In this document: positions 1 through 41,018 of the stretch, in pieces
Numbering within the stretch: position 1 is the first letter of the stretch
Layout: every line of letters starts with the position of its first letter
Source of the DNA: a virus
Taxonomy: Duplodnaviria > Caudoviricetes
Length of the DNA: 41,018 bases
Direction: 5' to 3' (one strand)
IMG/VR virus record: IMGVR_UViG_3300012943_000018
Location: 1 to 41,018 of that record
Position numbers and translations under genes: made by a program
Notes under the pieces: generated by a model
Seen by the model: the letters and a program-made list of their open reading frames with translations, nothing else
Told to the model about the DNA's origin: nothing
The model's database searches: none

Positions 1-123
1 CTCCGTGTACCGCACAGCGATCGAGCAGGGCCTCTCTAAGGACCGCGCGGCCGCGCTCGCGAAGGAGGCGTCGGTGAACTTCAACCGCATGGGCAAAGGC
101 GGCCCGGTCATCAACGGCCTCTA
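1..123. repeat. Terminal direct repeat (identical to 40896-41018); circular-assembly overlap
   Basis: The first 123 nt match the last 123 nt exactly, and one reading frame runs through the junction. Confidence 0.95.
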
Positions 124-1273
124 TATGTTCTCGAACGCATCCATCCAGGGTTCCGCGAAAATGATCCGCTCGCTCCGGAATCCGAAGGTGCTCGCCGGCG
201 TCACGGCCGCCATCGGCGCGTCCGTCTCTGCGGTGAACGAATGGAACGACCGGGTGGACCCGGAATGGCGTCAGCATATCTCCACGTGGGACCGCCTGAA
301 CTCCCTTCCTGTGGCTCTCCCATCGGACGACGGAACCGTGCGCTACATCTCCGTACCGGTCTCCTGGGGCATGAAGCCGATCATGGTCATGGCGAACTAT
401 GCCTACGACGCTATGGCCGGCCAGGGCTTCGACGGTGCGAAGGCGACCGAGGACGTATTCACGGCCATCACAGAGGCATACAACCCGATGGGCGGTTCGG
501 ACCCGCTCTCGGCTGCGACGCCGACCATCCTCGACGTGCCGTTCGAGATCGGCCGCAACCTTTCGTGGGCGGGCGGTCCTATCAAGCCGGACCGCGATCC
601 GTACGCTCCCGAGTCCATCAAGTATTTCGATTCGCTCGAGAAGAAGCAGTCCGGACGCGCATTCATCGGGTTCTCGAAGATGCTCTCGGAGCACGGCATC
701 GAGGTATCGCCGGCCGACCTGAACTACGCATACGAGCAGTACATCTCGGGCGCGGGCCGCGCGGTCACGAAGACGGCGAACACGCTCTTCGGCGCTGCGA
801 CCGGCAAGCTCCCGCCTATCAGCGAGTTCCCGTTCATCTCCCGTTTCTATAAGCAGAAGCTCGAGGACGAGGTATTCGATACCGAATCGAACGATGCCAT
901 CAAGCAGCTCATGTCAGGCGACACGAAGGAGAAGTTCTATGACCAGAAGAAGGCCGAGGAGGAATGGGCGAACCTCAAGGAGCTCACGCCAGCCGAGAAG
1001 AAAGAGCGTCTCAAGGCGCTCGCGGTGGAGAATCCGGACTTCGTGAGCAAGGTGCTCGACGTGGGCGAAGCCGAGCAGATGGGCCTCACGGGGAAGGAGA
1101 AGCAGCTCAAGTACGCGTCCGTCGCCGTGCGCGCGGAGTACATCGCGAACGAGATCGCGAAGGCTAAAACGAAAGATGAGCGCAAAGCGCTCATCCTGAA
1201 CTACCGGGAAAAGAAGATCCTCACGGACTCCGTTCTCGACGCGATGTCGGAGCTACTCCCCGAGAAGCAGTAA
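2..1273 (+). CDS. C-terminal part of the giant internal virion/ejection protein (LPD38-like C-terminal domain); continues from 37912
   Basis: In frame with the ORF starting at 37912 across the terminal repeat; segments SVNFNRMGKGG...LYMFSNASIQG and DLNYAYEQYISGAG resemble LPD38-type domains. Confidence 0.75.
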   Translation, partial: SVYRTAIEQGLSKDRAAALAKEASVNFNRMGKGGPVINGLYMFSNASIQGSAKMIRSLRNPKVLAGVTAAIGASVSAVNEWNDRVDPEWRQHISTWDRLNSLPVALPSDDGTVRYISVPVSWGMKPIMVMANYAYDAMAGQGFDGAKATEDVFTAITEAYNPMGGSDPLSAATPTILDVPFEIGRNLSWAGGPIKPDRDPYAPESIKYFDSLEKKQSGRAFIGFSKMLSEHGIEVSPADLNYAYEQYISGAGRAVTKTANTLFGAATGKLPPISEFPFISRFYKQKLEDEVFDTESNDAIKQLMSGDTKEKFYDQKKAEEEWANLKELTPAEKKERLKALAVENPDFVSKVLDVGEAEQMGLTGKEKQLKYASVAVRAEYIANEIAKAKTKDERKALILNYREKKILTDSVLDAMSELLPEKQ

Positions 1274-1606
1274 ACGCTTCGCCTCGAGGCGCTCGAGCTT
1301 TTCATTCAACTTCGCGATATCGCGGTCGAGCTTCTTGAGTGCCTTCGTCTCCTTCGAGGTCAGCACCTTCTCGGGTGCGGCTTTCGCGAACGAGCTCGCG
1401 GCCGGCGTGCTGGTCGCCTGCGTAGTCGTCGCTGCGGCGTCGAGCTTCACCATCTCTCCTGTGGTCAAGGGGATGAAGTCACATTGAACGCCCTTGCAGG
1501 TCGCGCGCATCTTGAGGATCTGCGCGTCCGTCGGATGCGTAGCCGCCTGACTATGGAACGGAGCCATGACGAGGATGGCCGCGATGACGATGATGAGTTT
1601 CTTCAT
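1253..1606 (-). CDS. Secreted/exported hypothetical protein (117 aa), counter-oriented
   Basis: N-terminal signal peptide MKKLIIVIAAILVMAPFHSQAA; C-terminal coiled coil; has its own promoter. Confidence 0.75.
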   Translation of the reverse strand: MKKLIIVIAAILVMAPFHSQAATHPTDAQILKMRATCKGVQCDFIPLTTGEMVKLDAAATTTQATSTPAASSFAKAAPEKVLTSKETKALKKLDRDIAKLNEKLERLEAKRLLLLGE

Positions 1607-1660
1607 ATATCCACACACTACACCTTCCCTCTCTTCCGTCAAGTGGTATCATGGGGAGCA
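1607..1660. promoter_or_regulatory. Divergent sigma70-type promoters with an operator and a DnaA-box-like site
   Basis: Minus strand: TTGACG (1637-1642), 16 nt, TAGTGT (1615-1620). Plus strand: TGnTATCAT (1644-1652). CTTCCGTCA at 1633-1641; ATATCCACA at 1607-1615. Confidence 0.6.
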
Positions 1661-2524
1661 ATGAAAACCCTCTCCGTGGCCATCATCGCCAAGAACGAGG
1701 AAGCCCTTATACGCCGATGCCTTGAGTCCGTCCGGGGCGCGGACCAGATCGTAGTCGTCGACACGGGAAGCACGGACAGGACCATGCAGATCGCACGCGA
1801 ATGCGGCGCGGAAGTCCATGAGTTCCCCTGGATAGACGATTTTGCGGCCGCACGGAACGAGGCGCTCAAGCATTGCACGAGCGACTACGTGCTCTCCATC
1901 GACTGCGATGAGGTGCTCGACCCGCGCGGCATCGCACGCGTCCGGCAGTCCATCGAGACGGGCCTGCGCGGATACGCCATCACCATGAAAGCCGAGGGCT
2001 TCCCGCAATACCACTATCCCGTGCGCCTCTTCAAGCGCGACCCGGATATCTACTGGGTCGGTCGCGGGCATGAGGCGGTGAACGTCGGAGCCGAGGAGCA
2101 GACGAGCATCCTCATCACGTACGGCTACTCGCCGGCGCATGACAAGGACCCGGACCGTATGCTCCGCATCATGCAGAAGGCGCACGGCGACGAGCGCAGC
2201 GGCCGGAACTGCTACTATCTGGCGCGCGAGTTCTACTACCGGAAGCGGTATGACGACGCCATCGTTCAGTTCGAGGAATGCCTCCGCGTCTCGACGTGGA
2301 TGGCGGAGAAGGCGGACGCGCAGCTCTATATCGCCCGGTGCTACTGGTACACCGGCCGGGGCGACCAGGCGCGCGCCGCCGCATTCGAGGCCGTGCGCCT
2401 GAATCCGATGTTCAAGGAGGCTCTCCTCTTCCTTTCCGAAACGCACTATTCCCCGCACAAGGAAGCGTGGGCTATACTTGCAGGAGCAGCAGATAACACG
2501 GGCGTCTTATTCGTAAGGACCTAA
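1661..2524 (+). CDS. Glycosyltransferase family 2 with C-terminal TPR repeats
   Basis: LSVAIIAKNEE, VVDTGSTD, DFAAARN, IDCDE (DxD) and GRGHE motifs; TPR-like YYLAREFY / LYIARCY; start at ATG 1661 after a -10 box. Confidence 0.9.
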   Translation: MKTLSVAIIAKNEEALIRRCLESVRGADQIVVVDTGSTDRTMQIARECGAEVHEFPWIDDFAAARNEALKHCTSDYVLSIDCDEVLDPRGIARVRQSIETGLRGYAITMKAEGFPQYHYPVRLFKRDPDIYWVGRGHEAVNVGAEEQTSILITYGYSPAHDKDPDRMLRIMQKAHGDERSGRNCYYLAREFYYRKRYDDAIVQFEECLRVSTWMAEKADAQLYIARCYWYTGRGDQARAAAFEAVRLNPMFKEALLFLSETHYSPHKEAWAILAGAADNTGVLFVRT

Positions 2525-2527
2525 GCT

Positions 2528-3553
2528 ATGGATGATGAAATGAAGATCAAGGGCAGCGCGGCGATCCCGGCAGAAGCGCCGGCAACCGCCTTCAAGGACG
2601 AGGAGATCGCGGCGACGGCTGTCCCGACTGTCCAGCCGTTCTCGCACTCGAAGATCACGTCGCTTTCCGCGACGACGTTCGACCAATGGTATACGAGCTC
2701 GTGCGTATTCCATGCGTTCCTCACCGCGCTCGAGTATCTCGGCATCATCACGAAGGAACAGGTGAAGAGCCAGCTCCTCGCGTACCGCAAGCGCACGAAC
2801 TATCCGGCCGAAGGCTCCATCGCATACGACGCATGGGATGTCATCCGCGCCGGCACGTCGCCGTACGCCGACGGTCCGACCAAGAGCGGCATGACCGAAG
2901 CGATGGCGGCGGCCATGAAGGTCATCGCCGGCCTCCCTGTGCTCAAGGACCTCTTCAACTACTACGAGATCACGGACTACACGAAGATCGCGGGATACGT
3001 CGCGGCCGGCAAGCCGGTCCCGGTATTCATCTATGCGACCGAGGACGAATGGGCGCACGAGTACGTCGATATCAAGACGCCGGGGCTTTCCATAAACGAC
3101 GCCTACGTGCGCCACGCGGTCGTCCTCATTCCGGAGGGAGACTTCACCGAGAACGGGGTCCAGCGCTTCTCCATCCATGACTCCGCGAAGTTCGGCGGCC
3201 TCCACCTGCGCCATGCGTCGCTCGAGTTCGTCCTCAAGCGCGCGTACTACGCAGCTCGCCTCGAGCTCAAGAGCGCGCCACCAGTCGTCGATCCTCCGGT
3301 CGTCGACCGCATCCCGGACGTTGCCTGCGCGCTGAACGACCGCGGCGACGCCGTGCTCGCGCTTCAGCGCTTCCTGTTCGACCAGGGCAAGCTCAAGGCG
3401 GAATACGTGACCGGCTTCTATGGAGCGCTCACCGCGCGCGCCGTCCTGTGGTATCAGCTCGAGAAGTGGCAACAGTTCACCTCCACGATCCCGGATCTGC
3501 TCGACCTGAACGGCGAAAACTGGGGCCCACAGTCCATCGCGACGCTCGGATAG
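2528..3553 (+). CDS. Putative endolysin: papain-like cysteine peptidase plus peptidoglycan-binding domain
   Basis: DQWYTSSCVFHA (Gln/Cys), RHAVVL (His) and IHDS; C-terminal LNDRGDAVLALQRFL...TGFYGALTARAV is PGBD-like. Confidence 0.75.
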   Translation: MDDEMKIKGSAAIPAEAPATAFKDEEIAATAVPTVQPFSHSKITSLSATTFDQWYTSSCVFHAFLTALEYLGIITKEQVKSQLLAYRKRTNYPAEGSIAYDAWDVIRAGTSPYADGPTKSGMTEAMAAAMKVIAGLPVLKDLFNYYEITDYTKIAGYVAAGKPVPVFIYATEDEWAHEYVDIKTPGLSINDAYVRHAVVLIPEGDFTENGVQRFSIHDSAKFGGLHLRHASLEFVLKRAYYAARLELKSAPPVVDPPVVDRIPDVACALNDRGDAVLALQRFLFDQGKLKAEYVTGFYGALTARAVLWYQLEKWQQFTSTIPDLLDLNGENWGPQSIATLG

Positions 3554-3561
3554 ATGTCCCC

Positions 3562-3585
3562 TGCGGGCCCCTAGCAGGGTCCGCA
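3562..3585 (+). terminator. GC-rich hairpin after the endolysin gene (no U-tract)
   Basis: TGCGGGCCC-ctagca-GGGTCCGCA. Confidence 0.35.
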
Positions 3586-3605
3586 TGGCGGTATAATGAA
3601 TGGGT

Positions 3606-3794
3606 ATGAATACCAATACGAACCTGTCTGTGGGCGACCTCGCTTCCGCGCTCGGAGGAGCCGGACTCACGTTGCTCACGACCCAGTTGAACGTCGCCCT
3701 CATTCTCGTCGGGATCGCCGTGGCCCTCAAGGTCCTCGTCGCGGTCCTCTCGAAGTACGGAATCGAGGTATCGAGCCACGCACCGCTCGGCTAA
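3606..3794 (+). CDS. Putative holin (small hydrophobic membrane protein)
   Basis: 62 aa with two hydrophobic segments, located between two muralytic genes; TATAAT at 3592-3597. Confidence 0.6.
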   Translation: MNTNTNLSVGDLASALGGAGLTLLTTQLNVALILVGIAVALKVLVAVLSKYGIEVSSHAPLG

Positions 3795-3804
3795 TCACCT
3801 GCCT

Positions 3805-4335
3805 ATAAAATACCTCCTCGCCATCGGCGTCGGAGCGGTACTGTTCCTGTGCTGGTTCGCACCCGTGAAGTCCCTCGTATCCGCTCCTGAAGCGCCTACA
3901 GCCGTCCTAGCGCCTCTCCCGGACACTCGGGCATCCGATATCGCGGATGCCATCTACGAGGCCGAGGGGCGCTGTCACAGCCTCCACGGAGCCTCCGGGG
4001 AGTACGGGTGCTATCAGTATCAGGCCGCCACATGGCGGGCCTATTCTGTGGCCGTAGCCGGGTCCGTGCTGCCGCACACCCCCCAGAACGAGCGCATGGT
4101 CACGGAGGGGATGATAAAAAAATGGCTCGCCGAAGGTAAGAGCGAGCGCTGGATCTTCCTCGAATGGAACCAGGGGAACGGCGACGGATGGGGACCGGGC
4201 ACGAAGGACTGCTATGCCGGCGTGAACAGCTCCGGCGTCGCGTACGACTCCTGCGACTACGCCGCGCGCGCTACCGCTTTCCTCGAGGAATCTCGACGAC
4301 CTTCTCCGCTATCTCCTTCGCCCGTTCTGCCGTAA
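3805..4335 (+). CDS. Lytic transglycosylase-like protein with N-terminal signal/anchor (probable ATA start)
   Basis: AIYEAEG...SGEYGCYQYQAATW lysozyme-fold motif; the frame upstream of GTG 3865 reads IKYLLAIGVGAVLFLCWFAP. Confidence 0.65.
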   Translation: MKYLLAIGVGAVLFLCWFAPVKSLVSAPEAPTAVLAPLPDTRASDIADAIYEAEGRCHSLHGASGEYGCYQYQAATWRAYSVAVAGSVLPHTPQNERMVTEGMIKKWLAEGKSERWIFLEWNQGNGDGWGPGTKDCYAGVNSSGVAYDSCDYAARATAFLEESRRPSPLSPSPVLP

Positions 4336-4675
4336 GGGACTTGCGCGCGCTGGTCCTTTTCTCGTTTCCCCATACGGAGGCGCTGATGAGCACGAAGAAT
4401 CCGGGGAACTTCACGACCACGTATGCGGCCGCAAGCCGGAGGTACACGATGTCGCAGGGCTTATAGCCGCGGCTCTCGTCGCTGATCTTGTGGATCAGGC
4501 CCTCGGGTCCCCATACTGCCGCGAGCGCCTCGAGCTGATGGTCCTCGACCGCGCTGAACGGGATGCTCTTGCCGGTCGTCTGCTTGAGCTCGAAGGCCGC
4601 GCCGGTGATGCGCGGGAGCGGATTCGTATGGAGCCAATGCCTGAAGAGCATGGTGAAGGACGCCTCTCTTTTCAT
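4271..4675 (-). CDS. RecU-like / PD-(D/E)XK Holliday junction resolvase
   Basis: MKREASF..., AFELKQT, HQLEAL and KPCD; start overlaps the methyltransferase stop (ATGA). Confidence 0.6.
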   Translation of the reverse strand: MKREASFTMLFRHWLHTNPLPRITGAAFELKQTTGKSIPFSAVEDHQLEALAAVWGPEGLIHKISDESRGYKPCDIVYLRLAAAYVVVKFPGFFVLISASVWGNEKRTSARKSLTAERAKEIAEKVVEIPRGKR

Positions 4676-5427
4676 ACTGGGTATTTTTTTAGAAACCATT
4701 CCGGATGATTTATCGGACCCGCAGCTCCTCCGATATTGAAGGCCATCTTCTCTCCGAAACTAGATAGCACGTCATTGCGAGAGCCGAGAATGAGAACGCG
4801 TCGCCGGCGTTGCGGCACGCCGTAGTCGGCTGCATCATGGATATCCCACGTCACCTGATATCCGGAGTTCGCGAGGTCGTCGCAGATCATCCGTATGACG
4901 CGACCCTTCTCCATGCTGACAAGGCCCGGCACGTTCTCAAGAAAGAACGTCTTAGGCATAGCCTCGCGTATGATACGTACGCATTCCTGGTATAAAAGAT
5001 TCCGTTTGTCTTTCGTATGATCGCTTCGGTCGGTAGCACTATTCGCCATCGAAAACCCCTGACACGGGAAGCCGCCCTCGAGCATAGTCGCTTCTCCGAC
5101 CCGGAGCTTTCCCGCGGCGAGTATCTCCTCTGTGGTCGTCTTCGTGATATCGACGTTCATGATGGTCGGGACACCTTGCGTCTTTCGATATTTTTTCGGG
5201 ATGGTGCGTGGACCGTTTTCATCGGTCCAGTTTCGACGAAGCGTAGAACACGCGTATTTATCCCACTCGACCATAACGCGAACATCGAAGCCCGCCATCA
5301 TGACGCCGAGAGCCGCACCGCCGCAGCCGGAGAAAAGTGATATGCACGTGAGAGGCTTTGCGTCCTTTTTCAAGTAGGCCATATCCTCGAGCGGCATAGT
5401 TCCGAGGTGTTTTCGTTCAGTCTTCAT
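4672..5427 (-). CDS. DNA (cytosine-5) methyltransferase, apparently lacking C-terminal motifs IX/X
   Basis: SLFSGCGG (motif I), GGFPCQGFS (IV), LENVPG (VI), PQRRRR (VIII). Confidence 0.9.
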   Translation of the reverse strand: MKTERKHLGTMPLEDMAYLKKDAKPLTCISLFSGCGGAALGVMMAGFDVRVMVEWDKYACSTLRRNWTDENGPRTIPKKYRKTQGVPTIMNVDITKTTTEEILAAGKLRVGEATMLEGGFPCQGFSMANSATDRSDHTKDKRNLLYQECVRIIREAMPKTFFLENVPGLVSMEKGRVIRMICDDLANSGYQVTWDIHDAADYGVPQRRRRVLILGSRNDVLSSFGEKMAFNIGGAAGPINHPEWFLKKYPV

Positions 5428-5684
5428 AGGCTCGGTCTCCGGTCGCTATAATCCGCGCTCGGTATCTTGTGGCCCAGGTTGTTCAGTTCCGCGAAGTTCG
5501 AGTCCTCCGTGAAGCGCTTCGAGCGTGGGCGCGAGAGGTCGCGCACGATCTCGTTGAACCGCTCGTCCGTTATGGAAAAATCACAGGAGGCATTGCCGCA
5601 TTCGTACCGGTCATCGAGGAGCCCGTGCGTGAGCTTCGTGCTGCACTTCGGGCATTGCGCCACTTTTAGATTCGGCCAGTTCAT
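5424..5684 (-). CDS. Small zinc-ribbon protein
   Basis: CPKC...CGNASC; translationally coupled on both sides. Confidence 0.7.
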   Translation of the reverse strand: MNWPNLKVAQCPKCSTKLTHGLLDDRYECGNASCDFSITDERFNEIVRDLSRPRSKRFTEDSNFAELNNLGHKIPSADYSDRRPSL

Positions 5685-6967
5685 ACGGTCTCGGCGTAGA
5701 TGCGCTCGTTGAAGTCGCTCTTGTTCCGGAGCGCCTTATCGACCGCCTCATCGGTCCCGCCCTTCACGACGAGGTTGATGTAGAGGTTCTTCTTGATGTT
5801 GTTCGCACGCTGGATGCGACCGAGCGCCTGGTCGTAGTCGACGAAAGAATACGTGCGGCTCGCGAATATCATGACCGGGTACTCCGGCAACTCCCAGCCG
5901 GCGCTGATCTGCGCCTGGACCACGAAGACGTTCTTCTCCCGGCGGTTCGCTTCGGCGATGACCTCGCCGCGGTTCTTCGTCTCGCCGGTCATCTGTAGGA
6001 CGTTGTAGCCTGCCTTCGCGACGGCGGTCGAGATGGCGTCGATCTGCGCCGTGTACTTCGCGAAGACGACCATGCGAGGGAACTCGGCCGCGTACTCGAG
6101 GATCTTGTCGATCTTCTCCGAGGGGAACGTCTCGGATTCCGCGAACTCGTTCCCGATGAGCACGCCGTTCTCTACCTGATGGCGCTTGCCGACGCGCACT
6201 ATAGGCTCCGGGTACTCGAGCGTGAGCTTCTTGATGCGGTCCTTCTGCTTCTGCGAGAGCTCGATATGGTCCGTCCGGAACGTCTGGTCCGGCACGTCGA
6301 AGAAGTCCTCGAGACGGCCGGTATAGCCGTACTCGCGCACGAGCGCGGCGAGCTTGTCCTTCGTGGCGCTGTCGTTCTTCGGAGCCCATACCTCGCGCCC
6401 CGGCATCGGGAGGCGAGTATAGAACTCGAAGCGGAACTGGTAGAAGTCCTGGATATCGCCGGGGCGCTTGCCCAGGATGACGCCGGCCGCCCATACGGTG
6501 AACGGCGACTTCGCGATGGTGGCGGAGCACAGGTAGATGCGGCTCGGCTTCACGCGCAGCACGTATGCGAGGAGCGCCTCGTAGCGCTGGCTCGCCTTCG
6601 GGATAGGCTGGCGGTTCTTCTGGCGCGTGTTCGGCGTCACCCCGAGCATCCCGTGAGCCTCGTCGACAACGAGCGTATCGCACCGCTCGAGCTTCTCGTG
6701 GTCGCGCTTGAAGATATCGAACGTCATCTCCTTCACGTCCGTCGGGAGGTATTTCGATTCGTACCGCTGCGGTCCGCCGCCGAGAAGCTCGAGCTCGCGG
6801 AACCAGTTGCGGTCCTCATACTGCGTCTTCGGCATCAGGATGAGCGTCGTCTTCCGGGAGAGGAGGCACGCGATGGTCGTCTTGCCGGAACCGGTTCCGA
6901 GGAAGAGACCGACCTTTTCGAGATCGTCCTCGAGTACCTGCCGCTGATGTTCGTAGAGGTGTCTCAT
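5681..6967 (-). CDS. SF2 (SNF2/DEAH-like) helicase
   Basis: GTGSGKT Walker A, VVDEAH, SAT and QALGRIQR motifs. Confidence 0.9.
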   Translation of the reverse strand: MRHLYEHQRQVLEDDLEKVGLFLGTGSGKTTIACLLSRKTTLILMPKTQYEDRNWFRELELLGGGPQRYESKYLPTDVKEMTFDIFKRDHEKLERCDTLVVDEAHGMLGVTPNTRQKNRQPIPKASQRYEALLAYVLRVKPSRIYLCSATIAKSPFTVWAAGVILGKRPGDIQDFYQFRFEFYTRLPMPGREVWAPKNDSATKDKLAALVREYGYTGRLEDFFDVPDQTFRTDHIELSQKQKDRIKKLTLEYPEPIVRVGKRHQVENGVLIGNEFAESETFPSEKIDKILEYAAEFPRMVVFAKYTAQIDAISTAVAKAGYNVLQMTGETKNRGEVIAEANRREKNVFVVQAQISAGWELPEYPVMIFASRTYSFVDYDQALGRIQRANNIKKNLYINLVVKGGTDEAVDKALRNKSDFNERIYAETV

Positions 6968-7423
6968 GCTCGCTTATAGAACGCTTCTGTATTCGGTTCC
7001 TTCCCGTATACCAATACGACGGAGGGAAAAGGCGCTGATCCTTTGTCCGAGAATCGAACGCGCCCCTGAAAGAATCGGACCTGCGCTTTGCCATGAACGA
7101 AGTTGCAAAACCATCTCGTCTCGACTCTCGCCGGCACAAGCAGAATGGAGAATGCCCCCCCCCTGTGATTCTTCATATGCCTTTTTTGCGAACTCGGCGC
7201 AGAGAGAATACGGAGGGTTGCAGAACGTCCATTTACCTTTAGGCCACGGCTTCTCCAGACCATTCATCTCCTTCGTATAGAACTTCTTCACCAGCGCATT
7301 TTCAGGAGTTGCAGCAGCATCAAGAGAAAAACGGAACTCTTTATTTAGAGCATCAAAAAGCCATTTCGGAGTATGCCACTCGTCGCTATTGTGCGAGAAC
7401 ATTGCTTTCTTTTCTTTTTTCAT
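6964..7423 (-). pseudogene. Phage Dam-family N6-adenine DNA methyltransferase, frameshifted at a G9 tract (7155-7163)
   Basis: DEWHTP, LDAAA and FCNPPYS lie in one frame; LLVPARVETRWF, GRVRF and APFPS lie in another; a G8 tract gives an intact 152-aa protein. Confidence 0.85.
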
Positions 7424-7971
7424 ACCTTCGTCAGCTTCATGTATACCTCCATCGCCTTCCGCGCGCCGTTGAGCGCGCGGTGCATCTTCGGCTCCGGCTC
7501 GATGCCGAGGTACGCGCAGACGGTCTTGAGCGAGTATCCGTTCACCTTCGCTTTCGGTATCTTGAACCACGCCATGCTCATCACGCAGATGCGATGGTAG
7601 TGGAACGGGTCCGCCATGTTCGTCTTCCGATACGCTTCCTCCATGAAGGACCAGTCGAACGTCACGTTGTACGCGAGGAATGATGCGCCCTCGCACGCCT
7701 CCGCGAGCTGCGCCAGGGCATCGCGCAAGCTGATGGCGTGCTTCCACTCCTTCTCGTTGTAGCCGTTCAGCTCGAGCGCCTTTGGGTCGGCCGCCTCGAT
7801 GTTCGTCGGCTTGATCTTCGCCTCGAACTCCCGGAGCGTATTCTTCTCCACGTCGTACACGATGACGCCTATCTCGAGGATCTCGTGCCTGTTCGGGGAA
7901 AGGCCGCTCGTCTCGAGGTCGACGAAGGCGATCTTCTTCGGCTGGTAGCTGGTCGGCGGGACGATTCTCAT
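7420..7971 (-). CDS. DEDDh 3'-5' exonuclease (DnaQ-like)
   Basis: FVDLETSG, AYNVTFDWSF and HRALNGA motifs. Confidence 0.9.
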   Translation of the reverse strand: MRIVPPTSYQPKKIAFVDLETSGLSPNRHEILEIGVIVYDVEKNTLREFEAKIKPTNIEAADPKALELNGYNEKEWKHAISLRDALAQLAEACEGASFLAYNVTFDWSFMEEAYRKTNMADPFHYHRICVMSMAWFKIPKAKVNGYSLKTVCAYLGIEPEPKMHRALNGARKAMEVYMKLTKV

Positions 7972-9668
7972 GGGATAAGGAAGGGCGATGCCTCGACTGT
8001 GCCGGCTCCGACGACCACGAGCTGACGCGTGGCGAGGAGCTGGATGTACTTGTCGCGAGTCGAGCGCTGGTAGTTCGTGGCCTCGGTAATCTCATCGCGG
8101 GAGAGCGGGCGGCCGGCATCGAGAAGCACGCGCAGGACCGCCGCCTCACCGCCGGGGAGAGTAGAGAGATGGTGGTTCGCGAGCTCGGCCGGGTCCGTCG
8201 GCATGGTCTGGTAGTCGTTTCCGAGCGCGGCGATGCCGGCTTCGGTCGCCTTCACTCGATCGCTGGCGAGCTCGACGAATCCCCTTCCTGTGAGGAGCTG
8301 AACGTACTTGTCGCGGGTCGAGCGCTTGTAGCCGGTCTGCACGGTGAGGTGCTGGCGCGTCATGCCTTCATCGAGGCTCGCGGCCGCCTTGAGGATGAGG
8401 AGCTCGCCTTTCGATGCGGCGCTCGTATCCGTGACCACGAGAGGAGCCGGAGTATGGGCGGGGCGCGCTGCGACTATAGGGACCATCTTCTGCTTCGGAG
8501 CGACGAGCTTCGTCTTGAGGCGTATAGGCCCTCCTGCCGGTTGCTTGAGGCCCTTCACCGCCATCTGGCCGTCATGGAGTATCTGCAAAAGCGAGAAAGC
8601 GTAGCTCTTCCATTCCTCGAGAGCGTTGCCGGCGCTCTTCTCGAGCTCTTCCTGAAGCTGTTTGCGGTACGGCTCGAGCATGACGAGAAGCTCGCGCTCG
8701 GTCGGCGGCTCTTTCACCTTCTCGATCTTGGTCTCGGTGCGGACCGGAGGACCGGCCTTGAGCTGCGCCTTCAGGTTGCGGATCTCTGTCTTGAACTCGG
8801 CGATAGTGCGCGCCTCTTTCTCCGCCTCTTCCGGGATATCCTTGAGGCCGGCGAGGATGCTCTTCACCTTCGCCGATGGCGGCGCGATCTTGATGGAGCG
8901 GCCGGTCCCACGCTTCGGCGGCGGGATGCTGACGGCCCCGATCTGCGTCTTCACGACCTCGTGCGATAGCGCGGGGCCGAACGCATAGAACTCGCCCGGC
9001 TCGAGGTTGCGGAGCGAGAGGACCTCTTCCTTCGTGTTGAACCCGAGCTCTTCTGCGGAACGCTTGCGGTCGATATCAAGGGACGCGCGGCCGATGAGCT
9101 TGTTATTGCATTCGGCAACCACGTCCTTCGAGAGCTTCGAGGGACGCTGGGTAGCAGGGATGAGGCAGTAGCCGCGCTTACGGCCGAGGCTCGCCATGTC
9201 GATGACGCTCGTGAGCGCGATGCTCTCGCCCTGGCCCTTCTCCGGAGCGAACTTGTGAGCCTCGTCGAGGATGATGAAGCAGTCGGTCCATAGCTCCTTC
9301 GGCATATTCACGAGCGCCTCCATGAAGTTCTTCACGAAGGCGTGGCGCTCGCTTCCGAGCTCGTAGATGTCGATGATAGCGTTCGCCTTCGTCTCGAGGA
9401 GCTTGCGCGCGAGGAGCGCGGCGGTGCGCGGCGACGCGACCGCATCGCCTCCTTCCTTCGCGATGTACACGAAGTCGTAGCCGGAGCGCATATTTCCGAA
9501 CTCTCCCTCCGGGTCGAGAATGATGATCTGCTTCTTGCCGAATGACTGCTCGATGAAACGGCGGAGCGTATAGGACTTCCCGCCGCCCGAGTTCGCTTGC
9601 ACGAGCATACGGCTCTCGATAGCCTTGTCGAGATCGAGCTGGACACCTGTGCCGAGGTTTATTTTCAT
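7968..9668 (-). CDS. HerA/DUF87-like P-loop ATPase with C-terminal winged-helix repeats
   Basis: ANSGGGKS, ILDPEGEF, ILDEAHKFAPE, GRKRG and ATQRP; duplicated YKRSTRDKYVQLL / YQRSTRDKYIQLL segments. Confidence 0.85.
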   Translation of the reverse strand: MKINLGTGVQLDLDKAIESRMLVQANSGGGKSYTLRRFIEQSFGKKQIIILDPEGEFGNMRSGYDFVYIAKEGGDAVASPRTAALLARKLLETKANAIIDIYELGSERHAFVKNFMEALVNMPKELWTDCFIILDEAHKFAPEKGQGESIALTSVIDMASLGRKRGYCLIPATQRPSKLSKDVVAECNNKLIGRASLDIDRKRSAEELGFNTKEEVLSLRNLEPGEFYAFGPALSHEVVKTQIGAVSIPPPKRGTGRSIKIAPPSAKVKSILAGLKDIPEEAEKEARTIAEFKTEIRNLKAQLKAGPPVRTETKIEKVKEPPTERELLVMLEPYRKQLQEELEKSAGNALEEWKSYAFSLLQILHDGQMAVKGLKQPAGGPIRLKTKLVAPKQKMVPIVAARPAHTPAPLVVTDTSAASKGELLILKAAASLDEGMTRQHLTVQTGYKRSTRDKYVQLLTGRGFVELASDRVKATEAGIAALGNDYQTMPTDPAELANHHLSTLPGGEAAVLRVLLDAGRPLSRDEITEATNYQRSTRDKYIQLLATRQLVVVGAGTVEASPFLIP

Positions 9669-10366
9669 AGAGGGTTGAAGGTTGCTACTACGGCGTTGAA
9701 CGCGTTCGGGTCGAAGGCGCGCTCGAGATCGATGCGCTTCAGGCCCTCATCGTAGAAGTACGGATACATTGCGAGCCCTTCCATGATGGAACGCTTGAAT
9801 CCCTCGAGGTCGCCGAGATGCCACGGGGTATGGAGAGAGAGATGGATGGTCGGCTGGAACGTCTCGAGCGTGAGCGCGCTTCCCTTGAAGATATCCTTCT
9901 CGCCGCCCTCTATGTCGATCTTGATGAAGGACGGCTGGATGTCCATGACGACCGCCTGGAACGCGGCAGCGGCTATCTTGCGGTCCCCAGGGCGGCCCCA
10001 CAGCGATGAGCTCATCGAGTCGCCGTAGCCGGTGCGCGGTCCGAACGGTATCCCCTTCCAGTCGTTCGCGACGGCTATCTGGTACGGGATGATGTTCTCC
10101 CTGCGGTTCAGCTCGATGTTCTTCACGAGCGAGGCGAAGGCCACAGGGTCAGGCTCGAAGGCGAATATCTCCTTGCATCGCGATGCCGCATAGAGCGCGG
10201 TCGGGCCGATCCATGCGCCGATGTCGAGCATCCGGCCCTCCTTCTTGAGGAAGGCGTCGAAGATGCGGAACGTGGAAGGCTCCCACGTGCCGTTCGCAAA
10301 GCCGGGCCAGAACCAGTCGTGTCCCTCGGCTACTTCGTATATGTCGTTCTCGCGGTTTATTTGCAT
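9665..10366 (-). CDS. FkbM-family SAM-dependent methyltransferase
   Basis: LDIGAWIG, AFEPDP and IKIDIEGGE; likely start MQINREND in cctATG context. Confidence 0.9.
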   Translation of the reverse strand: MQINRENDIYEVAEGHDWFWPGFANGTWEPSTFRIFDAFLKKEGRMLDIGAWIGPTALYAASRCKEIFAFEPDPVAFASLVKNIELNRRENIIPYQIAVANDWKGIPFGPRTGYGDSMSSSLWGRPGDRKIAAAAFQAVVMDIQPSFIKIDIEGGEKDIFKGSALTLETFQPTIHLSLHTPWHLGDLEGFKRSIMEGLAMYPYFYDEGLKRIDLERAFDPNAFNAVVATFNPL

Positions 10367-10369
10367 AGG

Positions 10370-10422
10370 TTCATAGAGGGATTTCCTCATCAGGAAGCCG
10401 GACGTATCCGGCTCCCTATGAA
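10370..10422 (-). other. Predicted three-way-junction RNA structure directly upstream of the FkbM start
   Basis: TTCAT..AGGGA/TCCCT-ATGAA closes the hairpins TTCCT-catc-AGGAA and GCCGGA-cgta-TCCGGC (plus-strand spelling). Confidence 0.5.
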
Positions 10423-10431
10423 GAGGCGAGC

Positions 10432-10539
10432 TTACTCGCCGGCTTCTGCTGGGGCTTCTTCAGCGCCGTCGGCTGCGGCAGACTCTTCAGCCTCCTCGCC
10501 TTCAGCACCTTCCACCTTCTCTTCTTCTTGTTCTCCCAT
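10432..10539 (-). CDS. 35-aa hyper-acidic peptide (not in the ORF track)
   Basis: MGEQEEEKVEGAEGEEAEESAAADGAEEAPAEAGE; fills the gap co-oriented with its neighbours. Confidence 0.65.
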   Translation of the reverse strand: MGEQEEEKVEGAEGEEAEESAAADGAEEAPAEAGE

Positions 10540-10613
10540 CGTAAGGAATCGTTTAGCTAATCATGCGCCCAATAAGAAGGGGAAACGGTCTCCCCTCCCT
10601 ATGGTCTCACGAA

Positions 10614-10829
10614 CTAGCGTACTTTCTTCTTGAGCTCGGCAACGCGCTTTTCAGCGGCGGCAAGCTCTCGTGCTGCCTTGCGCTCTTCGTAGAGCGTTTT
10701 CACGGCCGCCTGCACAGAGGGAAGGTCATAGTCAGCGACGAGCTTCCGGACTGCGGGGAGTACGGCACGGATGCGTGCGCGATGCTCCTCGAGCGCTGAC
10801 TTTTTCGCTACCTTGTTCTTGATCTTCAT
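10614..10829 (-). CDS. Small basic helical hypothetical protein
   Basis: 71-aa ORF in operon context with cctATG start. Confidence 0.7.
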   Translation of the reverse strand: MKIKNKVAKKSALEEHRARIRAVLPAVRKLVADYDLPSVQAAVKTLYEERKAARELAAAEKRVAELKKKVR

Positions 10830-10832
10830 AGG

Positions 10833-11762
10833 CTAGCGTCCGCGTCCGAGGCGGCGAGGGCCGGCGGCCGGCGTCTCACCGCGAAACGGGAGGTCGTCGT
10901 CGCTGATCTCCTCGTCCTTGCCGGGGATGGCGTTGAACTCGGCATCGGCGCGCGCCTTCTCCGCGCTCATGCCGCGGCGCTGGCGGATGACCTCGTGCAT
11001 CTCCTTGATGAAGTCGCGGACCAGGCCGGCTTCCTCATCGGTGATAGGACGGACCTTCTCGAAGGTCATCTGGTTCCAGTTGATCGTGCCCGACTCCTTG
11101 TACTCGGAATCGAAGCGCGTCACGAAGGCGTTCACGCCAGGCTGCGTCTTGCGGACGTACGTCATATAGGCGTACATCGACGTGCCGCGCAGGTTCATCT
11201 GGTAGAACTCGCCCTCGTAGAGCACGTACACGAGGCGGTTGTCCTCGAGGTCGGACTTCGGCTTTCCGGCCTTCGTCACGCCCGGATACTTCGGCTTGAG
11301 CTGCGCCGGCGTGCCCTCGTCGACCTGCGCTCCCGCGCAGAAGAGCTTCACGACCTCGTTATCGTCATCGTAGACGGTCGAGCTCGTGTAGGTCTCGGTA
11401 TCCTTGTCGAAATACTTGAGCTGCTTGCGCTGGAAGGCGATGACCGCCTCGAAGCTCTCGCCGAGCTCGGTGCGCTCCCATACCTTCTTCGTGCCGGTCT
11501 TCTTGCCGGTCTTCTCGTCGATCACGTCCTCCTCCTCGTCGGTCTCCTTCTCGAGGTAGAACGTACCGGCTTCGGTGATGACCCGGATCTCCTTCTTGCC
11601 GGTCTTCGGATTCTTGAACGTCTCGGTGATGTCCTGGGACACGAGGCCGAGGCGGGGGAAGGAGACGGACGTGAAGCCCGGCTCCGTCGGGAACTGTTGC
11701 GCCAGCTCCGCGAGCGTCTCTTCGCTTGCGGACTTGACGATTGCGGTTTCTTTCTTTGCCAT
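10833..11762 (-). CDS. Putative single-stranded DNA-binding / recombination protein
   Basis: beta-rich core and acidic tail EISDDDLPF typical of phage SSBs; has its own promoter. Confidence 0.55.
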   Translation of the reverse strand: MAKKETAIVKSASEETLAELAQQFPTEPGFTSVSFPRLGLVSQDITETFKNPKTGKKEIRVITEAGTFYLEKETDEEEDVIDEKTGKKTGTKKVWERTELGESFEAVIAFQRKQLKYFDKDTETYTSSTVYDDDNEVVKLFCAGAQVDEGTPAQLKPKYPGVTKAGKPKSDLEDNRLVYVLYEGEFYQMNLRGTSMYAYMTYVRKTQPGVNAFVTRFDSEYKESGTINWNQMTFEKVRPITDEEAGLVRDFIKEMHEVIRQRRGMSAEKARADAEFNAIPGKDEEISDDDLPFRGETPAAGPRRLGRGR

Positions 11763-11813
11763 AGTTATCGAATAGTTATCGGTTATATTATCGTCATTTT
11801 CTTTCGAGCATGA

Positions 11814-11866
11814 CTTCCGTCATTATACTTCCGTCATCGGCCGCCCGCAAACCCTCCTGTGGATAT
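11814..11866 (-). promoter_or_regulatory. sigma70 promoter with two operators flanking the -10 box and a DnaA-box-like site
   Basis: TTGCGG (11845-11850), 17 nt, TATAAT (11822-11827); CTTCCGTCAT at 11814-11823 and 11828-11837; TGTGGATAT at 11858-11866. Confidence 0.7.
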
Positions 11867-12128
11867 CCGCCGAGATCTCCGCGAGCCGCTCCCGGTGCGC
11901 GATGAGCTCCGGGGATACGCAGGGCGGGTACGGCGTGAGCATGGCCAGAGCCGTAGCCACAAGGTCATCCGAGCGCTCGACCCCGGCGTATCCTTTCCAC
12001 TTTCCGAGGACCGGGAACACGTCGATATAGCCGTCCTCGCCGCGCACGCGGTACTTGATCGGCGAAAGGCGCAGGCAGATGAAGCCGGCCTCGTTGAACA
12101 TCTTCTTAGTATCGTCGCGGTCGTTCAT
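11823..12128 (-). CDS. Hypothetical protein
   Basis: ORF MNDRDDTKKMFNEAG... in operon context. Confidence 0.6.
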   Translation of the reverse strand: MNDRDDTKKMFNEAGFICLRLSPIKYRVRGEDGYIDVFPVLGKWKGYAGVERSDDLVATALAMLTPYPPCVSPELIAHRERLAEISADIHRRVCGRPMTEV

Positions 12129-12267
12129 GGGTGAGGTGATAGTAGTGGCACTTCGGGCATTGGTAGACGCGCAGGTAGCCTCGCTCATGCGCGCGGATGT
12201 TCCGGATGCGCTTCGCCTCCTTCACGGACTTGTACTGGTTCTTTCCGCTGAAGGGGCATTTCGTCAT
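12106..12267 (-). CDS. Small zinc-finger protein (53 aa, not in the ORF track)
   Basis: MTKCPFSGK...RVYQCPKCHYYHLT; ATGA coupling to the upstream gene. Confidence 0.7.
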   Translation of the reverse strand: MTKCPFSGKNQYKSVKEAKRIRNIRAHERGYLRVYQCPKCHYYHLTHERPRRY

Positions 12268-12569
12268 AGCTGTCCGTTGCGGTGAGCGTGAAGGCTCGAC
12301 ATCTTCGTGAGGAACTCCACGAAGAGCGCGCGCAGCATGACGCGTTGCTCCCGATGGTTCACGTAAAGCTGGCCGAGATGGACCCTAGACTCCGGCTTGC
12401 ACCAGCACAGGATGTCATCGGTATGCTCCGGCTCGTAGTGGATCTTCAGGAACTCGCGGTTGAACTCGACGATGAGCGCGGACTCCTCCGCATCCGGCTG
12501 ATGCACGATGAGCGGTTTCTCTTCCGGAGCGGCCGCCTCCTCCTTCTTCTTAGGCGTGCGCTTCGGCAT
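12264..12569 (-). CDS. Hypothetical protein with a His/Cys motif
   Basis: EH....CWCKP...VNH; operon context. Confidence 0.65.
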   Translation of the reverse strand: MPKRTPKKKEEAAAPEEKPLIVHQPDAEESALIVEFNREFLKIHYEPEHTDDILCWCKPESRVHLGQLYVNHREQRVMLRALFVEFLTKMSSLHAHRNGQL

Positions 12570-13140
12570 AGGCTTTCATCTCCTTTACGCGCTTCTCGAT
12601 GCGGACCCCGAAATCGAGGATGTCGCGCATCGTGCGCTTGGTATAGAACGTCTGCGGCACGCACGGCTCGACGAGCTGGATGGTGAAGTCGCCGCGCTCT
12701 TCGGTCGGAAGCCAATGGATGCCGCACTCGAACTCCTCCGGCCGGATCTTCTTCGTGAGCCAGATGAGGAGGAGGTACATCGTGAGCTGCCCGGTCTCGT
12801 CGGCGCGCTTCTGGTCCCATGCCTTCTTCCCGGTCTTGAGATCGAAGAGCTTGAAAAGCTCGAACGATACATCGTCCGGCACGCCGACCAGCTCGAGCTT
12901 CCCGAGCTTCGCCTTCATCTTGTACTGAAGGAGCCCGTGTCGCGGCAGATCCGGAAGGAATGCCGGGTCGTCCTGGAACTGCTGGTCGATCACGGAACCG
13001 AACTCGAGCTCGCGCGTCGACTGGCGCTTGCCGAGAATGTACGTCTCGAACCATTGCTCCGGGTCCCACTCGAAGGACGAGATACAGGACCAGGAGACCG
13101 GCTTCTTGAGCCACTCCTCTATTTCCTTTTGATACTTCAT
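12550..13140 (-). CDS. PD-(D/E)XK exonuclease-like protein
   Basis: SWSCISSF, GVPDD, DLKTGK and QLTMY motifs. Confidence 0.75.
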   Translation of the reverse strand: MKYQKEIEEWLKKPVSWSCISSFEWDPEQWFETYILGKRQSTRELEFGSVIDQQFQDDPAFLPDLPRHGLLQYKMKAKLGKLELVGVPDDVSFELFKLFDLKTGKKAWDQKRADETGQLTMYLLLIWLTKKIRPEEFECGIHWLPTEERGDFTIQLVEPCVPQTFYTKRTMRDILDFGVRIEKRVKEMKAYAEAHA

Positions 13141-13289
13141 ACAAGGGCTTTAAGGATCTCTCCGATCATATAGATGACGACGAAGACAGGCGCAGCGAAG
13201 ATCATCACGATCACGAATAGGGCGAACAGACCGAGGAGCGCGAGCGCTACGCAACCAACGCAGAGGAAGAAGAAGCTGACCTTATCCAT
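13137..13289 (-). CDS. Small membrane protein (50 aa, not in the ORF track)
   Basis: MDKVSFFFLCVGCVALALLGLFALFVIVMIFAAPVFVVIYMIGEILKALV; overlaps both neighbours. Confidence 0.65.
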   Translation of the reverse strand: MDKVSFFFLCVGCVALALLGLFALFVIVMIFAAPVFVVIYMIGEILKALV

Positions 13290-13599
13290 GAGCATCTTTC
13301 TTAGAGCGCGGCTTGAGGCCCGTCTTCTTCCGCATCGGCATCCGGAGCTGGACCTTCTTCACCGGGAACGGCTCGCCGGCGCGCTTGCACGCCTTCACGA
13401 ACTCACGCTCGGCGTAGTTAGGACGGCCAATGGTCAGGATAATCTCGATGGTGGCATCCTTCGGCCCTCCGCTGTGCTTGTAGTTCTTCCTCGTCGCCCG
13501 CACGATATGGTTCGGCGCGAGGTACTTGGTCGCCTTCACCGCGTCGGTGCGGAGGAGGACTTCTATCGTATTGCTGATTGCGTTCATCGGTGTAGTCAT
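13282..13599 (-). CDS. Basic hypothetical protein
   Basis: 105-aa ORF with genome-typical codons. Confidence 0.7.
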   Translation of the reverse strand: MTTPMNAISNTIEVLLRTDAVKATKYLAPNHIVRATRKNYKHSGGPKDATIEIILTIGRPNYAEREFVKACKRAGEPFPVKKVQLRMPMRKKTGLKPRSKKDAHG

Positions 13600-13614
13600 G
13601 CCCTAAAGATAGGA

Positions 13615-13704
13615 TATTGAATACCGATGGTCAATATAGTTTTCCCCATACGGAAATACTCCCCGGAAAGGGGAGTATACTTGAGGCAGAAAGGAGGGTC
13701 CGTC
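13615..13704 (+). promoter_or_regulatory. Promoter and strong RBS of the counter-oriented mini-cassette
   Basis: Inverted repeat ATACTCCCC-ggaaa-GGGGAGTAT (13656-13678) overlaps TATACT (13676-13681); SD AGAAAGGAGGG at 13688-13698. Confidence 0.6.
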
Positions 13705-13884
13705 ATGCGTCAATGCCTTCGTTGCAGTACGCCTACGGGAAACGAGCCCGAATGCACCTGCGGTTCCAGGACGGTCGAGATCCAGCCGACGCTCCCGTTG
13801 CGTCTCCCGATGCAACGGCGCGATCAGCGGGACCTCTTCGAGGACCGGGTGGAACGGTTCATCCAGACAGACGAAAGGAGGTGA
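13705..13884 (+). CDS. 59-aa zinc-ribbon-like protein, counter-oriented
   Basis: MRQCLRC...ECTCGS; strong SD, own promoter and terminator. Confidence 0.7.
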   Translation: MRQCLRCSTPTGNEPECTCGSRTVEIQPTLPLRLPMQRRDQRDLFEDRVERFIQTDERR

Positions 13885-13889
13885 TCCAG
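13873..13889 (+). promoter_or_regulatory. 17-nt perfect complement of the 16S rRNA 3' end, overlapping the stop codon
   Basis: GAAAGGAGGTGATCCAG is the reverse complement of CTGGATCACCTCCTTTC. Confidence 0.85.
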
Positions 13890-13894
13890 TATCT

Positions 13895-13925
13895 CCCGCG
13901 CCGGACTTCGGCGCGGGTCTTTTTT
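13895..13925 (+). terminator. Intrinsic terminator
   Basis: CCCGCGCCG-gactt-CGGCGCGGG followed by TCTTTTTT. Confidence 0.85.
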
Positions 13926-14088
13926 AGTCGACGAACGTCGCGTGGCAATGCGGACACCCGGACGGCGTGAACCAGTTCAGGCGCTTGATGATGCGTCCGC
14001 AGGCGCGGACGTACCCGTTGCCGGGGCATCGCTCGAGCTTCCAGCCAGCGGCTATCTCCTCTTCGATGAGTACCGGGTCCTCGGTCAT
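13924..14088 (-). CDS. Small Cys-rich protein (54 aa, not in the ORF track)
   Basis: MTEDPVLIEEEIAAGWKLERCPG...AC...GCPHCHATFVD; ATGA coupling. Confidence 0.65.
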   Translation of the reverse strand: MTEDPVLIEEEIAAGWKLERCPGNGYVRACGRIIKRLNWFTPSGCPHCHATFVD

Positions 14089-14339
14089 ACGAGCACGAGC
14101 TTATAGCCGACGCCGCGCACCGTCTCGATGGCCTGCGCCTTTGGGAGCTTGCTGCGGATGTTCCGGATATGGACCGCCGCAAGGTTGCCGGCGTTCCAGT
14201 TGTTCGATACCTGCCCGTCCTTGCGGATGGTGTCGAGGATAGCGCCGATGTCGTCGGCCGTGACCGGTTCAGGCTTCGCTTTTACGAGGGCGTTGTATAT
14301 CTCCTGCTCGGCGCGCGTGTACTTGATAGGAGCGGCCAT
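14085..14339 (-). CDS. Stand-alone OmpR/PhoB-type winged-helix DNA-binding protein
   Basis: VHIRNIRSKL...IETVRGVGYKL signature of Trans_reg_C; no receiver domain. Confidence 0.85.
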   Translation of the reverse strand: MAAPIKYTRAEQEIYNALVKAKPEPVTADDIGAILDTIRKDGQVSNNWNAGNLAAVHIRNIRSKLPKAQAIETVRGVGYKLVLV

Positions 14340-14340
14340 A

Positions 14341-14790
14341 CTACGCGTCGGTGTTAGTACGAACTCCGTCATCGAGCGCCTCCCAGTCGATGCCGAACTT
14401 CTCGCACACGAAGATGAGCTTCTCCTTCCCGTAATGCTCATACGGTACGGCCTCGAGGCCATCGATGAGATCCTGATCCGCGGTGAGCCAGATCCATGCC
14501 TCCATGTGGTTGATGGATCGGTTCGCGGAAAGCCCGCGGCAGTCGTTCGCCTTCTCCCATGCGAAGGGCATGTAGTCCTTGATGGCGAGTGTGATGTTCT
14601 CGAGCGTTACCGGCTTATAGGTATCGGCCCACTGTTCCTCCGTAACCTCCGGCTTGAGAAATGCTTTCGCATTCTCGAAGGTGAGGAACTCGACGAGATC
14701 TCCTCGAGCGGCTCCCGAGAAATCCCGGTAGTCTTCCGCGAGATACTCGATGCGCTCTGCGATCTCTTCCTGTGTTCGTAATTCAGTCAT
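14341..14790 (-). CDS. Hypothetical protein
   Basis: 149-aa ORF in operon context. Confidence 0.75.
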   Translation of the reverse strand: MTELRTQEEIAERIEYLAEDYRDFSGAARGDLVEFLTFENAKAFLKPEVTEEQWADTYKPVTLENITLAIKDYMPFAWEKANDCRGLSANRSINHMEAWIWLTADQDLIDGLEAVPYEHYGKEKLIFVCEKFGIDWEALDDGVRTNTDA

Positions 14791-14792
14791 GG

Positions 14793-15038
14793 TTACTTCT
14801 CCTTAGGTGTAATGGTCCACTCGAACGAAGGGTTCGTGTCCTTCCAGACACAGGAGAACTCGTGGCTTCCGTCTCCGTTCGGATAGGCGCAGCCCGCGCC
14901 ACTCGCGCAATACTGGCTCGTATCCTTTTCGTACCCGCCCTTGATCATCTCGATCATCTGCTCGAGCACAGGGATGAACTCGTGTATCCCTTCAGTCGAC
15001 GATGCCTCGAGCTTCAGCTCCATTCGGTTGCCGGTCAT
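14793..15038 (-). CDS. Hypothetical protein
   Basis: 81-aa ORF with ATGA coupling. Confidence 0.65.
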   Translation of the reverse strand: MTGNRMELKLEASSTEGIHEFIPVLEQMIEMIKGGYEKDTSQYCASGAGCAYPNGDGSHEFSCVWKDTNPSFEWTITPKEK

Positions 15039-15391
15039 ACGAGGAAGCGGTCAGCATCCTTCACGGGAAGGAGGCCGGTGATCTTGTACTTGAGAGTCGA
15101 TGCCTCCCACGGGAGAGGATCTTTCTCAGTAGTCTCACGGAAATAAATCGAGAGGCCCTTGAGGTCGAGCAAGCTCTCGCGCAGCTGAAGGACTTCTTCG
15201 CGCGTGTGGTACGTCGTCCCGTTGAGGGTTCCGATACCGACGAGCGCGAGGCGGCCGTTCATGAACATCGAGCTATACCCGAGGAGCACACCGTTCTCGA
15301 GAACGTCGAGCTCCGTGAAGTCCTGTCCTTTGTCCTCGAGCTCGATCGTGAGGACGACCTTCTTTCCTTTGCGGAAGTCTTGAATAGCCAT
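15035..15391 (-). CDS. Hypothetical protein
   Basis: 118-aa ORF in operon context. Confidence 0.7.
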   Translation of the reverse strand: MAIQDFRKGKKVVLTIELEDKGQDFTELDVLENGVLLGYSSMFMNGRLALVGIGTLNGTTYHTREEVLQLRESLLDLKGLSIYFRETTEKDPLPWEASTLKYKITGLLPVKDADRFLV

Positions 15392-15392
15392 A

Positions 15393-15584
15393 CTAGAAGA
15401 GCTCCGGGTTTACGGCATGGAGAAGGCCGGGAAGAACGAAGTAATGAAATGCGATAGCTGCGATGGCGAGGATCGCAATGATAGCGATGCGACGATTCTC
15501 GCGGCGGCGAGCCTGACCCGCGCGGAACTTCGTGAGGTCCGGAGCGAGGTACTTGCGATCGAATGCGGTGATGGAATGAGTCAT
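15393..15584 (-). CDS. Small membrane-anchored protein
   Basis: Basic patch followed by IAIIAILAIAAIAFHYFVL; first gene after a promoter. Confidence 0.7.
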   Translation of the reverse strand: MTHSITAFDRKYLAPDLTKFRAGQARRRENRRIAIIAILAIAAIAFHYFVLPGLLHAVNPELF

Positions 15585-15637
15585 GGTTTGCGGTTTAAGT
15601 TATCGGTTTTTTATCGGTTCGTATTTCTACATTCTTC

Positions 15638-15693
15638 ATAATACTCGGATCTATTCTTCCGTCAAATGCAGAAATGACGGAAGTGTGGATAAC
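15638..15693 (-). promoter_or_regulatory. sigma70 promoter with an inverted operator pair and a perfect DnaA box
   Basis: TTGACG (15660-15665), 16 nt, TATTAT (15638-15643); CTTCCGTCA at 15656-15664; ATGACGGAAG at 15674-15683; TGTGGATAA at 15684-15692. Confidence 0.75.
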
Positions 15694-16140
15694 TCAAAAC
15701 GGCAGATCCTCCGGAGCGATAGCCATGAGGACCGCTTCATCTTCCTCCATCGTGAAGTCGCCGGTATCGCGCAGCTGCTTAGCTTTATCATCGGCCATCC
15801 AGTGCGCGGTATTCTCCTTCTCCGTAACCCACTCGAGATTCGAGATGTGGTTGTTCCTCTTGTCCCGATCGATATGGTTGACGTAAGGCTTGCCGTCCGG
15901 GTTCTCGAGGAACGCGATCGCAACGAGCTGATGCACGAAGAAGCGCTTGCGGTCGCCGGCGTGCTTGAGATGCACGTGGAGATAGCCTCGGTACATCGGC
16001 GGCGTCTGCATGACGCGCTCCGGGAGCGGGCGCGTGCGGCCCCGGAACCAATGGATATGCCGCGCGCAGCTCTTGACCCTTCCCCGGTCGGATACCTGAT
16101 ACTTGCCCTCGTAGCCAGGGATGTCGCGCCACTCCTCCAT
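15694..16140 (-). CDS. NUMOD4-HNH homing endonuclease
   Basis: EEWRDIPGYEGKYQVSDRGRVKS; VHQLVAIAF; VNHIDRDKRNNHISNLEWVT. Confidence 0.9.
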   Translation of the reverse strand: MEEWRDIPGYEGKYQVSDRGRVKSCARHIHWFRGRTRPLPERVMQTPPMYRGYLHVHLKHAGDRKRFFVHQLVAIAFLENPDGKPYVNHIDRDKRNNHISNLEWVTEKENTAHWMADDKAKQLRDTGDFTMEEDEAVLMAIAPEDLPF

Positions 16141-16142
16141 AG

Positions 16143-16601
16143 CTACAGCATGACGAGCTTGTACTTCGCCGTCGGGTTGAACCCGGTCGCGCGCAGGCTC
16201 TCGATATCGAACGGGAGCCCCTTCGCCTTGAAGCGCCGGCGCAGGGCGGAAAGGTGCGAGCATATGAGGTTGTCGGAAACGTATGAAAGGGAGACGAGCG
16301 CCTTGAGCTCGTTCCGGGTCGCGCCTTCTGGCCGCTGGATGAGCGAGAATATCCTCCATTGCGTGACCGAGAGCTCCTTCGCGACGTGCGGATACTTCTC
16401 CATGACGCCGGGGATCTCGGTCCATTCCTCCTGTAAGCGCTCGCGGCGCGTCTCGCTCGGGCGCTTCACCGGCTTCGTGTACGGGACCGCCGTGCGGAAG
16501 ACGATGAACTCCGGAAGCGGCACGAACGATGCGATGAGGTCGTACCGGAGCTGCTTGGGCAACTGGTCGATGAGCTCGCGCGTTTTTACCTGGACCAGCA
16601 T
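16143..16601 (-). CDS. Protein with a C-terminal OmpR-like winged helix
   Basis: LSVTQWRIFSLI...ICSHLSALRRRF...IESLRATG. Confidence 0.55.
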   Translation of the reverse strand: MLVQVKTRELIDQLPKQLRYDLIASFVPLPEFIVFRTAVPYTKPVKRPSETRRERLQEEWTEIPGVMEKYPHVAKELSVTQWRIFSLIQRPEGATRNELKALVSLSYVSDNLICSHLSALRRRFKAKGLPFDIESLRATGFNPTAKYKLVML

Positions 16602-16603
16602 AC

Positions 16604-18766
16604 CTACGATTCCATGTTAGGGAGATCCTCCGCAGCAAACTCCTCGCTGTTCAGGTGATCGAGGACGCCCTGGTGCTCCGGGAACCAGCGCGTACGCTGG
16701 AAGCCGTCTATGGTGCGACGGTCCTTCTTGAGCTTGAGTTTGTTCTTCAGGATGTCGGCTATCGCCATCTCCTCGAACTTCTTCATCGAGCCGAACTGCG
16801 AGAGCGCCTCCTGATACACCTGCTGGATCGTGATGCCGTCGACCTGCTTCCGGTTGTTGAACGGGTCGTTGTAGTACCACTCCGTTATGCGGTCCTCGTT
16901 CGGGTCGGAGATGCGGCGCGCCTCCTGCTGCTTCGCGGTCTCCTCCTCCGGGAACTCGTGGACCGTCTCCTTGTCGACCACAAGGCGATGGTATGCCTCC
17001 GCGAAGAGCTGCTCGCGGTTCGCCTCGAGCCACTCGATGTCGGCCTGCTTGAATACGACCTTCACCGGGAGCCATCGGCGGTTTCCGGTCTCGTCCTTGA
17101 GGTACTCCTCCTGGTTCGTCGTCATCGCGAACGCGCAGCGGCGCGGATGGTCGGTCGAAATACGCGCGTACGGCTCGCGGAACTTATCGACGAGCATGGT
17201 GATGATCGCTTTCATCTTCTTCACTTCGGTACGCGAGAGTGTCTCGCCCTCGGAGAACTCGACGATGAACTTGCCCTGGAACTGCATGAAGAAATCCTTC
17301 GAGTCCATACTCATCGTGGTCTCGACGTGCGCGTTCTTCCCGTTCGGGAGCTCGCCGAGGACATTGAGCGAGGTCGACTTCTTCGCGCCCTGCGGTCCCT
17401 CGAGCACGAGCACGTAGTCGAACTTCGATCCCGGCAGGAGGATGCGCTTCACGACGCCCTTGAGCCAGTTCGATGCGACCGCGCGATGGTACTCGTCGTC
17501 CGGAACGCCGTACGTCTTCTCGAGCCAATGATCGAGGCGCGCCTCGCCGTCCCATTCTATGCCCCGGATGAAGTCGAGCGCCGAGTCGATGACGTTCTCC
17601 TTCGCGACAAGCATGATGGCGTCGTAGACCATATCCTTCCCGACCTTGCGGAAGAAGTCGTACTTGATCGAGATGCCGGTCTGGATGATGACGACATCGT
17701 TATCCTCGAACGAGCGCCAGGCGTCGCCCTCGAGCACCTCGTACGCGTTCTGGAAGGTATCGAAGCGGAACGCGCCGGCGAACTCCTCGTCGCCGCGCAG
17801 GATGCGCGCGATGTTCTCGGTATTCTGCGTGACGAGCTTCTGCCCTTGCGCGCCTATCGTGTATAGAAAGTCGATCCCGGTCTCCTCCTTGATGCGCTCG
17901 TCCTGCGTCTGGTACACCTCGTCGCACGCCTTCACCGCAGCGGTGATGCTGCGGAGCCGGTAGTCCGCGCGCGTCTGCGTCTTCTCCCGGCTTCCGAGCG
18001 GGCTCGCGACCCATATGCGCTCCATCTGCGCCGCGTCCTTCCGGGACCAGAACGCGAGGTGCGCGAGCAAGGACGCGTCCGCGCGGCTCTTGTCGCCCTC
18101 CTTCGCCGACGGGTCCCCGTCGTAGAGCTTCCGGATATCCGGCCCGTTCGCAGCCCCGAACATACGGTCGAGGAGCTGCTGGTCCGTGAAGATGCTCTCC
18201 GTAGCCGGGGCGTCGAGCAGGCCCGGCGCGACATCTGCTTTCGCCCAGGGATATCCGATACCCTCGAGGAGCGCGATCGCTTCCTTCGGAGGAATCGTCC
18301 TGATGGCCTTCGGTTTCCCGTGAAACGAGACCTCGCTGAACGTGAAATACCGGCCGTCCGTGTACGCCTCGAAGGGACTGTGCCGGTTCGCCTCGAGCTT
18401 GAGCGCCTCCGTGAGATGGAGATAGAGATGGAGTCCGGTCCCTGATGGGCTGATTTCCGTATAGGTATCCGCCTCCTTTATGAGCTTCTCGATAGCCTTC
18501 TTGTGCTCGCCGACCACCTTTCCCTCCTCGAGAACGTGGTCGATGTCGATACCGAGCAGGGTCCGGTCCGGGGTGAAGACGACGCCTATGCCCGAAAAGA
18601 ACTCGGATGCGGCTTTAGCCTTCTCATACGTGGTCCAGGTCTCGGGGTCGGTGGAGCTGGCCATCTTCCCGGTGACGGAATACGGGATCTTCGTCGTCTT
18701 CGCGCCGCGCTTCTCGGCGTGCCAGACGACCCAGCGCTTCTCCTTGAAGATAGGGTGGTCGTTCAT
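16604..18766 (-). CDS. NrS-1-like primase/polymerase fused to a VirE/VapE-type helicase
   Basis: RWVVW, GIDIDH and EISPSGTGLH; helix-bundle DKSRADASLLAHLAFW; LEGPQGAKKST and YLKDETGNRRW; likely start MNDHP overlapping the HNH stop. Confidence 0.9.
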   Translation of the reverse strand: MNDHPIFKEKRWVVWHAEKRGAKTTKIPYSVTGKMASSTDPETWTTYEKAKAASEFFSGIGVVFTPDRTLLGIDIDHVLEEGKVVGEHKKAIEKLIKEADTYTEISPSGTGLHLYLHLTEALKLEANRHSPFEAYTDGRYFTFSEVSFHGKPKAIRTIPPKEAIALLEGIGYPWAKADVAPGLLDAPATESIFTDQQLLDRMFGAANGPDIRKLYDGDPSAKEGDKSRADASLLAHLAFWSRKDAAQMERIWVASPLGSREKTQTRADYRLRSITAAVKACDEVYQTQDERIKEETGIDFLYTIGAQGQKLVTQNTENIARILRGDEEFAGAFRFDTFQNAYEVLEGDAWRSFEDNDVVIIQTGISIKYDFFRKVGKDMVYDAIMLVAKENVIDSALDFIRGIEWDGEARLDHWLEKTYGVPDDEYHRAVASNWLKGVVKRILLPGSKFDYVLVLEGPQGAKKSTSLNVLGELPNGKNAHVETTMSMDSKDFFMQFQGKFIVEFSEGETLSRTEVKKMKAIITMLVDKFREPYARISTDHPRRCAFAMTTNQEEYLKDETGNRRWLPVKVVFKQADIEWLEANREQLFAEAYHRLVVDKETVHEFPEEETAKQQEARRISDPNEDRITEWYYNDPFNNRKQVDGITIQQVYQEALSQFGSMKKFEEMAIADILKNKLKLKKDRRTIDGFQRTRWFPEHQGVLDHLNSEEFAAEDLPNMES

Positions 18767-19341
18767 ATCTTTTTCTTGTTCCGGAACGTCGGAGTCTTCC
18801 GGTGGCATGGCTCGCAAAGAGTACGACCGTTCGATACCTCGAACCGAAGTTCAGGATAATGCGCGAATGACTTGATGTGGTCCGCATTCAGGTATACTCC
18901 TCGAGCTCCGCACCATACGCACGTATAGTCATCGCGCTTGAAGACGGCCTCGCGCCATATACGCATCTCGACCGAACCGCGTATGCGCTGATGCTCTTTC
19001 GTGATGCCTCCCTTCCAGAACGGACTCTTCTCGCCGCGGTGCGCCTCGCGCATACGCATACGCGTCTCTTCGGATACCTTCTTTCCTTTATTCCATGGGA
19101 CCCTTCCGATAGAAAGCTGACGCAACCGTTCCTTATGTTCAGGAGTCATGGGAACAGCGAAAGGGCGCTTCTTGCCGAGCCAGTACCGGGCATTATTCTC
19201 GGATATCTTCTTGCGCGTCTCGACAGATCGCGGCTTCCCGGCTCGTGTATAGGAAACGGCCCGCGTATGCATCAAGTCCATTACGGAACCTGTACGCGGG
19301 CCTTTTTCTATACGCGAACCTTTTGTAATGACTTGATGCAT
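18763..19341 (-). CDS. NUMOD3-HNH endonuclease
   Basis: Repeated SVETRKKIS / SEETRMRMRE; VFKRDDYTCVWCG, ADHIKSF, NGRTLCEPCH. Confidence 0.9.
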   Translation of the reverse strand: MHQVITKGSRIEKGPRTGSVMDLMHTRAVSYTRAGKPRSVETRKKISENNARYWLGKKRPFAVPMTPEHKERLRQLSIGRVPWNKGKKVSEETRMRMREAHRGEKSPFWKGGITKEHQRIRGSVEMRIWREAVFKRDDYTCVWCGARGVYLNADHIKSFAHYPELRFEVSNGRTLCEPCHRKTPTFRNKKKI

Positions 19342-19348
19342 AGAACGA

Positions 19349-19830
19349 AGTATACCTCCCGTGAAGGGGAAGTGAAAAGGGAAAATGACGGAAGTGTGGA
19401 TAACCCCTTCCGTCATCTGCATACCTCCCGGAATGACGGAAGCATTTGCCGGCCCGTCCGGAAAAGCCTAATGACGGAAGAGTGTGGTGTAATGCGGTCC
19501 GAAGGGTCCGGAGGGGTCCGCTTGCATACCTCGGGGGCTTTTTTTGGGAGGTATGCAAGGGAGGTGTACTAGGGTTTTCATGGCCTATTTACTACCTTTA
19601 GTATACCTAGTATACCTAGTATACCTAAATCCCTATAAGATACTGAAAAGGTCTAGGAAAGGGAGGGGAGGGGAGGCTGGTGGAGGGGCTGGGGATATAT
19701 ATAGGCGGTAGGTATGCAAGGCATACTAGCCCCACCCCTCTTTGTGGTTTTCACCGCACAGGCAAGCCGTGGAATCGCTTGCATACCTCCCTGGCCGGAG
19801 GTATGCAAGATGCATACCTCGGAGGCTGTT
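19349..19830. promoter_or_regulatory. Probable replication origin / major control region
   Basis: About 500 bp with no credible ORF; four ATGACGGAAG sites, a DnaA box at 19395-19403, seven TGCATACCT repeats in both orientations, (TAGTATACC)x3 in an AT-rich patch; lies upstream of the primase operon. Confidence 0.7.
19599..19625. repeat. 9-bp tandem repeat (TAGTATACC)x3
   Basis: Read directly from the sequence. Confidence 0.9.
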
Positions 19831-19838
19831 TTCTTCAT

Positions 19839-19860
19839 AAAAAAGGCCCCGCAGGGCCTT
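19839..19860 (-). terminator. Intrinsic terminator of the leftward 20707 operon
   Basis: AAGGCCC-cgca-GGGCCTT with an A-run on its left (a U-tract on the minus strand). Confidence 0.75.
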
Positions 19861-19887
19861 CTTCATGTTTCCTTGACACGATGTTCT

Positions 19888-20088
19888 CTACCGGATTCCT
19901 CCTATCTTCCGTAGCGCTTGCCGTTTCCCTTCACGCGAAAGGTTGTCGAAGCGTATGGATTTCAGGTACTCGTTCCGTTCTTTCTTGCTCATCCGTGGCT
20001 TGAAGACCGGCGGCGTCATGAGCTTTCGCGTCCTCGAGCGGAACAGGATGCGGAACGGTTTCGTGAGCTTGCGGATGAGGGAACGCAT
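19888..20088 (-). CDS. Small basic hypothetical protein
   Basis: 66-aa ORF starting 1 nt after the upstream stop and followed by a terminator. Confidence 0.6.
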   Translation of the reverse strand: MRSLIRKLTKPFRILFRSRTRKLMTPPVFKPRMSKKERNEYLKSIRFDNLSREGKRQALRKIGGIR

Positions 20089-20089
20089 A

Positions 20090-20707
20090 CTAGCGGGAGT
20101 TGATCGGGACCTGTACCTCTTCGATGCGGATGCCGGGAATCTTCTTCCCTGCCTTAGCCGCTTCCTTCAGGGCTGTCTTCTTGAGGAGGAGCTCGGCGTA
20201 TTCGTTCCCGGTAGCCTTGAGGAGAGCGATAGGGTCCTCGACGTGGAACTCGTAGTCGGTCCGGAACTTGATGGAGCCGGCTCCGGTCTCGACCTTTTCC
20301 GTCGGCTGTTCGATCTCGCCCATCTTGCGGACGGCGGTCGATGCCGAGAGCTTGCCCCGGCCGGGCCCGACTCGCTCGGCGATCCTAGCCGCTTCCTCGT
20401 CGGCTTTCTTCTTCGCTGCGGTCTGGTATGCGGTGATGCCTTTGCGGAGTATGGAGACGGCCGACTCGAGCACGGTCTCCATCGGCTTCCATCGTGCCCG
20501 TTCCGCCTTGAGCGCCTCGTTCAGGGGCTTCGTCACCTTCTCCTTCTCCTCGGTGATGAGATCCAGCCCCTTGTTCGCCTTCGAGAGGAGCTCGGTCGCT
20601 TCCTTCATCGACTTCTCGTCGACTATCTCGAGGGCTTCAGCCCGCTCCACGAGCGGAGCGTAGCTCTTCTCGACCTGTACGATGCGCTTGTCTTCAGTCT
20701 TTGCCAT
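20090..20707 (-). CDS. Coiled-coil protein (Gp157/Gam-like)
   Basis: EKEKVTKPLNEALK coiled coil; C-terminal GKKIPGIRIEE. Confidence 0.6.
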   Translation of the reverse strand: MAKTEDKRIVQVEKSYAPLVERAEALEIVDEKSMKEATELLSKANKGLDLITEEKEKVTKPLNEALKAERARWKPMETVLESAVSILRKGITAYQTAAKKKADEEAARIAERVGPGRGKLSASTAVRKMGEIEQPTEKVETGAGSIKFRTDYEFHVEDPIALLKATGNEYAELLLKKTALKEAAKAGKKIPGIRIEEVQVPINSR

Positions 20708-20813
20708 GATGTTATCGGTTATTGCTTGTGTACCTATAGTATAAATGACGGAAGATATACCGCAACGGGTTATTCACACTTCCGTCATATCTCTTCCGTG
20801 ATATAGTTTTCCT
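20708..20813. promoter_or_regulatory. Divergent early/late promoter region with operators and a DnaA box
   Basis: Minus strand: TTGCGG (20760-20765), 16 nt, TATACT (20738-20743). Plus strand: TATAGT at 20802-20807. Operators at 20745-20754 and 20779-20788, variant at 20793-20802; TTATTCACA at 20770-20778. Confidence 0.75.
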
Positions 20814-21008
20814 ATGTCAAACGCGGCTTCCGAAGGGCAGAAGCGGAGATGGTCGAAGGTTCCGAAGGAGGAGCGCTCCGAGATCATGTCCGACGTGAAC
20901 AAGAAGAAGTGGGCGAAGGTATCGAAGCGCAAGCGAAAGGAGCACGCCGCGCTCATGACTGCCGCACGTCTCAAAAAGCATGGAACACGTAAGAGATCAA
21001 AAGGATAG
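20814..21008 (+). CDS. Small basic putative DNA-binding regulator
   Basis: Duplicated RWSKVPKEERSE / KWAKVSKRKRKE motif; first gene of the rightward arm. Confidence 0.6.
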   Translation: MSNAASEGQKRRWSKVPKEERSEIMSDVNKKKWAKVSKRKRKEHAALMTAARLKKHGTRKRSKG

Positions 21009-21147
21009 GCCCGAGCAGTCCGAGATCTCGGAAGGGTTGCATGACCTGTATCGGAAGATGACGGACCCGGAGGAGCGCGAGAAGGAAGCTATAAAAAAAC
21101 AACGCAAAGATTATGTCGCAGAGCAAACAGAAGACGCTGGTTTCTAA
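20980..21147 (+). CDS. Hypothetical 55-aa protein (not in the ORF track)
   Basis: MEHVRDQKD...EDAGF; bridges the gap and overlaps both neighbours. Confidence 0.4.
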   Translation: MEHVRDQKDRPEQSEISEGLHDLYRKMTDPEEREKEAIKKQRKDYVAEQTEDAGF

Positions 21148-21358
21148 CCAAGAGAAGATAGCGGAGCTCGCGAAGGAGCTCGAGCGCTATGCCGATGCCC
21201 CGCTCGAGGTCGAGGAATACGGGAAAATCCAGAATCTCCGCGACAAGCTCGACTACGAGCTCGTGCTCCTCGAGGAGGAAGGGCAGCACGCGAAGATCCG
21301 GAATATGACGAAGGTGCTCGCCATCATGAAAGTTGCGAAGGAACGCCAAGCCGTATGA
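21113..21358 (+). CDS. Hypothetical protein
   Basis: ATGA coupling to the next gene. Confidence 0.7.
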   Translation: MSQSKQKTLVSNQEKIAELAKELERYADAPLEVEEYGKIQNLRDKLDYELVLLEEEGQHAKIRNMTKVLAIMKVAKERQAV

Positions 21359-21627
21359 CCAAACTGACGGAAGAACAGCGCAAGCAGATGGAGGAGCAGA
21401 CGCGCATCGGCGTCTATACGAAGTTCCTCGCATCGCAAGCGGCCGCGAATACCGCATCCATACCGGACGGGAAGAAGTTCGCCCAGCAGCTCGTGGCCCT
21501 GTGCGGCGTGCTCGACCGCCAGCGCCATCACTACATCACCACCATTTTCGATAGCATGAACGTGAAGGAAGCGAAGCTGAACATCGACACCGGCGAGCTC
21601 ACCGATATCGTCCTCAAGGAAATATGA
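21355..21627 (+). CDS. Hypothetical protein
   Basis: Coupled ORF. Confidence 0.7.
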   Translation: MTKLTEEQRKQMEEQTRIGVYTKFLASQAAANTASIPDGKKFAQQLVALCGVLDRQRHHYITTIFDSMNVKEAKLNIDTGELTDIVLKEI

Positions 21628-21875
21628 TCCTCTCACCCGATACCGTACGCATATTGCTGAAGTCGAAGCATGGACAGGAGTTCGTGAACGGCATCCGGGG
21701 CGAGCTCATCAAGCTCGACCTCATCTCGCAGATGCCGAAGCTCAAGGAACCGATGGAGATAGCGGTCGAGACGCTCGCACGCGCTCGCGCCGGGGAGGTG
21801 CTCCGCGCGATGCTCGAGCCTCTCGTGACTCCTGAAGAGGAGCGCCCTGGCGACGAGGATAAGGAGGTATACTAA
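21624..21875 (+). CDS. Hypothetical helical protein
   Basis: Coupled ORF immediately before the terminase genes. Confidence 0.7.
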   Translation: MILSPDTVRILLKSKHGQEFVNGIRGELIKLDLISQMPKLKEPMEIAVETLARARAGEVLRAMLEPLVTPEEERPGDEDKEVY

Positions 21876-21879
21876 TCGC

Positions 21880-22383
21880 ATGGCAAAGAAGAAGACTGTC
21901 AAGCCGAAGAGCAAGAAGCAGATTCTCCGCAAGAAGCCCGGTCGCCCTACCGTGTATACCCAGGAGCTCGCTGATGCTATCTGCCGCGAGCTCGCTAACG
22001 GCATCAGCCTTCGCTCTGTGCTCCGGGGTGAAGGAATGCCCGACGGTGCTACGTTCTTCAAGTGGATGCGAGAGATCGACGGGTTTTCCAAACAATACGA
22101 GGCCGCGAAAGAGGAATCTGCCGATGCTCTCATCGAAGATATGCTCGAAATCGCCGATGAAGCGCTCCCTGAATCGAAGTCCGGGGATGCAAAGCGCGCC
22201 GGCGCAAAGGTGGCCGCCCAGCGTCTCCGCGTCGATACGCGCAAGTGGGCGGCATCGAAGCTGAAGCCGAAGAAGTACGGCGACAAGCTCGATCTCACGT
22301 CCGACGGGAAGCAGCTCAAGGGCAATACGATAGTCTTCAAGGGATTCGATGAAAAGTCTGGAACTGAATCAGGTAGTGAATAA
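21880..22383 (+). CDS. terS: Terminase small subunit (Sf6 gp1-like)
   Basis: GRPTVYTQELADAICRELANGISLRSV...LRVDTRKWAASKLKPKKYGDK. Confidence 0.9.
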   Translation: MAKKKTVKPKSKKQILRKKPGRPTVYTQELADAICRELANGISLRSVLRGEGMPDGATFFKWMREIDGFSKQYEAAKEESADALIEDMLEIADEALPESKSGDAKRAGAKVAAQRLRVDTRKWAASKLKPKKYGDKLDLTSDGKQLKGNTIVFKGFDEKSGTESGSE

Positions 22384-23677
22384 GGCGTTCGCGCCTCTCT
22401 TTACGGAGGCGAAGCGCTACTACATCCTCATGGGTGGCCGCGGTGCGGGCCGCTCTACCGCCGCGTCCCAGTTCATCCTCGCGAACCTGACCGGGACCGA
22501 GTTCTTCCGCTGCGCCATCATGCGCGCCGTGCATAAGGATATCCGGCATTCCCTGTGGCGAGAGCTCCGGGACCGCGCCGCCGAGCAGGGCATAGAAGAC
22601 GCGCTCCATATCACCGACAACGATATGACGATGAGCTACGGCCAGAACCTCGTGAACGCGGTCGGTTTCCGGGCATCGTCGAAGGAGCATAGCGCGAAGC
22701 TCAAGTCGCTCGCGAACTATACGTGCGTCGTCATCGAGGAGGCCGACGAGATCGGCGAGCAGGAGTTCATGGTCCTCGATGACTCCATCCGTACGGTGAA
22801 GGCTGACATCAAGATCATCCTGTGTTTCAATACGCCGCCTAAGAACCATTGGATCATCACTCGATGGTTCGATCTCATCCCGTCCGGGACCGAAGGCTTC
22901 TATATCCCGGTGCTCAAGCCGGAGATGGAGAGCGATACGCTCTTCGTCTACCACAACCATAAGATCAACGTCGCGAACATCGACGAGCACACGCTCAAGC
23001 GCTATGCCGCATACGAGCATACGAAGCCGGCGTACTTCCATCAGGTCATCGAGGGCCTATGCCCCGAGGTGGTCCGAGGAAAGATATATTCCGGATGGCG
23101 GCAGATCGACACGGTTCCCCCGGAAGCGAAGCTCTTCCGCTACGGCATCGACTTCGGATGGTTCCCGGACCCGCTCGTGCTCGTGGCCATCTACTATCAC
23201 TCGGGCGGCTACATCATCGACGAGCTGCTCTACGGCAATGAGATTCCGAACAAGACCGTCGGCGATACCATCCTCGGGCATGGCAACAAGGTACCGACCG
23301 TCGCTGATTCGGCCGAACCGAAGAGCATCGCGGAGCTCGTGAGCTATGGCGTACTCGCTACCGGAGCGGCGAAGGGCGCGGACAGCGTGAGCTACGGCAT
23401 CAAGATGGTCGCTGACCTCGCCATCTCTGTGACCAAGAGAAGCACGCACGTATGGAAGGCGTACGAGAACTACGCATGGAAGGAAGACAAGGACGGCAAC
23501 CCGCTTGGATATCCGGACCACACGTGGTCGGACCCGATGGATGCGGTGCGCTATCCGCTCGAGGATATCCTGAACACCATCGACCCGGAGCAGCAGAAGC
23601 GCGAAGAGCGTCGAAGCGATCATCGAAGACGTGAAGCGATATCCACAGCTAGAGACGATGCAGGTCTCATGGATTAG
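22349..23677 (+). CDS. terL: Terminase large subunit (PBSX/Terminase_3-like)
   Basis: GGRGAGRS Walker A, IEEADE Walker B, FNTP, YGIDFG, ADSAEP, DPMDAVRY. Confidence 0.95.
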   Translation: MKSLELNQVVNKAFAPLFTEAKRYYILMGGRGAGRSTAASQFILANLTGTEFFRCAIMRAVHKDIRHSLWRELRDRAAEQGIEDALHITDNDMTMSYGQNLVNAVGFRASSKEHSAKLKSLANYTCVVIEEADEIGEQEFMVLDDSIRTVKADIKIILCFNTPPKNHWIITRWFDLIPSGTEGFYIPVLKPEMESDTLFVYHNHKINVANIDEHTLKRYAAYEHTKPAYFHQVIEGLCPEVVRGKIYSGWRQIDTVPPEAKLFRYGIDFGWFPDPLVLVAIYYHSGGYIIDELLYGNEIPNKTVGDTILGHGNKVPTVADSAEPKSIAELVSYGVLATGAAKGADSVSYGIKMVADLAISVTKRSTHVWKAYENYAWKEDKDGNPLGYPDHTWSDPMDAVRYPLEDILNTIDPEQQKREERRSDHRRREAISTARDDAGLMD

Positions 23678-23703
23678 TCATGAACGTGGTATATACTTCC
23701 GGT

Positions 23704-24093
23704 ATGGACAAAACCCAAATCCGTGCGGAGCTCGATAAGCTCGGAGTCGTATACAACGCTCGCCTCGGCGAGGATAAGCTCATGGCTATCCTCGAGGAAG
23801 CACGGAAGAAGGGTAAAGGAGAGACTGGCGCAACCGCACCGACCGCACCAGCGGCCGGTGATACTGGCGCGTCCGGTCCGACTGGTCCTGACGAAGCTGA
23901 AGGTGCATCCGGTCCTACGGAACCGAGCGCCCCGGCTGCGGAGCCCGAGGCTCCTGCCGCGCCATCCGGCGTCGTGAAAATCATCGACCGCTTCGGTATG
24001 GTCTGCCGTACGTACTCTCTCGAGACGCATGGCGACGACTACGTTTCGCTCGCGCAGGAGTTCGCCAAGAAGAAGGGCCTCCGCATCGCCTAG
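23704..24093 (+). CDS. Protein with an N-terminal HeH/LEM-like motif and an Ala/Pro/Gly linker
   Basis: IRAELDKLGVVYNARLGEDKLMAIL; TATACT 6 nt before the ATG. Confidence 0.65.
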   Translation: MDKTQIRAELDKLGVVYNARLGEDKLMAILEEARKKGKGETGATAPTAPAAGDTGASGPTGPDEAEGASGPTEPSAPAAEPEAPAAPSGVVKIIDRFGMVCRTYSLETHGDDYVSLAQEFAKKKGLRIA

Positions 24094-24109
24094 CACCTTG
24101 ACCGTCAGC

Positions 24110-24200
24110 TAAACCGCAAAAATCTTCGACTTCTGGTCGAGGTGGTGATTTGCTTTGCGGTTTATCACCCCCTCTACCAGACGCCGAAAGCGTCTGTTTT
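24110..24200 (+). other. Structured leader / attenuator-like element before the scaffold-capsid genes
   Basis: TAAACCGCAAA...TTTGCGGTTTA stem, then CAGACGC-cgaaa-GCGTCTG-TTTT. Confidence 0.55.
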
Positions 24201-24233
24201 ACGTACCCCGGCCTATGGCCATAATCAAATCCT

Positions 24234-24839
24234 ATGGATGAGAAAGATCTAACCCCCACTCCGGAGGAAGCTACGCTTGAAAAGGAGGCTCTTGAAGAGG
24301 TCCAGGACGAAGAACTCCGTGAGAAGTTGGCCGCCGATTTAGGCATCGAAAGCGACAACCCACTTCTCGATACTCTCGTTGAACGAGAGAAGGAGTCTCG
24401 CTCTAAGCTCTCGAAGGCGATCGGTCAAAAGATCAAGTTCCGAGAAGCAGCTAAGGGCGTGAAGCCCCCTCAAGAGAAGCCGAAACCCGACGCGGCCCCA
24501 AAGACCGCCGAGGAGATAGCGGAGACTGTGCGTCAGCAGTTCGAGCAGCGCGACCTTGATGAACTCGACTTTCCGGATGAGCTCAAAAAGGAGATCGCGA
24601 CTGTCGCGAAGCTGAAGGGCATCTCCATCAGGCAAGCCGTCAAGGACCCCTACATCGACTACAAGGTGAAGGCGTACGAGACCGAGCAGAAGTCCGATGA
24701 TGCCACCATCACCCGCAAGGAGAAGGGAGGCGGAAAGGTCCAGTTCGATCGAAGCAAGCCGCCGAAGGTGGATATGTCGACCGAAGAGGGCCGCAAGACC
24801 TGGGACGAGTACACCAAGTTCCTCCGTCAGCCGCAGTAG
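24234..24839 (+). CDS. Capsid scaffolding protein (putative)
   Basis: Acidic N-terminus, coiled coil, immediately upstream of the capsid gene. Confidence 0.7.
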   Translation: MDEKDLTPTPEEATLEKEALEEVQDEELREKLAADLGIESDNPLLDTLVEREKESRSKLSKAIGQKIKFREAAKGVKPPQEKPKPDAAPKTAEEIAETVRQQFEQRDLDELDFPDELKKEIATVAKLKGISIRQAVKDPYIDYKVKAYETEQKSDDATITRKEKGGGKVQFDRSKPPKVDMSTEEGRKTWDEYTKFLRQPQ

Positions 24840-24877
24840 CCTTCCTCCACTCCATGCGGTCTAGCACCTAGACCCAT

Positions 24878-26080
24878 ATGGATCTTCGCTCTCTCGATAA
24901 GGAATACTGGTCCGCCGAGATGCAGAAGACGCTGTTCGTAGAGAACACCGCCGTCTTCCTCGCAGACTACGAACCTTCTCGCGTTCTCACCGCTGACGGC
25001 CGCAAGTACCACAAGCCGATCATCAGCAAGCCTGCTACGGGTACTTACACCCCGTACCAGGACGTGAATCCCCAGGTACTCACTTCCTCCGACCAGGAGC
25101 TCGAAGTGGATCAGTTCAAGTACGCGTTCGTCGAAGTCGACGACACGGACCGCAAGCAGAACTTCTACGACGCCGCCGCTTTCGCAGCGATGGCGATGCA
25201 GAAGGAGCTCAACAACCTCATTGAGCAGCACTACCTCTCGCAGGTGGTCGACGCGCTCAACGTGGTCGATGCCGGTTCTGTCGGCGGCGTCCCTGGCCAG
25301 CCGATCGTGCTGGACACCTCGAACGCTGTGCAGATGTTCACCGCAGCGCACACCAAGCTCGATATGCAGGATGCTCCGTTCGCCAACCGCTTCGCGGTGG
25401 TCGGCGCGCACACCGTCGGCGTTCTTCGCCAGGTGAAGGGCTCCCGCGAATCCGCGCTCGGCGATACCGTTCTCGCGAACGGCATCATCGGTCCGTGGCA
25501 GGGCTGGACCGTGATCCAGAACAACAACCTTCCGTACTCGGCTTCGCTCGAGCTTTCGGTTCAGCCTACGGATGGCGATACTGTCACGATCGCGGGCGTC
25601 ACGTTCACCTTCAAGACCTCGCTCGGCGCAGTAGCCGGCAACGTCCTGATCGGTGCTGACGCAGCCGCAGCTCGCGTCAACCTCACCGCTGCTATCAACA
25701 ACGTCACGGCTTCGGTCGGTACGCTGTTCGTGCAGATCTCCTCGGAGAACCGCTTCGTCCTTACGGAGAAGCGCAAGGTGGTTGCCACGAACAACATCTC
25801 CGGCACGCAGATCGACATTGTAGGCTTCGGCGATATCGTCGTTGCCGAGACCTTTACCTCGGGCTCGAACGTCTGGCATGACCAGCTTCAGCAGTCCGTG
25901 TTCATGGTCCGCGGCGCGATCGACCTCGCCGTGCAGATGCCGGCAAGCGTCGAGATCCAGCGCAAGGAGAAGGGCTTCGCGGACTACATCAAGTCTCTCG
26001 AGATGTTCAAGGCTAAGGCATTCGACGACGGCGCTCGCGTCCTCGTTCGCGTGGTTCTTAGCGCCGCAAGCTGGGCATAA
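24878..26080 (+). CDS. Major capsid protein (P22-coat-like HK97 fold) with an inserted domain
   Basis: EYWSAEMQ, QELEVDQFKYAFVEVDD, KLDMQDAPFANRFAVV; position after the scaffold; 400 aa. Confidence 0.85.
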   Translation: MDLRSLDKEYWSAEMQKTLFVENTAVFLADYEPSRVLTADGRKYHKPIISKPATGTYTPYQDVNPQVLTSSDQELEVDQFKYAFVEVDDTDRKQNFYDAAAFAAMAMQKELNNLIEQHYLSQVVDALNVVDAGSVGGVPGQPIVLDTSNAVQMFTAAHTKLDMQDAPFANRFAVVGAHTVGVLRQVKGSRESALGDTVLANGIIGPWQGWTVIQNNNLPYSASLELSVQPTDGDTVTIAGVTFTFKTSLGAVAGNVLIGADAAAARVNLTAAINNVTASVGTLFVQISSENRFVLTEKRKVVATNNISGTQIDIVGFGDIVVAETFTSGSNVWHDQLQQSVFMVRGAIDLAVQMPASVEIQRKEKGFADYIKSLEMFKAKAFDDGARVLVRVVLSAASWA

Positions 26081-26094
26081 CCGGATCTACGCTT

Positions 26095-26424
26095 ATGCCT
26101 AAGATCCTCACACGCGCCCTTCTCATCGCCGGAGAGCCCTACAACATCGGCGGCTGGCCTGTTCAAGTCATCGAGTTCGATGTCATGAACATGATCGTCC
26201 GCGTCGTCTGTACGGGTGCTCCGGAAGATGGCAAGGCTGGATTCCAGATCGGCTGCGTCGCGACGGATAAGGCGTCAGGGGATATCTACCGCAATGACGG
26301 TACGACTCTCTCGACTTCCTGGACTCCGATCGCGGACGGCGCGACTGGTGCAACCGGACCGACCGGATCTACCGGCCCTACGGGTCCTACGGGACCTACC
26401 GGCCCTACGGGTCCGACCGGCTAG
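26095..26424 (+). CDS. Putative head decoration/fibre protein with a C-terminal collagen tail
   Basis: IYRNDGTTLSTSW followed by GAT/GPT repeats. Confidence 0.65.
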   Translation: MPKILTRALLIAGEPYNIGGWPVQVIEFDVMNMIVRVVCTGAPEDGKAGFQIGCVATDKASGDIYRNDGTTLSTSWTPIADGATGATGPTGSTGPTGPTGPTGPTGPTG

Positions 26425-26477
26425 GTTGTTCATCCTTAGCGAGCATCAGCGATGGTGCTCGCTATAGGGCGAATAAC
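26425..26477 (+). other. Long hairpin after the capsid/decoration genes (terminator or processing site)
   Basis: TAGCGAGCATCA-gcga-TGGTGCTCGCTA core, extended by GTTGTTC/GAATAAC. Confidence 0.55.
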
Positions 26478-26509
26478 GCCCCATTACCCATCCATCCATT
26501 TCTTTCTTT

Positions 26510-26812
26510 ATGCTCGAGAACATAGGCAAGCCGTTCTTCATCGCTGAAGCCGCCGACGACGTTATCGTGTCGACCGGTCCGGCGATCCTGCTCGGCATCA
26601 TCTTCGGTGAGGACGTTTCCGGTGCGGTCGTCGAGATCTCCGATAGCAAGGAGGACGGCGATGAGGACGTGAAGTTCTACTTCTCCGGCGACGAGCTCGC
26701 GACTTCGGTCGGCGGTCTCTCCGGAATCAACGCGACCTTCCAGAAGGGCATCGCGGTGAACCTCACGAACCAGACGAACGTCACGCTCATCTGGAAGCCG
26801 GCAGCCGTCTAA
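26510..26812 (+). CDS. Small virion structural protein
   Basis: beta-rich 100-aa ORF in the structural block. Confidence 0.65.
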   Translation: MLENIGKPFFIAEAADDVIVSTGPAILLGIIFGEDVSGAVVEISDSKEDGDEDVKFYFSGDELATSVGGLSGINATFQKGIAVNLTNQTNVTLIWKPAAV

Positions 26813-26823
26813 CCATTCCGGCT

Positions 26824-28569
<1,746 letters not shown>

Positions 28570-28588
28570 GACGCGCTATACTTTCGCT

Positions 28589-29293
28589 ATGAAGAAGATC
28601 ATTTTTCTCCTCGATATCGACGACTACGCGCCTGATATCAAGGTGATCACTTATCCGCTCATCGAGCGATACGCGAAGCGCATAGGCGCTGACATCCACC
28701 GCATCACCGAGCGGAAGTGGCCTGACTATCCTGTGGTCTACGAGAAGCTCCAGATTCACGAACTCGCCCCGAAGCTCGGGGCCGACTGGATTATCTATAT
28801 CGACTCCGATGCGCTCGTGCATCCTGATATGCCGGACTTCACCGAGCTCCTGCCGCGCGATACGGTCCTACAGAACGGCTATGATTTCGTACTGAACCGC
28901 ATCGACATCGACGACTATTTCCGCAGGGACGGCCGCTTCATCGGCACGTGCAACTGGTTCACCATTGCGTCCATCGCAATGCTCGACCTGTGGAAGCCGG
29001 CCGATGACCTCACGCTCGAGGAGATGGAGAAGCGGATGCATTGCATCCAGATCGAGAAGAATGCGGTGAATATGGAGGACGGACATCTCATCGACGACTT
29101 CGTGCTCTCGCGCAACGTCGCTCGATTTGGTCTTAAATACATGACAGTTCCGCAGATGCTCGCGAAGTTTGGCCGTGAAGGATATTGCTATCTTTATCAT
29201 GAATACCTCATCGACCGTGCCGAAAAAGTACGTCGTCTTACCATGATGCGTGACCGTTGGATGACGATGGTCCCTGATCCTTTGCCTTCATAG
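28589..29293 (+). CDS. Putative GT-A-fold glycosyltransferase
   Basis: YAKRIGAD, YEKLQI and IYIDSDALV (DxD); TATACT 6 nt before the ATG. Confidence 0.7.
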   Translation: MKKIIFLLDIDDYAPDIKVITYPLIERYAKRIGADIHRITERKWPDYPVVYEKLQIHELAPKLGADWIIYIDSDALVHPDMPDFTELLPRDTVLQNGYDFVLNRIDIDDYFRRDGRFIGTCNWFTIASIAMLDLWKPADDLTLEEMEKRMHCIQIEKNAVNMEDGHLIDDFVLSRNVARFGLKYMTVPQMLAKFGREGYCYLYHEYLIDRAEKVRRLTMMRDRWMTMVPDPLPS

Positions 29294-29297
29294 TCCT

Positions 29298-29663
29298 ATG
29301 GATACCACCCTCATCACTTTGCTCATCAACGCCGTCGTCACGCCGCTCCTGGTTCTCCTGACTCTGTGGGCGCGTGCCTCTACCGCACGAGGGAGCCAGA
29401 TGTTCGAACGCGAGAACGGCTTTATCTCGGGAATGGAGAAGCGCATCATCGCGCTCGAGAAGGAGGTGCGCGAGGTTCGCGTCGAGCTGAAGAACCGCGA
29501 CGCGGAATACCTCGAGCTCTATAAGGAGCACACCACCTTGAAGGCCAAGTACGAAGTCCTCGCGGTCGACCATGAGGAGCTGAAGAAGAAGTACGAGGCT
29601 ACCGTCGCCGAGCTCGCGAAGCTCGGGACGACGTGTCAGGACACCAGCCATCACGCCACCTAA
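29298..29663 (+). CDS. Membrane-anchored coiled-coil protein
   Basis: N-terminal transmembrane segment followed by heptad repeats. Confidence 0.7.
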   Translation: MDTTLITLLINAVVTPLLVLLTLWARASTARGSQMFERENGFISGMEKRIIALEKEVREVRVELKNRDAEYLELYKEHTTLKAKYEVLAVDHEELKKKYEATVAELAKLGTTCQDTSHHAT

Positions 29664-29664
29664 T

Positions 29665-30414
29665 ATGCAATACAATGCCGGAACCAACTCGATCGTCGCG
29701 GATGTCCACTACTGGGCAGGGACCGACGCGATCACGTATCCCATCCTCGACATCACCCGCAACGCGAACCAGGCGCTCTCGAAGGTCGTGGAGCTCATCA
29801 TGCGCTCGGCTGGCCGCTGGCAGTTCGACGACAATAACTACGACGACCTCCCGCTTGCGACGACCGACCTCATCGCGAACCAGACGAACTTCACGCTCGC
29901 GGTATCGCAGCTCAAGATCGCGCGCGTCCGCATCAAGGACGAGAACGGGAAGTGGAGGATACTCCGCCCGATAGACCGCCGCGACCTTTCCGAGCACGAG
30001 CTCAATGCGACCGGAACGCCCGACAAATACGACAAGCTCGGCGCGTCCCTGATGTTTTATCCGCTCCAGAACTACTACCAGCCGGAAGGCATCGAGGTGC
30101 AGTTCGAGCGCGATGCCGACTTCTTCGAGGTCGATGATACGACGAAGGAGCCGGGCTTCGCGTCGACCTTCCATCGGCTCATCTCCCTCTACACCGCGCT
30201 CGACTACACCGAGCCGAACGAGCTCGAGGCGCGTTCCCGGAAGATCCAGAAGCGCATCGAGAAGATGGAGGCCGAGCTCGAGGAGTTCTATGCGGACCGC
30301 GACCGCGACGAGCAGCCGTTCATGAGCACGGAAGGGAACCGCGATTATTCGGTCGACGGATGGGGCGGTCCGTTCTTCGGCGAGAAGAACTTCAGGGGAT
30401 TCCCGTACACCTAA
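29665..30414 (+). CDS. Putative head-tail adaptor (tail tubular A-like)
   Basis: Size, position before the large nozzle gene, GTPDKY and EPGFASTFHRLI motifs. Confidence 0.65.
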   Translation: MQYNAGTNSIVADVHYWAGTDAITYPILDITRNANQALSKVVELIMRSAGRWQFDDNNYDDLPLATTDLIANQTNFTLAVSQLKIARVRIKDENGKWRILRPIDRRDLSEHELNATGTPDKYDKLGASLMFYPLQNYYQPEGIEVQFERDADFFEVDDTTKEPGFASTFHRLISLYTALDYTEPNELEARSRKIQKRIEKMEAELEEFYADRDRDEQPFMSTEGNRDYSVDGWGGPFFGEKNFRGFPYT

Positions 30415-30417
30415 CCT

Positions 30418-33400
30418 ATGGCGAGCATCTTCCCGAGCGGCATCAAGGGCATCGCAGATACGAAGTGGTCCGGCGTCGCCGGGGCCGCTGCGCGTCTCAT
30501 CGGTATCGACTTCCGCAGCAAGCCGGGAGTCTTTACCGCGCACCAGAAGCTCGCGAAGGTATCGGGAGATGTGGTCGACGTGCTCGCGAAGGTGCGCGTC
30601 CGCCTGAACGACGGCAAGCGCCTCTGGTTCGGTGCGACGAAGGCGTTCCTCGATAACGCCGGCACGTGGAGCGAGAAGCTCGACCTCGACAAGTTCAACG
30701 AACGCGACGTGATGTTCACGAACCCTGAGTTCGGGTCATTCGGCGAGCCCTCCTCTGTGGTCAGGGTCAGCGCTGACGGCTTCATGGTCTACGTCTCGAG
30801 CTTCAGCACCGGCAAGCTCCGCCAGTATTCACTCTCGGAAGCGTTCGATATCACGAGCACGAAGACGCTCGTGGCGGAGTGGAGCATCTCTTCCGTATCC
30901 TTCTGGATCACGGAGACGCGTATTTTCATACTCAACCGCGACTCGGTAGACGTGTACCTCATCTCGGGAGGAAACATATCGACGCATCAGCTCATCACGA
31001 ACTGGGATATCTCGGCGCAGACGACTGCGGCGCAGGATATCGGATTCAAGGCGGACGGCACGGCGATGTACGTCATGGATACGGATGGCGATATCTTCGA
31101 GTACACGATCCCGGCATGGGGCGGAGTCATCCCGACGTTCTGGGAGCTGCTCGTCGGAGGCGGCGCGTCCGGAGGCGGCGCGCGTTCCTACACGGGAAGC
31201 CAGAAGATAGTCGCGGGTTGCGGCGGCGCAGGCAACGTATACGAGTCTCCGAACGCGGTCATGGAGCCGGGCACGGTCTATAACGTCTCGGTCGGTGCGG
31301 GAGCTACCGGCGCGGCCGCTGGTACGAACAACGGGACCGATGGCGGCGATACGACCGGTTTCGGCAAGACGGCTCTCGGCGGCGGTCACGGTACGGCGGT
31401 GAACTCGGAAGGCTCGGGTCATCAGCCTACGAATGACGGCGGCCCCGGCGGTTCGGGCGGCGGTGCTGGCTGGTATGACGATCAGGGCAATGCGTTCGGC
31501 GGTGCTGTCGAAGCTGGAAGCTCGCAGATGGGCGGAGGCACGAAGGGAGGAGACTCGGGCGATGACGGCGGTGGAGGCATCAACCTCTCGAGCACCATCT
31601 CGGGTTCTGCGGTGACGTACGGCGCGAGCCAGTCGAAGCGCAACTCGAACGGCAACGGGGCGAATGCGACCGGCATCGGCCAGGGCGGTCAGGGCGGCGC
31701 GTCCGGTTTCAATGGATCTGCCGGCGCACGCAGCGGAGGCAACGGCCTTGCGGGTATCGCCATCCTTCGCTTCAAGACGACGGACGTTCCTGGCTATTCA
31801 CAGTCTGGCGGCTCCGTCACGACTTCCGGCGGCGACACTATCATCACCTGGACCACGACCGGTACGTTCAGCTATCCGGGCCCTACGGCTCCTGCGTTCG
31901 CGGACAGCTATTCTTTCCCTACGGCTCGCGGCTTTGCTATCGAGTCCGACCGCATCTCCTTCATCGTAGGCGATACGGTGAACCAGTACGCGATGACGGA
32001 CTACGACCTCGACGACGTGACGCTGAATCCGAATCTCCTCTACGTCGATACCGTCGACGATACCGTGACGCCGCGCTCGATCCAGTTCACGGAAAAGTAC
32101 CTCATCATCGGCATGGAGACCGGCGCGGAAGACGACCTCACGAGCGTCATCTTCTACGAGTTCATCGGCGGAGGCGAGGAGATTCTTTCGGCCGCATCAT
32201 TCTCCCCGACCATCTTCCAGAAGGCGACGAGCCCGGTGGTCGTGGATTCGTACAGCCTCACGGCCGTCCTCAATAACCCGAGCTCGTTCAATGAAATCTC
32301 GAACAACTCGGACCCGAAGGACTTCAGCGTACGCGAGCTGCTCGACATCACTACCTCGGGAAGCCCGATCACGGGAGCTTTCGTTCGTGCCTACCAGGGC
32401 GCGGACCCATCCATCTCAACTCGTGGCTATGTCACCGCAGTCTCCTCAAGCGACGTGACGATGGTTCCCCAGGACTTCAACCCCGGCACGTATATCACCG
32501 ATGCGGTCGTCGAGGACGCGCTCATCATGGAGGCTTCCATCGGCGCGTTCTCCGGATGGGATGCGGTCGATACCGTCATCCAGCCGTTCACGCTCGCCCG
32601 CGATACGCTCATCGACGAGCTTTCCATAAAGTACCGCGAGGGCTTCGGGCTTGCCGGCGGCTACACGCTCACCGGCCGCATCAAGGACGATACGGGTACG
32701 GTCATCGCGACCGAGACGAAGACCATCGACTCGAACACCATCGGCCACACCGAAGCGACCATCACGTTCGCCTTCTCCGCTGTGACCCTTCAGGCCGGCG
32801 TGAAGTACACGATCGAGACGTTCGTACCGAGCGTCTCCTCGTTCGCATGGAACCGCACCTCGAACCGCTATCTCGTCTGCCCGGTCCGCAAGCAGGGCGT
32901 CTTCCCGTTCCCGGTCACGACCACAGAAGGGAACTCCGAAATCCAGGCGCGCCTCATCGACACTTCCATTCCTGAAGTCGAAGAGGACCGCGTTCCAGAA
33001 GAGCGCGTATACATCGCGACCGAGAAGATGCTCTTCTACATCAAGGCGTCCGACGTTGCCGGCGACTGGGGCGGAAAGATCCATACCGTCGGCTCATTCA
33101 AGAACGGGCAGGTGCAATATCACCCGATGGCGGTCCAGAACTTGCAGCTCTTCATCGGCGATAGCGAAGTGATGGCGAAGGTGAACGAGCTCGGCCAGTT
33201 CGTGCAGGAGACGGAACTGAACGTCGAGGGCAACGAGATCATCACGACGACCATCTCCTTCGATATCGACCTGCTCATCGGCACGAAGAACGGGAACAAG
33301 TGCCGCATCATCCGCTGGGATACGGTCTCGGAAAGCTGGACCGCCGAGGACACCATCGACGATACGGAGATCTACGCCTTCATCCGCGACGATAACTTCG

Positions 33401-34107
33401 TGTACGCGCTCGTCGGGGATGCTGGCCGCTTCTACTACTACGACGGCGAGAAGCTCGTGCCGTTCCAGAATATGCCGGGTGACTTCACGCCGACGGCAAA
33501 GGCGAAGATCAACGCGAACGCGGTCGGCTTCCTTCTCGGCGTTCCGGTATTCGGATTCTCGCAGCTCCTCGGCAACCCGGCCGACCAGGGCGTGTACGGC
33601 CTCGGCTCCTACAGCAAGGACTATCCGAAGACGCTCTCGCTCGACTTCCCTATTTCCCCGGACGTTCTCGTGAACATCGAGGTCGGCGCTATTCTCACGG
33701 ACGGCTCCGATATGTGGGTCTCCTGGAAGGCCGGCCTCACGCCGGAGTACGGCGTCGATAAGCTCGACTGGTCGAACAAGTACCCGAACGCATACCTCGA
33801 GACGATGATGCTCTCGCCTATCAAGAACCGCTCGAACTTCAAGACCATCGCCCGCGTCCTCGCGCCGTACGCATCTCTTCCGACCGGCACGAGCGTCGAG
33901 CTCGGGTACAAGAAGAACTATGCCGCGACGTATGAGACGTTCTCCTCCGTGGTCGACGCGAAGGGACGCAAGATAAAGGCGGAGAAGTCCGTGCCGGAAA
34001 TCGGCAACGTGCAGCTCCGGCTCGGGCTGGGCGTATCCGGCAACCTCGCTCCGGAGATCGAGGACTTCCAGCTCGACTTCGTGGCCGAGAGCACGCAGAC
34101 CGCATAA
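30418..34107 (+). CDS. Putative tail nozzle/stabilisation protein with a large inserted Gly-rich and beta-rich region
   Basis: 1229 aa; beta-propeller-like ends; central LLVGGGASGG...GIAILRF Gly-rich domain; follows the adaptor. Confidence 0.6.
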   Translation: MASIFPSGIKGIADTKWSGVAGAAARLIGIDFRSKPGVFTAHQKLAKVSGDVVDVLAKVRVRLNDGKRLWFGATKAFLDNAGTWSEKLDLDKFNERDVMFTNPEFGSFGEPSSVVRVSADGFMVYVSSFSTGKLRQYSLSEAFDITSTKTLVAEWSISSVSFWITETRIFILNRDSVDVYLISGGNISTHQLITNWDISAQTTAAQDIGFKADGTAMYVMDTDGDIFEYTIPAWGGVIPTFWELLVGGGASGGGARSYTGSQKIVAGCGGAGNVYESPNAVMEPGTVYNVSVGAGATGAAAGTNNGTDGGDTTGFGKTALGGGHGTAVNSEGSGHQPTNDGGPGGSGGGAGWYDDQGNAFGGAVEAGSSQMGGGTKGGDSGDDGGGGINLSSTISGSAVTYGASQSKRNSNGNGANATGIGQGGQGGASGFNGSAGARSGGNGLAGIAILRFKTTDVPGYSQSGGSVTTSGGDTIITWTTTGTFSYPGPTAPAFADSYSFPTARGFAIESDRISFIVGDTVNQYAMTDYDLDDVTLNPNLLYVDTVDDTVTPRSIQFTEKYLIIGMETGAEDDLTSVIFYEFIGGGEEILSAASFSPTIFQKATSPVVVDSYSLTAVLNNPSSFNEISNNSDPKDFSVRELLDITTSGSPITGAFVRAYQGADPSISTRGYVTAVSSSDVTMVPQDFNPGTYITDAVVEDALIMEASIGAFSGWDAVDTVIQPFTLARDTLIDELSIKYREGFGLAGGYTLTGRIKDDTGTVIATETKTIDSNTIGHTEATITFAFSAVTLQAGVKYTIETFVPSVSSFAWNRTSNRYLVCPVRKQGVFPFPVTTTEGNSEIQARLIDTSIPEVEEDRVPEERVYIATEKMLFYIKASDVAGDWGGKIHTVGSFKNGQVQYHPMAVQNLQLFIGDSEVMAKVNELGQFVQETELNVEGNEIITTTISFDIDLLIGTKNGNKCRIIRWDTVSESWTAEDTIDDTEIYAFIRDDNFVYALVGDAGRFYYYDGEKLVPFQNMPGDFTPTAKAKINANAVGFLLGVPVFGFSQLLGNPADQGVYGLGSYSKDYPKTLSLDFPISPDVLVNIEVGAILTDGSDMWVSWKAGLTPEYGVDKLDWSNKYPNAYLETMMLSPIKNRSNFKTIARVLAPYASLPTGTSVELGYKKNYAATYETFSSVVDAKGRKIKAEKSVPEIGNVQLRLGLGVSGNLAPEIEDFQLDFVAESTQTA

Positions 34108-34111
34108 CCCT

Positions 34112-34774
34112 ATGGCACACGAAATCGAACGCAAGGAAGTGAGCCCGGACCTCAAGCATCGCCGCATGGGGTCGGCGTTCGATATCCTTGCGAAGACCCT
34201 CCGCAAGATATCGCTCATCATCTTCGCGAACGGCTTCAATATCCGGAACCGCCCCGGCCTGAACGTCGACAAGAGCCAGTACCTCGCGACCGGCCTCGTC
34301 GACGTGAAGAGCATGACGGAGGCGTACTACGACCAGGCGTCGACCGACGGCATCAACGGCCTCGTCATCGGCCGCACCGGGAACGGCGAGAAGCGGAACC
34401 TTCACTTCATGGATATGGCCCTCGACCATCGCACGGAGATAGGCGACTCGCTCGGGTACACGAACGGCGTATACCGCGTCCGCGTCTCCCGCGATGGCGC
34501 GAACGAGGACCTGCGCGACGGGCTCTACGTCTTCGATCGCGGCTCGGAGAGCGCGTCCCGCGAGGGAACGGTCAACTGGCTTGTGGCTGCGGGCGAGGGC
34601 GGCCAGGTGCGTCTTTCTTATATGCCGGACCGCGACGGGAACCCCCTCACGGACGCGATCTTCGATATCTATATCAGCTCGCGCGGCATCTTCTTCTTCG
34701 GGCTGCCGACCTCGGCTTCCGGTCTCCCCAGCGGAGCCATATATAACAGCGGCGGAACGCTCAAAATAGTCTAA
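34112..34774 (+). CDS. Putative tail-associated protein
   Basis: C-terminal LPTSASGLPSGAIYNSGGTLKIV motif typical of fibre/tail proteins. Confidence 0.6.
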   Translation: MAHEIERKEVSPDLKHRRMGSAFDILAKTLRKISLIIFANGFNIRNRPGLNVDKSQYLATGLVDVKSMTEAYYDQASTDGINGLVIGRTGNGEKRNLHFMDMALDHRTEIGDSLGYTNGVYRVRVSRDGANEDLRDGLYVFDRGSESASREGTVNWLVAAGEGGQVRLSYMPDRDGNPLTDAIFDIYISSRGIFFFGLPTSASGLPSGAIYNSGGTLKIV

Positions 34775-34784
34775 TATTCATCAT

Positions 34785-36536
34785 ATGAACATCTTCGCTA
34801 TCCTTCAGCAGGAAATCACCGACTACTTCGGAGCTTCCATCAACATCGCGGAAGGAATAACGTATTCCCAGTACCGGCTCGTGCGCCGCATCTACCTCTT
34901 CAAGAACAAGGTATACCCGCGCGGCAAGATCGACCGTCAGGGCCGCTACAAATACTGGTTCGATATCATCAAGCCTCGCATGGACAACGAGGTGAAGAAC
35001 ATCGACATCGACACGAAGGATATCCTCGTCTTCTCCGATAATCCGGTCGACGACTTCGCGCCGGTCTTCATCTCGAACGCGGCGATGCGCGAGTGGATGT
35101 GGGAGACGGGCCGCGCCGAGGAGATGAATGCGGCCGCAGAGCTCTATTCCGGGGACGGCAACGTGCTCTTCAAGAAGGTGAAGGGAGGCTACCAGACCTG
35201 CGACCCGCTGAACACGTACATCACCATCCAGACCGCCGAATGCGTCGACGATACCGCTGTCATCGAGCGCCACCAGCTCACGCAGTCCGAGATCCGGGCG
35301 AAAGAGGGCGTATGGGACCACGATGCGATAGAGTCCGTCATCAAGAACTGCGGCTCGAAGACGTTCTCGCCGACCATGCGCGCGGGCCTTCGCGATACCA
35401 CGAATCCGTACTACGAGATATTCGAGCGCACCGGGGAAGTCTCGGAGCGTGCGCTGTGGGAAGCCCAGAAGCGCGAGGACTCCGATAAGGGAAGCGAGTC
35501 GAAGTACATCCTCGCGAAGATCATCTGTGCCGGCCTTTCCGATGGCGGCGCGGACGAGAAGTACGTGCTCTATGCCCAGGCGCTTCCGGCCGGCAAGAAG
35601 ATGTCGGACTACTACAAGGAGGCGCACCGCGGCGCGTACAAGGGACGCTGGTGGCGCGAGGGTATGTACGAACTCCTCTTCGATCATCAGGTCCGCGCGA
35701 ACGAGATCGGCAACCAGCTCGCCCAGGGCCTCGAATGGGCATCGAAGACGTTCTTCAAGTCGAACGACGTTCGCACGATCCAGTCGCTCCGTACCGACCT
35801 CATGAACGGCGACATCATCCGTTCTGACGACCTCTCGCAGGTCGAGGTGCGTATGCAGGGACTCGACCAGCTCATCGCCGACTGGAACCGCCTCATGCAG
35901 GATGCCGACAATATCGCGAACTCCTTCGAGGTCATCTCCGGCGAGTCGCTTCCGGCGAACACGCCATTCCGCCTCGGCCAGCTCCTCGACGTGAACGCGA
36001 CGAAGCTCTTCGTCTTTCTCCGCGAGAAGCTCGGCAACGCGTACGCCCGCGTCTTCCGCGAGTGGATTCTTCCCGAGATGGTGAAGGACCTGAAGGGCAA
36101 GGATATCTTCCGTCTCACCGGAAACTCGAACCTCCTGAATATGTTCTACGAGATCGCCGCGCAGAACTGGTACATCGAGAACCTCGTGCAGATCGGGCCG
36201 CATACGCCAGAGACGGCCGAGCTCCTCAAGGCGCAGAAGATCGAGGAGCTGAAGCGTACGGACCCGCTCATCAAGAACTCCCGCGAGATCTGGAACGACG
36301 TTATCCAGCGCCTCTACATCACCATCACCGGCGAGAACACCGACCTTGGCTCGCAACTCGAGACGCTCGCGAACCTGCTTCAGTTCGAGCAGGACCCGGC
36401 TCGCCGCGCGTACGTGATGGATCTCATTTACAAGACTAAGGGCATACCGCTCCCGCCCGCTCCGGTCCAGCCTCCCCAGGCCGCGCCCGCAGCCGCACCG
36501 GGAGGAGCTCCCGTAGCTGAATCAGCCGCCGTATGA
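34785..36536 (+). CDS. Portal protein (putative)
   Basis: 583 aa, helical; GRWWREGMYELLFDHQVRANEIGN and ISGESLPANTP are portal-like segments; no other portal candidate in the genome. Confidence 0.7.
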   Translation: MNIFAILQQEITDYFGASINIAEGITYSQYRLVRRIYLFKNKVYPRGKIDRQGRYKYWFDIIKPRMDNEVKNIDIDTKDILVFSDNPVDDFAPVFISNAAMREWMWETGRAEEMNAAAELYSGDGNVLFKKVKGGYQTCDPLNTYITIQTAECVDDTAVIERHQLTQSEIRAKEGVWDHDAIESVIKNCGSKTFSPTMRAGLRDTTNPYYEIFERTGEVSERALWEAQKREDSDKGSESKYILAKIICAGLSDGGADEKYVLYAQALPAGKKMSDYYKEAHRGAYKGRWWREGMYELLFDHQVRANEIGNQLAQGLEWASKTFFKSNDVRTIQSLRTDLMNGDIIRSDDLSQVEVRMQGLDQLIADWNRLMQDADNIANSFEVISGESLPANTPFRLGQLLDVNATKLFVFLREKLGNAYARVFREWILPEMVKDLKGKDIFRLTGNSNLLNMFYEIAAQNWYIENLVQIGPHTPETAELLKAQKIEELKRTDPLIKNSREIWNDVIQRLYITITGENTDLGSQLETLANLLQFEQDPARRAYVMDLIYKTKGIPLPPAPVQPPQAAPAAAPGGAPVAESAAV

Positions 36537-37909
36537 ACGACTACCTCTTCATAGATACCAACGGGAAGCAGCAGACCGTCACGGCGGGAAGCTCGAGCGA
36601 TGCCCTGCGCCTTGCGCCGAACATCGCGAAGAACTCGGGCGTGCAGCTCGTCACCAAGACGACGCCAGCCGTCCCTGATCCTGTGCCTGCGACCTCGCTC
36701 AAGCCCGTAGCAACGCCGGCGCTCCCGACCCCTACGGCTGACACCGTGCAGGGCGAGTATGTCACGTCCGTCACGCAGAACGTCGACACGCAGCGTACCG
36801 CGCTCGATAAGACGCTCGCGAACCAGAAGGCGGAAGCCGACCGCAAGGCGGCCCTCCTCGATAAGGAGCAGACGCAGATCCTCGACCAGAGCAAGCCGCT
36901 CACGGACCCGTTCCGCCAGAAGCTCGAGACGAGCGAGCGCGACCGCCTCCATATCAACGAGAACTTCGAGGCGAACCAGAAGCTCACGAACGAGCTCGAC
37001 ACGCTCATGACCGAGGGCAATAACCTCATCAAGTACAACCAGGGCCTCCCGGTCTCCCAGCGCATCTCGACCGCGCGCGCGGATAAGGCCATCTCCGACG
37101 TGGCGGCTCGCGCCGGCGTCATCCAGGCCGTCATGAGCGCGCGCAACAACCAGATCGGCGTCGCCGAGACCATGATCGACCGCTCCGTTGCGGCCATCAC
37201 CGCCGACCGCGCCGATAAGCTCGCGTACTACGATACGCTCCTCAAGCTGAACGACGAAAAGAAGCTCGACCTCTCGAACGAATCGAAGCAGATCGCGCAG
37301 CAGCAGGTCGACCTCATGAAGGGCGACCTCGACCGCACCGAGAAGACGGCCGACTACATCAAGGAGCTCATGATCTCTCCGGACCATGCCCAGCTCCTCG
37401 CCGATGCCGGTGTGACGTTGAACGATTCCGTCGAGGAGATCAACAAGAAGCTCTCTGTGGCCACGAAGCGTCAGGCGGTCGTCGACTTCACGAACGAGAT
37501 GAAGCAGGACGGCTATAAGGCGGCCGTAGCAGGCACGCCAGGGGCGCAAGAGTTCGAGGTGGGCGGCGAGAAGGTCTATCTCACCCCTCCGCCTCCTAAG
37601 ACCACAGGAAGCGCCGGAGACGGCATCGTGGTGCGTTCTGGGGCCCTCACGTACACCCGCCAGGACTATGCCGAGGACGCGAACGCGCTCGAGCAGTCGC
37701 GCGGCGACGATGGCTGGGTAGATCCGGGCGTATATCAGCAGCTCTATGAGGCATGGGTCGGCAATGGCGGAGTCATCACGGACTTCATATCGAAGTTCCC
37801 GCCGAAGAGCTACGTCAACCCGGCGAATACGACGCTCCCGCCGGCGCTCCGCAATACGACCGGGGCGAACGCGGCTGACGCCCGCATCGAAGCCCTCATC
37901 AACGGCTAG
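36533..37909 (+). CDS. Putative internal virion/ejection protein
   Basis: 458 aa, Ala/Gln/Thr-rich coiled coil, upstream of the giant ORF. Confidence 0.6.
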   Translation: MNDYLFIDTNGKQQTVTAGSSSDALRLAPNIAKNSGVQLVTKTTPAVPDPVPATSLKPVATPALPTPTADTVQGEYVTSVTQNVDTQRTALDKTLANQKAEADRKAALLDKEQTQILDQSKPLTDPFRQKLETSERDRLHINENFEANQKLTNELDTLMTEGNNLIKYNQGLPVSQRISTARADKAISDVAARAGVIQAVMSARNNQIGVAETMIDRSVAAITADRADKLAYYDTLLKLNDEKKLDLSNESKQIAQQQVDLMKGDLDRTEKTADYIKELMISPDHAQLLADAGVTLNDSVEEINKKLSVATKRQAVVDFTNEMKQDGYKAAVAGTPGAQEFEVGGEKVYLTPPPPKTTGSAGDGIVVRSGALTYTRQDYAEDANALEQSRGDDGWVDPGVYQQLYEAWVGNGGVITDFISKFPPKSYVNPANTTLPPALRNTTGANAADARIEALING

Positions 37910-37911
37910 AT

Positions 37912-40900
37912 ATGGGACTCCTGAATGCGGCCATCGAGGAACAGAAGAAGGCCGGGCTCCTAAGCAAGAGCGCGGGCGATTCTCCTGTGCCCGAGAAGCG
38001 CATCGTGCCGGCTACCATCCAGGCTCCTAAGCAGAACGCCGTCCAGAAGGCAGGATCGAAGCTCTACGGCCTCCTCCCGAACTTCGTGAAGGAGGGCGTC
38101 GATATCGCGCATGACGCGCTCTTCGGCAACGTGAAGGACCGCGCCGTTCTTCAGGATATGGAGAACAAGGGCCAGCCTATCGACTTCGCGACGCGCCTCA
38201 AGGTGGAGGGTTTCCTCCCGTTCCTCGGCAAGCCGGATGAGGAGGTCATCAGCGAGAACGTCCAGCATCTCAAGGATAAGGGCGTCGCCCCAGACCGCGC
38301 GGAGGAGCTCGCGTTCTACGACCATTTCAAGGGCCGCTCCATGCCGGGCCTCCCGGATGAGGCGAAGACGCGCCTCGAGGAGCTTCAGCCGACGAAGGCA
38401 GAATCCCGCGTGCTCGGCATCGCGCGCCTCGGGAACGTCCTCGGCAGCGCGGGCGATGTCGCCGGTGTTCTTCCTGTGGGTTCCATTGCGAAGGTGGGCG
38501 AGAGCCTGACGCCGCGCATCATCATGAGGGCCACAGAAGAGGGAGCCGCGCAGGTGCTTACGAAGGCCGGCGTCGACGAGGCTATCGCGACGCGCTTCGC
38601 TGCGGATGTCGGTCGCGCGAACAGCGCGGAGAAGGCGCAGGTCGTCCTCGACAATATCGTGAAGGCACAGAACGAGGTGAAGGCCGCGACTCCGGAAGCC
38701 ATTCGTTTCACGCGAAACAGCCAGAAGCTCGCGGACCAGATCGTGCAGAAGTTCCCGGATCTCTCGCGCACGTACGCCGATAACCTCGCGGAGAGCGCGG
38801 TCTCCCTCGTGAAAGAGGGCGGCAAGGCCCCGACGGATGCGCTCCGTCTCGTGAACGAGCAAATCTTCAGGCTCCCAGCGAAGGCGGCGAAAACGGTCGC
38901 GAAGGAAGCGCCTGTGCTCGCGAAGACGATAGAGCAAGTCCCGCTCGAGAATCGTATCGGACTCATGGACAGTCACCCGTCCTATACGCCGCGCATGAAC
39001 GCGCTCATCAAGGACGCCCAGGATAAGGGCGAGATGTTCCCATTCTCGAAGTTCACTCCCGAGGAGCAGAAGATCGTCGATGCCGGTTTCAAGGATATGC
39101 TCGACAAGACGCCGGTGAAGGTCCCGAAGGACTTCAAGCCGTACGAGGCGACCGTCACGACCGAGACCGTGGACCCGAAGAAGCTCGCGGACCCGGCGTA
39201 TTTCAAGCAGGTGTACGAGTCGACGTTCGCGGTCGGCGGCGACAAGGGGCTCTATAAGGTCATGACGAAGGAGCTCGTCCCGAAAGGGAAGGAAGCATCC
39301 GGCTACCTGGCCGAGCTGTATAAAAAGGCGAAGGCGACCGTCGCCGAGACCGCGCCTGTGGTCGCTAAAGCCCCAGAGAATCCCGGAATATCAACCAAAG
39401 GAATACAAGAGCTACAACGAGAAGGTAAACCACCAAGTCCGGAACGCGTCGTGGAAGCATTTGATAATAAGTATACCGCAGGCGACGGCGTTCCCCAGAC
39501 CCTCGATGCGGCTATTGAGGATACCGCCATCACCACCCAGGAGCCGACCCTACAGAAGCGCGTGGCGAAGACGCTCAAGGACGGCCTCACCTCGACCATC
39601 GAATATCTTCAGGATGCCGACAAGCGCATCGCGAACCTTCAGCGCGGGAAGATAGTCACGGACGAGTCCGACATCTACCAGAAGCTCACGCTCATGCCGG
39701 GGCGTCTCGGCGATATCGTCGACCGCGGTCGCGGCGTCATCGAGGGCGTATTCAAGGATATGGGCAAGTACGCGAAGGAAGCGAAGATCGAGCTGCCGGA
39801 ACTCCGCAAGGAAGTGAACGACTATCTGTGGACTAAGCACGCCCCGGAGCGCAACGCGGCGCTCGGCGATAAGGCGGCCGGTATCAGCACGGAGGACGCG
39901 GCGAAGCGCCTCAAGGAGATCGAGGCGTCTCCGCATTTCGCGAGGGTCCAGGAGTTCGCGAACAAGCTCGCGGACCTGAACCGCCAGACGCTCGATATGC
40001 TCCATGACTCGGGCGTGGTCAGCGACGAGCTCTACGATACGCTCCGCACGAAGTACAAGAACCATATCCCGCTGAACCGCCTCTTCGAGGATACGAACGA
40101 CGTGGGCGAGATCCTATCCGGACGCGGGCTCGACGTTCGCTCGAGCGGCATCAAGCGCGCCGTAGGTTCCGAGCGCGAGGTCGCCGACATCGTGGAGAAC
40201 ATCCTCGTGAACTACGAGCAGGCGGCCATCCGCAGCGAGAAGAACATCGTCGACCAGGCGACGCTCAAGTTCGTGCGCGACAACCCGGACCCGAAGCTCT
40301 TCGAGATCCGCAAGCCGAAAGCCATCGGCGAAGACTTCGAGGGCAAGCCGCTTATGGAGAAGACGCAGGACCCGCAGATCCTCCAGATGTTCGAGAACGG
40401 CAAGCCTGTGTGGATCGAGATAAAGGACCCGCAGCTCGCCATCGCCATGCGCGGCGTCGGGCGCGAGAAGCTCGGAGCCATCATGAATGCCGTCGCGTCC
40501 TTCACGCGCCTCTACTCGGGGCTCGCGACGCGCTTCAACCCGGAGTTCGCCTTCCCGAACAAGCTCCGCGACCTTCAGGAGGTCATGGTCTACCTGTCCG
40601 CACAGAAGGACGTGAAGGCTAAGGGGGCGCTCAAGGCGGCCCTGCGCGACCCGCAGAGCCTCAAGGCCGTCACGGACGGTCTTCGGGGCGTAGACAGCGA
40701 AGGAGCCCGCCTGTACGCCGAAATGAAGCGCTACGGCGGTACTACGGGCGGCATGGGCCTCTCTACCCGCAAGCGCGTCCAGCTCGATATCCGCGACCTC
40801 GAGAAGCTCGCGACCTCGAAGCCGCGCCAGTTCGCCGAGAAACTCGTCGGATACGTCGACGGTTGGAATACCATCTTCGAGGACTCCTCGCGCCTCTCCG

Positions 40901-41018
40901 TGTACCGCACAGCGATCGAGCAGGGCCTCTCTAAGGACCGCGCGGCCGCGCTCGCGAAGGAGGCGTCGGTGAACTTCAACCGCATGGGCAAAGGCGGCCC
41001 GGTCATCAACGGCCTCTA
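37912..41018 (+). CDS. N-terminal part of the giant internal virion/ejection protein (about 1418 aa, ending at 1273 across the junction)
   Basis: ATG at 37912 (MGLLNAAIEEQKK...); the frame appears open to the window end and joins the ORF ending at 1273; absent from the ORF track because it has no stop in the window. Confidence 0.85.
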   Translation, partial: MGLLNAAIEEQKKAGLLSKSAGDSPVPEKRIVPATIQAPKQNAVQKAGSKLYGLLPNFVKEGVDIAHDALFGNVKDRAVLQDMENKGQPIDFATRLKVEGFLPFLGKPDEEVISENVQHLKDKGVAPDRAEELAFYDHFKGRSMPGLPDEAKTRLEELQPTKAESRVLGIARLGNVLGSAGDVAGVLPVGSIAKVGESLTPRIIMRATEEGAAQVLTKAGVDEAIATRFAADVGRANSAEKAQVVLDNIVKAQNEVKAATPEAIRFTRNSQKLADQIVQKFPDLSRTYADNLAESAVSLVKEGGKAPTDALRLVNEQIFRLPAKAAKTVAKEAPVLAKTIEQVPLENRIGLMDSHPSYTPRMNALIKDAQDKGEMFPFSKFTPEEQKIVDAGFKDMLDKTPVKVPKDFKPYEATVTTETVDPKKLADPAYFKQVYESTFAVGGDKGLYKVMTKELVPKGKEASGYLAELYKKAKATVAETAPVVAKAPENPGISTKGIQELQREGKPPSPERVVEAFDNKYTAGDGVPQTLDAAIEDTAITTQEPTLQKRVAKTLKDGLTSTIEYLQDADKRIANLQRGKIVTDESDIYQKLTLMPGRLGDIVDRGRGVIEGVFKDMGKYAKEAKIELPELRKEVNDYLWTKHAPERNAALGDKAAGISTEDAAKRLKEIEASPHFARVQEFANKLADLNRQTLDMLHDSGVVSDELYDTLRTKYKNHIPLNRLFEDTNDVGEILSGRGLDVRSSGIKRAVGSEREVADIVENILVNYEQAAIRSEKNIVDQATLKFVRDNPDPKLFEIRKPKAIGEDFEGKPLMEKTQDPQILQMFENGKPVWIEIKDPQLAIAMRGVGREKLGAIMNAVASFTRLYSGLATRFNPEFAFPNKLRDLQEVMVYLSAQKDVKAKGALKAALRDPQSLKAVTDGLRGVDSEGARLYAEMKRYGGTTGGMGLSTRKRVQLDIRDLEKLATSKPRQFAEKLVGYVDGWNTIFEDSSRLSVYRTAIEQGLSKDRAAALAKEASVNFNRMGKGGPVINGL
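39365..39460 (-). CDS. Nested antisense 31-aa single-transmembrane peptide
   Basis: MLPRRVPDLVVYLLVVALVFLWLIFRDSLGL; TATACT (39470-39475) 9 nt upstream; local drop in GC within the host gene. Confidence 0.6.
   Translation of the reverse strand: MLPRRVPDLVVYLLVVALVFLWLIFRDSLGL
40896..41018. repeat. Terminal direct repeat (copy of 1-123)
   Basis: Exact match to 1-123. Confidence 0.95.

Follow-up and report, generated by a model that had tools for sequence, protein, structure and literature searches.

Extended SD sequences in described systems

The closest described counterpart of the element analysed here is found in the rre genes, whose extended SD, which binds the 30S subunit tightly, is known from one study that left its function open (Hahn et al., 2016, PMC5711450). 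In these small mRNAs of Alphaproteobacteria (e.g., rreB and rreR), a stretch of at least 16 nt complementary to the 16S rRNA 3' end lies in the 5' UTR and runs into the GTG or ATG start of a conserved small ORF. According to this study, rreB co-sediments with the 30S subunit, is weakly translated and depends for its turnover on its own start codon; a mutant in which GUG is changed to UAG remains in the ribosome pellet, with a half-life of 37 instead of 10 min (3.7-fold) (PMC5711450). The same text reports that 20-fold overproduction of rreB left growth unaltered, that simple ribosome recruitment was rejected by the authors, and that the ribosome association of rreB in E. coli is weak (PMC5711450). 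In Rfam, the family CC2171 (RF01867) begins with an rre site.

Other known elements resemble parts of this arrangement. Termination-reinitiation sites have an SD that overlaps a stop codon, and the phage SP82 stabiliser is a 5' stabiliser related to the STAB-SD of cryIIIA, which was reportedly described by Agaisse and Lereclus in 1996. According to PMC3997798, RNA in Bacilli gains stability from a strong SD that has no start codon; STAB-SD elements, in which this SD holds a ribosomal subunit, are found in the 5' leader, ahead of the ORF that they protect.

The window analysed here, i.e., the whole stretch of 41,018 nt, is a complete circular phage genome of ~40.9 kb (its first 100 nt are repeated 123 nt before the end) with terminase, primase, helicase and methylase genes. 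On its plus strand lies a start-less extended SD module (13871-13894) that is identical in 23 of 24 nt to the rreB site of Bradyrhizobium, as given by the rreB cloning primer, with GTA in place of GTG; rre-type loci on viral contigs match the window site at 22-23 of 24 nt. With rreB and rreR, the window shares the 17-nt 16S complement (17 of 17 nt in the window, 14-15 in its homologues), the TCT that follows it and a short stand-alone transcript, which for the window is predicted. Whereas the rre site is a 5' RBS for an ORF of 14-18 codons starting with GTG or ATG, the window site is located 3', lies on a stop codon and reads GTA; its complement neither runs into the GTG or ATG start of a conserved small ORF nor sits in the 5' UTR of a small mRNA. 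Moreover, the window ORF has 59 codons, its own SD and a terminator at once after the module. The window does not reach the gathering score of RF01867 (75 bits), other motif copies score 27-36 bits, and the homologous loci L481 and L482 give no match to this family at an E value of 0.05.

The window module resembles STAB-SD in being a strong SD without a start codon, and differs from it in being 3'-terminal, in reaching the base of helix 45 and in being tied to AUCU and a helix. It resembles termination-reinitiation sites in that GGAGGUGA contains the upstream stop codon, and differs from them in having neither a start codon nor a downstream gene on the same strand. Judged by its sequence, the window element is a variant of the rre extended SD that lacks a start codon and is 3'-terminal; at the same time, it represents the hairpin form of a motif that is widespread among phages. 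By analogy, it would work like rre and STAB-SD elements without being a member of either group, as two rre features and one STAB-SD feature are absent. The first-pass annotation of this DNA, made from the letters alone, knew of no described system of this form, a claim that did not survive: the 17-mer is also present in rreB and rreR, and its start-less form occurs widely among phages.

The cassette of the window and its homologues

The first-pass annotation had described a plus-strand unit consisting of a -10 box, an SD, a 59-aa Cys4 ORF, a motif over the TGA and a terminator 5 nt further on, and all these parts were found in place. The putative promoter is a -10-like hexamer, TATACT (13676-13681), with no canonical -35 upstream, from which transcription is predicted to start ~7 nt further 3', at the SD itself. 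This strong SD (13688-13698, -12.4 kcal/mol), the predicted 5' end of the mRNA, precedes a small ORF (13705-13884) for a 59-aa protein with a Cys4 zinc-ribbon pattern (CxxC-x9-CxC), a Pro/Leu-rich tail and a C-terminal ERR-TGA. The 17-mer complementary to the 16S tail (13873-13889) overlaps the stop codon (13882-13884), and GTA (13889-13891) occupies the usual place of a start codon and is followed by TCT. Directly 3' of this TCT and 5 nt after the 17-mer begins helix P1, an intrinsic terminator (13895-13925) made up of a hairpin (13895-13917) and a T run; its 10-bp stem starts at 13895 and is G-closed with TCT next, and it forms a nested hairpin without the second helix (P2) of an H-type pseudoknot. 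The module thus has the form by which the wider motif is defined, i.e., GGUGAUC[C/U], 1-5 nt, AUCU and a helix at offset 0. No ATG, GTG or TTG separates the motif from the T run, and GTA stands where rreB has its start; as had been proposed, the module is a non-canonical element and not an ordinary RBS, a reading that these observations support. At the gathering threshold the window has no Rfam match, and no tRNA was found in it. A perfect 9-bp inverted repeat (13656-13678), which is not kept in the homologues, overlaps the -10 box, and a divergent promoter-like site on the minus strand (13634-13606) lies beside it.

The 17-mer is unique in the window even when 3 mismatches are allowed (0.08 expected in shuffles), and its site is the strongest anti-SD complement of the genome (-21.4 kcal/mol, against -18.2 for the runner-up). 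The earlier claim of a perfect 17-nt complement stands in that the 17-mer is the exact antisense, in 17 of 17 positions, of two of three 16S gene ends from one Saccharibacteria MAG (L610, L612), and has to be narrowed in that the conserved unit is 14-15 nt long, with the final AG, and sometimes the last C, differing among homologues.

A metagenome scan gave 10 loci: the record of the window itself (L480), two that end before the ORF does (L488 and L489) and 7 complete homologous cassettes; four of the six motif carriers among the latter have neighbouring accessions and are maybe not independent samples. Six of the seven carry GAAAGGAGGTGATC, 2-6 variable nt, ATCT, a hairpin and a T run, with L485 as the exception; a member of an EWR-ending subfamily, examined as DNA, also has no motif. 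The 16-mer at the ORF end is invariant in the 7 of 7 aligned cassettes (window included) across two reading frames, as L486 reads it in another frame than the remaining ones. The final two Arg codons are AGG AGG in all five close homologues, compared with five other invariant Arg columns that vary synonymously. Among more distant members, known as protein sequences, ends such as KGGDPYL, RKEVV or KGGP correspond to the other two frames of the motif, and one depth-2 contig has the ERR end with different codons and a bulged motif just 3' of the stop. The codon at the place of the rreB start is GTA in the window and ATA, CTA, ATA, TTA, ATA and TGA in six homologues (TGA in L481). The hairpin sequences are fully diverged, with pairing and T run retained, and the duplexes predicted with the 16S tail range from -27 to -35 kcal/mol in all 7 cassettes. 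Loss of the motif, or of conservation past the stop, in homologues had been named as a finding that would speak against the element; the motif is instead kept in most complete cassettes and conserved past the stop, and these comparisons support selection of the motif at the nucleotide level beyond the stop codon. Three of the runs (X2-X4) are labelled RNA and are probably DNA, and contig ends of X2 carry what we take to be adapter-like sequence. On a phage-like MAG contig (L506, 1500-1560, minus strand), the motif follows an unrelated gene of 250 aa, and the terminator hairpin is nearly identical to that of the window.

The surrounding layout is conserved as well. The SD GAAAGGAG is retained in 8 of 9 homologues, and a -10 hexamer (TATACT, TATAAT or TAGAAT) lies 7-8 nt upstream of it in 8 of 9 homologous loci, a spacing with which a transcript of ~238 nt would begin right at the SD. 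The cassette is located at differing genome positions in different phages. In 7 of 7 cassettes, the apparent gene that comes next has a convergent orientation, which indicates that no downstream gene is served, and these convergent genes are not alike. No cassette homologues were found in IMG/VR by tblastn.

The ORF is under coding constraint, as third positions diverge by 0.45 and second positions by 0.14, and 25 of 34 invariant protein columns are synonymously variable. A profile search gave 16 matches, of which 12 were read and 11 entered an alignment of 21 rows, in which the four Cys are invariant. The 59-aa protein belongs to no Pfam, PHROG or PDB sequence family, its top Atlas matches are without names, and its predicted structure (pTM 0.36) has no fold match at an E value of 0.001, the nearest being the zinc ribbons of Nop10 and Spt4. 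Its tail contains stretches that resemble β-clamp motifs (QPTLPL and QRDLF); PAQLSLPLYL of Hda is such a clamp-binding motif (PMC11139829). The strict pattern given in that paper, Q-aliphatic-x-[L/M]-(x)-[F/L], occurs in 5 of 21 family members (0.3 in shuffles; PMC11139829), and a relaxed pattern, set after the sequences had been inspected, in 18 of 21 (2.4 in shuffles); the window protein has the relaxed pattern and not the strict one. The family thus appears enriched in β-clamp-like motifs, and clamp binding is a lead only.

That most genes of this genome are SD-less, as had been stated, was borne out: of 41 genes picked by hand, three, including the cassette ORF, lie at or below -8.4 kcal/mol with an anti-SD probe, and the median is -2.7 kcal/mol (-3.7 in random windows). 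The other two strongly SD-led genes are those of the terminase small subunit and ORF 12264-12569 (stretches 21860-21880 and 12570-12590, respectively). A non-coding leader before a putative scaffold gene (24093-24234) has hairpins and an anti-SD-like stretch on the plus strand, and its minus strand holds the second-strongest anti-SD site of the scan. Concerning the host, the cassette protein was found in none of 401 Patescibacteria genomes and the motif pattern in one; the capsid protein has distant matches in three (25-30% identity), and one named capsid homologue (53%) lies on a 2.4-kb contig of a Patescibacteria MAG. These matches are too weak for naming Patescibacteria as the host. The idea that an invariant ACG extends the pairing to a host-specific tail also failed, both because the CPR tails are mostly CCTTTCT (among 150 of 285 matches listed) and because rreB carries an identical ACG; the 16S 3' tail is nearly invariant in the CPR tails examined. 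In one Patescibacteria genome (L614, G025:C1, ~304052-304072), a mini-cassette of similar plan, unrelated to that of the window, consists of a -10-like box, an SD and a short ORF ending in QRR-stop with the same motif, followed by a weak hairpin and a T run. The nearest annotated phage (L616, MW202577.1; terminase 54%) has at an arm junction (1540-1800) a small unit on the plus strand that is SD-led and has a -10 and a terminator of its own, but does not contain the motif.

A widespread phage motif at stop codons

By its sequence, the site belongs to a motif found widely among phages, AAAGG-N-GGUGAUCC-N-AUCU-helix, which is estimated to occur in the order of a thousand viral stretches: projected from the matches listed, IMG/VR would hold ~920 stretches with AGGAGGTGATCC-N1-4-ATCTC and ~1600 with GATCC-N-ATCTCCC-N-GGGTTA. 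Because phage copies are related, these and the following counts overstate independent events. Among the matches listed for the GATCC pattern (98 distinct copies), the three preceding bases are G in 93, G in 92 and T in 95 copies; variation is found at the A of the GGAGG core (C 41, A 40, T 16, G 1), and AAAGG lies 1-4 nt further upstream of this core. For one subfamily, the matches listed with a pattern that contains no SD letters comprise 49 distinct upstream sequences, and in 48 of these GGTGATCC (at most 1 mismatch) was found 3-5 nt before ATCT. Within the 16S complement of this subfamily, 5 of the only 11 substitutions available are pairing-compatible (wobble) and 6 are not.

The distance to the helix is fixed. 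Of the 94 viral copies among the matches listed, 66 have a helix that starts immediately 3' of TCT (6.3 in shuffles), compared with 3-14 copies at each of the offsets 1-5; with a loose genome-wide pattern as a control, which yields mostly chance matches inside ORFs, P1 was present in 12 of 119. These 94 copies comprise 53 pseudoknots, 10 with P1 only, 3 nested hairpins like that of the window and 28 unclassed. Of the listed copies, 57 have a G-T-N-A anchor (26 further rows are without it), and of these 50 are Watson-Crick at the second pair of P1 (30 when shuffled, at most 40) and 49 at the third (27 when shuffled, at most 36), and P2 is formed in 42 (12.7 when shuffled, at most 22). The motif thus usually appears to end in a covarying pseudoknot, in place of which the window has a terminator hairpin; in both forms the first base of the helix is C and the last is G, followed by U. 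In many of the pseudoknot copies, P2 is succeeded by a T run. Compared with the majority form, the window differs in its long nested hairpin and terminator, in its self-contained cassette and in its SD-poor phage.

The stop of a frame of at least 45 codons falls within -12 to +8 in 99 of 164 copies among the matches listed (controls: 6-26 at shifted places and 19 on the opposite strand); the window stop has offset +6, as in 10 of the 164 pooled copies. TCT stands immediately before P1 in 72 of 76 listed copies, and in these 72 the preceding codon is NUA in 57, AUG in one and otherwise, e.g., ACA, GCA or AGG (15 are not NUA), with a purine before TCT in all 72. This codon sits 1-2 nt past GATCC in 61 of the 72, and in start-bearing sites ATG or GTG lies 0-2 nt past GATCC in 21 of 27, again among the matches listed. 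No conserved frame or peptide follows AUC or NUA in the motif copies examined.

The motif is present in cultured phages: in Streptococcus phage SM1 the complete motif lies on the stop codon of gp37, and LF4 has a wobble-compatible variant. In phiLC3 (L615, 1470-1560) and IPP45 (L633, 260-370), a small pseudoknot stands before the terminase gene and the 16S complement is lost, which indicates that the parts of the motif are separable and makes these phages natural deletion controls. Rfam 15 has no family for the motif (searched with the window and with 20, 8 and 16 loci), with sub-threshold CC2171 matches on the motif, and GP20-a and GP20-b RNAs adjoin it in some loci. A likeness to hammerhead, pistol, twister or HDV-like ribozymes, ToxI or SECIS was considered, checked in Rfam and dropped. 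No paper on a start-less extended-SD phage motif was found in the mostly open-access literature searched.

Related sites occur in other contexts. In eleven loci (L002, L003, L016, L023, L027, L030, L035, L039, L046, L051 and L056), the 16-mer (~601-616) lies in the coding frame of a family of phage proteins (…NEGTDLR..RKEVIQ.S…RRGRPRKV-stop), often with TCT after it and with ~25 codons left to the stop; it may be a pause site or a version of the module located within a gene. In L031, L084 and L112, the extended SD (after 601-616) precedes tiny Lys/Gly-rich ORFs of 11-19 codons, two of them with a terminal Cys. The IMG/VR contigs L011, L012, L096, L048 and L118 have rre-type sites with GTG-TCT and ORFs of 14-33 codons.

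Possible roles of the module

By analogy with rreB, the module probably holds a 30S subunit without initiating; binding as such is very likely, because the identical 17-mer binds 30S in rreB (PMC5711450). This reading joins conservation, stop-codon position, avoidance of start codons and a helix fixed directly after AUCU, as observed here, to the ability of the sequence to bind 30S without a start codon and the greater stability of such RNA, both taken from rreB. In the proposed mechanism, the ~238-nt transcript would be made from its own promoter and translated from the 5' SD, and a terminating or free 30S subunit, which would slide or land on the module, would be caught by a duplex of 14-17 bp with the 16S tail, a geometry that would equal termination-reinitiation minus the start. 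The P-site position would then offer GUA, no start codon, and the helix from +7 would hinder entry into the mRNA channel, parking the subunit beside the terminator. There it would protect the whole message, or the final 55 nt, against decay, and the anti-SD of this subunit would be taken out of use. Several observations count against such docking: across the wider family the GGAGG core is not conserved at its A, L485 and the EWR-ending member are without the motif, phiLC3 and IPP45 have the pseudoknot without the 16S complement, rreB is weakly ribosome-associated in E. coli (PMC5711450), and known SD stabilisers protect RNA downstream of them, of which the window module has ~35 nt. Cis stabilisation of the RNA 3' end is the main purpose that we tentatively favour, at somewhat short of even chances; we rank it, on the same analogies, above trans masking, trans masking above attenuation, and attenuation above near-cognate initiation and a structural role.

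Trans masking, in which a stable short RNA or 3' fragment occupies many 30S subunits as an anti-SD decoy, disfavours SD-led host mRNAs, spares the SD-less phage genes and feeds back on the SD-led ORF of the cassette itself, is a minority possibility that we consider unlikely. The stand-alone promoter and terminator, the lack of a downstream gene, the SD-poor genome and the differing positions of the cassette in different phages are in its favour, as would be the few ribosomes that CPR cells are said to contain (PMC12641178), if these were the host. However, the host searches do not establish a CPR host, two other genes of this genome are strongly SD-led and, among the motif copies listed, the next gene of most of these phages has its own SD. 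Global masking is less likely because rreB overexpression was harmless (20-fold without a growth effect; PMC5711450) and phages that carry the motif commonly have SD-led genes; for the latter reason masking in favour of SD-less genes, as proposed in the first-pass annotation, cannot be its general role. A 30S subunit on the module might instead cover the 5' arm of the terminator, so that ribosome availability sets termination against read-through, the latter producing antisense RNA against the convergent gene or, in the pseudoknot class, reaching late genes. The helix start fixed inside the 30S footprint (offset 0 in 66 of 94 listed copies) and the T run after P2 in many pseudoknot copies fit this attenuation, which is nevertheless quite improbable, given that the convergent genes vary between cassettes, that no alternative antiterminator fold appeared in the predicted folds and that 30S would have to bind before the hairpin forms.

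Two further readings seem slightly more doubtful still. Very weak, rre-like initiation at the near-cognate NUA (e.g., at low IF3 proofreading) could trigger ribosome-dependent cleavage or decay, in keeping with a register identical to GUG-UCU of rreB, with the prevalence of NUA (57 of 72 listed copies) and with the start-codon-dependent turnover of rreB (PMC5711450); yet no frame or peptide is conserved downstream, UGA stands at this place in L481, 15 of the 72 listed copies have other codons, and the window frame would run into the T run of the terminator. On the other hand, the GGUGAUC..AUCU core may serve as an RNA structure or as a protein-binding site, in the form of a weak hairpin that stacks on P1, its 16S match being incidental or the relic of an old RBS. 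A purine before TCT in all 72 listed copies is compatible with GAU/RUC pairing, the GGAGG core is broken in many copies, and in the small sample of 11 substitutions 6 are not pairing-compatible and 5 are; this has to be set against the match of the core and the upstream AAAGG to two parts of one 16S tail, the strong duplexes predicted in every complete cassette, the absence of the internal hairpin from the predicted folds and the binding of rreB to 30S (PMC5711450). An assembly chimera, carry-over of a 16S primer or chance has a negligible probability. The 17-mer overlaps what we take to be a common 16S reverse primer, and 2 of 95 distinct viral matches among those listed are true 16S fragments. 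However, a 40.9-kb Logan contig (run X1, which may be the source sample and hence gives a second assembly, not a second sample) spans the region without differences, six diverged homologues keep the motif amid differing flanks and the sequence 3' of the 17-mer is not 16S, which together refute the suspicion of an artefact.

The boldest combination of these ideas, to which we give little credence, is a two-in-one cassette for host takeover, whose transcript of 240 nt would yield both a zinc-ribbon protein that plugs the β-clamp and a stable 3' RNA that would occupy the anti-SD in a tiny CPR-like host with few ribosomes, shifting translation to SD-less phage genes; ribosome-docking RNAs would then form a class found throughout phages, with this module as their hairpin form.

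In all, the sequence comparisons indicate that the motif is real, conserved and, within the scope of the literature searched, not described. The window cassette is the cleanest case among its carriers: with its own promoter, its own terminator and no downstream gene, the usual readings as a 5' stabiliser or as a site of re-initiation fall away. A start-less extended SD at the stop codons of many phages provides a large natural alignment and simple constructs, and makes accessible the question of whether a non-initiating 30S subunit on an mRNA leads to protection, to gating of termination or to loss of anti-SD capacity. If masking were true, it would give an SD-less phage an RNA-only means to bias the ribosomes of its host.

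Follow-up and report, generated by a model that had tools for sequence, protein, structure and literature searches.

Evidence for a conserved antisense gene encoding a predicted membrane micro-protein within the giant LPD38 gene of a phage

Comparison with related phages makes us nearly certain that the giant LPD38 gene of a tailed phage carries, on its opposite strand, a genuine and conserved gene for a predicted membrane micro-protein. The first-pass annotation of this DNA (41,018 nt, hereafter the window) had proposed such an overprinted antisense gene, and the proposal is strongly supported by the relatives, by a null test and by selection at codon positions.

The window comprises the whole circular genome of the phage (40.9 kb, with a 123-nt terminal repeat). 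From 21880 onward, its plus strand encodes the small and large terminase subunits, the major head protein, tail fibres, two proteins of 583 and 458 aa (the gene for the latter at 36533) and, at 37912, the giant gene; the minus strand carries the replication genes, namely primase/helicase, helicase, exonuclease and methylases. Searches of this complete genome for a tyrosine integrase or a resolvase gave no match. The giant gene occupies 37912 to 41018 (+) and continues beyond the circular junction at 124 to 1273 (+). When read through the 123-nt terminal repeat it specifies 1418 aa, in agreement with the earlier statement that the sense frame stays open. A domain match places Pfam LPD38 (PF18857, E 4e-20) in the 3′ part, near the end of the protein, and the domain, the large size, the position at the end of the virion gene block and the fold matches in BFVD assign the product to the LPD38 large polyvalent proteins. 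The conserved domain begins near 39577 and spans residues about 556-1418; the linker just upstream of it is hypervariable among the 120 homologous proteins listed.

An alignment-based structure model of the 862 conserved residues of L079, the closest relative (pLDDT 79.9), matched viral large polyvalent proteins by fold in BFVD and no structure in the PDB. A PDB sequence search with the host protein returned nothing below E 0.05, and a single-sequence fold of the host domain (pLDDT 40.7) was too low in confidence for use. According to the accessible text of two sources, packaging and injection have been proposed for LPD proteins (PMC5512222), and gp47 of phi24B, which carries LPD38 and is found in virions, is proposed to be an ejection protein (10.64898/2026.04.10.717836). 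The giant gene resembles that of gp47 in having Pfam LPD38 and in lying at the end of the virion gene block; the giant gene has a nested gene, whereas the accessible descriptions of gp47 and LPD38 mention none (PMC5512222, 10.64898/2026.04.10.717836). From LPD38, the gene order and phi24B gp47, we infer that the giant gene product is likely an ejection protein; the first-pass designation was reasonable on these grounds, and we keep it at "likely" because no solved structure matches the fold of the protein.

The micro-ORF runs on the minus strand from 39460 to 39365 and encodes 31 aa (MLPRRVPDLVVYLLVVALVFLWLIFRDSLGL-stop), with a single transmembrane helix predicted at residues 9-25. It lies wholly inside the giant gene, in the hypervariable linker about 40 codons 5′ of the conserved domain, and both frames are open. 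The hydrophobic core is 17 residues long (peak 17-residue Kyte-Doolittle mean 3.15), and the peptide has no cysteine. A −10-type box, GGTATACT (39470..39477, minus strand), which contains the hexamer TATACT, ends 9 nt before the ATG, and a near-leaderless transcript is predicted from it on the basis of the sequence and of motif enrichment. The ORF, the box and the core are thus all as first described. The described loss of C/G-ending codons was also borne out, in that 19/32 sense codons in the overlap end in A, as compared with a mean of 7% for the giant gene, and GC3 drops from about 0.85 to 0.33. Among 19 long ORFs of the window tested, the overlap is the strongest A-ending patch. The runner-up (14/32) is at 28372-28569, at the end of a collagen-repeat tail-fibre gene, where a 41-aa minus-strand ORF (28480→28355) is only moderately hydrophobic. 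We also considered a 98-aa minus-strand ORF at 39303-39599, which is in a different frame, has no Pfam or PHROG match, and was rejected. Because the middle base of each antisense codon complements the third base of a sense codon, the A-ending codons and the hydrophobic antisense peptide are one observation. The case for a gene therefore rests on comparison with relatives.

Scans of relatives yielded 172 loci. Once the window was added, 85 rows aligned with the start of the conserved domain at a cut-off of E 1e-20, and removal of 18 exact duplicates, 7 loci with <330 nt before the anchor and 3 near-duplicates left 57 loci, including the window. The anchor was the start of the conserved domain, and host-domain identity among family loci ranges from 34 to 81%. 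To be scored as a carrier, a locus had to contain an antisense ORF of 20-90 aa that began with ATG in the same frame, no more than 150 nt before the anchor, and whose hydropathy mean over 17 residues reached at least 2.0. The first-pass annotation had suggested aligning homologous genes in search of a conserved antisense ORF, and the alignment revealed a hydrophobic one in the same frame and at the same place in 38 of the 57 de-duplicated loci (window included). The other 77 bin-by-frame cells along the gene contained 0-6 loci each. When the sense linker was resampled with synonymous codons (200 times per locus), a null that does not model local mutational bias, 1.2 loci were expected, and none of the 200 resamplings of the window qualified. 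The pattern spans gene GC contents from 33% to 65%. The other 19 loci have no equivalent ORF, apart from a 20-mer in L115 that starts with TTG and is doubtful. When the distant LPD38 loci retrieved were searched with a profile of the micro-gene, none yielded a convincing copy.

Carriers are found throughout the host-domain tree, a quick and unrooted tree on which the carrier label needs 9 changes, at least 5 of them forced by well-supported (starred) branches. Although the tree is unrooted, this distribution fits an old gene that was lost repeatedly. Contigs from wastewater (three runs of one study) align at 80% or better over 39364-39523, have no cover in the 5′ flank bin 39252-39355 and contain joints at which as much as 1 kb of flank is passed over; as contigs, they are silent on RNA strand or level.

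The 38 peptides are 22-73 aa in length, mostly with one helix and a few with two. N-terminal to the helix, 22 peptides carry a net positive and 6 a net negative charge; C-terminal to it, 23 are net negative and 4 net positive. This charge asymmetry around the helix leads to a predicted N-in/C-out topology. An HPE[RH] tail is common to 12 of the 38 members. The window copy lacks it and, like that of L079, stops just past the helix, so either the tail is inessential or the target differs. Several loci depart from the simple arrangement. In each of L096 and L084, one frame holds a tandem pair of antisense transmembrane ORFs (96 and 255 nt, and 102 and 213 nt, before the anchor, respectively), which look as if the nested gene had been duplicated or split, and the ORFs of L159, L003, L087, L092 and L119 resemble two-helix versions of the micro-protein. 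In genome G001, a free-standing 41-aa gene (L011:1865-1990, +) with a helix plus HPEIPE follows directly after the LPD38 gene, with a hairpin and T-run downstream, and the G001 linker has no nested ORF. This look-alike (E 0.003 among 46,008 ORFs) is one case and a weak one; it hints that the function of the micro-protein can also stand alone.

The substitution pattern argues strongly that selection acts on the antisense amino acids. DNA-only alignments were used for 7 of the 12 closest independent pairs, five being left out for poor or brief alignment of the micro-ORF. Pooled over the 7 pairs, the mismatches in the overlap numbered 94/139/88 at sense positions 1/2/3, as compared with 336/191/743 in the adjoining domain (Fisher p 2e-31). 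The wobble base of the antisense codons faces sense position 2, and it is to this position that the mismatch excess shifts in the overlap. Three of the pairs have a clear excess; the other four are nearly flat. Protein-guided counts by antisense position were 137/98/206 (10 of the 12 pairs); sense-protein-guided alignment gave flat counts of 126/145/132, which alone cannot separate antisense selection from a relaxed linker. The window and L079 differ at 12 of the 31 codons. The six changes in codons 2-11 all alter the peptide, whereas none of the six in codons 14-31 does. This contrast suggests that the two genes divide the overlap by segments.

The box upstream of the micro-ORF belongs to a layout used elsewhere in the genome, as had been claimed. 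The arrangement TATA[AC]T, 6-8 nt, ATG heads at least five other ORFs, at 3606, 19341, 21880 (terminase small subunit), 23704 and 28589, and 8 copies of the box motif with a spacer of 5-10 nt are present in the genome, where 50 mononucleotide shuffles gave 0.86 on average and never more than 2. The −10 box, which the first-pass annotation had proposed to look for in relatives, is indeed enriched there. A −10-like hexamer scoring at least 8 of 9 precedes the start by 4-11 nt in 18 of the 38 carriers but at only 3.5% of 1268 other antisense ATGs in the same genes, and one scoring at least 7 does so in 31/38 as against 14% of the control ATGs, with a small bias because the best-boxed ATG per locus was counted. 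The boxes of these 31 lie 6-11 nt before the ATG, and 18 of the 31 have a spacer of 7 nt, the spacing expected for leaderless mRNA. The window box reads K-Y-T in the sense frame; Tyr is retained by the majority at this linker site in a 65-sequence alignment and is among the 7 sense codons at the box site in 24/38 carriers. A sigma-70 scan revealed no full −35/−10 promoter at the micro-gene. Directly past the stop, at 39322..39366 (minus strand), a hairpin (−17.1 kcal/mol) followed by 5 T is a weak candidate for an intrinsic terminator. A hairpin/T-run past the stop is found in 11/38 carriers versus 16/190 control windows; the one in the window was not among the hits of a consensus terminator scan, and L079 lacks it.

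Two further sequence patterns concern the −10-type boxes. At 19597-19625 on the minus strand, between the replication and packaging modules, three tandem 9-nt units containing GGTATACT lie upstream of an ATG and possibly represent an origin or a stacked promoter. The motif CTTCCGTCA(T) recurs near 11810-11830, 15650-15680, 19380-19400 and 20740-20790, in many cases next to −10 boxes and in some in inverted orientation, and may be the operator of a phage regulator.

In two carriers the locus adjoins a tyrosine integrase and bacterial housekeeping genes on the same contig, and the nested ORF is intact. One of these contigs is labelled Patescibacteria. The other is in the bin of L159/G002, which is labelled Gammaproteobacteria, yet it is 1.2 Mb in size, and all 7 organism-named matches among the 120 best relatives of its UvrA are from Patescibacteria; L159/G002 is likely a Levybacteria-related member of that group. 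With the reservation that ORFs within one locus are not independent, an SD motif and a −10 box near the start were found at 2/56 and 14/56 host genes beside the integrated carriers, at 18/190 and 31/190 ORFs of carrier loci, and at 23/65 and 2/65 ORFs of non-carrier loci, respectively. These start-site patterns and labels suggest that the host of the window phage is likely a member of the Patescibacteria. A search for the window terminase in five MAGs gave no match. In the Patescibacteria contig of L179 (G003 contig 1-16700), a reduced prophage-like element consists of an integrase, an M23 peptidase, an LPD38 gene with an intact nested ORF and recombination genes, followed by host murD; none of its ORFs that were scanned matched a capsid or terminase. 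Among virus records, several of which are incomplete, a tyrosine integrase was present in 2/11 carriers and 1/6 non-carriers. Because integrases are rare in carriers and absent from the window genome, the micro-gene is not confined to temperate phages.

Our leading hypothesis, which we rate a little short of even, is that the small membrane protein is a superinfection-exclusion factor that blocks DNA entry of related phages. We prefer it because a small membrane protein with its own host-type promoter, encoded against the virion genes at the ejection locus, has the profile of an injection-blocking factor. Early in infection or in a lysogen, host RNA polymerase would start at the −10 box and make a short mRNA, nearly leaderless, on the strand that carries the replication genes here and lies opposite the virion genes. 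The peptide would insert N-in/C-out, with most members exposing a proline- and acid-rich tail outside the membrane, and would obstruct, at its membrane step, the conduit through which related incoming phages eject their DNA, as is proposed for SieA of P22. Late in infection, the abundant and fully complementary sense mRNA would silence the micro-gene, so that the newly made ejection proteins would not be trapped. Nesting would cost no genome space and would make separation from the giant gene by recombination unlikely. Several observations count against this reading: the micro-gene is missing in 19/57 loci, integrases are rare in carriers, the window copy lacks the HPE[RH] tail, the peptides have no homology to named exclusion proteins, the codon-position pattern is nearly flat in four of the seven pairs, and codons 2-11 vary non-synonymously. 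The broader proposition, that a large clade of short-tailed phages, likely of Patescibacteria, encodes an exclusion factor backwards within the very ejection gene that it blocks, co-inherited with its target and silenced by the target's late mRNA, is doubtful when taken as a whole.

Small exclusion proteins and embedded antisense genes are already known kinds. The sieA gene of P22 is a genomic neighbour of the ejection genes. Like SieA, the micro-protein is a phage membrane protein, in its case by prediction, the 17-residue hydropathy mean of at least 2.0 in all 38 peptides being the selection criterion. The accessible text of PMC10461980 proposes that SieA blocks the ejection-protein conduit of short-tailed phages and reports that SieA escape mutants map to ejection proteins; we liken the micro-protein to it by analogy. 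SieA proteins, as described there, have 162-164 aa, three predicted helices, the motif FnRYPnEAnnFNK, a canonical ribosome-binding site and a gene of their own (PMC10461980). The micro-family, unlike SieA, has 22-73 aa, one helix or in a few cases two, a near-leaderless start, an embedded antisense position in the putative target gene, no such motif and no homology, and membership in the SieA family is ruled out by size, helix count, the missing motif and the absence of a family match. No homology of the 38 peptides to SieA or to any named exclusion protein was found in the family libraries. T4 Imm, also a small membrane protein that blocks DNA entry, acts in a lytic phage, and thus its example fits carriers without an integrase. 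HK97 gp15 is described in the accessible text as a small membrane exclusion protein blocking DNA entry (PMC10461980). Unlike the micro-family, Imm and gp15 are products of free-standing genes of phages with other tail types and hosts, and neither gave a family match here.

With nog1, asa, laoB, ano and aatS of E. coli and Asp of HIV-1, which are embedded antisense overlapping genes, the micro-gene shares an ORF that lies fully within an annotated gene on the opposite strand and that annotation has skipped (10.1101/2020.02.20.958058, accessible text). The evidence for those cases comes chiefly from expression and from the phenotypes of knock-outs in a single host (10.1101/2020.02.20.958058), whereas the micro-gene is known from sequence, is kept across a deep phage clade and has a substitution pattern handed to the antisense frame.

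Several other explanations have to be weighed against exclusion. The ORF could be the shadow of a P/S/K/Q/E/T-rich linker with A-ending codons, with no second gene at all; such codons automatically yield hydrophobic antisense residues, and a local mutational bias falls outside the resampling null. This is hardly credible in view of the resampling itself (0/200 for the window, 1.2 loci expected of 57), the persistence of the pattern from 33% to 65% gene GC, and the −10 boxes, ATGs and wobble shift, which linker composition does not produce. An antisense promoter or RNA that damps late-gene expression, with an incidental peptide, would account for a conserved −10 box pointing into the 5′ part of the giant gene. 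A pure silencer of this kind, one of the first-pass suggestions, is very improbable, as it leaves the selection on the antisense amino acids unexplained, and the ATG and transmembrane helix kept in 38 loci, the recurring tail motif and the candidate terminator past the stop in the window genome argue against it as well. Type I toxins (Hok/Ibs/Fst-like) are of similar size, have a single hydrophobic helix and are made from mRNAs with a long structured 5′ UTR that hides the ribosome-binding site. The full complementarity of the sense mRNA would suit a type I-like toxin with this RNA as its antitoxin, but the micro-gene, with its −10 box 6-11 nt before the ATG in 31/38, is near-leaderless and so lacks a 5′ UTR that could mask its start; two copies integrated in chromosomes, in which the late mRNA should be off, are intact, no toxin family match or Rfam antitoxin was obtained, and the tails are mostly acidic (net negative in 23/38). 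The toxin suggested at first pass therefore deserves little credence.

Two alternatives accept a functional peptide with another target. It could be a lysis regulator (an antiholin, a lysis-inhibition sensor or a single-gene lysis helper) turned off by the complementary late mRNA. The small transmembrane protein and the early-strand orientation would suit an inhibitor, and nested lysis genes are known in phages, such as phiX174 E and Rz1, the latter with a lipobox cysteine. Those genes, however, lie on the strand of their host gene, within a lysis or morphogenesis gene, whereas the micro-gene is antisense and the window peptide is cysteine-free. Moreover, a separate holin-like ORF is present at 3606, and it and a likely lysin at 2528, both read from sequence, are about 2.4 kb away round the circle; a single holin match was obtained (1/38 members, E 0.026). 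We regard a lysis role as improbable. Alternatively, the gene may be real and its peptide may target membrane machinery of the host (type IV pilus, receptor, divisome, transporter or protease), removing a receptor or remodelling the host, with a linker that merely tolerates overprinting. Single-pass N-in/C-out micro-proteins commonly regulate membrane complexes, and the Atlas leads, though weak (scores no higher than 0.82), are generic small membrane proteins. Whether a locus has the gene also goes with its start-site signals, which probably reflect the host type, as seen in the SD and box counts of carrier and non-carrier loci. Against this, the fixed position in one gene over 34-81% divergence is explained no better than by history. 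We think that a host-machine target is rather unlikely.

Opposite-strand ORFs also occur beside the giant gene, and other window ORFs may bear on lysis. At 1253-1606 (minus strand), right past the 3′ end of the giant gene and overlapping its last codons, a second ORF begins with a signal-peptide-like sequence, and small membrane or secreted ORFs on the opposite strand follow the giant gene in L004, L009, L083, L092 and L117 as well. This possible moron slot is another exclusion candidate. Judging by their sequences, the product of 2528-3553 resembles a cysteine-peptidase-type lysin with a cell-wall-binding end, and that of 3606-3794 a two-helix holin of 62 aa; neither had a Pfam or PHROG match.

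Protein catalogues contain few copies of the micro-protein. A profile of 20 tailed members had 8 matches among 1.84 billion representative proteins, of which 7 were evident members and one a repeat artefact. The 6 catalogue members that were looked up and one further member come from contigs of 646-6319 nt. The micro-gene is thus likely called only where the giant gene is truncated and is usually missed by gene callers. Searches with all 38 peptides gave 12 weak families in Pfam (best E 0.0018, none common to more than 2 members), 3 unnamed single matches in PHROGs, 1 weak match in NCBIfam and none in PADLOC; Rfam contained no antitoxin RNA match, only one chance snoRNA match (E 0.85). A literature search, thin on subscription papers, turned up no account of the micro-gene family, nor of any LPD38 or ejection gene with an antisense gene inside it, and a term search of a preprint on Patescibacteria phages gave no match.

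Whether prokaryotes have fully embedded antisense genes is disputed, chiefly because evolutionary evidence is lacking. With its deep conservation, antisense substitution pattern and conserved promoter box, the micro-gene offers a test case for the origin, persistence and loss of overprinted genes, and it defines a family of membrane micro-proteins that gene callers almost never report. A-ending codon patches in the linkers of GC-rich phage genes provide a simple screen for similar genes. Should the micro-protein prove to be an exclusion factor, it would offer an entry point into the competition between phages in Patescibacteria, and its escape mutants would open a genetic route to the function of the LPD38 protein.
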